From assembly GCF_003334405.1 (NCBI RefSeq), contig NZ_QOWM01000001.1: a stretch of DNA of 64,000 nt; one strand, written 5' to 3'. Numbering within the stretch: position 1 is the stretch's first letter; each line of letters opens with the position of its first letter. A program made the translations under genes and the position numbers. The stretch comes from Escherichia coli. Lineage in GTDB: Bacteria > Pseudomonadota > Gammaproteobacteria > Enterobacterales > Enterobacteriaceae. This document shows positions 1-64,000 of the stretch, in pieces. Below the pieces are notes generated by a model. The model was not told where the DNA came from, did not search any database, and saw only the letters and a program-made list of their open reading frames with translations.

Positions 1-719
1 AAATCGTTGCCGATAATATTCACGGTGAAACCGGACTGGATGGCCCGGTATTCGAGCCGCTGACCCGCCAGGCAGAAAGCACTCATGCGGTGAAATATAT
101 CATTGATACCCTGATGGCAAGCGATGGCGATATCACTCTGGTGCCGGTTGGTCCGCTTTCAAATATCGCGGTGGCAATGCGTATGCAACCCGCGATCCTG
201 CCCAAAATCCGTGAAATTGTGCTAATGGGCGGCGCTTACGGTACAGGCAACTTCACGCCATCTGCCGAGTTCAACATCTTTGCCGACCCGGAAGCCGCAC
301 GCGTAGTGTTCACCTCCGGCGTTCCATTAGTGATGATGGGCCTCGATCTCACCAACCAGACCGTTTGCACCCCGGACGTGATTGCTCGGATGGAAAGGGC
401 AGGCGGCCCCGCCGGAGAGCTGTTCAGCGACATCATGAACTTCACTCTCAAAACGCAGTTCGAAAACTACGGCCTTGCTGGCGGCCCGGTGCACGACGCC
501 ACCTGCATCGGTTATCTGATTAACCCTGATGGCATTAAAACCCAGGAGATGTACGTCGAAGTGGACGTCAACAGTGGCCCTTGCTATGGGCGTACCGTCT
601 GCGACGAGCTGGGCGTTCTTGGCAAGCCCGCCAATACCAAAGTCGGCATCACTATTGATACAGACTGGTTCTGGGGATTAGTCGAAGAGTGCGTGCGCGG
701 CTACATCAAAACCCATTAA
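1..719 (+). CDS. rihB: pyrimidine-specific ribonucleoside hydrolase RihB (YeiK), 3' portion; 5' end lies upstream of the window
   Basis: ORF 90..719 continues in frame to the window start ([20 protein letters not shown]...); nucleoside hydrolase sequence recognised from memory. Confidence 0.85.
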
Positions 720-818
720 GTGTTGATAACAAGCCGGGCCGGTATCGCAAGATGCAGGCCTGGCTATTTCTGATGGGCAGAAAGCCGTCGCCCAATATGA
801 CATGAAGAGATAATCACT

Positions 819-2138
819 ATGGATGTCATGAGAAGTGTTCTGGGAATGGTGGTATTGCTGACGATTGCGTTTTTACTGTCAGTAAACAAGAAGAAGATCA
901 GCCTGCGTACCGTTGGCGCGGCGTTAGTGTTACAGGTCGTGATTGGCGGCATTATGCTTTGGTTACCGCCAGGGCGTTGGGTCGCTGAAAAAGTCGCTTT
1001 TGGCGTGCATAAAGTGATGGCGTACAGCGACGCGGGTAGCGCATTTATCTTCGGTTCTCTGGTCGGACCGAAAATGGATACCTTATTTGATGGTGCAGGA
1101 TTTATCTTTGGTTTCAGGGTGTTACCGGCAATTATCTTCGTCACCGCGCTGGTGAGTATTCTCTACTACATCGGTGTGATGGGGATTTTAATTCGAATTC
1201 TCGGCGGTATCTTCCAGAAAGCATTAAATATCAGCAAGATCGAGTCATTCGTCGCGGTCACCACCATTTTCCTCGGGCAAAACGAAATTCCGGCAATCGT
1301 CAAACCCTTTATCGATCGTCTGAATCGCAATGAATTATTTACAGCGATTTGTAGTGGCATGGCCTCGATTGCTGGTTCGACAATGATTGGTTACGCCGCA
1401 CTGGGCGTGCCTGTGGAATATCTGCTGGCGGCATCATTAATGGCGATCCCTGGCGGGATCTTGTTTGCCCGCCTGTTAAGCCCGGCAACGGAATCTTCGC
1501 AGGTTTCCTTTAATAACCTCTCTTTCACCGAAACACCGCCAAAAAGCATTATTGAAGCCGCTGCGACAGGGGCAATGACCGGGCTGAAAATCGCCGCAGG
1601 TGTGGCAACAGTGGTGATGGCATTTGTTGCAATAATTGCGTTGATTAACGGTATTATCGGCGGCGTTGGTGGCTGGTTTGGTTTTGAACATGCCTCGCTG
1701 GAGTCCATTTTAGGTTACCTGCTGGCTCCACTGGCGTGGGTGATGGGTGTGGACTGGAGTGATGCGAATCTTGCCGGGAGTTTGATTGGACAGAAACTGG
1801 CAATAAATGAATTTGTCGCTTATCTCAATTTCTCACCCTATCTGCAAACGGCTGGCACTCTCGATGCTAAAACTGTGGCGATTATTTCCTTCGCGTTGTG
1901 CGGTTTCGCTAACTTTGGTTCTATCGGGGTGGTGGTGGGGGCGTTTTCTGCGGTTGCGCCACACCGTGCGCCGGAAATCGCCCAGCTTGGTTTACGGGCG
2001 CTGTCGCGGAAACTGTATCCTTCAAGAAAGCTATATACCAGGCCCGCCATAAAACCATCGTCAGCACCAAAACTGTCTACTGTCGTATGCGCTGGCGCGG
2101 TCAGCAAAAATTGTTCTCCATCCTTTTCGCTGCAATAA
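819..2138 (+). CDS. nupX: NupC-family concentrative nucleoside transporter NupX (YeiJ); C-terminal ~45 aa atypical
   Basis: 439-aa ORF with CNT/NupC-like membrane protein sequence; the tail after the conserved LGLRAL motif is hydrophilic and overlaps yeiI on the opposite strand. Confidence 0.75.
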   Translation: MDVMRSVLGMVVLLTIAFLLSVNKKKISLRTVGAALVLQVVIGGIMLWLPPGRWVAEKVAFGVHKVMAYSDAGSAFIFGSLVGPKMDTLFDGAGFIFGFRVLPAIIFVTALVSILYYIGVMGILIRILGGIFQKALNISKIESFVAVTTIFLGQNEIPAIVKPFIDRLNRNELFTAICSGMASIAGSTMIGYAALGVPVEYLLAASLMAIPGGILFARLLSPATESSQVSFNNLSFTETPPKSIIEAAATGAMTGLKIAAGVATVVMAFVAIIALINGIIGGVGGWFGFEHASLESILGYLLAPLAWVMGVDWSDANLAGSLIGQKLAINEFVAYLNFSPYLQTAGTLDAKTVAIISFALCGFANFGSIGVVVGAFSAVAPHRAPEIAQLGLRALSRKLYPSRKLYTRPAIKPSSAPKLSTVVCAGAVSKNCSPSFSLQ

Positions 2139-2983
2139 ACTGACTCATCGGGCAAATAAACAAACAGTTGCTGAACACCTTGCTGATGCAATGCATTCAC
2201 TGCGGTATTACGGTCAGCATCGCTGGTGATCGCCTGTCCCCATAAAATTTCCAGCTCCGGTAAAGTGGGTTTCAGGGTGTGAATATGCGCCAGCCAGTGT
2301 TTGATTTTGCCCGCTTTGAATTCTGAAACGGTATCGACAAACACCGGGATTTCATCAGCGAGGGTAAAGACCCATTCCAGCGCCTCGGCTGTCAGGTTGC
2401 AATCAGCCAGTACCACGCCCGCATGACGAAGTAAATCGCGCGACCCGTTCAGTAGTTGCGGTGTCAACTGTTCCAGCAGATGGGTATCGTTAATCGCCAG
2501 CACGGTTTGATCGTCTCGATTGGCAATTGCCAGATACGTCGATGTGCTTTGACCATGCAAACGAACGCAGCCGGAGACATTCACGCCGGCACGGCGCGTT
2601 TCTTCCAGGAGCATTTCGCCATAAAAGTCATCGCCAATCACTGAAAGCAAATGGACGTCACGGCCTAACAGCGCCAGATTGTGGGCGATGTTGCGTCCCA
2701 CGCCGCCCGCTGAGCAATGAATTGTACCGGGATGAGAAGCCGATTGCGGGTAACGGATATCCGCCATCCCGCGAATATCCATATTGATTGTCCCCACCAC
2801 TACGCAGTATTCCTGCTCGGTGAGAATGTAACCTTTGCCTTTAATCCGGCCTTTGCGCATTAAATCCATAATATGCGCCGCAACGCGCGAACGGCTGATT
2901 TGCAGCATGTCCGCAATTTCGTTCTGCTGAATCAGCGGGTTACGCCGTAAAATTGCAAGGATCTCCTTTTCCCGGTTATTCAT
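1838..2983 (-). CDS. yeiI: ribokinase-family sugar kinase with N-terminal HTH (YeiI)
   Basis: 381-aa ORF; N-terminal HTH-like segment, ribokinase-type motif VDSFGADDGFMAGL near the C-terminus. Confidence 0.8.
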   Translation of the reverse strand: MNNREKEILAILRRNPLIQQNEIADMLQISRSRVAAHIMDLMRKGRIKGKGYILTEQEYCVVVGTINMDIRGMADIRYPQSASHPGTIHCSAGGVGRNIAHNLALLGRDVHLLSVIGDDFYGEMLLEETRRAGVNVSGCVRLHGQSTSTYLAIANRDDQTVLAINDTHLLEQLTPQLLNGSRDLLRHAGVVLADCNLTAEALEWVFTLADEIPVFVDTVSEFKAGKIKHWLAHIHTLKPTLPELEILWGQAITSDADRNTAVNALHQQGVQQLFVYLPDESVYCSEKDGEQFLLTAPAHTTVDSFGADDGFMAGLVYSFLEGYSFRDSARKPSWAISGARCGATAENAPTTTPIEPKLAKPHNAKEIIATVLASRVPAVCR

Positions 2984-2985
2984 CT

Positions 2986-3843
2986 TCAGGCTACCGCTTT
3001 TTCAGTTTGTTGCGCTTTCAGCCAGGCGATCTCTTCTGCCCAGATATCCGGGTTGATGGTTTCGAGGATCAGCGGAATGCCGTCGAAACGGTCGTCCTGC
3101 ATGATCCAGCGGAACGCATCATGACCGATATTGCCTTCACCGAGGCTATGATGGCGGTCAACGCGGCTGCCAAAGGTGCTTTTCGCATCGTTAAGGTGCA
3201 TCCCGCGCAGATACTTAAAGCCGACAGTACGGGCAAAATGCGCGAATGTTTTCTCGCATTCGGCTGGAGTACGCAAATCATACCCGGCAGCGAAAGCATG
3301 GCAGGTATCAATGCAGACGCCGACGCGGGATTTATCTTCCACGCCGTCGATAATCGCCGCGAGATGTTCGAATTTAAACCCTAAGTTACTGCCCTGACCG
3401 GCGGTGTTTTCTATCACCGCTGTCACACCTTGAGTTTTATCCAGCGCAATGTTGATGGATTCGGCAATACGCGCAAGGCAATCCTCTTCTGAAATCTGCA
3501 TCAGATGGCTGCCAGGGTGGAAGTTGAGCAAAGAAAGCCCCAGCTGTTCGCAACGCTGCATTTCATCTATAAAGGCATCGCGCGATTTTTCCAGAGCTTC
3601 AGTGACCGGATGTCCGAGGTTAATCAGATAACTGTCGTGGGGAAGAATTTGCGCCGATGTGTAGTGATATTTTTCACAGGCGGCTTTGAATTCATCGATG
3701 GTTTGCGTCGTGAGCGGTGCGGCACGCCACTGACGTTGGTTTTTGGTGAACAAGGCAAACGCGGTTGCGTCGATTTCGGCGGCGCGAATTGCGGCATTTG
3801 CCAGACCGCCAGCAGCACTAACGTGCGCTCCAATGTATTTCAT
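2986..3843 (-). CDS. nfo: endonuclease IV (AP endonuclease)
   Basis: 285-aa [16 protein letters not shown]..., length and sequence match Nfo. Confidence 0.95.
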
Positions 3844-3916
3844 GCGAGGACTCCTGTTAAACCCGCTGGAGGAAAACGGTAATGATAGCGGGTTAACAGG
3901 AGCAAGATGTAGTGGT

Positions 3917-4966
3917 TTATGCGATGACGCTTTGAATCACATAGTTAATCGCACCACCACCAACAATCAGCCAGGCAAACAGTACCAGTGCCATCAGCAG
4001 AGGTTTCGCCCCAGCTTTTTTCAGCGCGCTGACGTGAGTGGTCAGACCCAGCGCCGCCATCGCCATTGCCAGCAGGAAGGTATCCAGCGTTACCAGCATG
4101 TTCACCACGCTCTGCGGTAACAGGTGGAACGAGTTAAAGATGGCAACTACGATGAACAAGATGGCAAACCACGGAATAGTGATTTTGCTTTTCTCGCCGC
4201 TGTTCGCCCCAGACAGCTGTTTAACACGCGCCGCCAGCAGGATGAGGAACGGAGCCAGCATCATCACGCGCAGCATTTTGGAAATAACTGCTGCGTTTTC
4301 CGCATCCGGGCTGATGGCATGACCTGCCGCCACCACCTGCGCCACTTCGTGCACAGTAGAACCAATGTAGATACCGAAAGTTTCCGGACTAAACCATTGA
4401 GACATCAGCGGATATATCGCCGGGTAGAGGAAAATCGCGACGGTCCCGAAGATAACAACGGTTGCAACAGCCACGGTTACTTTACTGGCTTCCGCTTTCA
4501 CTACCGGCTCAGTCGCCAGTACCGCGGCAGCACCACAGATACTGCTACCGGCACCGATCAACCAGCTGGTGTGCTTATCCAGACCAAACACTTTCTGCCC
4601 CAGGAAGCAAGCCAGCAGGAAGGTACTGGACAGCGTCAACACGTCAATGATGATCCCACTGATACCGACATCGGCAATTTGCGAGAACGTCAGACGGAAG
4701 CCATAAAGAATGATACCCAGACGTAATAAATATTGCTTGGCAAACAGCACACCACCGTCACAGCTTTTCCAGATGTGCGGATAGATGGTGTTGCCTAAAA
4801 CCATCCCCAACAAGATTGCGAGGGTGAGGGCACTAAACCCGGCACCCGCAACCGCGGGAATGGAACCACCCCACAGGGCGACCCCGGTGATAACTGCACT
4901 CAGGGCTAACCCCGGAATAAAATGCCACAGTGTACGATGTTGTTTCTGTAAGGTGATATTCGTCAT
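3917..4966 (-). CDS. yeiH: UPF0324 inner membrane protein YeiH
   Basis: 349-aa hydrophobic ORF divergent from the LysR regulator yeiE. Confidence 0.85.
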
Positions 4967-5064
4967 AACCCTCTCCTTTAACCGGGCATAAGGTTACGAC
5001 TAACTGGTTTAAAAATAAAATTGATTATATATTTATAATTAATCTTTATAAGTGGTAAGCGACT

Positions 5065-5946
5065 ATGCACATCACCCTCCGGCAGTTGGAAGTTTTTGCA
5101 GAAGTATTGAAAAGTGGATCAACCACCCAGGCGTCGGTGATGCTGGCGTTGTCGCAATCAGCAGTGAGCGCAGCCTTGACCGACCTGGAAGGGCAGCTTG
5201 GCGTGCAACTGTTTGATCGCGTGGGGAAAAGACTGGTTGTTAATGAACACGGGCGGCTGCTCTATCCGCGTGCGTTGGCATTGCTTGAACAGGCGGTTGA
5301 AATCGAACAACTGTTTCGCGAAGACAACGGCGCGATTCGTATCTATGCCAGTAGTACCATCGGTAACTACATTCTGCCTGCAGTTATCGCCCGTTATCGC
5401 CATGATTATCCGCAGTTGCCGATTGAACTTAGCGTTGGGAATAGCCAGGACGTGATGCAAGCGGTGCTGGATTTCCGCGTTGATATTGGCTTTATTGAAG
5501 GACCGTGCCACAGCACTGAAATCATTTCTGAACCGTGGCTGGAAGACGAGCTGGTGGTTTTCGCCGCGCCGACTTCGCCGTTGGCCCGTGGTCCGGTCAC
5601 CTTAGAACAGCTGGCCGCTGCGCCGTGGATCCTGCGTGAACGCGGTTCCGGCACGCGGGAGATTGTCGATTATCTGTTGCTGTCACATTTACCGAAGTTT
5701 GAGATGGCGATGGAATTAGGTAACTCCGAGGCAATCAAACATGCGGTGCGTCATGGGTTGGGAATTAGTTGCCTGTCGCGACGTGTGATTGAAGATCAAT
5801 TGCAGGCAGGCACATTAAGTGAAGTTGCGGTCCCTCTGCCGCGCCTGATGCGTACGTTGTGGCGTATACATCATCGGCAAAAACACCTTTCCAACGCGCT
5901 ACGGCGCTTTCTGGACTATTGCGATCCCGCAAATGTGCCGCGTTAA
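5065..5946 (+). CDS. yeiE: LysR-family transcriptional regulator YeiE
   Basis: 293-aa ORF with N-terminal HTH ([14 protein letters not shown]...) and LysR substrate-binding domain. Confidence 0.9.
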
Positions 5947-6150
5947 GTTGCTGTACAAGAACATGCTGGTGCTGTGTCGATTTCGTGACGCAGCGCCTTC
6001 AGCATGCATTCGCCAGAAAAGAGATTGGCTGCTTTACTTATAATCCCTGGGCGATCATGAAGGTGTCTTATAACCGTGTATTTCTGCCGGAAGGATTGCC
6101 AATCGTCTGCTACAATCGCGCCTCATTTTTAAGATGGATAGCATTTTTGT

Positions 6151-7620
6151 ATGGTTTCCGAAACTAAAACCACAGAAGCGCCGGGCTTACGCCGTGAATT
6201 AAAGGCGCGTCACCTGACGATGATTGCCATTGGCGGTTCCATCGGTACAGGTCTTTTTGTTGCCTCTGGCGCAACGATTTCTCAGGCAGGTCCGGGCGGG
6301 GCATTGCTCTCGTATATGCTGATTGGCCTGATGGTTTACTTCCTGATGACCAGTCTCGGTGAACTGGCTGCATATATGCCGGTTTCCGGTTCGTTTGCCA
6401 CTTACGGTCAGAACTATGTTGAAGAAGGCTTTGGCTTCGCGCTGGGCTGGAACTACTGGTACAACTGGGCGGTGACTATCGCCGTTGACCTGGTTGCAGC
6501 TCAGCTGGTCATGAGCTGGTGGTTCCCGGATACACCGGGCTGGATCTGGAGTGCGTTGTTCCTCGGCGTTATCTTCCTGCTGAACTACATCTCAGTTCGT
6601 GGCTTTGGTGAAGCGGAATACTGGTTCTCACTGATCAAAGTCACGACAGTTATTGTCTTTATCATCGTTGGCGTGCTGATGATTATCGGTATCTTCAAAG
6701 GCGCGCAGCCTGCGGGCTGGAGCAACTGGACAATCGGCGAAGCGCCGTTTGCTGGTGGTTTTGCGGCGATGATCGGCGTAGCTATGATTGTCGGCTTCTC
6801 TTTCCAGGGAACCGAGCTGATCGGTATTGCTGCAGGCGAGTCCGAAGATCCGGCGAAAAACATTCCACGCGCGGTACGTCAGGTGTTCTGGCGAATCCTG
6901 TTGTTCTATGTGTTCGCGATCCTGATTATCAGCCTGATTATTCCGTACACCGATCCGAGCCTGCTGCGTAACGATGTTAAAGACATCAGCGTTAGTCCGT
7001 TCACCCTGGTGTTCCAGCACGCGGGTCTGCTCTCTGCGGCGGCGGTGATGAACGCAGTTATTCTGACGGCGGTGCTGTCAGCGGGTAACTCCGGTATGTA
7101 TGCGTCTACTCGTATGCTGTACACCCTGGCGTGTGACGGTAAAGCGCCGCGCATTTTCGCTAAACTGTCGCGTGGTGGCGTGCCGCGTAATGCGCTGTAT
7201 GCGACGACGGTGATTGCCGGTCTGTGCTTCCTGACCTCCATGTTTGGCAACCAGACGGTATACCTGTGGCTGCTGAACACCTCCGGGATGACGGGTTTTA
7301 TCGCCTGGCTGGGGATTGCCATTAGCCACTATCGCTTCCGTCGCGGTTACGTATTGCAGGGACACGACATTAACGATCTGCCGTACCGTTCAGGTTTCTT
7401 CCCACTGGGGCCGATCTTCGCATTCATTCTGTGTCTGATTATCACTTTGGGCCAGAACTACGAAGCGTTCCTGAAAGATACTATTGACTGGGGCGGCGTA
7501 GCGGCAACGTATATTGGTATCCCGCTGTTCCTGATTATTTGGTTCGGCTACAAGCTGATTAAAGGAACTCACTTCGTACGCTACAGCGAAATGAAGTTCC
7601 CGCAGAACGATAAGAAATAA
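6151..7620 (+). CDS. lysP: lysine-specific permease LysP (APC family)
   Basis: 489-aa ORF MVSETKTTEAPGLRRELKARHLTMIAIGG... Confidence 0.95.
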   Translation: MVSETKTTEAPGLRRELKARHLTMIAIGGSIGTGLFVASGATISQAGPGGALLSYMLIGLMVYFLMTSLGELAAYMPVSGSFATYGQNYVEEGFGFALGWNYWYNWAVTIAVDLVAAQLVMSWWFPDTPGWIWSALFLGVIFLLNYISVRGFGEAEYWFSLIKVTTVIVFIIVGVLMIIGIFKGAQPAGWSNWTIGEAPFAGGFAAMIGVAMIVGFSFQGTELIGIAAGESEDPAKNIPRAVRQVFWRILLFYVFAILIISLIIPYTDPSLLRNDVKDISVSPFTLVFQHAGLLSAAAVMNAVILTAVLSAGNSGMYASTRMLYTLACDGKAPRIFAKLSRGGVPRNALYATTVIAGLCFLTSMFGNQTVYLWLLNTSGMTGFIAWLGIAISHYRFRRGYVLQGHDINDLPYRSGFFPLGPIFAFILCLIITLGQNYEAFLKDTIDWGGVAATYIGIPLFLIIWFGYKLIKGTHFVRYSEMKFPQNDKK

Positions 7621-7641
7621 GTTTCCTCCCTTCCTTGCTAA

Positions 7642-7667
7642 GCCCTCTCAACCGAGAGGGCTTTTTC
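7642..7667 (+). terminator. Rho-independent terminator of lysP
   Basis: hairpin gccctctc-aacc-gagagggc followed by ttttt immediately after the lysP stop. Confidence 0.7.
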
Positions 7668-7718
7668 AATTCCATTTCCCTGACAAATCATGCGGATATA
7701 AAATTTAACATTTGGATT

Positions 7719-7743
7719 GATAATTGTTATCGTTTGCATTATC
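7719..7743 (+). promoter_or_regulatory. putative Fur box in the cirA promoter region
   Basis: gataattgttatcgtttgcattatc resembles the Fur consensus GATAATGATAATCATTATC, about 170-195 nt upstream of the cirA ATG. Confidence 0.5.
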
Positions 7744-7913
7744 GTTACGCCGCAATCAAAAAAGGCTGACAAATCAGAGGCTGTTCCGGCTTTCTGGGAT
7801 GATCACCTGCATAAAAAATAAGTCCACCGCGATGCTGCCGTACGCAAGGGGACGTGAAGAAGATGTGAGCGATAACCCATTTTATTTTCGTAGTTACCTC
7901 ATGGAGATATGGA

Positions 7914-9905
7914 ATGTTTAGGTTGAACCCTTTCGTACGGGTCGGGCTGTGTTTGTCCGCTATTTCTTGTGCATGGCCTGTGTTAGCGGTCGATGATGAT
8001 GGCGAAACGATGGTTGTCACTGCATCTTCCGTGGAACAAAATCTTAAAGATGCACCTGCCAGTATCAGCGTCATTACCCAGGAAGACCTGCAGCGAAAAC
8101 CGGTACAGAATCTGAAGGATGTCCTCAAAGAAGTGCCTGGCGTACAACTGACGAACGAAGGGGATAACCGTAAGGGCGTTAGTATTCGTGGTCTGGACAG
8201 CAGCTATACCCTGATTCTCGTCGACGGTAAACGCGTGAACTCCCGCAATGCCGTCTTCCGCCACAATGATTTCGATCTGAACTGGATCCCGGTCGATTCC
8301 ATCGAACGTATTGAAGTGGTCCGTGGCCCGATGTCGTCGCTGTACGGTTCCGATGCGCTCGGCGGTGTAGTGAATATCATCACCAAAAAAATCGGTCAGA
8401 AATGGTCGGGTACCGTTACCGTCGATACCACCATTCAGGAACATCGCGATCGCGGTGACACCTATAACGGTCAGTTCTTTACCAGTGGACCATTAATTGA
8501 TGGTGTGCTGGGAATGAAAGCTTACGGCAGCCTGGCAAAACGTGAAAAGGATGACCCGCAAAACTCAACGACCACCGATACCGGAGAAACGCCGCGTATT
8601 GAAGGATTCTCCAGCCGCGACGGCAATGTCGAATTTGCCTGGACACCGAATCAAAATCACGATTTTACTGCCGGATACGGTTTCGACCGTCAGGATCGTG
8701 ATTCCGACTCGCTGGACAAAAACCGCCTGGAACGCCAGAACTACTCCGTCAGCCATAATGGGTGTTGGGATTACGGCACCAGCGAACTGAAATACTACGG
8801 TGAGAAAGTCGAGAACAAAAACCCTGGCAACAGCAGCCCGATAACTTCCGAAAGCAATACGGTCGACGGCAAATACACGTTGCCGCTGACGGCGATTAAT
8901 CAGTTTCTCACGGTTGGCGGTGAATGGCGTCACGACAAACTTAGCGATGCGGTGAACCTGACCGGGGGAACCAGCTCCAAAACGTCTGCCAGCCAGTACG
9001 CGCTGTTTGTGGAAGATGAATGGCGGATCTTCGAGCCGCTGGCGCTGACGACCGGCGTGCGTATGGACGATCACGAAACCTACGGTGAACACTGGAGTCC
9101 GCGTGCCTACCTGGTTTATAACGCCACCGACACCGTAACGGTGAAAGGGGGCTGGGCGACGGCATTTAAAGCACCTTCTCTGTTGCAACTTAGCCCTGAC
9201 TGGACGAGCAATTCCTGCCGTGGCGCATGTAAGATTGTGGGTAGCCCGGATCTGAAACCAGAAACCAGCGAAAGTTGGGAGCTGGGGCTTTACTACATGG
9301 GTGAAGAAGGCTGGCTGGAAGGGGTTGAATCCAGCGTTACCGTTTTCCGTAACGATGTGAAAGATCGTATCAGCATCAGCCGTACGTCTGACGTCAACGC
9401 TGCACCGGGCTACCAAAACTTTGTTGGTTTTGAGACGGGCGCTAACGGACGGCGCATACCGGTATTTAGCTACTACAACGTTAACAAAGCTCGTATTCAG
9501 GGCGTGGAAACCGAACTGAAAATTCCGTTCAACGATGAATGGAAACTGTCGATCAACTACACCTACAACGATGGTCGTGATGTCAGCAACGGCGAAAACA
9601 AACCGCTATCCGATCTGCCGTTCCATACTGCTAACGGTACGCTGGACTGGAAACCGCTGGCGCTGGAAGACTGGTCATTCTATGTTTCTGGGCACTATAC
9701 CGGGCAGAAACGCGCCGACAGCGCGACGGCTAAAACACCGGGCGGTTATACCATCTGGAATACCGGCGCGGCCTGGCAGGTGACTAAAGACGTCAAACTG
9801 CGCGCAGGCGTGCTGAACCTTGGCGACAAGGATCTCAGTCGTGACGACTACAGCTATAACGAAGACGGACGTCGTTACTTTATGGCAGTGGATTATCGCT
9901 TCTGA
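7914..9905 (+). CDS. cirA: TonB-dependent catecholate siderophore / colicin I receptor CirA
   Basis: 663-aa ORF with signal peptide and TonB-dependent receptor sequence. Confidence 0.95.
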
Positions 9906-9936
9906 TGAGAAGATGCCCGGCGAACCGGGCGGACTT

Positions 9937-10806
<870 letters not shown>

Positions 10807-11030
10807 TCATCATACCGTTTATTCAATGTGCTGTGAGTAACTTTCACTTCCGTATTTGCATAACGATGTTTTAACATCTGCTGATGAAAGGCAGCGGCAA
10901 TTACAATAATTATCGCTGTGAATACTGGATTATGTGCGCCGCCTCACGCACAATAATCAGGCTGTAAATCAGCTTAATAACTTTGCCCCCACGCAGGGCG
11001 GAGGCGTCACACCTGCAGGAGAAATCATAA

Positions 11031-11699
11031 ATGCCATCACTCAGTAAAGAAGCGGCCCTGGTTCATGAAGCGTTAGTTGCGCGAGGACTGGAAACACCGC
11101 TGCGCCCGCCCGTGCATGAAATGGATAACGAAACGCGCAAAAGCCTTATTGCTGGTCATATGACCGAAATCATGCAGCTGCTGAATCTCGACCTGGCTGA
11201 TGACAGTTTGATGGAAACGCCGCATCGCATCGCTAAAATGTATGTCGATGAAATTTTCTCCGGTCTGGATTACGCCAATTTCCCGAAAATCACCCTCATT
11301 GAAAACAAAATGAAGGTCGATGAAATGGTCACCGTGCGCGATATCACTCTGACCAGCACCTGTGAACACCATTTTGTTACCATCGATGGCAAAGCGACGG
11401 TGGCCTATATCCCGAAAGATTCGGTGATCGGTCTGTCAAAAATTAACCGCATTGTGCAGTTCTTTGCCCAGCGTCCGCAGGTGCAGGAACGTCTGACGCA
11501 GCAAATTCTTATTGCGCTACAAACGCTGCTGGGCACCAATAACGTGGCTGTCTCGATCGACGCGGTGCATTACTGCGTGAAGGCGCGTGGCATCCGCGAT
11601 GCAACCAGTGCCACGACAACGACCTCTCTTGGTGGATTGTTCAAATCCAGTCAGAATACGCGCCACGAGTTTCTGCGCGCTGTGCGTCATCACAACTGA
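11031..11699 (+). CDS. folE: GTP cyclohydrolase I
   Basis: 222-aa [26 protein letters not shown]... Confidence 0.95.
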
Positions 11700-11715
11700 T
11701 TAAAAGGCAGGAACC

Positions 11716-12873
11716 ATGGAGCGCAACGTCACGCTCGATTTTGTTCGCGGCGTCGCCATTCTGGGGATCCTGCTATTAAACATCAGCGCCTTTGGGCTAC
11801 CAAAGGCGGCTTATCTCAATCCCGCCTGGTACGGTGCTATTACGCCGCGGGATGCATGGACTTGGGCATTTCTTGATCTCATCGGCCAGGTGAAATTCCT
11901 CACGCTTTTTGCGCTACTGTTTGGTGCGGGCCTGCAAATGTTGCTGCCCCGTGGCAGACGCTGGATCCAGTCGCGGTTAACGCTGTTAGTCTTGTTGGGC
12001 TTTATTCACGGTTTATTGTTCTGGGACGGCGATATTTTGCTGGCTTACGGGCTGGTGGGCTTAATCTGCTGGCGGCTGGTGCGCGATGCGCCATCGGTAA
12101 AAAGCCTGTTTAATACAGGCGTCATGCTTTATCTGGTGGGGCTTGGCGTTTTGCTGTTATTGGGGCTGATTTCCGACAGCCAGACCAGCCGCGCCTGGAC
12201 GCCGGATGCATCGGCTATTTTGTATGAAAAATACTGGAAGCTTCACGGCGGCGTTGAAGCGATCAGTTATCGTGCCGATGGTGTTGGCAACAGTTTACTG
12301 GCACTGGGCGCACAGTATGGCTGGCAACTGGCAGGGATGATGCTCATTGGTGCGGCGCTGATGCGCAGCGGCTGGCTGAAAGGGCAGTTCAGCTTACGTC
12401 ACTATCGTCGTACTGGTTTTGTGCTGGTGGCGATTGGGGTGACCATTAACCTTCCTGCCATCGCCCTGCAATGGCAGCTGGACTGGGCGTATCGCTGGTG
12501 TGCCTTCTTACTTCAAATGCCGCGGGAACTGAGTGCGCCGTTTCAGGCGATTGGCTATGCGTCGCTGTTTTATGGCTTCTGGCCGCAATTGAGCCGCTTT
12601 AAGCTGGTGCTTGCGATCGCCTGCGTCGGACGGATGGCGCTGACCAACTATCTATTGCAAACGCTGATTTGTACCACGCTTTTTTACCACCTCGGTTTGT
12701 TTATGCATTTTGACCGCCTGGAGCTGCTGGCGTTTGTTATTCCGGTATGGCTGGCGAATATCCTCTTCTCTGTTATCTGGCTGCGTTACTTCCGCCAGGG
12801 GCCGGTGGAATGGCTCTGGCGTCAGTTAACTTTGCGTGCTGCCGGACCGGCAATATCTAAAACATCAAGATAA
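11716..12873 (+). CDS. yeiB: DUF418-type inner membrane protein YeiB
   Basis: 385-aa multi-TM ORF 16 nt downstream of folE (likely co-transcribed). Confidence 0.85.
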   Translation: MERNVTLDFVRGVAILGILLLNISAFGLPKAAYLNPAWYGAITPRDAWTWAFLDLIGQVKFLTLFALLFGAGLQMLLPRGRRWIQSRLTLLVLLGFIHGLLFWDGDILLAYGLVGLICWRLVRDAPSVKSLFNTGVMLYLVGLGVLLLLGLISDSQTSRAWTPDASAILYEKYWKLHGGVEAISYRADGVGNSLLALGAQYGWQLAGMMLIGAALMRSGWLKGQFSLRHYRRTGFVLVAIGVTINLPAIALQWQLDWAYRWCAFLLQMPRELSAPFQAIGYASLFYGFWPQLSRFKLVLAIACVGRMALTNYLLQTLICTTLFYHLGLFMHFDRLELLAFVIPVWLANILFSVIWLRYFRQGPVEWLWRQLTLRAAGPAISKTSR

Positions 12874-12922
12874 CGATCTGGATCACATTCGTTAACAAAA
12901 CGGCTGTAACCGTTTCCATTGC

Positions 12923-25924: not shown

Positions 25925-27361
25925 ATGAATCGTGATTCCTTTTATCCAGCCATCGCCTGTTTTCCGCTGTTACTGATGCTGGCCGGGTGTGCGCCTATGC
26001 ATGAAACCCGCCAGGCGTTAAGCCAGCAAACGCCCGCTGCACAAGTTGACACCGCATTACCCACGGCGCTGAAAAATGGTTGGCCAGACAGCCAATGGTG
26101 GCTGGAGTATCACGATAATCAACTCACTTCCTTAATTAACAATGCACTACAGAACGCACCGGATATGCAGGTGGCTGAACAGCGCATTCAGCTAGCTGAA
26201 GCCCAGGCGAAGGCAGTTGCCACTCAGGATGGTCCGCAGATCGACTTTTCGGCGGATATGGAGCGGCAAAAAATGTCGGCAGAAGGCTTAATGGGGCCGT
26301 TTGCTCTGAACGATCCGGCCGCAGGTACGACCGGCCCGTGGTACACCAACGGTACTTTTGGCTTAACGGCGGGCTGGCATCTCGATATCTGGGGAAAGAA
26401 TCGGGCGGAGGTTACTGCCCGCCTGGGTACGGTTAAAGCACGGGCGGCGGAACGCGAGCAAACCCGCCAATTGCTGGCTGGCAGCGTAGCCCGCCTGTAC
26501 TGGGAGTGGCAAACCCAGGCGGCGTTAAACACGGTCTTGCAGCAAATAGAAAAAGAGCAGAACACCATTATCGCGACCGATCGCCAGCTATATCAGAACG
26601 GGATTACTTCTTCAGTTGAAGGTGTGGAAACCGATATTAATGCCAGCAAAACCCGGCAGCAGCTCAACGATGTCGCGGGGAAAATGAAAATTATTGAGGC
26701 ACGGTTAAGCGCACTTACAAATAACCAGACAAAGTCATTGAAGCTTAAACCGGTCGCGTTGCCGAAAGTGGCAAGCCAGCTTCCTGATGAACTGGGGTAC
26801 TCCTTACTGGCCCGGCGGGCAGATTTGCAGGCGGCGCACTGGTACGTTGAGTCATCGCTAAGCACCATTGATGCGGCAAAAGCGGCATTTTATCCTGACA
26901 TCAACCTGATGGCCTTCCTGCAACAGGATGCGTTGCACTTAAGCGATCTGTTCCGTCATTCCGCGCAGCAAATGGGCGTTACGGCAGGCCTGACGCTACC
27001 CATTTTCGATAGTGGTCGTCTTAACGCCAATCTCGATATCGCAAAAGCCGAAAGCAACTTGTCTATCGCCAGCTACAACAAAGCGGTGGTTGAAGCGGTG
27101 AATGACGTGGCGCGGGCAGCCAGTCAGGTTCAGACACTGGCGGAGAAAAACCAGCATCAGGCGCAAATTGAGCGCGATGCCTTGCGTGTGGTAGGTCTTG
27201 CGCAGGCGCGCTTTAACGCGGGCATCATTGCTGGTTCCCGCGTCAGCGAAGCCAGAATCCCCGCGCTGCGTGAGCGGGCCAATGGCCTGTTATTGCAAGG
27301 GCAGTGGCTGGATGCCTCCATTCAACTCACTGGTGCGTTGGGCGGGGGTTACAAACGCTGA
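25925..27361 (+). CDS. mdtQ: outer membrane efflux lipoprotein (OMF/TolC-like family) MdtQ (YohG), apparently intact
   Basis: ORF 25835..27361; start at Met31 gives 478 aa with lipobox LLMLAGC. Confidence 0.8.
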   Translation: MNRDSFYPAIACFPLLLMLAGCAPMHETRQALSQQTPAAQVDTALPTALKNGWPDSQWWLEYHDNQLTSLINNALQNAPDMQVAEQRIQLAEAQAKAVATQDGPQIDFSADMERQKMSAEGLMGPFALNDPAAGTTGPWYTNGTFGLTAGWHLDIWGKNRAEVTARLGTVKARAAEREQTRQLLAGSVARLYWEWQTQAALNTVLQQIEKEQNTIIATDRQLYQNGITSSVEGVETDINASKTRQQLNDVAGKMKIIEARLSALTNNQTKSLKLKPVALPKVASQLPDELGYSLLARRADLQAAHWYVESSLSTIDAAKAAFYPDINLMAFLQQDALHLSDLFRHSAQQMGVTAGLTLPIFDSGRLNANLDIAKAESNLSIASYNKAVVEAVNDVARAASQVQTLAEKNQHQAQIERDALRVVGLAQARFNAGIIAGSRVSEARIPALRERANGLLLQGQWLDASIQLTGALGGGYKR

Positions 27362-27413
27362 TGATATGCGCCTTCTATACTTAACGTTTATTCAGCGTTA
27401 AGTGGAGAACTCG

Positions 27414-28175
27414 ATGGCACAGGTTGCGATTATTACCGCCTCCGATTCGGGGATCGGCAAAGAGTGCGCGTTATTACTGGCGCAGCAGGGGTTTGATATT
27501 GGTATTACCTGGCACTCAGATGAAGAAGGGGCAAAAGATACCGCGCGTGAGGTAGTTAGCCACGGCGTACGTGCGGAGATCGTGCAGCTGGATCTCGGCA
27601 ATCTACCAGAAGGGGCACTGGCGCTGGAGAAACTCATTCAACGGCTGGGGCGCATTGATGTGCTGGTGAATAATGCGGGTGCAATGACCAAAGCGCCGTT
27701 TCTTGATATGGCTTTTGATGAGTGGCGCAAGATTTTTACCGTTGATGTCGATGGTGCATTCTTATGCTCGCAAATTGCGGCTCGTCAGATGGTGAAACAA
27801 GGGCAGGGCGGTCGCATCATCAACATTACGTCGGTACATGAACATACGCCGCTGCCGGATGCCAGCGCCTACACAGCCGCTAAACATGCGCTCGGTGGGT
27901 TAACCAAAGCGATGGCGCTGGAGCTGGTCAGGCATAAGATTTTGGTGAACGCAGTCGCGCCTGGGGCGATCGCCACGCCAATGAATGGCATGGATGACAG
28001 CGACGTGAAGCCCGACGCGGAGCCTTCGATTCCCTTGCGGCGTTTTGGCGCAACGCATGAGATTGCCAGCCTGGTGGTGTGGCTTTGTTCGGAGGGCGCA
28101 AATTACACCACCGGGCAGTCGTTGATAGTGGATGGCGGCTTTATGTTGGCGAATCCACAGTTCAACCCAGAATAG
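27414..28175 (+). CDS. yohF: short-chain dehydrogenase/reductase YohF
   Basis: ORF 27402..28175; start at Met5; TASDSGIGKE Rossmann motif. Confidence 0.9.
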   Translation: MAQVAIITASDSGIGKECALLLAQQGFDIGITWHSDEEGAKDTAREVVSHGVRAEIVQLDLGNLPEGALALEKLIQRLGRIDVLVNNAGAMTKAPFLDMAFDEWRKIFTVDVDGAFLCSQIAARQMVKQGQGGRIINITSVHEHTPLPDASAYTAAKHALGGLTKAMALELVRHKILVNAVAPGAIATPMNGMDDSDVKPDAEPSIPLRRFGATHEIASLVVWLCSEGANYTTGQSLIVDGGFMLANPQFNPE

Positions 28176-28264
28176 CGCAGTGAGGTGCGTGGATATTTCA
28201 TTGGGTAATATTTTGGTCGGCATGAAAAGACGCACAAGCGTCGTATCAGGCATGGTACTCCGGA

Positions 28265-28293
28265 TGTCGGATGCGGCGCGAACGCCTTATCCA
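28265..28293. repeat. REP-like element
   Basis: ggatgcggcgcgaacgccttatcc between convergent yohF and yohD. Confidence 0.5.
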
Positions 28294-28304
28294 GGGCAAT
28301 GGTT

Positions 28305-28883
28305 TTACGCCTGATGATCCGGCTTTTTCTTCCCGCGTCGTTTCAGCCACCAGCGCACGCCCACCACCAGAACCACGACCAGAATCAACCAGACCCAGTG
28401 CTTCAAATGCTGGTCGAGATTGTGCAACCACGGCGCAATCACCTGACCACCAGCGTAACCAATAGTGGTAAAAATCAACGCCCAGGCAAATGCGCCGAGA
28501 ATATTCAGCGGCAGAAAGATTTTCGGCGGCAGCTGGCTGGCACCAATCAGCGTCGGGCCAATCACCCGAAAGCCATACATAAAGCGCGTACCAATGACAA
28601 ACAGATACGGATGGCGTTGGATAAGTTTCTGCGCCCGCTCAATTTTATCCTGATGTTTCGAGAAACGGCGTAACAGCTTGCCGCCAAACCGCCGCCCGCA
28701 CAGATAGAGCACCTGGTCGCCAATCATGCCGCCAAGCGCCACAGAAAGTACCACCAGCGGGAACTTTAATAGCCCCTGATGCGCCGCAACGCCTCCCAGC
28801 AAAGTCACGGTTTCACCTTCCGCCAGGCTACCGATCACCAGCGCGGCATAACCATATTGTGAGATAAGTGTATTGAGATCCAT
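28305..28883 (-). CDS. yohD: DedA-family inner membrane protein YohD
   Basis: ORF 28305..28919; start at Met13 giving 192 aa. Confidence 0.85.
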   Translation of the reverse strand: MDLNTLISQYGYAALVIGSLAEGETVTLLGGVAAHQGLLKFPLVVLSVALGGMIGDQVLYLCGRRFGGKLLRRFSKHQDKIERAQKLIQRHPYLFVIGTRFMYGFRVIGPTLIGASQLPPKIFLPLNILGAFAWALIFTTIGYAGGQVIAPWLHNLDQHLKHWVWLILVVVLVVGVRWWLKRRGKKKPDHQA

Positions 28884-29052
28884 AGGCCAGTCTGTCTCCC
28901 TTTGGTTGCCAGTAAGCATACACCCTGTGAATCATTCACGCTGAAAAAGGACGTTCATCAGACAGTGAAAATTACATGGGCGAACAAAAAATAATCACAA
29001 GCTGACTTATACTTGAACTGTCAGGTTCATGAACTCACAACAAGGGGGCGGT

Positions 29053-29640
29053 ATGAGCCATGTCTGGGGACTGTTTTCCCATCCCGATCGTGAAATGCAG
29101 GTGATTAATCGCGAAAACGAAACGATTTCTCACCATTACACCCACCACGTTTTGCTGATGGCGGCGATTCCGGTGATTTGCGCCTTCATTGGCACTACAC
29201 AGATTGGCTGGAATTTTGGCGATGGCACTATCCTGAAGTTATCCTGGTTTACCGGACTGGCGCTGGCTGTCTTGTTTTACGGCGTTATGCTGGCTGGGGT
29301 CGCGGTGATGGGGCGGGTCATCTGGTGGATGGCGCGTAATTATCCGCAGCGTCCGTCACTTGCGCACTGCATGGTCTTCGCGGGCTACGTTGCAACTCCG
29401 CTGTTTTTAAGCGGTCTGGTGGCGCTTTATCCACTGGTCTGGTTGTGTGCGCTGGTCGGCACGGTGGCGCTGTTTTACACCGGCTACCTGCTTTACCTTG
29501 GTATTCCGAGCTTCCTGAATATCAACAAAGAGGAAGGCCTTAGCTTCTCTAGTTCGACGCTGGCGATTGGCGTGCTGGTACTGGAAGTGCTGCTCGCCCT
29601 AACCGTTATACTATGGGGCTACGGTTATCGTTTGTTCTAG
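29053..29640 (+). CDS. yohC: Yip1-family inner membrane protein YohC
   Basis: ORF 29029..29640; start at Met9 giving 195 aa. Confidence 0.85.
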   Translation: MSHVWGLFSHPDREMQVINRENETISHHYTHHVLLMAAIPVICAFIGTTQIGWNFGDGTILKLSWFTGLALAVLFYGVMLAGVAVMGRVIWWMARNYPQRPSLAHCMVFAGYVATPLFLSGLVALYPLVWLCALVGTVALFYTGYLLYLGIPSFLNINKEEGLSFSSSTLAIGVLVLEVLLALTVILWGYGYRLF

Positions 29641-29813
29641 AAAGTTCTTTGACGTTGCATTGCTGGCGTAAATGTCAGCAATGCAGCATTTCCTCACGAT
29701 TCTCCTTTGACGATCGCACTTTTTGCTCGTTATGATGGCGTCGCTAGCCTCAGTAAATCCTTACTCCGGCGGTGCGCAACCCGTGCGCGTGAACCACTAT
29801 CTGAATGCTCATC

Positions 29814-30746
29814 ATGCCGAAATTTCGAGTTTCTTTATTTAGCCTGGCCCTGATGCTGGCTGTGCCTTTTGCACCGCAGGCCGTTGCGAAAACGGCAGCC
29901 GCTACCACCGCTTCACAACCGGAAATTGCCTCCGGTAGCGCGATGATTGTTGATCTGAATACCAACAAAGTGATCTATTCGAACCACCCGGATCTGGTGC
30001 GTCCGATTGCGTCTATCAGCAAATTAATGACCGCGATGGTTGTGCTGGATGCACGACTGCCGCTGGATGAAAAACTAAAAGTGGATATCAGCCAGACGCC
30101 GGAGATGAAAGGGGTCTATTCGCGCGTACGACTGAATAGCGAAATCAGCCGTAAAGATATGCTGTTGCTGGCGCTGATGTCTTCAGAAAACCGCGCGGCG
30201 GCAAGCCTTGCGCACCATTATCCCGGTGGTTACAAAGCCTTTATTAAGGCAATGAATGCGAAAGCGAAATCGCTCGGAATGAACAACACGCGCTTTGTTG
30301 AACCTACCGGATTGTCGGTGCATAACGTTTCAACTGCCCGTGACTTAACCAAACTGCTCATTGCCAGCAAACAATATCCGTTGATCGGGCAGTTAAGTAC
30401 TACCCGGGAAGATATGGCAACCTTCTCTAATCCGACGTATACGCTGCCGTTCCGCAATACTAATCATCTGGTGTATCGCGATAACTGGAATATTCAGTTA
30501 ACCAAAACCGGCTTTACCAATGCGGCGGGCCATTGTCTGGTGATGCGTACGGTTATCAATAATAAACCGGTGGCGCTGGTAGTGATGGACGCGTTTGGCA
30601 AATATACCCATTTTGCCGATGCCAGCCGCCTGCGTACCTGGATTGAAACCGGTAAAGTGATGCCTGTGCCGGCAGCAGCGTTGAGCTATAAAAAACAAAA
30701 AGCCGCCCAAATGGCGGCGGCGGGGCAGACGGCACAGAACGATTAA
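29814..30746 (+). CDS. pbpG: D-alanyl-D-alanine endopeptidase PBP7
   Basis: ORF 29805..30746; start at Met4; signal peptide and SxxK motif (ASISKLMT). Confidence 0.9.
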
Positions 30747-30754
30747 GTGAATTC

Positions 30755-30776
30755 GGATGGCGATACTCTGCCATCC
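30755..30776. terminator. hairpin between convergent pbpG and dld (likely bidirectional terminator)
   Basis: ggatggc-gatactct-gccatcc followed by gtaattttt. Confidence 0.55.
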
Positions 30777-30783
30777 GTAATTT

Positions 30784-32499
30784 TTACTCCACTTCCTGCC
30801 AGTTTTTCCGTTTACTGGTTTTACCGATCCCCGGATTCATGCTGTTGGTCGGATCGTTCTCGCGATAGAACTTCTGCAACGTCTCCGGTGCTTTATACAA
30901 ATGACCGACGTTATGCTCGGCAGGGTACTGCGCGCCGCGCTGCTGTAGCAGTTCCAGCATCTGTTCTTTTAACGCATGCACATCCACGCCTTTTTTCACT
31001 ATGTAATCCTGATGGAAGACATAGCACATAAAATGGCCGTAATAGAGCTTGTGCACCAGCTGGCTGTCGATCTCCGGCGGTAAATGCTCATACCACTCGG
31101 TGTCGTTACGCCGCAGAGCGATATCCAACGCCAGAATGTCTTCGACTTCATCGGAATGCACCGCCTGATAACGAATTGCTGCGCCCGCAGCGGCGAAACG
31201 GTGTAAAAACGCTTTGCTGCCTTCCTCCGGCGTACAGACAAAGAAATCGCCTTCGGCCTGTTTGAAATAATCCACCAGCCACGATTTGGCTTCGCCCACG
31301 CCATCGCCCGCCATTTTTAACAGCAGATGATGCTCGTATTTATCGCGCCAGTTTTTCATGCGCGGCGGTAAATGGCTGGGGAACAGGTGACCGAATTTTT
31401 GCATCGCACGGTCAGTAAAATGCGGACGGAAGAATTTCACTTTCTCCAGCATCGCATCGGTGCGTCCCTTGAGATTAAAGAAGAACGGCATCTTGTCGGT
31501 GCCTAACTTATCAATCATCAGGAAGGTGTCTTTGCCGTATTTTTCCGCAATATCGTAGATATCCCGGTGCATATATTCCCCGGCAACCGGCAGATTTTCG
31601 AAGTTAGCCAGAATATGACGGCGGATTTCGGTCAGCACTTCCGGCTGGTTGGTGCCGATATAAAACACCTGCTGATTTTTTTCCGCTTCGAAGGTATCAA
31701 GACGTACTGCAAAGACCGCCAGCTTCCCGGCGCAACCAGAAGATTCAAATAACCGATCAGGATCGGCGTTATAACGTGCGGGCGTGTCGGCTTCAATATC
31801 ACGAACGCGGTGGACATAGTCATAATCGTGGGCGTGACGACCATCGTGACGCACATCGTCATCTTTGATGCGATCATCATCCAGCTTGCTAAGGATCTGC
31901 TCCGGCGTTTCGCCCAGATCAATCCCCAGATGGTTCACCAGCGTCAGTTTGCCGTCTTCATTTATACGCGCGAATAACGACATTTCGGTATACGCCGGGC
32001 CACGTTGCACCAGCGAGCCGCCGGAGTTGTTACAAATACCGCCGATGACCGATGCGCCTATACACGATGATCCAATCACTGAGTGCGGTTCGCGTCCCAG
32101 CGGTTTGAGGGCTTTTTCCAGCGAATAGAGCGTGGTGCCCGGATAGGCCAGCACCTGTTCGCCCTTGCCAAGAACGTGCAGCTTGTCGAGACGCAGGGTG
32201 CTGATGATAACGACATCGCGATCATAATCGTTACCGTTTGGCGTCGATCCTTCGGTCAGGCCTGTATTGGCGGCCTGCATCAGAATAATTTTGTCGGCGG
32301 TGACGCAGGCTTTCAGCACCCGCCACAATTCTAGTAGTGAGCCAGGGAAAACGACAGCCAGCGCGTCGCCCTGACCAGAACGGAAGCCCTTGCGATAGCG
32401 GGCCGTTTTTGCGGGATCGGTGAGCAGGTGTGAAGAACCCACCAGACGAGCAAGTTCATTCAAAAAGGCTTTATTATCAGTTGTTGTCATGGAAGACAT
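30784..32499 (-). CDS. dld: FAD-dependent D-lactate dehydrogenase
   Basis: ORF 30784..32532; start at Met12 (MSSMTTTDNKAF...) giving 571 aa. Confidence 0.95.
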   Translation of the reverse strand: MSSMTTTDNKAFLNELARLVGSSHLLTDPAKTARYRKGFRSGQGDALAVVFPGSLLELWRVLKACVTADKIILMQAANTGLTEGSTPNGNDYDRDVVIISTLRLDKLHVLGKGEQVLAYPGTTLYSLEKALKPLGREPHSVIGSSCIGASVIGGICNNSGGSLVQRGPAYTEMSLFARINEDGKLTLVNHLGIDLGETPEQILSKLDDDRIKDDDVRHDGRHAHDYDYVHRVRDIEADTPARYNADPDRLFESSGCAGKLAVFAVRLDTFEAEKNQQVFYIGTNQPEVLTEIRRHILANFENLPVAGEYMHRDIYDIAEKYGKDTFLMIDKLGTDKMPFFFNLKGRTDAMLEKVKFFRPHFTDRAMQKFGHLFPSHLPPRMKNWRDKYEHHLLLKMAGDGVGEAKSWLVDYFKQAEGDFFVCTPEEGSKAFLHRFAAAGAAIRYQAVHSDEVEDILALDIALRRNDTEWYEHLPPEIDSQLVHKLYYGHFMCYVFHQDYIVKKGVDVHALKEQMLELLQQRGAQYPAEHNVGHLYKAPETLQKFYRENDPTNSMNPGIGKTSKRKNWQEVE

Positions 32500-32694
32500 T
32501 TTCCACTCCTTGTGGTGGCGAAAAAATATCACAAACTAGAATAGCGCCTTGTATAACAATTCAGCGAGTGAATATTTTGAAAATTCAGACAATAAACTGA
32601 GCATTCTTTTTCTCTCTCCATCATGCTTATGGCAAACTACGGTTTTTGCACCATTTTCGCTGCCACGTCGGGCAACAAAGGAAGAAAAATCCAT

Positions 32695-34992
32695 ATGAAA
32701 TGGCTATGTTCAGTAGGAATCGCGGTGAGTCTGGCCCTGCAGCCAGCACTGGCGGATGATTTATTCGGCAACCATCCATTAACGCCCGAAGCGCGGGATG
32801 CGTTCGTCACCGAACTGCTTAAGAAAATGACAGTTGATGAGAAAATTGGTCAGCTGCGCTTAATCAGCGTCGGCCCGGATAACCCGAAAGAGGCGATCCG
32901 CGAGATGATCAAAGACGGTCAGGTTGGGGCGATTTTCAACACCGTAACCCGTCAGGATATCCGCGCCATGCAGGATCAGGTGATGGAATTAAGCCGCCTG
33001 AAAATTCCTCTTTTCTTTGCTTACGACGTGCTGCACGGTCAGCGCACGGTGTTCCCGATTAGCCTCGGTCTGGCCTCGTCTTTTAACCTCGATGCAGTGA
33101 AAACGGTCGGACGTGTCTCTGCTTATGAAGCGGCAGATGATGGCCTGAATATGACCTGGGCACCGATGGTCGATGTCTCGCGCGATCCGCGCTGGGGACG
33201 TGCTTCCGAAGGTTTTGGCGAAGATACGTATCTCACCTCAATAATGGGTAAAACCATGGTGGAAGCGATGCAGGGTAAAAGCCCGGCAGATCGCTACTCG
33301 GTGATGACCAGCGTCAAACACTTTGCCGCATACGGTGCGGTAGAAGGCGGTAAAGAGTACAACACCGTCGATATGAGTCCGCAGCGCCTGTTTAATGATT
33401 ATATGCCGCCGTACAAAGCGGGGCTGGACGCAGGCAGCGGCGCGGTGATGGTGGCGCTGAACTCGCTGAACGGCACGCCAGCCACCTCCGATTCCTGGCT
33501 GCTGAAAGATGTTCTGCGCGACCAGTGGGGCTTTAAAGGCATCACCGTTTCCGATCACGGTGCAATCAAAGAGCTGATTAAACATGGCACGGCGGCAGAC
33601 CCGGAAGATGCGGTGCGCGTGGCGCTGAAATCCGGAATCAACATGAGTATGAGCGACGAGTACTACTCGAAGTATCTGCCTGGGTTGATTAAATCCGGTA
33701 AAGTGACGATGGCAGAGCTGGACGATGCTGCCCGCCATGTACTGAACGTTAAATATGATATGGGGTTGTTTAACGACCCATACAGCCATCTCGGTCCGAA
33801 AGAGTCTGACCCGGTGGATACCAATGCCGAAAGCCGCTTGCACCGCAAAGAAGCGCGTGAAGTGGCGCGTGAAAGCCTGGTGTTGCTGAAAAACCGTCTC
33901 GAAACGTTACCGCTGAAAAAATCCGCAACCATTGCGGTGGTTGGCCCGCTGGCAGACAGCAAGCGTGACGTGATGGGAAGCTGGTCGGCGGCAGGTGTTG
34001 CAGATCAATCCGTGACCGTGCTGACCGGGATTAAAAATGCCGTCGGTGAAAACGGTAAAGTGCTGTATGCCAAAGGGGCGAACGTTACCAGTGACAAAGG
34101 CATTATCGATTTCCTGAATCAGTATGAAGAAGCGGTCAAAGTCGATCCGCGTTCGCCGCAAGAGATGATTGATGAAGCGGTGCAGACGGCGAAACAATCT
34201 GATGTGGTGGTGGCTGTAGTCGGTGAAGCACAGGGGATGGCGCACGAGGCCTCCAGCCGTACCGATATTACTATTCCGCAAAGCCAACGTGACTTGATTG
34301 CGGCGCTGAAAGCCACCGGTAAACCGCTGGTGCTGGTGCTGATGAACGGGCGTCCGCTGGCGCTGGTGAAAGAAGATCAGCAGGCTGATGCGATTCTGGA
34401 AACCTGGTTTGCGGGGACTGAAGGCGGTAATGCAATTGCCGATGTGTTGTTTGGCGATTACAACCCGTCCGGCAAGCTGCCGATGTCCTTCCCGCGTTCT
34501 GTCGGGCAGATCCCGGTGTACTACAGCCATCTGAACACCGGTCGTCCGTATAATGCCGACAAGCCGAACAAATACACTTCGCGTTATTTTGATGAAGCTA
34601 ACGGGGCGCTTTATCCGTTCGGCTATGGTCTGAGCTATACCACTTTCACCGTCTCTGATGTGAAACTTTCTGCGCCGACCATGAAGCGTGACGGCAAAGT
34701 GACGGCCAGCGTGCAGGTGACGAACACCGGTAAACGCGAAGGGGCCACGGTAGTGCAGATGTACTTGCAGGATGTGACGGCTTCCATGAGTCGTCCGGTG
34801 AAACAGCTGAAAGGCTTTGAGAAAATCACCCTGAAACCGGGCGAAACTCAGACCGTTAGCTTCCCGATTGATATCGAGGCGCTGAAGTTCTGGAATCAAC
34901 AGATGAAATATGACGCCGAGCCTGGCAAGTTCAATGTCTTTATCGGCACTGATTCCGCACGCGTTAAGAAAGGCGAGTTTGAGTTGCTGTAA
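32695..34992 (+). CDS. bglX: periplasmic beta-glucosidase (GH3)
   Basis: ORF 32623..34992; start at Met25 (MKWLCSVGIAVSLALQPALA...) giving 765 aa. Confidence 0.95.
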   Translation: MKWLCSVGIAVSLALQPALADDLFGNHPLTPEARDAFVTELLKKMTVDEKIGQLRLISVGPDNPKEAIREMIKDGQVGAIFNTVTRQDIRAMQDQVMELSRLKIPLFFAYDVLHGQRTVFPISLGLASSFNLDAVKTVGRVSAYEAADDGLNMTWAPMVDVSRDPRWGRASEGFGEDTYLTSIMGKTMVEAMQGKSPADRYSVMTSVKHFAAYGAVEGGKEYNTVDMSPQRLFNDYMPPYKAGLDAGSGAVMVALNSLNGTPATSDSWLLKDVLRDQWGFKGITVSDHGAIKELIKHGTAADPEDAVRVALKSGINMSMSDEYYSKYLPGLIKSGKVTMAELDDAARHVLNVKYDMGLFNDPYSHLGPKESDPVDTNAESRLHRKEAREVARESLVLLKNRLETLPLKKSATIAVVGPLADSKRDVMGSWSAAGVADQSVTVLTGIKNAVGENGKVLYAKGANVTSDKGIIDFLNQYEEAVKVDPRSPQEMIDEAVQTAKQSDVVVAVVGEAQGMAHEASSRTDITIPQSQRDLIAALKATGKPLVLVLMNGRPLALVKEDQQADAILETWFAGTEGGNAIADVLFGDYNPSGKLPMSFPRSVGQIPVYYSHLNTGRPYNADKPNKYTSRYFDEANGALYPFGYGLSYTTFTVSDVKLSAPTMKRDGKVTASVQVTNTGKREGATVVQMYLQDVTASMSRPVKQLKGFEKITLKPGETQTVSFPIDIEALKFWNQQMKYDAEPGKFNVFIGTDSARVKKGEFELL

Positions 34993-35066
34993 TGCTTTAG
35001 TAAGGGCGTGACATTTGCGCCCTTTGCCTGATGTTCATATCTTAACTTGCTGAATTTTCGCCCTTT

Positions 35067-35103
35067 GTAGGCCGGATAAGGCGCTCGCGCCGCATCCGGC
35101 AGG
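35067..35103. repeat. REP element downstream of bglX
   Basis: gtaggccggataaggcgctcgcgccgcatccggcagg. Confidence 0.7.
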
Positions 35104-35243
35104 AAACGCCGGACCGAATATGCCTCTTAAGTATTTATCTGATTCTGCAACTGAATCCGTCCGCTCAGGCTAATCCCGCCATTATCAACTATGCTTTTCT
35201 CTTAATTCGCTGAAAACAACAGTAAAAGAATGAGGAAAGCATC

Positions 35244-36161
35244 ATGCCACTCTCAAAGGTCTGGGCAGGTTCACTGGTTTTGTTGGCAGCCGTGAGCCTG
35301 CCGCTGCACGCGGCTTCCCCCGTTAAAGTCGGTTCAAAAATCGATACTGAAGGCGCGCTGCTCGGCAATATCATTTTGCAGGTACTGGAAAGCCACGGCG
35401 TACCGACGGTCAATAAAGTGCAACTCGGAACGACTCCTGTGGTGCGCGGGGCGATTACTTCCGGTGAACTGGATATCTATCCGGAATATACCGGCAATGG
35501 CGCGTTTTTCTTTAAAGATGAAAACGATGCAGCGTGGAAAAACGCGCAGCAAGGTTACGAGAAAGTCAAAAAACTCGATGCAGAGCAAAACAAGTTAATC
35601 TGGCTGACGCCCGCACCTGCAAATAACACCTGGACCATCGCCGTGCGTCAGGATGTGGCAGAGAAAAACAAACTCACTTCGCTTGCTGACCTGAGTCGTT
35701 ATCTGAAAGAGGGCGGCACCTTCAAACTGGCAGCCTCGGCAGAGTTTATCGAACGCGCCGATGCCTTACCCGCGTTTGAAAAAGCCTATGGCTTTAAGCT
35801 CGGTCAGGATCAGTTGCTGTCACTGGCTGGTGGCGACACGGCGGTGACGATTAAAGCCGCTGCCCAGCAAACTTCTGGCGTTAATGCCGCAATGGCTTAC
35901 GGCACTGACGGTCCGGTCGCGGCGCTGGGGCTGCAAACCTTAAGCGATCCGCAAGGCGTGCAACCTATCTACGCGCCTGCACCAGTGGTGCGTGAGTCGG
36001 TGCTGAAAGAGTATCCGCAAATGGCACAGTGGCTACAGCCAGTCTTCGCCAGCCTCGATGCAAAAACATTGCAGCAACTGAATGCCAGCATTGCAGTGGA
36101 AGGACTGGATGCCAAAAAAGTGGCTGCCGACTACCTGAAACAAAAAGGGTGGGCGAAGTAA
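35244..36161 (+). CDS. osmF: glycine betaine ABC transporter periplasmic binding protein OsmF (YehZ)
   Basis: 305-aa ORF with signal peptide; first gene of osmF-yehYXW. Confidence 0.9.
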   Translation: MPLSKVWAGSLVLLAAVSLPLHAASPVKVGSKIDTEGALLGNIILQVLESHGVPTVNKVQLGTTPVVRGAITSGELDIYPEYTGNGAFFFKDENDAAWKNAQQGYEKVKKLDAEQNKLIWLTPAPANNTWTIAVRQDVAEKNKLTSLADLSRYLKEGGTFKLAASAEFIERADALPAFEKAYGFKLGQDQLLSLAGGDTAVTIKAAAQQTSGVNAAMAYGTDGPVAALGLQTLSDPQGVQPIYAPAPVVRESVLKEYPQMAQWLQPVFASLDAKTLQQLNASIAVEGLDAKKVAADYLKQKGWAK

Positions 36162-36167
36162 TTTCCC

Positions 36168-37325
36168 GTGACTTATCTACGTATTAATCCTGTTCTGGCG
36201 CTGCTGCTGTTGCTGACGGCAATCGCAGCAGCGCTGCCGTTTATCAGCTACGCGCCTAATCGTTTAGTCTCGGGTGAAGGGCGTCATCTCTGGCAACTGT
36301 GGCCGCAAACGATCTGGATGCTGGTGGGCGTTGGTTGCGCCTGGCTGACAGCCTGTTTTATTCCCGCTAAAAAAGGCAGCATTTTTGCACTCATTCTGGC
36401 GCAATTCGTCTTCGTATTGCTGGTGTGGGGAGCTGGAAAGGCGGCGACCCAACTGGCGCAAAATGGCAGTGCGCTGGCGCGTACCAGCCTCGGCAGTGGT
36501 TTCTGGCTGGCTGCGGCGCTGGCATTGCTGGCCTGTAGCGATGCCATCCGCCGAATCTCCACGCATCCGCTGTGGCGCTGGTTGTTGCATATGCAGATTG
36601 CCATTATTCCGCTGTGGTTGCTTTACTCCGGCACGCTTAACGATCTCTCGCTAATGAAAGAATACGCCAACCGTCAGGATGTGTTTGACGACGCGCTGGC
36701 TCAACATCTGACGTTGCTGTTTGGTGCGGTGCTGCCTGCGTTAGTGATTGGTGTGCCATTGGGCATCTGGTGCTACTTTTCCACCGCGCGGCAGGGGGCG
36801 ATTTTTTCTCTGCTCAATGTCATTCAGACCGTGCCTTCGGTGGCGCTCTTTGGCCTGTTGATTGCGCCGCTTGCCGCGCTGGTGACGGCCTTTCCGTGGC
36901 TGGGGAAGCTCGGCATAGCAGGAACCGGAATGACACCCGCACTGATTGCGCTGGTGCTCTATGCCTTGCTGCCGCTGGTGCGCGGCGTGGTAGTAGCCTT
37001 GAACCAGATCCCGCGCGATGTGCTGGAGAGCGCCAGAGCGATGGGGATGAGCGGGGCGCAGCGATTCCTGCATGTTCAGTTACCGCTGGCGTTACCGGTA
37101 TTTCTGCGCAGCCTGCGGGTGGTGATGGTGCAAACTGTAGGCATGGCGGTGATTGCGGCGTTAATCGGCGCAGGCGGTTTTGGTGCGCTGGTTTTCCAGG
37201 GGCTGCTAAGCAGCGCCATTGATTTAGTGTTGCTGGGGGTGATCCCGGTAATTGTTCTGGCGGTGCTGATCGATGCGCTGTTCGATTTACTTATCGCACT
37301 GTTGAAGGTGAAACGTAATGATTGA
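36168..37325 (+). CDS. yehY: ABC transporter permease YehY
   Basis: 385-aa hydrophobic ORF, GTG start, 6 nt after osmF. Confidence 0.9.
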
Positions 37326-46762: not shown

Positions 46763-49034
46763 GGAAAACTCCCCAGTTTTGCAGCGATGCCAGTGCCTGC
46801 TGTTCGAGTTGTTGATGATGTGCAATGGCTTGTGGTGGACAATGCAACGGCATTTGCAGCGCCGAAACGGGAAGTTGCGCCAGTTGATAATGCTCAAGCA
46901 CCTGATGCGCCAGCGTCCCGCGTTCTCGTGGTGGTAGCCAGGCCATCGCCGCGCGTAAATCGGGCAGGGCGTTAATAAAATCGTCGTCACTTAGTTGATT
47001 CAAATGGCTGCTGAAACCGGCGATAAATGCCGGCTGACAGGCCAGTTGATGACGGGCTAATGCCAGCAAACCGTGCAGCGCTTCGCCGGATTGTGCCGGG
47101 AAAAACTGTGCCAGCATCGCCAGCGCCGCTTCGGCACTGGCGTTGGGATGTTCCAGACGCATCAGTGCGCCAAGAGCCGCGCCGCGATCCAGCGCCGGGG
47201 CATGAATCGCCTGACTGCGTCGCTCCAGTAAGGCTACCGCCGCAGAAAGCGAAACGCCGGGTAAATTAACGCCGCTATGTAGATCGCGCAGGATATGGCA
47301 AAGCGCCTGCCAGCTATGCAGGTGAGCGTGAAACTCCTTTTCATCCGGTTTGCCGTTGGATTCACACAGCCAGAGCGTGCGATCGATAGCCGCGCATAAC
47401 GTCGTTTGTAATATCTGCGCGCCTTGCATACCGCTAATTTCATCCAGCCGCCATAAGGCATATAGCACTTCCAGCGCCTGGCCCATTTCGGCAAATTGAT
47501 TTTCCTGGGCGATTAATAATGTGAGTTGTTCCAGTAATTGTTGACTGAAGGACGCCAGACCCGCTAACGCCGCCTGGCTAAGACATGTGGTGATACTGCC
47601 GATTCCACCCGCGTCCAGCATATCGGCTTCTAATTTATGGCGTGCGGCTTCCTGGAGTGTTGCACCAAAGCAGGCGGCCTCAATCAATGCCGCATGCTGG
47701 CTAAGTGGGCGGGTTAATTTCCAGCGTTCTTCACCGTTGCCTGCAAGTGTCAGTGTGCTTCCCTGCTGGCGTACAATCCCTGGGATCTCCAGTATTGCCA
47801 GACGATGTAACACCTGACTTTGCGCTAGTCCATTGGGGGTAAAGCGATTTAAGGTAAGCTCCGCCGGAAGAGAGATTGCGGTACGTTCCAGTTCGCAGGT
47901 GACATCTTTTGGCAGAGGCGGTTGTGGCGTAGAAGGGGCAAGTTTACCGAATCCGTCACCCGCTAATGTGTCTATCAACGTTAGCAGAATCGGATCGGTG
48001 TCGGGATGAATAACTCCGCGATAGCTCCACGGCAACGGCGCGTTCAGGGCTTCTTTAATCAGCGAGCCTGCTATGGCATCCAGCCAGTCAGTGCGTAACG
48101 GTAGTTTATGTCCGCGCAACTGTGCCAGCGCCATCGCATGCAGATGAGCGGCAGCCATATCCGCGGTCGAAGCAGGCAAGTGGTGTTGGCGCAAACGGGT
48201 AAGAACCGTTTTTAGCAGTTGTTCTCCCGCCTGCTGTAAGCCCCACTGCCAGCACCAGCTTTGCCAGACCGGGGCAGGCATTCCTGAAAGGTATCCTGCC
48301 AGCACATCAAGGCGCTTTTCACTGTAGGGTGTGAGATAACAACCTGTAACGGCATCTGCCAGCGAGGGCAATTCTGGCTTGTTAATGTCCTGCGGGCATT
48401 CGCGCCACATTTTTGCCAGTGCCGGAGCGTGCCAGCCACCGCAGACGACTAACACGTCGCCATTATTTTGCTGCACCGCCCATGCAATCCAGCGAGCCAT
48501 AAAGGCTTCGCGCTGACGATTGAGTGCATCGCCGGGGAAATCGCCCCGCAGTTGGGCAAAATAGTGCGCCAGTGCAGAGGGTAATGCAGTTTGCTGGCTT
48601 TCATCTTCGAACAAGTGATCCCACAGGTTATCGCTGTTATCCATGCGGGTGGCACGCAGCAGCAAGGTCTGGCTTTCCTCTTGCGTATCAGGCGAATCGT
48701 CCTCTTCTTCACTCTGTGCCCAGCAAGGCAAATCGATGAAGTAAGTTTGTGCCTGAATACGACGAGCGGCTTGTAGCGCCTGCCACTCCGGCGAAAATTC
48801 AGCAAATGGCGTCCAGGCACCACGCCCGGGGGCTGCACCGTCCTGATACTGGCAATAACTGTAAATAGCTACCGGAAGCTGGTGGGCTAAAAACAGTTCG
48901 TCTACCCGGTCATTAAAATCAGCCGGGCCTTCAATCAACACGTATCGTGGCCGCTGGCTTTCGATTAACGATTTCACCAGCCGGGCGCAGGCCGGACTAT
49001 GATGCCGGATGCCGACAATTAACGGCTCGCTCAT
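46755..49034 (-). CDS. yehM: large protein of unknown function YehM
   Basis: ORF 46755..49175; start at Met48 (MSEPLIVGIRHH...) giving 759 aa, 10 nt downstream of the yehL stop. Confidence 0.8.
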   Translation of the reverse strand: MSEPLIVGIRHHSPACARLVKSLIESQRPRYVLIEGPADFNDRVDELFLAHQLPVAIYSYCQYQDGAAPGRGAWTPFAEFSPEWQALQAARRIQAQTYFIDLPCWAQSEEEDDSPDTQEESQTLLLRATRMDNSDNLWDHLFEDESQQTALPSALAHYFAQLRGDFPGDALNRQREAFMARWIAWAVQQNNGDVLVVCGGWHAPALAKMWRECPQDINKPELPSLADAVTGCYLTPYSEKRLDVLAGYLSGMPAPVWQSWCWQWGLQQAGEQLLKTVLTRLRQHHLPASTADMAAAHLHAMALAQLRGHKLPLRTDWLDAIAGSLIKEALNAPLPWSYRGVIHPDTDPILLTLIDTLAGDGFGKLAPSTPQPPLPKDVTCELERTAISLPAELTLNRFTPNGLAQSQVLHRLAILEIPGIVRQQGSTLTLAGNGEERWKLTRPLSQHAALIEAACFGATLQEAARHKLEADMLDAGGIGSITTCLSQAALAGLASFSQQLLEQLTLLIAQENQFAEMGQALEVLYALWRLDEISGMQGAQILQTTLCAAIDRTLWLCESNGKPDEKEFHAHLHSWQALCHILRDLHSGVNLPGVSLSAAVALLERRSQAIHAPALDRGAALGALMRLEHPNASAEAALAMLAQFFPAQSGEALHGLLALARHQLACQPAFIAGFSSHLNQLSDDDFINALPDLRAAMAWLPPRERGTLAHQVLEHYQLAQLPVSALQMPLHCPPQAIAHHQQLEQQALASLQNWGVFHV

Positions 49035-49044
49035 GCATCTTTCC

Positions 49045-50133
49045 TCACGGCAGGCGGTGGCGGGCTTGATAATAAGCCTGCCAGTGAGCTTCTTTATGTG
49101 TGGCGACACGCTGTTCGAAGTAACGGCGCAGACGAGCGCGATCTTCTTCGTTATCTTTGACGATGGTTCCGGCAATACAGTCCACCAGGTCGGCAGGCTC
49201 CCCCGCGCGATTCGCTAAAAACCAGGCGCGGACGCCCACGGCGTGGGCCACGTTCACGGCTTCAGCCGTGGACATAATCGCTGTTAGTGTATCCATTGAC
49301 GTTTTCTTTTCGCCGTTGGCACGCAGATCGCGGAAGGTGCGGACCAGTAACTCCAGTACCGCGTCAGGCACTTTATGCGGAATACCGCTATGGGCCAGCA
49401 AACGCGCCGAAGCACTGGCGACAAGCTCCAGCTCCTGGGCGAAATCCATAATCGGAAAGACAGTTTCAAAATCGAAGCGACGCTTTAGCGCAGCACTCAT
49501 TTCATTGACGCCGCGATCGCGGGTATTGGCAGTGGCAATAATATTAAAGCCTTCTCGCGCATAGAGCTGACTGGCTTCACCAGTGAGTTCCGGCACCGTC
49601 ATCACCCTGTCAGAAAGCATGCCTAACAGACAGTCTTGCACTTCCAGCGGTGTACGCGTTATCTCTTCAAAACGGACGATTTTGCCGTCGCGCATTCCCT
49701 GGTAAAGCGGGGCAGGGACCAGCGCTTCCGTTGATGGACCATGATTGATAAGCAGGGCGTAGTTCCAGCCGTACTTGATTTGATCTTCGGTAGTAGATGC
49801 GCCGCCCTGGACGGTTAACCCGGCATCGCCGCTAATAGCGGTTGCCAGTAATTCAGACAGGAGAGATTTTGCGGTGCCAGGTTCCCCCACCAACATCAAA
49901 CCGCGTCCGGTGGCAAGAGTGACTAACATACGTTCGACAGCGGAGGGACTAATCACCACTTTACGGCTAATATTTTGCGCGCTATCGCCAAGGATAAAAG
50001 CACGGGCCGCAGGCAAACTTAACTGCCAACCGGGCGGGCAAGGTGCGTTATCATTTTGTTTTAATTTTGCCAGTTCATCGGCGTATAACACAGCAGCAGG
50101 CGGACGCTGCAGATGATTATTCTGCGGTGACAT
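49045..50133 (-). CDS. yehL: MoxR-family AAA+ ATPase YehL
   Basis: ORF 49045..50199; start at Met23 (MSPQNNHLQRPP...) giving 362 aa with aggga RBS; Walker A GEPGTAKS. Confidence 0.9.
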   Translation of the reverse strand: MSPQNNHLQRPPAAVLYADELAKLKQNDNAPCPPGWQLSLPAARAFILGDSAQNISRKVVISPSAVERMLVTLATGRGLMLVGEPGTAKSLLSELLATAISGDAGLTVQGGASTTEDQIKYGWNYALLINHGPSTEALVPAPLYQGMRDGKIVRFEEITRTPLEVQDCLLGMLSDRVMTVPELTGEASQLYAREGFNIIATANTRDRGVNEMSAALKRRFDFETVFPIMDFAQELELVASASARLLAHSGIPHKVPDAVLELLVRTFRDLRANGEKKTSMDTLTAIMSTAEAVNVAHAVGVRAWFLANRAGEPADLVDCIAGTIVKDNEEDRARLRRYFEQRVATHKEAHWQAYYQARHRLP

Positions 50134-50241
50134 ATATTCATCCCTGAAATGTATTAATGAAATAAACGATATTTTACGCGCAATAAATGTTTGGCGCATT
50201 AGTTGTTTGAGCGAAAAATATCTGGAAAGCAGATCACAGTA

Positions 50242-50327
50242 AATAAAAAAACCTGCTGGTGAGGCAGGTTCTTTTATTTACTATTTTCAGGCCTAACACC
50301 ACAGCCTGTGCAACATCGTGTTCCAAC
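50242..50327 (-). ncRNA. putative Orz-type antitoxin sRNA, copy 1
   Basis: minus-strand promoter (-35 ttgcaa 50357-62, -10 tataat as plus attata 50334-39), ~85-nt transcript ending at hairpin 50250-50270 plus U-run; 5' end complementary to zor-1 5' UTR (50474-50493). Confidence 0.5.
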
Positions 50328-50565
50328 GAACGAATTATAACCATGGCTGGACCCCGTTGCAATTAAGATAATGAGATTTATAATCCAGACCGTTGGGACG
50401 TTGCGCCGGATCGAACCTATTTCAAGTCCTGGCTACCGGACGGGTGGTGCTGCAGGTGGTGCCCTGATCCGGAGTGCAACATCGTGGTCCAACATACGTA
50501 AACCAGTATCGACAGGCAGTGTAAGGGTAAGGTGCTGGTGTTGCGCTCCTTAATAAGGAGAGCGG

Positions 50566-50655
50566 ATGGACACGCTGACACAAAAGTTAACCGTGCTCAT
50601 TGCTGTACTGGAGCTATTAGTAGCTCTGTTACAGTTGATTGATTTGTTGAAGTAA
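50566..50655 (+). CDS. 29-aa Zor-like type I toxin peptide (MDTLTQKLTVLIAVLELLVALLQLIDLLK), copy 1
   Basis: SD aggag 6 nt upstream; plus promoter -35 50357-62 and -10 tataat 50379-84 gives a ~175-nt 5' UTR; terminator hairpin 50679-50701. Confidence 0.7.
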   Translation: MDTLTQKLTVLIAVLELLVALLQLIDLLK

Positions 50656-50851
50656 CGGGCAAATTGAAACGCATCTAAGGGGGAAAACCGCTTCCCCCTT
50701 TAATAAAATGATTACTGTTTTTATTAATTCATCATATAACTCATGTTTATTTATAAGTTCATCGATTTTATATTCAACGCACCATTTGACCGGGATGTGA
50801 ATATTTATGGTGGGCTATTGGCAAAAAATATCTGGAAAGTAGATCGCAGAA

Positions 50852-50935
50852 AATAAAAAAACCTGCTGGTGAGGCAGGTTCTTTTATTTACTACAGTGAC
50901 GCTAACTTGCTGATTGTGCAACATTTCGTACCAAC
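50852..50935 (-). ncRNA. putative Orz-type antitoxin sRNA, copy 2
   Basis: same architecture as copy 1 (-10 as plus attata 50942-47, -35 ttgcaa 50965-70, terminator 50860-50880); 18-nt stretch gcaacatttcgtaccaac matches zor-2 5' UTR at 17 of 18 positions. Confidence 0.5.
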
Positions 50936-51173
50936 GAATAAATTATAACCATATCCACACTCCATTGCAATTCAGTGAATGAGATTTATAATCCTGCCCG
51001 TTGGGAGGTTGTGCCGGATCGGACCAATTTTAAGTCCTGGCTGCTGGACGGGTGGTGCCGCAGGCGGTGCCCTGATCCGGAGAGCAACGTTTCGTACCAA
51101 CATACGTAAACCAGTATCGACAGGCAGTGTAAGGGTAAGGTGCTGGTGTTGCGCTCCTTAATAAGGAGAGCGG

Positions 51174-51263
51174 ATGGACACGCTGACACAAAAGTTAATC
51201 GTGCTCATTGCCGTACTGGAGTTATTAGTGGCTCTGTTACGGTTGATTGATTTGTTGAAGTAA
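51174..51263 (+). CDS. 29-aa Zor-like type I toxin peptide (MDTLTQKLIVLIAVLELLVALLRLIDLLK), copy 2
   Basis: SD aggag 6 nt upstream; -10 tataat 50987-92; terminator hairpin 51287-51309. Confidence 0.7.
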   Translation: MDTLTQKLIVLIAVLELLVALLRLIDLLK

Positions 51264-51316
51264 CGGGCAAATTGAAACGCATCTAAGGGGGAATACCGTT
51301 TCCCCCTTTAATAAAG

Positions 51317-51637
51317 CTATTTTTCTATTTGTTGGATGAATATATTCTGTAGTTCACGATTAAAAATTGCTATTACAGTTTCAGGTGATTCACCTCGTAA
51401 TTTCCGCTCATCAATACACTCATCTCTTATATAAATCAACGCATCATTTATTAGCGGGTCAGCATCTTCTCGATCACGTTGATGAAATGTTGGATGTAGC
51501 CGGAATCGCTCCAGTCGATAGACGGAACCTGTAAATAATTCAGAGCATTTATGGATCTCAAGTCTGAAGGAAAACGGATCTTCAGGTACAGGGACCTCAT
51601 AATCGTAAATAGCAACCAGCTCTTTTTGCACGATCAT
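51317..51637 (-). CDS. yehK: protein of unknown function YehK
   Basis: 106-aa ORF 60 nt downstream of yehI on the same strand. Confidence 0.75.
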   Translation of the reverse strand: MIVQKELVAIYDYEVPVPEDPFSFRLEIHKCSELFTGSVYRLERFRLHPTFHQRDREDADPLINDALIYIRDECIDERKLRGESPETVIAIFNRELQNIFIQQIEK

Positions 51638-51697
51638 CGCTTTCCCCGCTGGTAAGTCGTGTTAATAACGGGCAGTTGCATCACTGCCCGCTGTGTT

Positions 51698-54600
51698 TTA
51701 ATGGAAAATGACGTCAGGTGCGCTTAACGCCTCACTCAAATCAAACACATCAAGTTCGGCAAAAGTGACGGATTTATTGTCACGGTACACTCGAAGAGAA
51801 CGGAAGCTCATTAGCGCTTTGCTATCAACATTGTAGTGGTTAAAACCGGGTGAAAACTTAAGGACCAGCCGGTACTCACCCAGGTCATAGACAAATGCGT
51901 CCTCATAGCCTGACTCCCAGCCTTTGTATCGCATTCCCATAAGTTGCCCAACGGTAGCGGATTTACCTTCCCAGCGAGTCAGGCTGTTACTGGTTGACTC
52001 GTCAGGTGTGAGCAGCACCGTGCGGCGCGACAACTGGCGAAAAGGCGGCATAATTTCGTAATCGGCAAAAAGCTGTGCAAATTCACTGCGCATTTCTGCT
52101 GTCATTTCTAACGGGTGGGCAATGCCAATCAGAGCATCCGCAGGAAGGTCAATGGGCTCATCCTGCGCATTGCAGAACTCCCCCTCTGCGGCCACACGAA
52201 AGGCGTTGAGTAAACGACGCGGTTCATTTGCCGGATAACCCCCCCATATTAATCGCTGGGTAACCAGGCGGGTAAAGGGATGATTAACAAACAGAGAATG
52301 AAAATCTGCCAGCGACCAGCGTCGGGTGGTACGTAGGGCAGCTTCAAGACGCGGGAGCAGGTTTTTGCTCACCTGAGTAGCATCTTTTTTTAGCCCTTTT
52401 AGTCGGGCCAGTGCCTCGGGCGCTTTCAGTTGATCGTCATCGGCACGCAACCGGGGAACACTTTTCTGGCGAACGTTTTGTTGATCAAAGATAACCGGGT
52501 TGAGGTTTTCATCGAAGCGAACGGTAAACTGCCGGGGACCAAAATCAAAAATCAACGCCTGCGGATCATCAAGACCCAGTGTTGGGACTAATCTGTCCGC
52601 TAACTCTTCCTGGCTTAGCCCGCGATTTTCTGCGACCACCTGAAGAAATTCCGCTGCGTTTTCACGTAATGAAGAGGATTTCGCCCGTTGTGATACATGA
52701 TGCAGCTGTATCAGCGCCATATCATTATTCATCAAGGTAAGTATATTCAGACCAATGACAGCACGGGCAGATTTGCCTTCTTGTGGCCAGGCGAGGATCT
52801 GTGTCGTCAGATCCCGAGCCGTGCTTTCGTCACCAAAGAGACTTAACGCCAGAAATGCCCAGTTGTCTTTTGCGGGGGCACCAGCTTGTTGCCACGCAGT
52901 GAAGAGATCCCAGGCAAAAGCGGCCAGCGTTTGTGGCTGGCAAAACGTTTTCAGTTGTTCCAGCCCGCTATAAAAACGTCCCCCCTGGGTAAAGCGCAGC
53001 ATTTCGCCGATAATTTCCAGAGCGTCATCGGTAACAGGCTGATTATTAGTGATAAGTCGAGGCCTGGACCACATTGCCGGATGCCAGAAATCAGGGGCTT
53101 TTGGAATGCGTGCCGGGTAAATGTCCATTGGACCCTGTTTCAGTAATTGTTCCAGGGCAGGCCATACATCTTTACGCTGCCAACGATTGGCTACAGTTTG
53201 TAGCAATTCGCCATGCCCATGTTCGTAAAGTAAACGCAGGGCAAGTAATGCAGCTTCGCTATTATCGCTGGATTTGGTGAAGACAAGAGGGATAAGTGCA
53301 GTAGCCGTATGTTCCGGCCAATGTAAAATCCACTGGCGAGCCAGACCACGCTGCACCGCGAAACGTCGCCAGACGCGGGCAACGGGCAGGGCCAGTTCTG
53401 TTGCGCCAAAATTTAAAATTAACGGAAATGTTTCTTTTGGACGATGTGAAAAAGCCAACATCAGACCTGGTAGCGCATCCAACCCGAGGATACTAAGAAA
53501 ATAGTCCTCACCCGCGAACAGATGTTTTTTCTCATTGATACGCAGCCAGAAGGTCAAAGCCATCTCACGCGGCAACTGTGCCAATAAATACAGGTTCCAG
53601 ACACTCTTTTCCGGACGATAACGTGAGTAGTTGTCATTTTCCCATATGTTAATTAACGCTTCTATGTGACCGCTGCGGAGCGCCTGTTCTGCTAATTGTG
53701 CTTCCGGGGAGTTCCAGCCATTCAGGATCTCTTCAACCCGCCCCTGGTAGTAATGCCACTGAACAATGAGTGAATTGCGTGCAGCATCCAGTTTTCCGGG
53801 GAGTATATAATTCAGAAACAGCCATACATCATCCCCAAAACCCAGTTCCTGTAATACAACTCGCCCACTTTTTTGTTCCATGCGTTCCGCAAGAGATTCC
53901 GTGCTGAAATAACGGGCAGACTCAGTGGAGGCAAGCCTCTCTTGTTCGCCTGGTTGCCAGTAAACTTGCGGGGTTAATTCGAGCGGTGCCAAATCAAGAC
54001 GTGGAGCTGTCATTTTTTTCTTACTACGCCACGGTGGTGAAACGAGGATTTCAGGCAGATTGCTGTTATCGGTGCCATCAATAACCGGTTTGGGCGGTGC
54101 CAATAAATAACTATTCAGTACTGCCCGGGCTTGAGTACTTAACCACTGCATCACCTCTTCTGCCAGTTGTGGCTGCGATGCCATCAGCGTTTGTAACAGC
54201 GTACGCCAGTATTCATCGCGTGCTTTTTGCTGGGCAGGCAGCTTTTTGTCTTCGATGATTGGATAACCAGGGCGGGCTGGTGGTTCTTTTAACGCCAGCA
54301 GTTCTGCCAGTGCCGCGAGCGTCGCGTGGGGGAAGTTTTTACTGTATTTAGCCACACGTTGCAGGCTGGGTTTGTTTTTATCAGCCACCAGTAGCAAGGT
54401 GTGGATGACCTGCGGATGGTTAATTTGTACCAACAGACTGCCGCAATCTTCTTTATGGGCATACATCGCGAGGCGCGGAATGGCTGCCAGTCCTTGTTCG
54501 CGCAAAAGGGCGGCGCAGGCCGCGTAGCCGAAGTGGTTTTTTTGTGACATGTAGCTGGCTTCGCGATCGCTAAATACGTCCAGGCCCCAGTATCGTTCGA

Positions 54601-55330
54601 GTTTTTTTACCGCCGTATTATCAGTAGCAACGACCTTTAACCACTCCTTTGAATGGAGACTTGACCGGGAGCTTTCAAGACTGGCGAGTTCATTGGCTAT
54701 TTCAGGCTTTTCCGGGAGGATCAGCGCAATAAAAGGACGGCGAATTTTGGGTATTCCTGGCAGTGCGGCAATGAGTTTATCGGCACAACGCTGCCAGCAA
54801 CTTTCCTCTGCCAGCGACAGATGCTTACGCAAACGGAGAGCGAAATCGTTATAGGTCGCGGAGCCATAACCGTAGCCATAGTCCTCGTCCTGATACTGCA
54901 AAGTGACGACCAGTGAATCACTCTCATAACGCCGCGCAATGCACTGACGCGCCATCACTACATCCGTCGCATATTCCAGCCCCTCTTGTTGGACGATTTC
55001 GTCGAGCAACTGTTGGCTGTCATTTTGCGCGATACAGGCTAGCGCCGCCATTGTCCGGGCCGGGATTGAGGGTTTGTGTTCGCCGATCAAGTTGATGGCC
55101 TGCGTGATGGCGGACTGCCACTCCAGTAAAAAATTTTCATAACGCCAGACAATGTTTTTTTTCTTCTCAGCTTTTTGTAGCAATTCATCACCCAGTGTCT
55201 GAATGATGCTTTCAGTGATAACAGGCACTGGTTCGCCCGGCCAATTGCGATGGCTGAGTGGTGTTTTACCCTTTTTATATTTCAGTTCCAGTTGGGCGTT
55301 ATCAGCCAGCCACGGTAATTCCTTGTCCAT
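51698..55330 (-). CDS. yehI: giant MolR/YehI-family protein YehI (no WGR-like N-terminus)
   Basis: 1210-aa ORF; C-terminal region paralogous to the two upstream ORFs; start 9 nt after the upstream stop with ggaaagag RBS. Confidence 0.85.
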   Translation of the reverse strand: MDKELPWLADNAQLELKYKKGKTPLSHRNWPGEPVPVITESIIQTLGDELLQKAEKKKNIVWRYENFLLEWQSAITQAINLIGEHKPSIPARTMAALACIAQNDSQQLLDEIVQQEGLEYATDVVMARQCIARRYESDSLVVTLQYQDEDYGYGYGSATYNDFALRLRKHLSLAEESCWQRCADKLIAALPGIPKIRRPFIALILPEKPEIANELASLESSRSSLHSKEWLKVVATDNTAVKKLERYWGLDVFSDREASYMSQKNHFGYAACAALLREQGLAAIPRLAMYAHKEDCGSLLVQINHPQVIHTLLLVADKNKPSLQRVAKYSKNFPHATLAALAELLALKEPPARPGYPIIEDKKLPAQQKARDEYWRTLLQTLMASQPQLAEEVMQWLSTQARAVLNSYLLAPPKPVIDGTDNSNLPEILVSPPWRSKKKMTAPRLDLAPLELTPQVYWQPGEQERLASTESARYFSTESLAERMEQKSGRVVLQELGFGDDVWLFLNYILPGKLDAARNSLIVQWHYYQGRVEEILNGWNSPEAQLAEQALRSGHIEALINIWENDNYSRYRPEKSVWNLYLLAQLPREMALTFWLRINEKKHLFAGEDYFLSILGLDALPGLMLAFSHRPKETFPLILNFGATELALPVARVWRRFAVQRGLARQWILHWPEHTATALIPLVFTKSSDNSEAALLALRLLYEHGHGELLQTVANRWQRKDVWPALEQLLKQGPMDIYPARIPKAPDFWHPAMWSRPRLITNNQPVTDDALEIIGEMLRFTQGGRFYSGLEQLKTFCQPQTLAAFAWDLFTAWQQAGAPAKDNWAFLALSLFGDESTARDLTTQILAWPQEGKSARAVIGLNILTLMNNDMALIQLHHVSQRAKSSSLRENAAEFLQVVAENRGLSQEELADRLVPTLGLDDPQALIFDFGPRQFTVRFDENLNPVIFDQQNVRQKSVPRLRADDDQLKAPEALARLKGLKKDATQVSKNLLPRLEAALRTTRRWSLADFHSLFVNHPFTRLVTQRLIWGGYPANEPRRLLNAFRVAAEGEFCNAQDEPIDLPADALIGIAHPLEMTAEMRSEFAQLFADYEIMPPFRQLSRRTVLLTPDESTSNSLTRWEGKSATVGQLMGMRYKGWESGYEDAFVYDLGEYRLVLKFSPGFNHYNVDSKALMSFRSLRVYRDNKSVTFAELDVFDLSEALSAPDVIFH

Positions 55331-55339
55331 GCTCTTTCC

Positions 55340-64000: not shown

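Follow-up and report, generated by a model that had tools for sequence, protein, structure and literature searches.

Slipped mispairing between short direct repeats is a textbook route to deletion in Escherichia coli. Deletions of this type were reportedly described in lacI by Albertini et al. (1982), and the deletions that arise between short direct repeats are said to have been reviewed by Lovett (2004). The present locus concerns two convergent genes, nupX and yeiI. In K-12, NupX is a low-efficiency transporter of uridine and cytidine, and the same strain also carries NupC and NupG (PMC11241209); the function of YeiI is reported as uncharacterised (PMC9061257). The reference proteins, namely NupX of 416 residues (WP_000382966.1) and YeiI of 362 residues (WP_001065016.1), are carried by K-12, NCTC9100 and P13-6, where the two genes are separated by a spacer of 106 bp holding REP palindromes.

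In the window, i.e., the whole stretch of 64,000 nucleotides of E. coli DNA that was analysed, the arrangement is different. In the six-frame ORF list, the nupX ORF extends over positions 819..2138 on the plus strand (439 aa) and the yeiI ORF over positions 1838..2983 on the minus strand (381 aa), so that the two share positions 1838..2138, i.e., 301 nt. The first-pass annotation had reported this convergent overlap as about 300 nt, with coordinates that agree exactly with the ORF list, and had proposed three causes: the two 3' ends could have been brought together by a deletion or frameshift, sequencing could have introduced an error, or the genes could truly overlap. It had further reasoned that its suspicion would be refuted if reference proteins ended with the same residues and the same overlap were present in other genomes; the reference proteins end differently and their genes lie 106 bp apart. 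As developed below, slippage between two 10-bp repeats very probably produced a deletion of 281 bp and turned the locus into a pair of fused, most likely non-functional pseudogenes.

The 281-bp deletion and its endpoints

Compared by megablast with 5,426 complete E. coli genomes, the region 1500..2500 of the window (1,001 bp) gave a match in two pieces, which together extended over 1,282 bp in each of the best records. By direct alignment to the K-12 locus sequence (L001), window 1..2009 corresponds to positions 1002..3011 and window 1994..5000 to positions 3276..6282; because these two matches are offset, 281 bp of K-12 are missing from the window. The same gap was obtained by alignment to NCTC9100 and P13-6, the closest complete relatives of the window, and is thus present with respect to every close relative examined. 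Of the deletion or frameshift suspected of joining the two 3' ends, it is the deletion that stands, as one clean loss of 281 bp relative to all three strains. The 301-nt overlap is not a chance artefact of open reading frames but has a single structural cause, i.e., the missing 281 bp.

In the alignments to K-12, NCTC9100 and P13-6, codon 395 of nupX is joined to the antisense of codon 330 of yeiI, and both endpoints of the deletion lie inside a 10-bp direct repeat, ACGGGCGCTG. In K-12, the first copy is situated in nupX (codons 392-395; L001 2995..3004) and the second in yeiI (codons 327-330; L001 3276..3285); in the window, a single copy is retained at the junction, at positions 1994..2003. 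According to the repeat finder, no direct repeat in the 501-bp K-12 stretch is longer than this one, whose copies are spaced exactly 281 bp apart and which extends to 13 nt at 92% identity, with one mismatch. That ACGGGCGCTG is present twice in the reference explains why the two BLAST matches share window 1994..2009. Window 1..2003 aligns exactly to K-12 up to the repeat and, across the junction-spanning sequence GGTTTACGGGCGCTGTCGCGGAAAC, the flanks run exactly into nupX and yeiI on either side of the single 10-mer; this shared 10-mer is all that the junction holds, with no inserted sequence, filler DNA, IS end, FRT or lox scar. The locus thus displays what defines a microhomology deletion, namely a repeat at both ancestral endpoints and exactly one copy left. 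The deleted 281 bp consist of (i) 66 nt of nupX, corresponding to the last 21 codons and the stop, (ii) the 106-nt spacer, and (iii) 109 nt on the yeiI side, corresponding to the stop, 32 codons and the second copy of the repeat.

Occurrence of the allele and origin of the deletion

A 40-mer centred on the junction, which has only 25 nt per side so that neither half can seed megablast, had no match among the 5,426 complete RefSeq E. coli genomes, where a control 40-mer from the wild-type left endpoint matched 2,457. Likewise, a junction 35-mer had no exact match in GTDB species-representative genomes or in metagenome contigs. In the protein collection, the exact 439-aa chimeric NupX was retrieved from two NCBI draft contigs (359,949 and 232,701 bp), which could stem from one isolate or clone; the shorter one, JANJGP010000004.1 of assembly GCA_024592625.1, matches window 1..8138, with the junction, at 100% identity. 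In its exact 381-aa form, the YeiI chimera was not found in this protein collection, and yeiI has no gene call on the NCBI contig carrying the allele. Outside the deletion, the window is collinear with P13-6, from which it differs by 7 substitutions and one 1-base indel over about 62 kb (~99.99% identity). With the junction absent from the complete genomes and the remainder of the window nearly identical to P13-6, the allele is an isolated, recent and rare variant in an otherwise ordinary K-12-like background. Separately, some 2,070 records gave best matches to window 1500..2500 below 90% identity, i.e., 1,850 at 80-90% and 220 at 60-80%, which suggests strongly divergent alleles of this region across E. 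coli lineages.

That the junction is missing from every complete genome, that the allele has so far been met on draft contigs only and that the missing piece contains REP palindromes could be taken as signs of an assembly or sequencing artefact, in which case the true genome would have a normal nupX-spacer-yeiI arrangement. Such an error, already envisaged in the first-pass annotation as one of sequencing, is nonetheless very unlikely: assembler k-mers and reads are far longer than a 10-bp repeat, which is hence too short to mislead an assembler, and the chimeric protein is encoded on two contigs of different sizes. Moreover, the position of the junction exactly on the repeat, with one copy kept, is the hallmark of a biological deletion by slippage, and the flanks are clean, without ambiguous bases or other errors. 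Since the same allele is also carried by the two NCBI draft contigs, the deletion would appear to be a real variant of the strain rather than an assembly error.

Regarding how the deletion came about, we infer a misalignment between the two ACGGGCGCTG copies, most likely through replication slippage. The spontaneous deletion removed one copy of the repeat together with everything between the copies, i.e., 21 codons and the stop of nupX, the REP spacer, and 32 codons and the stop of yeiI. The reading frame of each gene now continues beyond the junction on the antisense strand of the other, up to a stop codon met by chance, yielding 44 and 51 foreign residues, respectively, as well as the 301-nt ORF overlap; NupX thereby loses a conserved hydrophobic C-terminal segment, and YeiI lacks the 32 conserved residues at the C-terminus of its PfkB domain. 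The REP palindrome of the reference spacer has 15-nt arms that are 93% complementary (repeat finder), and its motif, TGTAGGCCGGATAAGRCG, occurs in four other copies in the window against zero expected, i.e., as a repeated family. Modelled as single-stranded DNA, the deleted segment has a folding energy of -58.6 kcal/mol (z = -2.2, with 5 of 200 shuffled sequences folding equally well), its two ends being predicted to pair, with the REP hairpin mid-segment. Paired in this manner, the ends would bring the repeats together, which hints that the hairpin may have contributed to the deletion. Since a promoter and terminator scan found consensus sites neither in the reference spacer nor at the window junction, the loss of a canonical terminator cannot be claimed and the elements lost with the spacer are limited to the REP palindromes. 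Searched against Rfam at gathering thresholds, the whole window returned nothing in 1838..2138.

Around the locus, the 3' part of rihB lies upstream of nupX (1..719, plus strand), while nfo, encoding endonuclease IV, is intact immediately upstream of yeiI (2986..3843, minus strand; 285 aa), differing from K-12 by a single base, at window 3240. An intact paralogous cluster, psuK-psuG-psuT, is situated just upstream of the window start (locus sequence L004, 850..4061) and adjoins yeiL-rihB-nupX-yeiI. Elsewhere in the window, positions 50207..51315, between yehL and yehK, hold two tandem copies of about 500 bp that are 88% identical, each with one OrzO-P antitoxin RNA on the minus strand (Rfam; 50245..50320 at 99.9 bits and 50855..50928 at 88.8 bits); these copies correspond to zor-orz, an already known type I toxin-antitoxin pair that is not known from K-12. 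In the mglC-preA spacer, a REP/BIME cluster at 17977..18172 comprises an internal 80-bp repeat (91% identical), three copies of the REP motif and, at 18003..18080, a naRNA4 element (Rfam). A Peptidase-S11 RNA motif (Rfam, 72.8 bits) is positioned just upstream of pbpG, at 29729..29809. A 186-bp repeat, 89% identical between 58176..58361 and 61989..62174, is common to neighbouring paralogous DUF4132 genes (yehH/yehI-like). At 55932, the window has a T that is absent from P13-6, where the corresponding DUF4132 gene is annotated as frameshifted; it is apparently intact in the window.

The two chimeric proteins

Compared with the reference proteins, the C-terminal tails of both ORFs are foreign. 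The native part of nupX (codons 1-395; 819..2003, plus strand) encodes a protein identical to residues 1-395 of the reference, from which NupX first differs at residue 396: after ...APEIAQLGLRAL, it runs on as SRKLYPSRKLYTRPAIKPSSAPKLSTVVCAGAVSKNCSPSFSLQ, i.e., 44 codons and a stop (2004..2138, plus strand) that come from the strand antisense to yeiI codons 283-327, in place of reference residues 396-416, AAATLSNLMSATIAGFFIGLA. The atypical hydrophilic character attributed to this tail in the first-pass annotation is borne out, its mean Kyte-Doolittle hydropathy being -0.28 (8 K+R, no D/E and 5 Pro) versus +1.50 for the reference tail, which is devoid of charged residues; averaged over 19 residues, the hydropathy of the NupX C-terminus falls from +1.46 in the reference to -1.15. 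The lost segment is conserved, with 14 of 20 residues identical, at high posterior probability, to the solved Neisseria CNT (5L26), and the reference NupX aligns to 5L26 and to vcCNT (3TIJ) up to residues 415 and 414 of its 416, respectively. By the vcCNT topology, this segment is presumably the last transmembrane helix.

The window NupX retains the three Pfam domains Nucleos_tra2_N (PF01773), Gate (PF07670) and Nucleos_tra2_C (PF07662), the latter being covered over 1-198 of 213 positions only. Similarly, TIGR00804 is covered over 1-385 of 401 positions, versus 1-401 for the reference NupX, and the score of 476.8 bits, versus 499.5 bits for the reference, still passes the cut-off of 442. The matches to family models end at residues 395-396, i.e., at the junction, and a complete CNT C-terminal domain with the final conserved hydrophobic segment is lacking.

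As for YeiI, the native part (codons 1-330; 1994..2983, minus strand) combines an N-terminal winged-helix HTH with a PfkB kinase domain and is identical to residues 1-330 of the reference. It is followed by a foreign tail of 51 codons and a stop (1838..1993, minus strand) on the antisense strand of nupX, where KPSWAISGARCGATAENAPTTTPIEPKLAKPHNAKEIIATVLASRVPAVCR takes the place of reference residues 331-362, FAVACAAISRASGSLNNPTLSADNALSLVPMV. The suspicion that the yeiI C-terminus overruns its expected end proved right, by 19 residues beyond the 362-aa reference, as did the remark that the NupX tail is antisense to the ribokinase-motif region: the tail lies opposite residues 283-327 of YeiI, and among these is the PfkB signature DSFGADDGFMAGLV (residues 303-316, at 2036..2077 on the minus strand), which matches the PROSITE pattern PS00584. 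In both the reference and the window YeiI, this signature reads G-A-D-D, as opposed to G-A-G-D in pseudouridine kinase and ribokinases.

The YeiI equivalog model NF007416 covers the window YeiI over 1-339 of 362 positions, with a score of 746.2 bits that passes the cut-off of 561, and PfkB (PF00294) over 2-285 of 302. With the junction at residue 330, the matches end at residue 335 (Pfam PfkB) and 339 (NF007416), and the protein does not exhibit a full-length kinase domain including the C-terminal ~30 residues. Its closest solved relative is the E. coli pseudouridine kinase 7VKP (E = 1.3e-66), of which residues 278-306 align with the lost segment (12 of 29 identical). In ribokinase, the equivalent residues presumably border both the adenine pocket and the site for monovalent cations, and C-terminal residues of this enzyme have reportedly been implicated in adenine and monovalent-cation binding (Sigrell 1998; Andersson & Mowbray 2002). 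The window YeiI keeps the Asp equivalent to Asp256, the catalytic base of PsuK (PMC9061257).

Consequences and comparison with known systems

As each protein lost a conserved C-terminal segment, the NupX and YeiI products are both most likely inactive. Both score above the NCBIfam cut-offs and could therefore be named as intact by automatic annotation. The 439-aa "NupX" and the 381-aa "YeiI" are best regarded as pseudogenes that derive from a deletion, and neither as an unusual transporter tail nor as a novel overlapping pair. The phenotypic cost is probably small, with little physiological effect expected since the strain keeps psuK-psuG-psuT and may share the NupC and NupG of K-12. In essence, this is an ordinary, rare gene-inactivating mutation, where the genes and the class of event are already known and only the allele is rare. 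It is highly improbable that the deletion was selected, i.e., that the inactivation of both genes, or convergent transcription newly running into nfo-yeiI, was favoured, rather than arising by neutral decay. If it were so, a pyrimidine-nucleoside importer and the neighbouring regulator-kinase would have been lost at once, e.g., in relation to tolerance of a toxic nucleoside analogue, and the loss of the REP spacer might let transcription of nupX and of nfo-yeiI collide, thereby changing nfo expression.

The genuine overlap that had also been put forward initially would imply that the new tails or the antisense arrangement are used, for instance to let nupX and yeiI regulate each other through antisense. 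Both ORFs do stay open for 44 and 51 codons beyond the junction, but open antisense runs of this length are expected by chance at about 0.1 each (own estimate from (61/64)^n). Both proteins also remain above the family cut-offs, but their new tails are unrelated to the family models, whose matches end within a few residues of the junction, and NupX is deprived of a conserved hydrophobic segment. With the junction in 0 of 5,426 complete E. coli genomes, and normal genes separated by the 106-bp spacer, instead of the same overlap, in the closest relatives, a genuine and functional overlap is exceedingly improbable and finds no support. The nupX-yeiI overlap is a by-product of the deletion, without conservation, and does not constitute a new kind of gene overlap. 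A practically negligible chance is left to recombination or gene conversion with psuK-psuG-psuT, or to an engineered or IS-mediated deletion: psuT does lie ~3 kb upstream with 78.6% DNA identity to nupX, but conversion by psuT or psuK was rejected as the sequence on either side of the junction is that of nupX and yeiI, free of substitutions nearby, and not that of the paralogues, psuK and psuT are co-directional and therefore unable to supply a convergent junction, and the shared 10-mer bears no trace of an IS end, FRT or lox scar, or filler DNA.

Returning to a slippage deletion as the preferred reading, its products can be set against the respective known proteins. With K-12 NupX (YeiJ, P33021), a member of the CNT/NupC family, the window protein has in common residues 1-395 and the three Pfam domains, whereas the last 21 residues, conserved in the CNTs 5L26 and 3TIJ, are swapped for 44 hydrophilic and basic ones. 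With the reference YeiI (PRK09954 sugar kinase), it shares residues 1-330, the HTH and PfkB architecture and the PfkB signature, whereas the last 32 residues of the reference, which align with residues 278-306 of the paralogue PsuK (7VKP), are here replaced by 51 unrelated residues. As for the event itself, the locus represents a clean natural case of a single short-repeat deletion disabling two convergent genes. It resembles the E. coli short-repeat deletions of the lacI type in the perfect short repeat at the endpoints, the single copy kept and the lack of filler, as well as in the size of a few hundred bp and the palindromic DNA, here REP, between the repeats; there is no difference in kind, except that the repeats here belong to two convergent genes, so that one event truncates both.

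Follow-up and report, generated by a model that had tools for sequence, protein, structure and literature searches.

The spacer between lysP and cirA in Escherichia coli raises a simple question: how far from the cirA start codon is iron control exerted, and what occupies the RNA that lies between promoter and start codon? In the window (the whole 64-kb stretch of DNA that was analysed), lysP lies at 6151-7620 on the + strand, and 293 bp of spacer separate it from a 663-codon ORF at 7914-9905 (+). This ORF carries the cirA annotation in 5,426 of 5,426 complete E. coli genomes, with lysP and cirA as the flanking genes (megablast of 7600-7930).

7914-9905, + strand: cirA coding sequence, for a 663-aa catecholate siderophore and colicin Ia/Ib receptor

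CirA takes up catecholate siderophores, and colicins Ia and Ib and microcin V enter the cell through it, as do siderophore-conjugated antibiotics such as cefiderocol. The expression level of cirA sets sensitivity to these agents because CirA is their entry gate, and layered control by Fur, by RyhB with Hfq, and by OmrA/B explains how the level of CirA is tuned.

The lysP-cirA spacer is 100% identical to that of E. coli K-12 MG1655 (window position w equals NC_000913.3 coordinate 2246769 + (7914 - w)), and experiments performed in K-12 therefore transfer to it base for base. There is no difference from the K-12 cirA promoter-operator in this region, and the footprint, the p1 and p2 promoters and the 173- and 160-nt leaders, in the form in which later papers report them, map straight onto the window. 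This identity covers the cis sequence, not strain-specific trans factors such as Esr41, and the host strain departs from K-12 elsewhere in the window, where a zor-orz locus is present. The p1 and p2 start sites, the Fur footprint and the Hfq mechanism are taken here from papers that cite Griggs 1987 and 1989 and Salvail 2013.

The region is almost certainly the native regulatory region of E. coli cirA, made up of a Fur operator, the promoters p1 and p2, a long leader and an sRNA hub. The Fur site, the long leader and the sRNA control are already published, textbook biology, and no new biology is added here; a long regulated leader of this kind is correctly inferable from raw sequence.

Promoters and the length of the leader

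Two cirA promoters, p1 and p2, are reported to give untranslated leaders of 173 and 160 nt, respectively (Griggs, Tharp & Konisky 1987, as cited by Guillier & Gottesman 2008, PMC2588501), so that the start sites fall at ~7741 (p1) and ~7754 (p2). The nucleotide at 7741 is an A, 8 nt past the -10 hexamer, and that at 7754 is likewise an A. A promoter consensus scan of a 600-bp region returned 4 sites against 1.0 expected, and two overlapping promoter-like sites found by scanning sit in exact register with the leader lengths quoted in PMC2588501. The hexamers of these two sites would belong to p1 and p2. The unusually long 5' UTR supposed in the initial annotation, which had been made from the sequence alone, agrees with the published 173- and 160-nt leaders as that paper gives them.

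7705-7733, + strand: promoter p1, with -35 TTAACA (7705-7710), a 17-nt spacer and -10 TATCGT (7728-7733), from the promoter scan and the cited leader length
7717-7745, + strand: promoter p2, with -35 TTGATA (7717-7722), a 17-nt spacer and -10 TATCGT (7740-7745), from the promoter scan and the cited leader length
7741-7913, + strand: cirA 5' untranslated leader, 173 nt from p1 and 160 nt from p2, as cited in PMC2588501
7640-7669, + strand: lysP intrinsic terminator, a 10-bp stem followed by a T run, from a terminator scan and the end of the lysP ORF at 7620

The terminator lies upstream of both cirA promoters and parts lysP from them. In strains 0H15-0H26 and 2021CK-01361, the lysP 3' end with its stop region is duplicated in tandem (59 bp) directly before the terminator (in E. 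coli 0H26, L084:33-91, matching window ~7582-7640), and the cirA promoter and leader remain unaltered. The promoters are also flanked by an exact 11-nt direct repeat, CTGACAAATCA, with one copy 5' of them (7680-7690) and the other early in the leader (7766-7776); the window has no third copy. In E. albertii and Salmonella the 5' copy is not kept, and the repeat is probably due to chance.

The leader and its control sites

Conservation of the leader was examined by scanning one genome per species, which gave 80 cirA loci, 76 of them with an aligned ATG. Leader lengths inferred by homology in other Enterobacteriaceae range from 78 to 199 nt, excluding the locus L069, in which the sole Fur-like match is at -397. 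Two short blocks near the start codon recur in most loci: TGTGAG, the complement of the RyhB core GCUCACA, occurs no more than 80 nt upstream of the ATG in 64 of the 76 loci, mostly at about -50, and CTCATGGAG, which spans the OmrA/B and ribosome-binding block, is found at -16 in 72 of the 76. The ~30-nt spacer that separates TGTGAG from CTCATGGAG is 45% T (60 loci). The middle of the leader varies freely between genera, with no reliable alignment.

7851-7874, + strand: RyhB pairing site, whose core GAUGUGAGCGAU pairs with RyhB nt 41-52, from the duplex scan and published mutations
7880-7888, + strand: U-rich tract UUUUAUUUU, directly 5' of the ribosome-binding site, a candidate Hfq site
7895-7906, + strand: OmrA/B pairing site, -19 to -10, UACCUCAUGG, overlapping the Shine-Dalgarno GGAG at 7903-7906
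7765-7860, + strand: central leader, -149 to -54, dispensable for OmrA/B control, variable and indel-rich between genera (13-genus alignment)

The sequences of RyhB and OmrA/B used in duplex scans were those of the K-12 annotation, and full-length RNA duplex folding, which gave meaningless long-loop duplexes, was replaced by a scan in 24-nt windows. The best RyhB duplex on the leader joins 7851-7874 (about -63 to -40) to RyhB nt 40-62 at -22.1 kcal/mol, and nt 1-11 of OmrA/B pair with 7894-7905. Set against shuffled leaders, the RyhB and OmrA/B duplex energies (24/100, 56/100 and 36/100) are not better on their own, and the predictions count only because they coincide with published mutations and conserved blocks. 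There is thus seed complementarity for both sRNA inputs at sites conserved across genera, and sRNA target prediction, which had been suggested as a check on the leader, returns these two sites at energies no better than those of shuffles.

Direct pairing of RyhB with cirA was confirmed by compensatory mutations, a compensatory ryhB allele restoring control (Wang et al. 2015, PMC4666370). The mutagenic oligonucleotide JW5381 changes TGTG to GTAT (PMC4666370 supplement; also Fig. S3), and the tract that it alters is the TGTG at window 7864-7867, which falls within the independently found best RyhB duplex. As summarised in PMC5006887, Salvail 2013 reported that Hfq binds a translational enhancer in cirA and blocks translation, and that RyhB pairs upstream, restructures the cirA 5' UTR and prevents Hfq binding, so that translation is turned on. 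The U-rich tract at 7880-7888 is likely to be this Hfq-bound enhancer. The suggestion that a long leader offers room for control by iron-responsive sRNAs is therefore borne out by RyhB pairing in the cirA 5' UTR as described in PMC5006887 and PMC4666370. A second RyhB-activated target, the shiA mRNA, likewise has a 5' UTR in which RyhB pairing antagonises Hfq-dependent repression, although it is another gene with another leader sequence.

Two other candidates in the leader were set aside. The Hfq distal-face (ARN)n motif in the A-rich CUGCAUAAAAAAUAAG was rejected, as runs of at least 3 repeats are equally common in shuffles and the position is not conserved. A CRP site at 7864 (2 mismatches) was considered as the cause of the conservation; its second half-site is not conserved, its position is >100 nt 3' of both transcription starts, and it falls on the RyhB pairing site.

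OmrA and OmrB pair with cirA at -19 to -10, as established by compensatory mutations, and repress it with RNase E-dependent decay (PMC2588501). In the same study, the deletion delta1 (-149 to -54) left OmrA/B control largely intact and changed basal expression little, and Guillier & Gottesman suggested that additional post-transcriptional control might act through the central leader. The EHEC-specific sRNA Esr41 represses cirA by a factor of 7.6, with resistance to colicins Ia and Ib as the outcome (Waters et al. 2017, PMC5286369). The leader in the window has the same pairing sequences, UGUGAGC at about -50 and UACCUCAUGG at -19 to -10, as the known cirA 5' UTR target of RyhB/Hfq, OmrA/OmrB and Esr41.

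The central ~95 nt of the leader would be a largely unconstrained spacer. An alternative, which we regard as rather unlikely, is that the central leader could hold sites for lineage-specific regulators; given the same low credence is a separate proposal, that a long-range GUGAG-CUCAU helix might form which RyhB and OmrA/B compete to open. Within the RyhB site, the invariant GUGAG at 7865-7869 has its complement in the likewise invariant CUCAU at 7898-7902, which is in the OmrA/B site and abuts the Shine-Dalgarno, and RNAalifold pairs the two (5 bp) in 24 genera, with no covariation and at only -1.4 kcal/mol. If the helix were true, the two sRNA inputs would be mechanistically coupled.

Far less probable is direct signal sensing by the long leader itself, folded as a cis-regulatory RNA such as a riboswitch, thermosensor or attenuator. 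The length of the leader and the RNAalifold pairing beside the Shine-Dalgarno are what such a reading would draw on, but the leader fold is not more stable than shuffles (z = 0.21), the weak GUGAG-CUCAU helix is without covariation, and the central 95 nt are variable, are deletable with little effect on basal expression, and belong to leaders whose length differs by genus (78-199 nt). No Rfam match was found in the leader at E <= 1, the only two hits being sub-threshold chance matches that both lie over the lysP terminator; neither a covariance model match nor a covarying structure of the kind that marks curated cis-regulatory leader RNAs was thus found.

We consider it equally improbable that translation of a small upstream ORF controls cirA. 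Two such ORFs exist mechanically, one of 40 codons that starts at the ATG at 7799 and ends at a TAG overlapping cirA codons 2-3, and one of 6 codons that starts at 7901; in addition, GGAA at -3 to +1 may be a competing Shine-Dalgarno (PMC2588501). Against this, a properly spaced Shine-Dalgarno is lacking in front of 7799, Salmonella has neither the ATG at -115 nor that at -82, a TTC as codon 2 always removes the TAG, and indels in the region have lengths that three does not divide. Neither the ORF from 7799 nor that from 7832 has a Shine-Dalgarno ahead of it, and conservation of both fails already in Salmonella.

The Fur operator

The 15-bp 7-1-7 Fur motif (TGATAATNATTATCA) matches TGATAATTGTTATCG at 7718-7732 with 2 mismatches, 182-196 nt 5' of the cirA ATG at 7914, and a perfect ATTATC hexamer follows at 7738-7743, 3' of the 7-1-7 match. 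The Fur-like sequence extends from -196 to -171 relative to the cirA ATG, where the initial annotation had placed a Fur-box-like site ~170-195 nt before the start codon, and the region therefore has a Fur box by both the 7-1-7 and hexamer models. A Fur motif scan, in the manner of the check proposed at the same time, puts the joint-best site of the 64-kb window at 7718-7732 and finds no 7-1-7 match with <=3 mismatches between 7733 and the cirA ATG. These models were needed for detection since the strict 19-bp Fur consensus has no match at <=3 mismatches anywhere in the 64-kb window, its best match having 5 mismatches (6 on the + strand). The 64 kb hold two 7-1-7 sites at the 2-mismatch level, where shuffles predict 0.24, and by motif statistics alone the cirA Fur site is only moderately significant. 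We take it as real because of the published footprint and because of its conservation in 65 of 76 orthologous loci.

The footprint evidence is available through Chen et al. 2007 (PMC2189734), who give the cir DNase I footprint of Griggs & Konisky 1989 as NC_000913.2 2244957-2244999, and who list the cir Fur cluster as three overlapping sites of 20.7 bits, centred at -189 from the start codon and marked 'F' for footprinted. The centre, 2244980, minus 189 gives a start codon at 2244791, and the footprint as quoted there therefore spans -208 to -166, or 7706-7748 in the window.

7706-7748, no strand assigned: Fur operator, the DNase I footprint reported in PMC2189734 mapped to the window, holding the 7-1-7 core (7718-7732) and ATTATC (7738-7743)

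Mapped in this way, the footprint spans the -35 and -10 hexamers of both p1 and p2 as well as the p1 start at 7741, and its 3' edge stops 6 nt short of the p2 start at 7754. A footprint placed over both promoters' hexamers and the p1 start is the usual layout for repression by occlusion. A start site near the ATG with the Fur site lying outside the promoter would have spoken for a different architecture; the starts and the footprint, as cited, instead lie far upstream and on the promoters, respectively.

Across the orthologous loci, a Fur-box match (<=3 mismatches) is found at -101 to -222 in 65 of 76, and none is nearer than -101; alignment of 13 genera also reveals an invariant AATTGATAA..TTAT block in the operator. 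Judged from these comparisons, the cirA region appears to consist of a conserved promoter-operator and a conserved 65-nt hub by the start codon, with a free-running spacer between them. In Kluyvera, Leclercia and Pseudocitrobacter (L009, L017, L063 and others), a perfect TTGACA is present ~25 nt 5' of the Fur box, at a position taken by GCGGAT in E. coli; this hints at another or an extra promoter arrangement in those genera.

The possibility that AT-rich sequence produced the Fur-like match by chance, and that the true promoter and operator lie near the ATG with a short leader, could call on the modest motif statistics, on the presence of another 2-mismatch site in the window and on a 19-bp consensus with at least 5 mismatches, but it is the least probable of all and is already refuted by the start-site and footprint data as cited, the footprint covering exactly the 7718-7732 site and the mapped promoters giving 160- and 173-nt leaders, while no Fur-like site occurs from 7733 to the ATG and the site is conserved at -101 or beyond in 65 of 76 orthologous loci.

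The preferred reading, of a Fur operator that overlaps the cirA promoters, places cirA with fhuA, fepA, entC, fecI and exbB, in which the Fur box likewise overlaps the promoter and gives repression when iron is available. The Fur clusters of these five genes are 25-93 nt 5' of the start codon, whereas that of cir is at -189 (PMC2189734 table); this difference is due to the long leader, and cir is a distance outlier among the classical Fur targets in that table. Metal-dependent Fur binding and iron-repressed transcription of cirA come from the literature (PMC2189734, PMC4676285), and Beauchene et al. 2015 (PMC4676285) report Fur bound upstream of cirA, its regulation by Fur, and a rise in its expression with RyhB.

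The published working of the region, and other features of the window

With iron present, Fe2+-Fur on the operator at 7706-7748, just upstream of the p2 start, covers the hexamers of the two overlapping sigma-70 promoters and the p1 start and so blocks transcription, as published. With iron absent, transcription proceeds from ~7741 (p1) and ~7754 (p2) and yields the 173- and 160-nt leaders described in the papers cited above, of which the last ~65 nt serve as a hub of post-transcriptional control, a role that is likewise published. Hfq near the ribosome-binding site represses cirA translation there, in the published account summarised in PMC5006887. RyhB, being itself Fur-repressed, appears under the same iron-starvation signal as cirA; at the conserved UGUGAGC block just upstream, according to the same summary of published work, it restructures the RNA, displaces Hfq and activates translation. 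OmrA/B, made under EnvZ-OmpR control, act over -19 to -10, blocking the ribosome-binding site and triggering RNase E decay, and in EHEC Esr41 represses cirA, both effects being published.

The sole other 2-mismatch 7-1-7 Fur match in the window, TAATAATTATTCTCA at 20806-20820, is located in the yeiS-preT (yeiT) spacer ~160 nt before preT, and corresponds to the 'yeiT -163' Fur cluster, an untested prediction of Chen et al. 2007 (PMC2189734). A 3-mismatch Fur-like candidate, TTACAATAATTATCG, is present at 10901-10915 in the divergent folE-yeiG spacer. A Fur-like 19-mer at 50367 lies inside a tandem repeat at 50211-51282 and is probably due to chance.

The repeat unit at 50211-51282 is 608 bp, and this segment is not colinear with K-12; it contains the following features.

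50245-50320 and 50855-50928, - strand: Rfam OrzO-P antitoxin RNAs, 99.9 and 88.8 bits
50566-50655 and 51174-51263, + strand: ZorO-like toxin ORFs of 29 aa each, within the 608-bp repeat

From its sequence, the segment is a zorO-orzO / zorP-orzP type I toxin-antitoxin pair, and its lack of colinearity with K-12 marks the strain as a different one.

Follow-up and report, generated by a model that had tools for sequence, protein, structure and literature searches.

The intact mdtQ (yohG) gene of an Escherichia coli isolate, a predicted TolC-superfamily channel gene that is frameshifted in K-12

Escherichia coli has three outer-membrane factors (OMFs) besides TolC, which are CusC, MdtP, and MdtQ, the last of these formerly called YohG (PMC11762307, a 2025 review). 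MdtQ is named among the acylated E. coli OMFs, whereas TolC is not a lipoprotein (bioRxiv 10.1101/2025.03.19.644130), and the identity between MdtQ and TolC amounts to 12% (PMC11762307). The mdtQ gene is encoded independently, the function of its product has not been elucidated, and the gene is regarded as core-conserved despite its pseudogene annotation (PMC11762307). The only phenotype reported for mdtQ in two papers (PMC11762307, PMC9241588) is that null mutants become slightly more sensitive to puromycin, acriflavine, and tetraphenylarsonium. The K-12 neighbour of yohP is called 'the mdtQ pseudogene' in a 2025 paper on YohP (PMC12719787). An intact mdtQ as opposed to the K-12 frameshift is already known and documented in the literature, and the window described here adds one more intact copy to the thousands in databases. 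The reported yohG phenotype is said to come from Sulavik 2001; if the mutants used there were K-12 strains, it cannot come from full-length MdtQ.

The window, a stretch of 64,000 nucleotides of E. coli DNA, contains the genes dusC, yohP (on the minus strand), mdtQ, yohF, yohD, yohC, pbpG, dld, and bglX in the standard order of the E. coli core. The mdtQ gene occupies its orthologous position, with the same order in K-12, O145:NM, TB06053, and Salmonella. The Citrobacter gene is found at the same locus (dusC...yohD-yohC-pbpG-dld) but without yohP and yohF. The features of the locus are as follows.

25618..25701, minus strand: yohP, the divergent upstream neighbour, a 27-aa small membrane protein (translation, annotation in identical genomes).
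25842-25877 and 25890-25909, plus strand: two conserved upstream blocks, candidate promoter or regulatory sequence of mdtQ (E. coli-Salmonella alignment).
25925..27361, plus strand: mdtQ coding sequence (full-length match to NF008524, two Pfam OEP domains, annotation of identical DNA).
25925..25990, plus strand: putative lipoprotein signal peptide, codons 1-22, ending in L-A-G-C (translation).
26072..26076, plus strand: A5 homopolymer run, the site of the K-12 frameshift (alignment and simulated K-12 product).
27349, plus strand: synonymous K-12 difference at Gly474, GGT in the window and GGG in K-12, T to G (alignment).
27414..28175, plus strand: yohF, an SDR oxidoreductase gene, 52 nt downstream of mdtQ (translation, annotation, terminator scan).

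A TRIP1c repeat lies in the dusC-yohP intergenic region at approximately 25289-25561, 43 bp past dusC (yohI) and 363 bp before mdtQ (yohG), and this repeat is reported to mediate rearrangements of the chromosome in roughly 2% of genomes (PMC10888264). The 86-aa open reading frame at 25287-25547 on the minus strand is probably a chance frame within the repeat.

In the list of open reading frames and in the translation, the mdtQ frame is open throughout, from the ATG at 25925 to the TGA at 27361 on the plus strand, giving 478 codons and a stop. The ATG at 25925 can be taken as the start because the MdtQ model is matched over positions 1-478 of 478, because RefSeq annotates identical DNA in the same way, and because the Salmonella and Citrobacter orthologues are 478/479 aa long. 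A mechanically called frame of 508 aa starting from the TTG at 25835 was rejected, since it is the ATG that agrees with the equivalog model and with the lengths of the orthologues. Genomes with identical DNA (O145:NM FWSEC0002 and TB06053) annotate the product as WP_001078139.1. Several unrelated complete genomes carry the 1,901-nt stretch containing mdtQ at 100% identity, and the intact frame is therefore not a read error. The N-terminal translation is MNRDSFYPAIACFPLLLMLAGC, in which the signal peptide MNRDSFYPAIACFPLLLMLAG is followed directly by the cysteine of an L-A-G-C motif at residues 19-22. The longer motif LLMLAGC spans residues 16-22, with Cys22 as the lipobox cysteine and Ala as the +2 residue, and G21 and C22 are invariant in the Escherichia, Salmonella, and Citrobacter orthologues.

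The K-12 gene (b2139) is annotated as a pseudogene in MG1655 (NC_000913.3) and as 'frameshifted' in the RefSeq record of W3110. An alignment with W3110 and O145:NM showed that K-12 has A4 where the window has A5 at 26072-26076 (codons 50-51, AAA AAT), and the K-12-type pseudogene allele is thus not the one found in the window. The simulated K-12 product consists of 50 native residues (through Lys50) and 19 aberrant ones before a stop, 69 aa in total, and K-12 cannot make the MdtQ channel because the A4 frameshift leaves only this stub. Over 4.9 kb centred on mdtQ, the window and K-12 differ at two positions, and the gene itself is identical at 1,435 of 1,437 nucleotides. Because only six positions differ from MG1655 across 1994-33241 and the mdtQ base is the sole indel in the 33-kb aligned block (1994-35026), the window comes from a natural strain very closely related to K-12, in whose lineage the frameshift arose recently. 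Over 25 kb, the window is matched best by isolates from the environment, animals, and humans rather than by laboratory strains. The initial annotation had described an uninterrupted 478-aa mdtQ frame with the lipobox LLMLAGC and had stated that MG1655 carries a frameshifted pseudogene. The first two points agree with the translation, and the third is confirmed by the RefSeq annotation together with the A5-to-A4 lesion, the aligned K-12 copy being neither intact nor identical to that of the window.

The distribution of the two alleles was examined in complete E. coli genomes. DNA of mdtQ was found at a coverage of at least 80% in 5,407 of 5,426 genomes. A 90-nt probe for the K-12 A4 allele matched exactly in 355 of 5,412 genomes, and the corresponding probe for the A5 allele of the window matched exactly in 3,042. 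Every one of the 60 A4 genomes listed is a K-12 or laboratory strain or matches a K-12 derivative in chromosome length; they include MG1655, W3110-type lines, DH5alpha, DH1, C600, J53, NCM3722, AG100, and others, and the single strain given without a source has a chromosome of nearly the length of that of J53. Among the sampled A5-probe matches below 100% identity, the differences are substitutions without change in length, except in two derivatives whose names or chromosome lengths are K-12-like. A spread sample of 40 mdtQ matches comprised 36 without net indel, two K-12 copies, one IS insertion, and one deletion, and this tally of disruptions covers the matches listed.

Six divergent alleles, with DNA identities as low as 97.5%, came from strains of human, poultry, and environmental origin and from ST131 and O157:H7 strains; all are 1,437 nt long and annotated as intact. 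Together with an identical O145:NM copy and the window, they make eight sequences, seven of them distinct, all intact, 1,437 nt long, and without indels. Their pairwise Nei-Gojobori dN/dS ratios range from 0.03 to 0.12, with dS up to 0.11 and dN of at most 0.008, which indicates that mdtQ is under strong purifying selection. Orthologous proteins are 94% identical in E. albertii, 82% in Salmonella, and 80-82% in Citrobacter. As judged from these comparisons, the intact gene is the ancestral, selected, and near-universal state in E. coli, and the frameshift a mark of K-12. The suggestion in the initial annotation that the intact gene is a strain marker has the direction reversed, because an intact mdtQ is the norm of the species and says only 'not K-12'. 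Its further suggestion of a possibly functional gene is favoured by the low dN/dS ratios and by the retention of mdtQ across genera.

The family membership of MdtQ was assessed with profile models. The protein belongs to the MdtQ equivalog family NCBIfam NF008524 (PRK11459), with 1024.4 bits against a cut-off of 650 over 1-478 of 478 positions, and to the NodT family of OMFs (TIGR01845), with 274 bits against a cut-off of 210 (residues 16-475, model positions 4-460 of 460). The Pfam OEP domain (PF02321) occurs twice, at residues 69-266 (E 2e-17) and 293-473 (E 1e-12). The scores of MdtQ lie under the cut-offs of the MdtP, CusC, AdeK, and TolC models. For the MdtP family (NF007390), residues 17-477 match with 356 bits and an E value of 2.7e-106, and since this is below the cut-off of 597, MdtQ is a paralogue of MdtP rather than MdtP itself. 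The match to the TolC family model (TIGR01844) gives 54 bits (E 1e-14) against a cut-off of 225. In a sequence search of the PDB, the best solved relative is VceC (1yc9), with an E value of 1e-39 and residues 51-477 aligned to residues 19-438 of the chain, followed by OprM, CmeC, SilC, CusC, OprN, MtrE, and OprJ; the CusC match (3pik) has an E value of 2e-21. An AlphaFold2 model built on a shallow alignment of eight sequences, which were close MdtQ orthologues of 80-98% identity, reached a mean pLDDT of 39 and was discarded. Collectively, these matches place the predicted product of mdtQ among the OMFs of the TolC superfamily, in the NodT lipoprotein subfamily.

The segment 25925-27361 is very probably an ordinary wild-type allele of the core gene mdtQ, which would encode a channel of the TolC superfamily and from which K-12 has lost one A; the way in which the channel would serve as an exit duct is inferred. 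The MdtQ precursor would be exported and then acylated on Cys22 of the LAGC lipobox, which is the predicted first residue of the mature protein. According to the Lol sorting rule, the +2 residue of a lipoprotein decides whether it is destined for the outer membrane, and the Ala at this position predicts that acylated MdtQ would be sorted there. In a TolC-like fold, three subunits together build a 12-stranded beta-barrel and, in the periplasm, an alpha-helical tunnel. MdtQ would likewise trimerise, with a beta-barrel as the membrane pore and alpha-helices lining a long periplasmic tunnel. The trimer would then engage a periplasmic adaptor and its inner-membrane transporter, both encoded elsewhere, thereby completing an exit duct across the envelope.

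The partner of such a duct cannot be read from the genomic context because no adaptor or transporter gene is a neighbour of mdtQ; none was found within approximately 6-12 kb of the gene in E. coli, Salmonella, or Citrobacter. The missing pump linkage is nevertheless compatible with membership of the OMFs because tolC is likewise unlinked. The downstream gene yohF is a context gene and not an efflux component, and its position after mdtQ is kept in Salmonella, whereas yohF is absent in Citrobacter. Co-transcription of mdtQ and yohF is possible because the two genes lie 52 nt apart on one strand with no predicted terminator between them. The nearest characterised relatives of MdtQ are MdtP, of the MdtNOP system, and VceC, of VceAB, and for this reason an EmrA-type adaptor with a non-RND pump might be the likeliest class of partner, a guess that we offer with low confidence.

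Disrupted or shortened forms of mdtQ are also found outside K-12. The gene is interrupted by IS421 in strain 600055, and in MRE162 an IS1 stands in place of mdtQ-yohF as an IS1-associated deletion. E. coli proteins of 420, 435, and 454 aa carry in-frame internal deletions of 24-58 residues and are still annotated as MdtQ, the 435-aa form being present on 43 contigs. An explanation of the 435-aa entries as reinitiation calls in K-12 was rejected, since they are in-frame internal deletion variants. In S. Typhi and Paratyphi A, too, mdtQ has been truncated, in independent events (PMC9241588). The frameshift in K-12, the IS insertion, the deletions, and the truncations mean that mdtQ is dispensable in some backgrounds.

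The region upstream of mdtQ bears on whether the gene is normally expressed. No clear Shine-Dalgarno sequence was seen before the ATG. A scan for the sigma-70 consensus upstream of mdtQ on the plus strand returned only 25602-25629, and a promoter and terminator scan of 25240-27500 gave site counts equal to the shuffled expectation, with nothing convincing 5' of mdtQ. An Rfam scan of 24000-29000 gave no match, and no inverted repeats were found in the intergenic DNA upstream of the gene. Salmonella has nearly the same sequence in the two blocks (25842-25877 and 25890-25909), whereas the remaining intergenic DNA is diverged or carries an insertion, and the blocks may be regulatory for mdtQ. The apparently weak translation-initiation region and the lack of a consensus promoter directly upstream fit an alternative in which mdtQ is intact and conserved but cryptic or rarely expressed, contributing nothing to normal drug efflux and being kept for another selected role such as the export of an endogenous metabolite or of a substrate specific to certain conditions. 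This alternative is also in line with the slight phenotypes and the function that has not been elucidated, with the major efflux load being carried by TolC according to the review (PMC11762307), and with the repeated tolerance of mdtQ loss in K-12 and other lineages. However, the dN/dS ratios of 0.03-0.12 and the maintenance of the gene in Escherichia, Salmonella, and Citrobacter point to selection for the protein, and the Salmonella-conserved upstream blocks suggest regulated expression. We therefore consider the alternative a tentative one that deserves perhaps a third of the weight; it concerns the substrate rather than the channel mechanism, and in this respect it overlaps with the reading of mdtQ as a wild-type channel gene.

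Far less probable is that the open frame is a non-functional remnant which mutation has not yet disabled. The gene is dead in K-12 without obvious cost and has been lost sporadically elsewhere, as such a remnant could be. However, dS reaches 0.11 while dN stays at or below 0.008, the eight alleles (seven distinct) contain no indels, and orthologues of 80-82% identity stand at the same locus in other genera; the remnant is disfavoured because neutral decay would not give low dN, an absence of indels, and conserved orthologues. It is exceedingly improbable, even by comparison, that the extra A is a sequencing or assembly error, for although a single-base homopolymer difference from K-12 is a classic site of error, the A5 run is exact in more than three thousand complete genomes and the sampled non-K-12 matches show no indel there, full-length MdtQ of 478/479 aa is encoded in diverse phylogroups and in E. 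albertii, Salmonella, and Citrobacter, and the 355 genomes with A4 are, in the 60 listed, K-12 or laboratory lines or K-12-like in chromosome length.

Beyond the mdtQ locus, the window differs from K-12 in several other places. At approximately 1994-2009, 264 bp of MG1655 (NC_000913.3 2252690-2252953) are missing between the 10-bp direct repeats ACGGGCGCTG. The deletion takes the intergenic DNA together with the stop codons of nupX and yeiI, two convergent genes whose open reading frames consequently overlap in antisense (1838-2138). The genes concerned here and in the yehH region are as follows.

819-2138, plus strand: nupX, 439 aa, compared with about 416 in K-12.
1838-2983, minus strand: yeiI, 381 aa, compared with about 362 in K-12.
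55340-58372, minus strand: equivalent of yehH, DUF4132, intact, 1010 aa; K-12 annotates yehH as a pseudogene.
58385-62185, minus strand: a second large DUF4132 gene, intact, 1266 aa; the K-12 interval has only the short yehF (825 nt).

None of the 5,426 complete E. coli genomes matched a 121-nt probe across the nupX-yeiI junction in one piece, and in TB06053, otherwise the closest strain, nupX and yeiI are both intact. The deletion is either private to the strain of the window or an assembly error. The yehH region (55340-62185) is a second K-12 lesion that is absent from the window strain. The intergenic region between yehL and yehK (approximately 50200-51316) exceeds its MG1655 counterpart by about 0.9 kb; it contains no open reading frame of at least 90 aa, and no annotation is given for it in TB06053. 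Furthermore, the divergence from MG1655 jumps at 33242, inside bglX (approximately 32695-34992), where dense substitutions begin. The identity between the window and MG1655 is 97.4% over 35055-50422 and 95.0% over 51318-56732. The position near 33242 thus resembles a boundary left by recombination, with a K-12-like segment on one side and a diverged segment on the other.

The intact state of mdtQ in most of the species has consequences for how the gene is studied and annotated. K-12 is a natural mdtQ null, and K-12 efflux studies and knockout collections are therefore uninformative on MdtQ. The label 'pseudogene' should stay with K-12 and not be passed on to other E. coli. If mdtQ encodes a channel as proposed above, natural isolates may have a working fourth exit duct for specific pumps, most plausibly EmrA-type systems, although we hold this to be somewhat doubtful. 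Should it be true, some TolC-independent export or resistance in wild strains would have been systematically missed, because K-12 has been without MdtQ for as long as efflux has been studied in E. coli.

The locus can finally be compared with the known systems. The K-12 pseudogene (b2139) shares its locus with the gene of the window and differs from it in having A4 instead of A5. The non-K-12 MdtQ proteins, namely WP_001078139.1 and the O157:H7 protein (UniProt Q8X659) used in the review (PMC11762307), represent the same gene at the same locus, dusC-yohP-mdtQ-yohF, and one O157:H7 allele differs from the MdtQ of the window by three amino acids. MdtP (YjcP) is the closest E. coli paralogue family, and MdtP and MdtQ are both lipoprotein OMFs of the NodT type. 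MdtP is reported to have the same three-drug phenotype as MdtQ (PMC11762307), whereas mdtP lies within the mdtNOP operon together with an adaptor and a pump and mdtQ is encoded alone (PMC11762307 and the gene context). VceC of Vibrio cholerae, which serves the VceAB pump, has its OMF architecture in common with MdtQ and is a distant relative from another genus. The vceC gene is encoded together with its pump genes, and VceC partners the EmrAB-like VceAB. TolC and CusC belong to the same superfamily as MdtQ. As with MdtQ, TolC is encoded apart from its pumps (PMC11762307), and mdtQ would in this respect be, like tolC, an orphan duct gene standing apart from any pump.

What the first reader, a model, noticed from the sequence alone, without database searches (positions are those of the whole stretch)
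50214..51313. Tandemly duplicated Zor/Orz-like type I toxin-antitoxin module
Two ~490-bp direct repeat units each hold a plus-strand promoter, a ~175-nt 5' UTR, a strong SD and a 29-codon ORF for a hydrophobic peptide (MDTLTQKL[T/I]VLIAVLELLVALL[Q/R]LIDLLK), followed by a hairpin terminator. Each unit also has a divergent minus-strand promoter that shares the -35 hexamer and drives a ~85-nt transcript ending at a terminator with a U-run. This is the architecture of type I toxin plus divergent sRNA antitoxin pairs. The peptide resembles the ZorO/ZorP toxins described in E. coli O157:H7, as far as I recall.
Basis: partly seen in the sequence, partly recalled or inferred. Interest (0 to 1): 0.55.

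Follow-up and report, generated by a model that had tools for sequence, protein, structure and literature searches.

The report
Known E. coli zor-orz toxin-antitoxin pair

Summary
Two ~490-nt units (50211-50703 and 50821-51311, 87% identical, 608-610 nt apart) lie between yehL and yehK in an E. coli chromosome 99.97% identical to strain UMNF18. Each unit has a 29-codon hydrophobic ORF behind a 174-nt 5' UTR and a strong SD. Each also has a divergent 81-83-nt sRNA gene. The two promoters of a unit share one palindromic -35 hexamer, TTGCAA. Both sRNAs match Rfam RF02083 (OrzO-P antitoxin) far above the gathering score (99.9 and 88.8 bits against 60). Both peptides are 28/29 identical to the published ZorO toxin. 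The V1 nucleotides (+9 to +11) assign copy 1 to zorP-orzP (ACG) and copy 2 to zorO-orzO (GAA). Each sRNA 5' end pairs best with its own mRNA at +83..+102 (-34.0 and -31.3 kcal/mol, against -18.9 and -24.4 for the non-cognate pairs). That site lies in the published "EAP" standby region. The mechanism was worked out experimentally in O157:H7 EDL933 (Wen 2014, Wen 2017, Bogati 2022), and the distribution across E. coli was surveyed in 2024. The only local features are rare peptide alleles (Q23 in ZorP, I9 in ZorO). Verdict: supported, already known, low interest.

The parts
50245..50327 (-). orzP-type antitoxin sRNA gene (83 nt): 5' seed, weak middle hairpin, 12-bp terminator hairpin plus U7
   Evidence: Rfam RF02083, 99.9 bits, 50245-50320. 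V1 (+9..+11) is ACG, the OrzP signature per PMC3919570. Fold. The start at 50327 is inferred from the -10 position and from the V1 numbering.
50334..50362 (-). orzP promoter: -35 TTGCAA (50362-50357), 17-nt spacer, -10 TATAAT (50339-50334)
   Evidence: Promoter scan, 10/12 matches. The same hexamers are reported as >=99% conserved across E. coli zor/orz loci (PMC11264685).
50357..50384 (+). zorP promoter: shared palindromic -35 TTGCAA (50357-50362), 16-nt spacer, -10 TATAAT (50379-50384)
50392..50565 (+). zorP 174-nt 5' UTR. Holds the OrzP target at 50474-50493 (+83..+102, inside the EAP region) and an anti-SD/SD hairpin (CUCCUU 50546-50551 paired with AAGGAG 50555-50560).
   Evidence: Duplex -34.0 kcal/mol, 19 pairs with one A.G mismatch. 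The minimum-energy fold pairs +1..+22 with the EAP region and sequesters the SD. This agrees with structure probing in PMC5397157.
50566..50655 (+). zorP-type toxin ORF, 29 aa, MDTLTQKLTVLIAVLELLVALLQLIDLLK (rare Q23 allele)
   Evidence: 28/29 identical to ZorO. The exact DNA allele is present in 38 of 5426 genomes.
50677..50700 (+). zorP 3' hairpin (AAGGGGGAA...UUCCCCCUU), no U-run. It ends a ~309-nt mRNA.
   Evidence: Transcripts of ~310 and ~280 nt are reported for zorO.
50704..50820 (.). non-repeated AT-rich spacer between the two units
   Evidence: No significant similarity elsewhere in the window.
50855..50935 (-). orzO-type antitoxin sRNA gene (81 nt)
   Evidence: Rfam RF02083, 88.8 bits, 50855-50928. 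V1 is GAA, the OrzO signature. Fold.
50942..50992 (.). divergent orzO / zorO promoters: orzO -10 at 50947-50942 (-), shared -35 TTGCAA at 50965-50970, zorO -10 at 50987-50992 (+)
51000..51173 (+). zorO 174-nt 5' UTR. OrzO target at 51084-51101 (+85..+102). SD AAGGAG at 51163-51168.
   Evidence: Duplex -31.3 kcal/mol, 18 contiguous pairs including one G.U. A 174-nt UTR and the EAP region +73..+102 are given in PMC5397157.
51174..51263 (+). zorO-type toxin ORF, 29 aa, MDTLTQKLIVLIAVLELLVALLRLIDLLK (I9 allele)
   Evidence: The exact DNA allele is present in 54 of 5426 genomes.
51285..51308 (+). zorO 3' hairpin, 9 nt from the convergent yehK stop codon (51317)

Best explanation
The region is the chromosomal zor-orz locus of E. 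coli: two tandem type I toxin-antitoxin pairs, zorP-orzP (50245-50700) followed by zorO-orzO (50855-51308), between yehL and yehK.

Each zor gene is transcribed as a ~309-nt mRNA. Its 174-nt leader folds so that the 5' end pairs with the +73..+102 'EAP' region and the SD sits in a small hairpin, so the primary transcript is poorly translated. Removal of the first 28 nt exposes the EAP region, a proposed ribosome standby site, and activates translation of a 29-aa inner-membrane peptide. When overproduced, that peptide depolarises the membrane, depletes ATP and stops growth.

The divergent 81-83-nt Orz sRNA pairs through its first 18-20 nt with the 3' part of the EAP region of its own mRNA. This blocks translation and triggers cleavage that is partly RNase III-dependent. 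Sequence differences in the seed (V1: GAA against ACG), matched by differences in each target, keep the two pairs insulated from each other.

Shown here: the anatomy, the family membership, the cognate-specific pairing potential and the predicted leader fold. Taken from published experiments on the EDL933 orthologue: toxicity, rescue, RNase III dependence, processing and the standby role. Still open in the literature: the physiological role. Multi-copy zor-orz improves growth in aminoglycosides.
For: - Rfam RF02083 (OrzO-P) hits at 99.9 and 88.8 bits, gathering score 60, covering model positions 1-76 of 76.
- Peptides are 28/29 identical to ZorO, MDTLTQKLTVLIAVLELLVALLRLIDLLK (PMC6669753).
- The units align column for column with the two copies in O157:H7, in the same yehL-yehK gap.
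- V1 is ACG in copy 1 and GAA in copy 2, as defined for OrzP and OrzO.
- Four 10/12 promoters form two divergent pairs, each sharing TTGCAA. These are the same hexamers reported as >=99% conserved.
- ATG minus the inferred +1 gives 174 nt.
- Cognate duplexes are -34.0 and -31.3 kcal/mol. Non-cognate duplexes are -18.9 and -24.4. The best of 500 shuffled seeds reaches -24 to -27.5. The targets fall at +83..+102, inside the published EAP region.
- The predicted fold sequesters the EAP region and the SD.
- Differences between the copies are patterned. The Orz terminator and UTR +103..+174 are 100% identical. The seed and its target are 77-80% identical and change together. The ORF has 3 synonymous and 2 non-synonymous differences.
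- The zor ORF is present in about 3320-3390 of 5426 complete E. coli genomes, median 2 copies. This agrees with the published survey.
Against: Nothing contradicts it. Caveats follow.
- No expression or toxicity data exist for this strain.
- The copy-1 peptide carries Q23. Position 23 lies in the ALLRL stretch needed for toxicity. R23L is non-toxic while R23E stays toxic, so the potency of this allele is unknown.
- The peptides match no NCBIfam model, and RefSeq leaves the genes unannotated. That is an annotation gap, not counter-evidence.
- Transcript ends are inferred from consensus positions and from the published numbering. They were not mapped here.
Confidence: 0.97

Rival explanations
1. 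One of the two pairs, most plausibly copy 1 (zorP-type, Q23), is a decaying or non-toxic duplicate. Its sRNA and mRNA persist but no longer form a working toxin-antitoxin pair.
For: - Q23 replaces the arginine of the ALLRL motif, which is required for ZorO toxicity.
- R23L abolishes toxicity.
- The allele is rare, 38 of 5426 genomes.
- About 30% of E. coli genomes, including K-12, have already lost zor and keep only orzP.
- In the passages read here, toxicity and rescue were shown for zorO-orzO only.
Against: - The ORF, SD, promoters, leader fold and 19-of-20 cognate pairing are all intact.
- R23E remains toxic, so loss of the positive charge alone is not disabling.
- Most differences between the two ORFs are synonymous.
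Confidence: 0.12
2. It belongs to a different divergent type I family (DinQ-AgrB, ShoB-OhsC or TisB-IstR) and only resembles zor-orz.
For: - The organisation is the same: a divergent sRNA, a long structured leader, and 18-21 nt of pairing.
- A ~113-nt segment of the zor leader has 71-74% identity to a plasmid-borne dinQ-type leader.
Against: - Above the gathering score, the only Rfam family matched here is OrzO-P.
- The peptides are 28/29 identical to ZorO.
- The locus is orthologous in position and sequence (98.8% identity) to the O157:H7 locus.
Confidence: 0.01
3. It is a non-functional intergenic duplication, with ORFs and promoter-like hexamers that arose by chance.
For: Very short ORFs and promoter-like hexamers are common by chance. 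The scan expects ~3 promoter-like sites in a region of this size.
Against: - All four promoter sites fall exactly in the two predicted divergent pairs.
- Rfam E-values are about 1e-14 to 1e-17.
- Seed and target change together between the copies.
- The elements are conserved in thousands of genomes.
- The orthologue has been studied experimentally.
Confidence: 0.01

Closest known systems
zorO-orzO / zorP-orzP of E. coli O157:H7 EDL933 (Fozo 2010; Wen, Won & Fozo 2014, PMC3919570; Wen, Harp & Fozo 2017, PMC5397157; Bogati 2022, PMC9860968)
   Same: - Same chromosomal site (yehL-yehK), copy order and promoter hexamers.
- Same 174-nt leader and the same seed and target sequences. The pairing regions are identical to those of O157:H7 strain 1130.
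- Same Orz terminator and SD hairpin.
- About 98.8% nucleotide identity over the locus.
   Different: Only allelic differences.
- ZorP here is T3/Q23, against S3/R23 in O157.
- ZorO here is I9, against T9 in O157.
- A few SNPs lie in the leader and the promoter spacer. The yehK-proximal flank also diverges: the O157 match stops at query position 1221 of 1301.
- Both ORF alleles are rare, 38 and 54 of 5426 genomes.
OrzPmg, the orz-only locus of E. coli K-12 MG1655 (PMC11264685)
   Same: K-12 retains the equivalent of window 50100-50425 at 98% identity. That covers orzP, both promoters and the first ~34 nt of the zorP leader.
   Different: K-12 lacks the rest of zorP and the whole zorO-orzO unit. 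The window has both complete pairs.
tisB-istR1 and shoB-ohsC (E. coli divergent type I systems)
   Same: A divergently transcribed sRNA with short (18-21 nt) 5'-end pairing to a long leader. An inactive primary transcript is activated by 5' processing, and a standby site is the sRNA target.
   Different: The toxin peptides and sRNAs are unrelated in sequence. tisB is controlled by SOS/LexA. No such control is known or visible here.

Membership tests
zor-orz type I toxin-antitoxin family | Orz antitoxin sRNA matching the curated OrzO-P covariance model (Rfam RF02083) | tested here: met
   Two full-length hits on the minus strand, 99.9 and 88.8 bits against a gathering score of 60.
zor-orz type I toxin-antitoxin family | 29-aa hydrophobic Zor peptide homologous to ZorO | tested here: met
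   Both ORFs are 29 codons and 28/29 identical to the published ZorO sequence. GRAVY is 1.43 and 1.58, against 1.40 for ZorO.
zor-orz type I toxin-antitoxin family | Divergent zor and orz genes with -35 TTGCAA and -10 TATAAT promoter elements | tested here: met
   One search finds exactly these hexamers for all four genes. They are the conserved elements listed in PMC11264685.
zor-orz type I toxin-antitoxin family | 174-nt 5' UTR with the Orz target inside the EAP region (+73..+102) and the RBS in a stem | tested here: met
   ATG minus the inferred +1 gives 174 nt. Targets lie at +83..+102 and +85..+102. The minimum-energy fold pairs the 5' end with the EAP region and puts the SD in a hairpin, as. 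The transcription start is inferred, not mapped.
zor-orz type I toxin-antitoxin family | Enough cognate pairing for repression (>=15 nt continuous, or >=17 nt with one internal mismatch) | tested here: met
   OrzO with zorO gives 18 contiguous pairs, one of them G.U. OrzP with zorP gives 6 + 13 pairs around one mismatch. The criteria come from the titles of sections 21 and 22 of PMC3919570 and.
zor-orz type I toxin-antitoxin family | V1 nucleotides (+9..+11) that distinguish OrzO (GAA) from OrzP (ACG) | tested here: met
   Copy 2 has GAA and copy 1 has ACG, counted from the inferred +1.
zor-orz type I toxin-antitoxin family | Orthologous chromosomal position in E. coli/Shigella | tested here: met
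   It lies between yehL and yehK, as in O157:H7 strain 1130 and UMNF18.
zor-orz type I toxin-antitoxin family | The peptide is toxic on overproduction and is rescued by the cognate Orz sRNA. Repression is partly RNase III-dependent and Hfq-independent. | not testable with these tools
   Shown experimentally only for EDL933 zorO-orzO. Not shown for this strain's alleles.

The most novel reading that the evidence does not exclude
The rare natural alleles in this lineage may change toxin potency or membrane behaviour. They are Q23 in the ZorP-type peptide, at a residue inside the ALLRL motif where experiments gave substitution-dependent effects, and I9 in the ZorO-type peptide. If so, they would be natural separation-of-function variants for the still-unknown physiological role of zor-orz. 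A second possibility is that read-through from the orzP terminator, which is co-oriented with yehL and ~112 nt upstream of it, couples antitoxin transcription to the yehLMPQ operon.
Probability: 0.1. Interest if true: 0.25.

Novelty: already known. Interest (0 to 1): 0.07.

Why it matters
It matters little as a discovery. The locus, its mechanism and its distribution across E. coli are all published.

It has two minor uses. First, it confirms that a reader working from sequence alone can recover a type I toxin-antitoxin module that standard annotation misses: RefSeq/PGAP lists neither the zor ORFs nor the orz sRNAs in any genome inspected. Second, it flags two rare peptide alleles (ZorP Q23, ZorO I9) that could serve as natural variants in structure-function work on ZorO.

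Tried and rejected
- An NCBIfam scan of both peptides found no family. The 29-aa toxin has no curated model, so this says nothing either way.
- RNA duplex prediction with the full-length sRNA and mRNA gave long, meaningless intermolecular structures. I replaced it with the first 22 nt of each sRNA plus shuffled controls.
- The terminator scan reported the Orz hairpin only on the plus strand. On the minus strand its rule probably absorbs the U-run into the stem. The Rfam structure and the fold show the minus-strand terminator with U7.
- I tested whether the 117-nt spacer between the units is a diverged copy of the yehK-proximal flank or of anything else in the window. No significant match was found.
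- I tested whether the window is UMNF18 itself. The 1301-nt query matches at 100%. Most of the 64 kb aligns at 99.97% (positions 1994-64000, 14 mismatches and 3 gaps) and positions 280-2009 at 99.88%. It is therefore the same lineage or another assembly.
- Weak sub-threshold Rfam hits (STnc370, Thr and Trp leaders) overlap the Orz terminator hairpin. I rejected them as terminator look-alikes.

Full report
**1. What is in the sequence**

The region 50200-51320 holds two direct repeat units, 50211-50703 and 50821-51311. They share 430 of 493 aligned columns (87%) and start 608-610 nt apart. A ~117-nt AT-rich stretch (50704-50820) between them is not repeated.

Each unit carries a 29-codon ORF:
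- 50566-50655 encodes MDTLTQKLTVLIAVLELLVALLQLIDLLK.
- 51174-51263 encodes MDTLTQKLIVLIAVLELLVALLRLIDLLK.

AAGGAG lies 5 nt upstream of each ATG.

The promoter scan of 50100-51400 returned four sigma-70-like sites, all 10/12. They form two divergent pairs, and each pair uses one palindromic TTGCAA as the -35 for both strands (50357-50362 and 50965-50970).

With starts placed 6-7 nt after each -10:
- The plus-strand leaders are 174 nt (50392-50565 and 51000-51173).
- The minus-strand transcripts run 50327->50245 (83 nt) and 50935->50855 (81 nt).

Each minus-strand transcript ends in a 12-bp hairpin followed by U7. Each ORF is followed by a GC-rich hairpin (50677-50700 and 51285-51308) with no U-run. 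That gives an mRNA of ~309 nt.

**2. Identity**

The window is E. coli chromosome, metG to rihB, 99.97% identical to strain UMNF18 over most of its length. The repeats lie between yehL (49045-50133, minus strand) and yehK (51317-51637, minus strand).

Both minus-strand RNAs match Rfam RF02083, the 'OrzO-P RNA antitoxin family'. The matches cover the whole model at 99.9 and 88.8 bits (gathering score 60; E = 9e-17 and 2e-14). Only two other families reach their gathering score anywhere in the 64-kb window, and both lie elsewhere.

The ZorO peptide printed in PMC6669753 is MDTLTQKLTVLIAVLELLVALLRLIDLLK. Each ORF here differs from it at one residue.

The units align column for column with the two copies in E. 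coli O157:H7 strain 1130, which sit in the same yehL-yehK gap.

Wen et al. 2014 define OrzO and OrzP by nucleotides +9 to +11: GAA in OrzO and ACG in OrzP. Counting from the inferred starts:
- Copy 1 reads GUUGGAAC-ACG, so it is orzP.
- Copy 2 reads GUUGGUAC-GAA, so it is orzO.

The locus is therefore zorP-orzP (copy 1) followed by zorO-orzO (copy 2).

**3. Mechanism: shown here versus taken from the literature**

*Shown here.* The first 18-20 nt of each sRNA pair with the leader of the mRNA in the same unit.

| sRNA | Target mRNA | Pairing | Energy (kcal/mol) | Window coordinates |
|---|---|---|---|---|
| OrzP | zorP | 6 + 13 pairs around one A.G mismatch | -34.0 | 50474-50493 (+83..+102) |
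| OrzO | zorO | 18 contiguous pairs, one G.U | -31.3 | 51084-51101 (+85..+102) |
| OrzP | zorO | non-cognate | -18.9 | n/a |
| OrzO | zorP | non-cognate | -24.4 | n/a |

Across 500 shuffled seeds, the means were about -15 to -17 kcal/mol and the best values were -24 to -27.5.

Differences between the copies are patterned:
- The Orz terminator and leader +103..+174 are 100% identical.
- The seed is 80% identical and the EAP/target region 77%. They differ in a matched way that preserves cognate pairing.
- The ORFs differ at five codons, three of them synonymous.

The predicted fold of the full-length mRNA pairs +1..+22 with roughly +72..+102. It also places the SD in a CUCCUU/AAGGAG hairpin.

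*From published experiments on EDL933.*
- zorO overexpression arrests growth, and OrzO rescues it.
- Rescue needs RNase III at high toxin levels but not Hfq.
- The first 18 nt of OrzO suffice for repression.
- OrzP cannot repress zorO, because of the V1 difference.
- The 174-nt leader inhibits translation until the first 28 nt are removed. Removal exposes the EAP region (+73..+102), a proposed standby site that contains the OrzO target.
- OrzO also blocks translation directly.
- ZorO is an inner-membrane peptide that depolarises the membrane and depletes ATP.

The anatomy in this window reproduces every sequence feature on which those experiments rest. I infer the same mechanism for this strain with high confidence.

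**4. Comparison and membership**

All sequence-level defining features of the zor-orz family were tested and met: the Rfam model, peptide homology, promoter hexamers, leader length, target position, pairing thresholds, V1 signatures and chromosomal position. Toxicity and rescue cannot be tested with these tools.

The differences from EDL933/O157 are allelic only:
- ZorP here is T3/Q23, against S3/R23 in O157.
- ZorO here is I9, against T9 in O157.

The exact ORF DNA alleles occur in 38 and 54 of 5426 complete E. coli genomes.

Position 23 lies in the ALLRL stretch needed for toxicity. R23L is non-toxic and R23E is toxic, so the effect of Q23 cannot be predicted.

**5. Distribution**

The zor ORF is found in about 3320-3390 of 5426 complete genomes, with a median of two places per genome, up to four, and 4 places on plasmids.

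Three states appear in my alignments:
- K-12 keeps only the equivalent of 50100-50425, which is orzP, the promoters and ~34 nt of the zorP leader.
- Some strains have a single zorP-type unit.
- Others, like this window, have both units.

All of this matches the published survey: 42% two copies, 25% one copy, ~30% orz-only, the OrzPmg sRNA in MG1655, and one plasmid case.

**6. Verdict**

The feature is already known.

- The sRNAs are 81-83 nt.
- The repeat period is ~609 nt although the units are ~490 nt.
- The zor hairpins lack a U-run.
- Copy 1 is the P pair and copy 2 is the O pair.

Interest is low. The only local points are the rare peptide alleles and the fact that RefSeq annotates none of these genes.

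Noticed in passing
window 50245-51308; also L001, L002: RefSeq/PGAP annotates neither the zor ORFs nor the orz sRNAs in O157:H7 strain 1130, in UMNF18 or in any other listed genome. The 'features under the match' column reads 'none'. NCBIfam has no model for the peptide.
   Followed up: partly
window 50133-50245 (minus strand): The orzP terminator is co-oriented with the yehL start codon (50133) and ends ~112 nt upstream of it. Read-through from orzP would run into the yehLMPQ operon, and the yehL promoter must lie in or near this short interval.
   Followed up: no
L005 (K-12 MC4100) 301-626, equivalent to window 50100-50425: K-12 retains orzP, both promoters and the first ~34 nt of the zorP leader at 98% identity, then jumps to yehK. 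This is the published orz-only 'OrzPmg' state.
   Followed up: yes
window 18003-18080 (+); repeats 17977-18056 and 18093-18172: An Rfam naRNA4 (REP-derived nucleoid-associated RNA) hit at 88.3 bits, inside a pair of 80-nt direct repeats that are ~91% identical.
   Followed up: no
window 29729-29809 (+): An Rfam 'Peptidase-S11 RNA' motif at 72.8 bits, immediately upstream of pbpG (start ~29816). This is a known candidate cis-regulatory leader.
   Followed up: no
window 51698-62185 (minus strand): Three tandem DUF4132 paralogues: yehI at 51698-55330, one at ~55341-58372 that is annotated as frameshifted in UMNF18, and one at ~58385-62185. A 198-nt repeat (58176-58373 and 61989-62186, 88% identical) lies at the start (5' end) of the two upstream paralogues. 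yehP (~45628-46763) is also annotated as frameshifted in UMNF18.
   Followed up: no
window 50566-50655 and 51174-51263: The ORF alleles encoding Q23 (ZorP-type) and I9 (ZorO-type) are rare as exact DNA sequences: 38 and 54 of 5426 genomes. Listed carriers include several pig and swine isolates as well as human, goose and opossum isolates.
   Followed up: partly

Follow-up and report, generated by a model that had tools for sequence, protein, structure and literature searches.

Evidence for tandem Zor-Orz type I toxin-antitoxin modules with cognate-specific pairing and putative insulation between yehL and yehK of Escherichia coli

The closest described relatives of the locus analyzed here are the zorO-orzO pair and the zorP-orzP pair of Escherichia coli O157:H7 EDL933 (Fozo 2010), in which ZorO is toxic and the small RNA (sRNA) OrzO rescues the cells (Wen, Won & Fozo, NAR 42:1930, PMC3919570). 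In the same study the first 18 nt of OrzO were enough when grafted onto other sRNAs, the resulting chimeras repressing zorO in trans from a plasmid, and OrzP at equal expression did not rescue cells from zorO. Repression was lost when the V1 positions of OrzO (+9 to +11) read ACG instead of GAA, gained when those of OrzP read GAA instead of ACG, and restored for the OrzO V1 mutant by a compensatory V1 mutant of zorO, and one mismatch at V1 position 1 abolished it. For repression a contiguous run of 15 pairs or more was required, or else 17 pairs interrupted by one internal mismatch. A mutant of that study designated 6(1)11, which has the same geometry as the natural OrzP-zorP duplex, still represses. 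Repression is RNase III-dependent and Hfq-independent (PMC3919570). Later work gave a zorO 5' UTR of 174 nt, showed by lead probing that OrzO protects the target site, and described for zorO both a region "exposed after processing" (EAP) and a translation block (Wen et al., NAR 45:4006, PMC5397157). In a 2024 survey in mSystems (PMC11264685), 2,439 loci were examined and a third type (zorQ/orzQ) was defined; according to its authors 99.8% of Orz sRNAs are able to pair with the cognate zor and, in multicopy strains, a variable pairing region "may prevent crosstalk".

Several near-identical copies per genome likewise occur in the Ibs-Sib systems of E. coli, where cognate toxin mRNAs are also told apart through short variable recognition regions (PMC3919570). 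Sib sRNAs are antisense RNAs that overlap fully and use two recognition domains, whereas Orz sRNAs are divergently encoded and pair over 18-20 nt in one domain (PMC3919570). In tisB-istR-1 and shoB-ohsC, as in zor-orz, a divergent sRNA pairs through its 5' end far upstream of a sequestered ribosome-binding site, and a standby-type region becomes exposed only once the toxin mRNA has been processed at its 5' end. These two systems have no sequence homology to zor-orz and, being single-copy, raise no issue of paralog discrimination.

We analyzed a 64,000-nt stretch of an E. coli contig (NZ_QOWM01000001.1), referred to below as the window. A ~480-bp unit occurs twice in direct orientation, at a spacing of 608-610 bp. 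The two copies occupy positions 50245-51263 and are bounded by the leftward genes yehL (49045-50199) and yehK (51317-51637), named from matching genomes. On the minus strand each unit has a sigma-70-type promoter (TTGCAA-17-TATAAT) followed by a transcript of ~82 nt, a GC-rich hairpin and a U-run. On the plus strand each has a promoter (TTGCAA-16-TATAAT), a 174-nt leader, a Shine-Dalgarno sequence and a 29-codon hydrophobic open reading frame (ORF). Both minus-strand sRNA genes match the full-length Rfam model RF02083 (OrzO-P), at 50245-50320 in unit 1 (99.9 bits) and 50855-50928 in unit 2 (88.8 bits), the gathering score being 60. Comparison with O157:H7 EC4115 showed that unit 1 is of the zorP/orzP type and unit 2 of the zorO/orzO type. 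The features that define the Zor-Orz family were all found: an RF02083 sRNA, a divergent 29-aa hydrophobic ORF, 18-19 nt of complementarity (+85 to +102), and a site and tandem order like those of EDL933. It is thus very probable that 50245-51263 carries tandem Zor-Orz type I toxin-antitoxin modules, zorP-orzP and then zorO-orzO, with cognate-specific pairing and putative insulation. The parts, by window position, are as follows.

50245-50327, minus strand: orzP-type antitoxin sRNA gene of unit 1, ~83 nt, RF02083 match, with promoter
50250-50270, minus strand: orzP terminator, a GC-rich hairpin followed by a U-run
50308-50327, minus strand: 5' pairing segment of OrzP, GTGCAACATCGTGTTCCAAC, sRNA +1 to +20, matching 50474-50493
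50317-50319, minus strand: V1 triplet of OrzP, ACG (CGT on the plus strand), with the same triplet in the target
50334-50339, minus strand: -10 box of orz in unit 1, from the promoter scan
50357-50362, both strands: shared -35 hexamer TTGCAA of unit 1, palindromic, 10/12 promoter-scan matches per strand
50379-50384, plus strand: -10 box of zor in unit 1, from the promoter scan
50392-50565, plus strand: zorP-type mRNA 5' UTR, 174 nt, its start placed 174 nt upstream of the ATG as in the published zorO UTR (PMC5397157)
50474-50493, plus strand: Orz target site of unit 1, GTGCAACATCGTGGTCCAAC, mRNA +83 to +102, at the 3' end of the published EAP region
50566-50655, plus strand: zor toxin ORF of unit 1, 29 aa, MDTLTQKLTVLIAVLELLVALLQLIDLLK, from the ORF list
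50855-50935, minus strand: orzO-type antitoxin sRNA gene of unit 2, ~81 nt, RF02083 match, promoter from 50970 to 50942
50916-50935, minus strand: pairing segment of OrzO, with an 18-nt core, GCAACATTTCGTACCAAC, at 50918-50935, matching 51084-51101
50925-50927, minus strand: V1 triplet of OrzO, GAA (TTC on the plus strand), with the same triplet in the target
50965-50970, both strands: shared -35 hexamer TTGCAA of unit 2, palindromic, from the promoter scan
51000-51173, plus strand: zorO-type mRNA 5' UTR, 174 nt
51084-51101, plus strand: Orz target of unit 2, GCAACGTTTCGTACCAAC, mRNA +85 to +102 (20-nt register 51082-51101)
51174-51263, plus strand: zor toxin ORF of unit 2, 29 aa, MDTLTQKLIVLIAVLELLVALLRLIDLLK, from the ORF list

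The locus has the same yehL-yehK position in O157:H7 and in E. coli UMNF18. It agrees with zorO-orzO/zorP-orzP of EDL933 in this site, in the P-then-O tandem order, and in promoters, terminators, UTR length and the 29-aa ORF. The 1.2-kb locus is 100% identical to that of UMNF18 and 98.8% identical over 1.17 kb to that of O157:H7. All four pairing segments, including V1 (ACG/GAA), are identical in O157:H7, and the differences from O157 fall outside them. Since the principle and the exact nucleotides were established experimentally on identical O157:H7 sequences, the central observation and its interpretation are already published, and for these the window adds just another strain. The toxin peptides differ slightly from their O157 counterparts: unit-1 Zor is identical to ZorP at 27/29 residues (T3 and Q23 here, S3 and R23 there; 50572 and 50633), and unit-2 Zor to ZorO at 28/29 (I9 here, T9 there; 51199). 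For residue 23, R23L Zor has been reported non-toxic and R23E toxic (PMC9860968); R23Q and T9I are absent among the Zor variants reported in that study. The zor ORFs and orz sRNAs carry no annotation in the RefSeq records of O157:H7 EC4115 and UMNF18 (L001 and L002), where the 1.2-kb yehL-yehK interval looks empty.

One palindromic TTGCAA per unit (50357-50362; 50965-50970) serves as the -35 element of both the orz and the zor promoter. With a single shared hexamer the toxin and antitoxin promoters overlap fully at -35 and might compete for RNA polymerase. We found no remark on this hexamer in the main text of the 2024 survey (PMC11264685). Weak Rfam hits to the Thr leader, the Trp leader and STnc370 overlapped the Orz terminator hairpins, scored far below the gathering scores and were treated as chance. 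A PtaRNA1-like hit on the plus strand at 51625-51698 (27.5 bits, gathering score 47, E = 0.007), covering the yehK start and the yehK-yehI gap, is probably also chance and corresponds to a terminator-like hairpin.

The 5' end of OrzP was placed at 50327 from the position of the -10 box and the published V1 numbering (+9 to +11 = ACG). With V1 at +9 to +11 (PMC3919570), the Orz 5' ends fall at 50327 and 50935, and the complementary segment therefore lies inside the sRNA. Orz transcription starts had been mapped before the work of Wen, Won & Fozo (PMC3919570). The RF02083 model starts at 50320 and 50928, 7 nt downstream of the Orz 5' end given in the experimental papers, and so leaves GUUGGAA/GUUGGUA of the pairing segment out of the model. 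If 50320 were the real 5' end, 13 pairing nucleotides would be left, below the 15 needed.

Because the sRNA is read from the opposite strand, a direct repeat in the DNA amounts to complementarity between the RNAs. A preliminary description of this DNA had counted matches of 19/20 between 50308-50327 and 50474-50493 and of 17/18 between the equivalent segments of unit 2, and our recount returned the same figures, the unit-2 segments lying at 50918-50935 and 51084-51101. It had further held that the units differ in the middle of the segment (atcgtg versus atttcg) in a manner that preserves cognate pairing. The difference is real and corresponds to sRNA +9 to +11, ACG in unit 1 and GAA in unit 2, and the differences between the units are altered identically on the sRNA side and on the UTR side. 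We found a fourth coordinated difference that the preliminary description did not contain, at sRNA +6 (A in unit 1, U in unit 2); all four differences, at +6 and +9 to +11, are thus changed alike on both sides. The single non-matching position of unit 1 is a true G-A mismatch, mRNA G+96 (50487) standing opposite sRNA A+7 (50321), which gives 13 bp, the mismatch and 6 bp. In unit 2 it is a G·U wobble, mRNA G+90 (51089) with sRNA U+13 (50923), so that the OrzO-zorO duplex has 18 contiguous pairs. Over the 18-nt core the cognate combinations pair at 17-18 positions and the cross combinations at 14-15, with runs of at most 8.

With up to 3 mismatches allowed, a search of the 64 kb with each sRNA-side segment returned the segment itself and the UTR site of the same unit and nothing else; the UTR site of the other unit differs by more than 3 mismatches. 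When the window was shuffled with dinucleotide content preserved, the mean numbers of matches were 0.01 and 0.11, and 2 matches were reached in 0/100 shuffles. Divergence between the units is concentrated in the target, with 7/20 differing positions there versus 9/154 in the remaining leader (p = 5e-4).

The two segments of each unit are direct repeats ~166 bp apart that flank the shared promoter region. The 20-mer repeat could accordingly be read as a DNA-level element, such as a pair of protein-binding sites, with the complementarity to the sRNA incidental. We regard such an element as extremely improbable. Chimeras carrying only the 18-nt 5' end of OrzO repress zorO in trans and compensatory mutations restore repression (PMC3919570), OrzO protects the site in lead probing (PMC5397157), and transitions between the repeat copies are mostly of the kind that preserves a G·U wobble in RNA, which a DNA-binding model does not predict. 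Base pairing between the sRNA and the toxin leader is the reading that we retain.

Each cognate duplex also keeps a characteristic imperfection, a mismatch at sRNA +7 in the P and Q classes and a G·U wobble at +13 in the O class. The P and O imperfections (50321/50487; 50923/51089) are identical in Escherichia whittamii. The internal mismatch at +7 or the G·U at +13 may tune duplex strength or RNase III cleavage.

Duplex prediction for the four sRNA/UTR combinations favored the cognate pairs by ~6-15 kcal/mol in every energy treatment. For the site-only duplex the values were -34.0/-31.3 kcal/mol for the cognate pairs, -18.9 for OrzP-zorO and -24.4 for OrzO-zorP. Cofold binding free energies with the full-length leader were -16.6/-17.2 (cognate), -6.0 (OrzP-zorO) and -11.3 kcal/mol (OrzO-zorP), and with the 28-nt-processed leader -23.4/-22.6, -9.2 and -14.1 kcal/mol in the same order. 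Summing duplex energy and opening costs gave -13.9/-12.6, -0.4 and -4.0 kcal/mol for the full-length mRNA and -18.9/-19.1, -6.9 and -9.0 kcal/mol for the processed mRNA. The claim that each sRNA copy pairs better with its own toxin leader than with the other is therefore backed both by these energies and by the experiments of PMC3919570 on identical pairing segments. Duplex folding of the whole sRNA against the whole UTR was discarded: it ignores intramolecular structure, and its over-extended, unphysical duplexes (-53 to -62 kcal/mol) were replaced by the site-limited, cofold and accessibility-corrected sums.

In all models OrzO-zorP was the leakier cross pair. Non-cognate sRNAs, notably OrzO on zorP, could then still bind and repress, which would make the locus a partly redundant network instead of two switches. 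Predicted energies of the OrzO-zorP duplex remain at -21 to -24 kcal/mol, a stretch of 9 contiguous pairs lies on the mRNA 5' side of the site, and cofold binding stands at -11.3 and -14.1 kcal/mol. In the literature searched, no published assay of OrzO against zorP came up, nor one of OrzP against zorP. We nevertheless judge partial insulation of this kind to be unlikely. OrzO-zorP has 14/18 positions paired and a longest run of 7, where the published rule asks for 15 or more contiguous pairs, or for 17 with a single mismatch; OrzP on zorO, with comparable pairing (15/18), failed completely; and one mismatch at V1 position 1 abolished repression (PMC3919570). Two separate cognate switches are the reading that we carry forward, and on the energies and the pairing rule OrzO would likewise fail on zorP, so that failure of the non-cognate sRNA is predicted in both directions.

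Without the first 28 nt of the leader, opening the target is predicted to cost 4-6 kcal/mol instead of ~10.5 (5.7 instead of 10.6 in unit 1), and this modeled drop agrees with the published "exposed after processing" behavior. The zor mRNA begins with ~14 nt (GUUGGGACGUUGCG) that resemble the 5' end of Orz; the full-length fold is predicted to pair them with the Orz target's conserved GCAAC flank, at the following positions.

50392-50405 with 50475-50493, plus strand: predicted pairing of the zor mRNA 5' end with the target, unit 1
51000-51012 with 51084-51097, plus strand: predicted pairing of the zor mRNA 5' end with the target, unit 2

In unit 1 the 5' end also pairs with the CCAAC flank and leaves most of the variable middle unpaired; in unit 2 the pairing runs on into the variable middle. 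The predicted pairing between 5' end and flank fits the published opening of the site upon removal of 28 nt. For unit 1 the fold suggests that the target flanks are under a three-way constraint and that the middle is freer to diverge.

From these data and the published work the following mechanism can be proposed. In each copy an sRNA of ~82 nt would be transcribed divergently from the gene of a 29-aa membrane toxin, and its first 18-20 nt would pair with positions +83/85 to +102 of the 174-nt toxin leader. [quoted passage not shown] Owing to the coordinated changes at sRNA +9 to +11 and +6, a near-complete duplex would form only with the adjoining leader, and the cross pairs, with 14-15 paired positions and runs of at most 8, would stay below the published repression threshold.

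Natural variation was surveyed in 40 loci, comprising E. whittamii, 18 metagenome contigs and 21 E. coli genome loci, a small and phylogenetically non-independent sample. An exact 24-nt scan of species-representative genomes gave E. whittamii alone and the same scan of metagenomes gave the 18 contigs; with an exact scan of this kind, other Escherichia species were probably missed. Apart from minor variants, the pairing modules of the 40 loci belong to one of three main classes, P, O or Q. The zorQ-orzQ type (PMC11264685) has the same architecture and a pairing module that differs in the middle of the 20-mer with covariation of sRNA and target: ATGGCATCT on the sRNA side and ATGGCGACT in the target replace the P or O core. 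The Q class is absent from the window and occurs in P-Q, O-Q, P-O-Q and P-Q-Q arrays of other genomes.

Across six distinct cognate alleles 95% of cells were paired, versus 28-39% in slid registers, and compensatory double changes were found at 5/20 pairs. In an allele-by-allele duplex matrix six of the seven cognate alleles had predicted energies of -30 to -34 kcal/mol, the O2 variant reaching -25.8. Cross pairs among P, O and Q ranged from -15.7 to -23.1 kcal/mol, and all of them fall short of the published pairing rule. Class-fixed columns, constant inside a class and different from one class to another, are strongly enriched in the target within the zor transcript, 8/20 versus 3/244 elsewhere (Fisher p = 3.5e-8). 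Over the whole unit such columns gather in two places, the Orz 5' half (50288-50323) and the target (50475-50489), and the 40-locus alignment has none between 50490 and the stop codon. The pattern fits specificity modules that are maintained against a homogenized background. The P-O array recurs in E. whittamii with no change in the pairing segments, and the classes, even with their small imperfections, therefore predate that species split. In the available parts of the survey PMC11264685 we found no report of nine-way orthogonality, of a module-restricted class structure or of rewired arrays.

Two-unit and three-unit arrays in the sample were P-O (8), P-Q (5), O-Q (3) and P-O-Q (L038), and single-copy genomes carry any of the classes. 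The three toxin peptides of the P-O-Q array (L038, E. coli NT1F10) are identical. In E. coli 2014C-3307 (L040) the array is P-Q-Q, with two same-class units that both code for an A20S ZorQ peptide. The rule that no array contains the same class twice, obeyed by 16 two-unit loci, was refuted by this array. A three-unit locus of 1.8 kb was present in a single piece in fifteen genomes. In unit 1 of E. coli JNE23-001 (L039, NZ_AP045064.1, a complete genome) and at positions 1-760 of a metagenome contig (L015), OrzP adjoins a zor leader with a Q-type target, and in both OrzQ is encoded further downstream. The rewired toxin copy would there be under a non-adjacent sRNA, with OrzP orphaned. As the contig came from a co-assembly it was considered as an assembly chimera, an explanation that was rejected on the grounds that the complete genome has the same OrzP/Q-target arrangement.

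These arrays bear on why the classes differ at all. Insulation could be a by-product: each pair would keep its own complementarity, and the modules would have drifted apart after duplication through compensatory changes, the orthogonality itself being unselected. Same-class duplication (P-Q-Q in L040) and arrays with a non-cognate neighbor (L039, L015) speak for that account, as do the occurrence of any class in single-copy genomes and the orphan OrzP, without any toxin, that is common and widespread in K-12-type strains (L029; PMC11264685). On the other hand, class-fixed differences are sharply confined to the pairing modules and absent from the downstream 170 nt (the rest of the UTR and the ORF), a confinement expected if recombination homogenizes the units except where specificity is kept, and E. 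coli and E. whittamii share identical P and O segments, which are hence conserved, not drifting. We consider an unselected origin doubtful, and we infer that the divergence is maintained by selection for insulation. The earlier suggestion of selection for two insulated pairs stands as plausible and matches the view expressed in PMC11264685. Same-class arrays and wiring to a non-neighboring sRNA indicate that insulation is usual and not obligatory.

As a tentative generalization, which we hold to be possible and somewhat less than an even bet, the array could consist of at least three mutually orthogonal RNA "addresses" (P, O and Q), often for the same toxin peptide, shaped by homogenizing recombination, class-specific modules and occasional gene conversion. 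Recombination would even out the toxin gene together with the greater part of the leader, with each unit's two short pairing modules staying class-specific. Occasional gene conversion of whole modules would yield the rewired arrays, in which a toxin is under a distant and not the adjacent sRNA. The locus is a natural case in which a small number of coordinated base changes keeps duplicated RNA-regulated toxin-antitoxin modules free of crosstalk, and as such is useful for understanding paralog insulation and for designing orthogonal sRNA regulators.

Two of the metagenome contigs (L005 and L019) hold more divergent zor-orz units that encode MDTLTQRLTVLITVLELLVALLRLIDLLK and carry further pairing alleles. 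In L005 a 1-nt indel distinguishes the sRNA side from the target, yet the predicted bulged duplex still reaches -30.2 kcal/mol.

Follow-up and report, generated by a model that had tools for sequence, protein, structure and literature searches.

Several intercistronic hairpins are known to stabilize bacterial mRNA, among them the REP stem loops of malE-malF in Escherichia coli, the stem loop of pufBA-pufLMX in Rhodobacter and that of papB-papA. Other hairpins in intercistronic gaps are internal, intrinsic attenuators of an operon, as are the rpsU-dnaG terminator and the rplL-rpoB attenuator. A further type is the bidirectional intrinsic terminator, known from SEnd-seq work, in which the hairpin stands between an A-tract and a U-tract. 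Stem loops also mark the processed 3′ ends of Rho-terminated transcripts and are thought to stop exonuclease trimming there (Dar and Sorek 2018, PMC6061677).

The stem loop described here lies between the genes yehI and yehK in a 64,000-nt stretch of the E. coli chromosome, hereafter called the window. By analogy, it would work most like the intercistronic stabilizers of malE-malF, puf and pap and like the processed-end stem loops (PMC6061677). With the stabilizers it shares a stable stem loop just 3′ of the upstream cistron and a helix that is conserved without a U-tract, and the effect to be expected would likewise be a higher steady-state level of the upstream segment. It differs from the malE-malF REP elements in being single-copy and unrelated in sequence. 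The processed-end stem loops (PMC6061677) are similar in that a stable hairpin is found past a stop codon without a canonical U-tract; unlike these, however, the yehI-yehK hairpin is followed by a translated gene and not by a 3′ UTR. No earlier description of the yehI-yehK hairpin was found in the literature, and the hairpin is an ordinary instance of a well-known kind.

Position and secondary structure of the stem loop

Both genes are on the minus strand of the window. The upstream cistron, yehI (51698-55330), codes for a DUF4132 protein of 1210 aa, as displayed by the open reading frames of the window and the RefSeq annotation. The downstream cistron, yehK (51317-51637), codes for a protein of 106 aa that has homologs in Escherichia alone. 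A gap of 60 nt (51638-51697) separates the two. On the mRNA strand the spacer reads UAA-AACACAG-CGGGCAGU-GAUGCA-ACUGCCCG-UUAUUAACACGACUUACCAGCGGGGAAAGCG-AUG, where UAA is the stop codon of yehI (51698-51700, minus strand), 7 nt upstream of the core stem, and AUG is the start codon of yehK, 31 nt past the end of the core. An 801-nt query around the hairpin is 100% identical in E. coli ECCTRSRTH03, where the RefSeq gene names yehI and yehK are the same, and the 801-nt region is found in 5232 of 5426 complete E. coli genomes.

The plus strand carries the palindrome CGGGCAGT-N6-ACTGCCCG at 51669-51690, with the arms cgggcagt at 51669-51676 and actgcccg at 51683-51690 and the loop tgcatc at 51677-51682. 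In the mRNA (minus strand) the core hairpin has the 5′ arm CGGGCAGU at 51690-51683, the loop GAUGCA at 51682-51677 and the 3′ arm ACUGCCCG at 51676-51669. The original prediction had placed an 8-bp stem at exactly these positions on the transcribed strand, in a 60-nt gap between yehI and yehK, and it is correct in each of these points when compared with the open reading frames of the window and with RefSeq.

The core stem consists of 8 Watson-Crick pairs, 6 of which are G-C, and closes a 6-nt loop, with a dG of -14.9 kcal/mol. It can be extended to an imperfect 12-pair helix (51665-51694, minus strand), with ACAG (51694-51691) opposite UUAU (51668-51665); in E. coli the added positions are, from the outside inwards, A-U, a C/A mismatch, A-U and G.U. 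RNAfold adds the A-U and the G.U to the core to give 10 pairs. Every core pair has a probability of 0.98-1.0 in a 211-nt context, and the 83-nt region has a z of -3.0, with 1 of 200 shuffles folding equally well.

The 3′ part of the spacer (51638-51668, minus strand) consists of a weak U-rich tail, UUAUUAAC, followed by a variable stretch and then by the purine-rich, Shine-Dalgarno-like sequence GGGGA (51647-51643, minus strand), 5 nt before the yehK AUG. In this part, 25 of the 31 alignment columns are variable.

Perfect stems that have 8 bp or more, 6 or more G-C pairs and a loop of 3-8 nt number 10 in the window, nested ones included, compared with about 1.5 expected per shuffled 64-kb window. 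The single sequence by itself makes only a moderate case beyond chance, and chance is not excluded by it.

Searches with the covariance models of Rfam 15 showed no family match at the hairpin. The sole overlap is with isrD, at 18 bits compared with a gathering score of 37 (E = 4.1), and an Rfam search by E-value over positions 49000-53000 returned nothing at the hairpin. The hairpin was also considered as a REP/BIME or another dispersed palindromic repeat. This was rejected, as blastn with an 11-nt word finds the sequence once per genome (median 1, highest 2) across 5229 E. coli genomes, and the core has its sole match in the 64-kb window when up to 2 mismatches are allowed.

Conservation of the stem loop in Escherichia

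An alignment of 14 distinct yehI-yehK junctions was made, which represents at least 7 lineages, all of the genus Escherichia. Its members are six diverse E. coli, E. fergusonii, E. albertii, E. marmotae, E. whittamii, Escherichia E1V33 and MOD1-EC7003, a marmotae-like contig (L015) and a deep metagenomic lineage (L009). Two loci were left out: L014, for a mis-registered gene call, and L017, in which G is converted to A. The latter, a contig of SRR27475672, displays many G to A changes, including in the 5′ arm of the hairpin (CAAACAGT), and probably derives from bisulfite or deaminase-treated reads and is not a natural variant.

A scan of contigs with the C-terminus of YehI gave three Escherichia loci only. 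The nearest homolog of yehI that is not Escherichia-like (locus L027, 57% identity) adjoins a MoxR gene directly and has neither yehK nor a comparable hairpin, and the comparison is therefore confined to the genus. Since this distant locus lacks both, the hairpin appears to be specific to the Escherichia yehI-yehK junction.

Variable columns are few in the stem (3 of 16), whereas all 6 columns of the loop and 31 of the other 38 columns of the spacer vary. At the third codon positions the variable columns number 13 of 19 for yehI and 9 of 12 for yehK. The stem differs significantly from the rest of the spacer (3/16 compared with 37/44; Fisher p = 5e-6) and from the flanking third codon positions (3/16 compared with 22/31; Fisher p = 0.0016), and it is conserved to the same degree as codon positions 1 and 2 of yehI. 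Measured against the window, E. albertii has a synonymous divergence of 0.7-0.9 and the deep lineage L009 one of 1.4-2.0. With divergence that high, a neutral stretch of 16 nt would be largely rewritten.

Within E. coli, exact 30-mer searches show two loop versions, GAUGCA in 3857 genomes and GAUGCG in 1112, which together account for 4969 of the 5229 genomes that carry the locus. In the most divergent E. coli variants that were fetched, differences are confined to the loop and the flanks. The comparative data settle the question of chance, and the stem is more than a chance palindrome.

Pairing in the core is maintained at 8 of 8 pairs in 14 of 14 sequences (112 cells, 100%). Three one-sided changes are found in the core: a C to U change in the 5′ arm (E. 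marmotae and L015), a C to U change in the 3′ arm (L009) and an A to G change (L009). Each of these produces a G.U pair on the mRNA strand and an A/C mismatch on the opposite strand. The ninth pair, which adjoins the core, is G.U in 9 sequences, G-C in 3 and A-U in 2. Further out, the position of the C/A mismatch in the E. coli extension is C-G in E. marmotae and L015 and U-A in E1V33. In the extended helix 91.7% of cells are paired, and some species display a perfect 12-bp helix. The difference between the strands is also seen in folding energies: the sense hairpin stays between -11.9 and -14.9 kcal/mol in every lineage, whereas the antisense hairpin decays to -7.6 kcal/mol in E. marmotae and L015 and to -6.6 kcal/mol in L009. 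By a rough estimate of our own, five independent stem changes that are all compatible with pairing on the sense strand have a p of ~0.02 under neutrality.

It should be noted that no double compensatory change within the 8-bp core is found in the 14 sequences, and the evidence from covariation thus rests on wobble changes and on the contrast in rates. As no core pair varies on both sides, a shuffle control of core pairing is uninformative. The pattern is that of a conserved cis-acting RNA structure in general, with pairs preserved and with the loop and flanks changing faster. Wobble-compatible changes together with the rate contrast point to selection on an RNA helix and argue against a DNA operator and against an antisense element. 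The alignment is therefore good evidence, though not textbook covariation, for an RNA stem loop that is under purifying selection for pairing in the sense yehI-yehK transcript throughout the genus. Two roles had been suggested for the hairpin by the original prediction, attenuation of read-through into yehK and RNA processing or stability. The premise common to both, a selected structure in the sense-strand RNA, is borne out by the pairing in 14 of 14 sequences and by the variable loop; attenuation fares less well, for the reasons that follow.

Possible transcription termination at the yehI-yehK junction

The hairpin may act as a leaky intrinsic (Rho-independent) terminator or attenuator, whereby the hairpin and the UUAUU tail release some polymerases after yehI and so lower the transcription of yehK. 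The efficiency could vary with how closely translation of yehI follows transcription. This reading is possible but doubtful. The G+C-rich stem of 8-10 bp with its 6-nt loop is found directly past the stop codon, and its dimensions fall within those of intrinsic terminators (a G+C-rich stem of ~5-14 bp and a loop of 3-8 nt). In E. coli, E. fergusonii, E. albertii and E. whittamii 4 of the first 5 bases of the tail are U (UUAUU, with UUAUC as a further form), and L009 has CAUUUUU. For these four species tail scores are 3.3-3.6 and a d'Aubenton-Carafa-type discriminant is +8 to +14, which is weakly positive for E. coli.

However, the mRNA tail UUAUUAAC has 4 U in 8 nt and falls short of the U-tract of an intrinsic terminator. 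In a simple terminator scan with a cut-off of at least 5 U in 8 nt, the mRNA strand is not called, and solely the opposite strand passes. The U-tract is also not conserved across lineages. It is absent in E. marmotae, where, as in L015, the tail is CUGUCUGAC (CUGUC); the tail score drops to 2.3 in E. marmotae, and the discriminant is -22 for E. marmotae and L015 and negative for L009. In E. marmotae, L015 and E1V33 the bases of the tail are drawn into the extended stem by pairing. A helix that is conserved without a U-tract is the pattern expected of a decay barrier or of a processed 3′ end, and not of a canonical terminator.

The curated Term-seq data of Adams et al. 2021, which cover three growth conditions, list no 3′ end on either strand from 2192992 to 2204446 of MG1655, and accordingly none at the hairpin (2203907-2203957), in a cluster that is poorly expressed. 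As the region is poorly expressed in K-12, this absence is weak negative evidence. H-NS/StpA represses at least yehL and yehM of the cluster (PMC3686432). Neither yehI nor yehK is mentioned in the supplements of TERMITe, SMRT-Cappable-seq and TRS.

A further argument comes from yehK itself. The gene has a dN/dS of 0.16-0.22, which indicates purifying selection, and a sequence scan showed no promoter-like site for it on its strand anywhere in yehI. A gene that is constrained and has no promoter-like site of its own must be transcribed by read-through of the hairpin. An efficient terminator is thereby excluded, and any termination has to be of low efficiency. In its position, a G+C-rich hairpin in an intercistronic gap with a downstream gene that needs read-through, the junction is like those of rpsU-dnaG and rplL-rpoB; unlike these, its U-tract (UUAUUAAC) is weak and unconserved, and no 3′ end is listed in MG1655 Term-seq. 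The proposal that the hairpin attenuates read-through into yehK is weakened by the combination of a weak, unconserved U-tract, the lack of a Term-seq 3′ end and a constrained yehK without its own promoter.

Genes adjacent to the stem loop

YehK has no Pfam domain, and the aa motif NDALIYIRDE(F/C)IDE is strongly conserved in it (loci L003-L016). It looks like a lineage-specific addition to a cluster of DUF4132, MoxR, DUF5682, vWA and SWIM genes. Three large DUF4132 paralogs are arranged head to tail: yehI, an intact yehH/molR-type gene at 55340-58372 and a third gene upstream (51698-58372 of the window and onward; 13041-18801 in locus L001). The gap between yehH and yehI is 9 nt only and is without a hairpin. 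The PADLOC defense models gave zero matches for YehK, YehI, YehH, YehL, YehM and the product of the next open reading frame.

Broken copies of both genes are present in natural isolates. A frameshifted yehK is found in strains PSUO2, AVS0151 and SWHEFF_68 (loci L021, L023 and L025), and a disrupted yehI in O91:H21 FWSEC0008 and in one E. marmotae contig (loci L022 and L005). The hairpin is intact in all of these loci for which the junction was extracted, i.e., in all except L025. The yeh cluster is dispensable in some backgrounds.

On the other side of yehK, the yehK-yehL gap (50200-51316) holds two tandem copies, ~608 bp each, of the zor-orz type I toxin-antitoxin system, a known system (Fozo et al. 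2010, PMC2887945). The toxin open reading frames zorO (50566-50655) and zorP (51174-51263), each of 29 aa, are on the plus strand, and the OrzO/OrzP sRNAs are on the minus strand at 50245-50320 and 50855-50928 (Rfam RF02083, 99.9 and 88.8 bits). A 10-bp hairpin at 51285-51308, which reads AAGGGGGAAUACCGUUUCCCCCUU on the plus strand and continues into a U-rich tail, is situated 9 nt past the yehK stop codon and 22 nt past the zorP stop codon. It is duplicated at 50677-50700 and is probably the terminator of the zor mRNA, in which case zorP and yehK are convergent with overlapping 3′ ends. On its own strand yehK has no U-tract terminator before the OrzP terminator.

In the K-12-like locus L002 (2808-2883; MG1655 ~2204410-2204485) there is a full-score gene for an OrzO-type sRNA (99.9 bits) and no zor toxin open reading frame. 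The sRNA gene keeps a TTGCAA-17-TATAAT promoter and a terminator. The only Term-seq 3′ ends of the neighborhood in Adams et al. 2021, at 2204446 and 2204485, are listed as ‘orphan’ and are found inside and at the end of this sRNA. The K-12 gene has the appearance of an orphan antitoxin RNA that is expressed, even though the locus has been described as absent from MG1655. The divergent promoter-like site of zor, TTGCAA-16-TATAAT (50357-50384 and 50965-50992 of the window, plus strand), is also retained in K-12 (L002, 2900-2960) and points into yehK. Antisense RNA from this site could cross yehK in the direction of the yehI-yehK hairpin.

Other possible roles for the stem loop

A role in the translation of yehK is improbable. 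The hairpin could shape the fold of the spacer, either as the flank of a standby site or by keeping the Shine-Dalgarno-like sequence from pairing with the yehI coding region. It is indeed only 31 nt upstream of the yehK AUG, and a second helix, which takes in the Shine-Dalgarno-like region and the AUG, is predicted for the window sequence. However, this second helix is not conserved, its 5′ arm being deleted in E. marmotae, L015 and E. whittamii; the main hairpin makes no contact with the Shine-Dalgarno-like sequence, and there is no link to translation in the data.

Slightly less probable still is that the palindrome serves as a terminator on the plus strand, where transcripts from the zor toxin promoters of the yehK-yehL gap, which would run antisense across yehK, would be halted before they enter yehI. 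On that strand CUGUGUUUUA comes after the hairpin, which ranks first among the terminator-like matches of the scan. The zorP and zorO genes face yehK with promoter-like sites, one of which survives in K-12, and a microarray study of sigma-S in vitro run-off transcription reported an antisense signal for the probe set that extends from the yehI stop codon to the yehK-yehL gap (PMC3141248). With AAAACACAG upstream of the E. coli hairpin, UUAUU downstream and a plus strand that passes the scan, the arrangement is also like that of bidirectional terminators. Unlike these, however, it lies between co-directional genes, and neither the antisense pairing nor the U-run is conserved: every stem change breaks the plus-strand pairing by an A/C mismatch, with the loss of antisense stability in E. 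marmotae, L015 and L009 given above, and the U-run is limited to the coli/fergusonii group, with GUGUGUU or CUUUCUGUU elsewhere. In addition, zorP has its own hairpin and U-rich tail (51285-51330), and no minus-strand 3′ end near 22039xx is found in the Term-seq tables for MG1655.

Least probable of all is that the palindrome has no role at the RNA level and is either an operator, bound as DNA by a dimeric protein, or a relic left by the insertion of yehK. Inverted-repeat binding sites, too, typically have conserved arms around a variable spacer, and the absence of yehK from the distant yehI-MoxR locus makes the junction lineage-specific. However, the changes in the arms break the DNA symmetry but always keep RNA pairing on one strand, and in the extension changes on one side or the other restore the mismatch to a pair. 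The site is also within a transcription unit with no promoter nearby, and a neutral relic would not last beyond a synonymous divergence of 1.

Possible function of the stem loop

From the structure, its strand and the conservation of its pairing we infer that the hairpin acts as an exonuclease barrier or 3′ end marker, i.e., that it sets the 3′ end of the yehI segment of the mRNA and shields it, with at most leaky termination in E. coli. The probability of this reading is put at about 0.45. It ranks ahead of the leaky attenuator, which is followed by regulation of yehK translation, by the opposite-strand terminator and by the DNA palindrome or relic. The stem loop would form in the sense transcript right after the yehI stop codon, and RNA polymerase would mostly pass it, so that yehK is expressed. 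After cleavage or Rho-type termination downstream, 3′-to-5′ exonucleases would stall at the stem, and the yehI segment would outlive the yehK segment. The UUAUU tail in E. coli may add slight intrinsic termination.

In principle, Term-seq should pick up a stable processed 3′ end, and the lack of a listed end counts against protection of the 3′ end, though in K-12 the cluster is silenced by H-NS or poorly expressed. A decay barrier and a leaky terminator look alike at the sequence level and cannot be told apart there. Nevertheless, of the two roles named in the original prediction, a role in stability or at the 3′ end appears more likely than attenuation.

A connection to the translation of yehI should also be considered. 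A ribosome that terminates on yehI would overlap the base of the stem, which is 5-7 nt past the stop codon, and the action of the hairpin may therefore depend on yehI translation. The hairpin might then be a translation-coupled valve, in which the stem forms, and terminates transcription or exposes the RNA to decay, only if translation of yehI lags behind the polymerase; in a variant of this model, the yehI 3′ fragment that ends in the hairpin would be a small RNA. We regard this as a long shot. If true, the valve would set the ratio of YehK to YehI in an uncharacterized DUF4132/MoxR/vWA/SWIM cluster.

The significance of the stem loop is modest, and it opens no new question. For annotation, it shows that a poor U-tract does not preclude strong selection on a hairpin, and that a palindrome of this sort can be assigned to the sense strand when its wobble changes are strand-specific. 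For Escherichia, it adds a clearly selected cis-acting RNA structure to the H-NS-silenced cluster of yehH/molR, yehI and yehK, which precedes the MoxR/vWA/SWIM genes yehLMPQ. It also suggests that one transcript deliberately yields YehI and the Escherichia-only YehK in different amounts.
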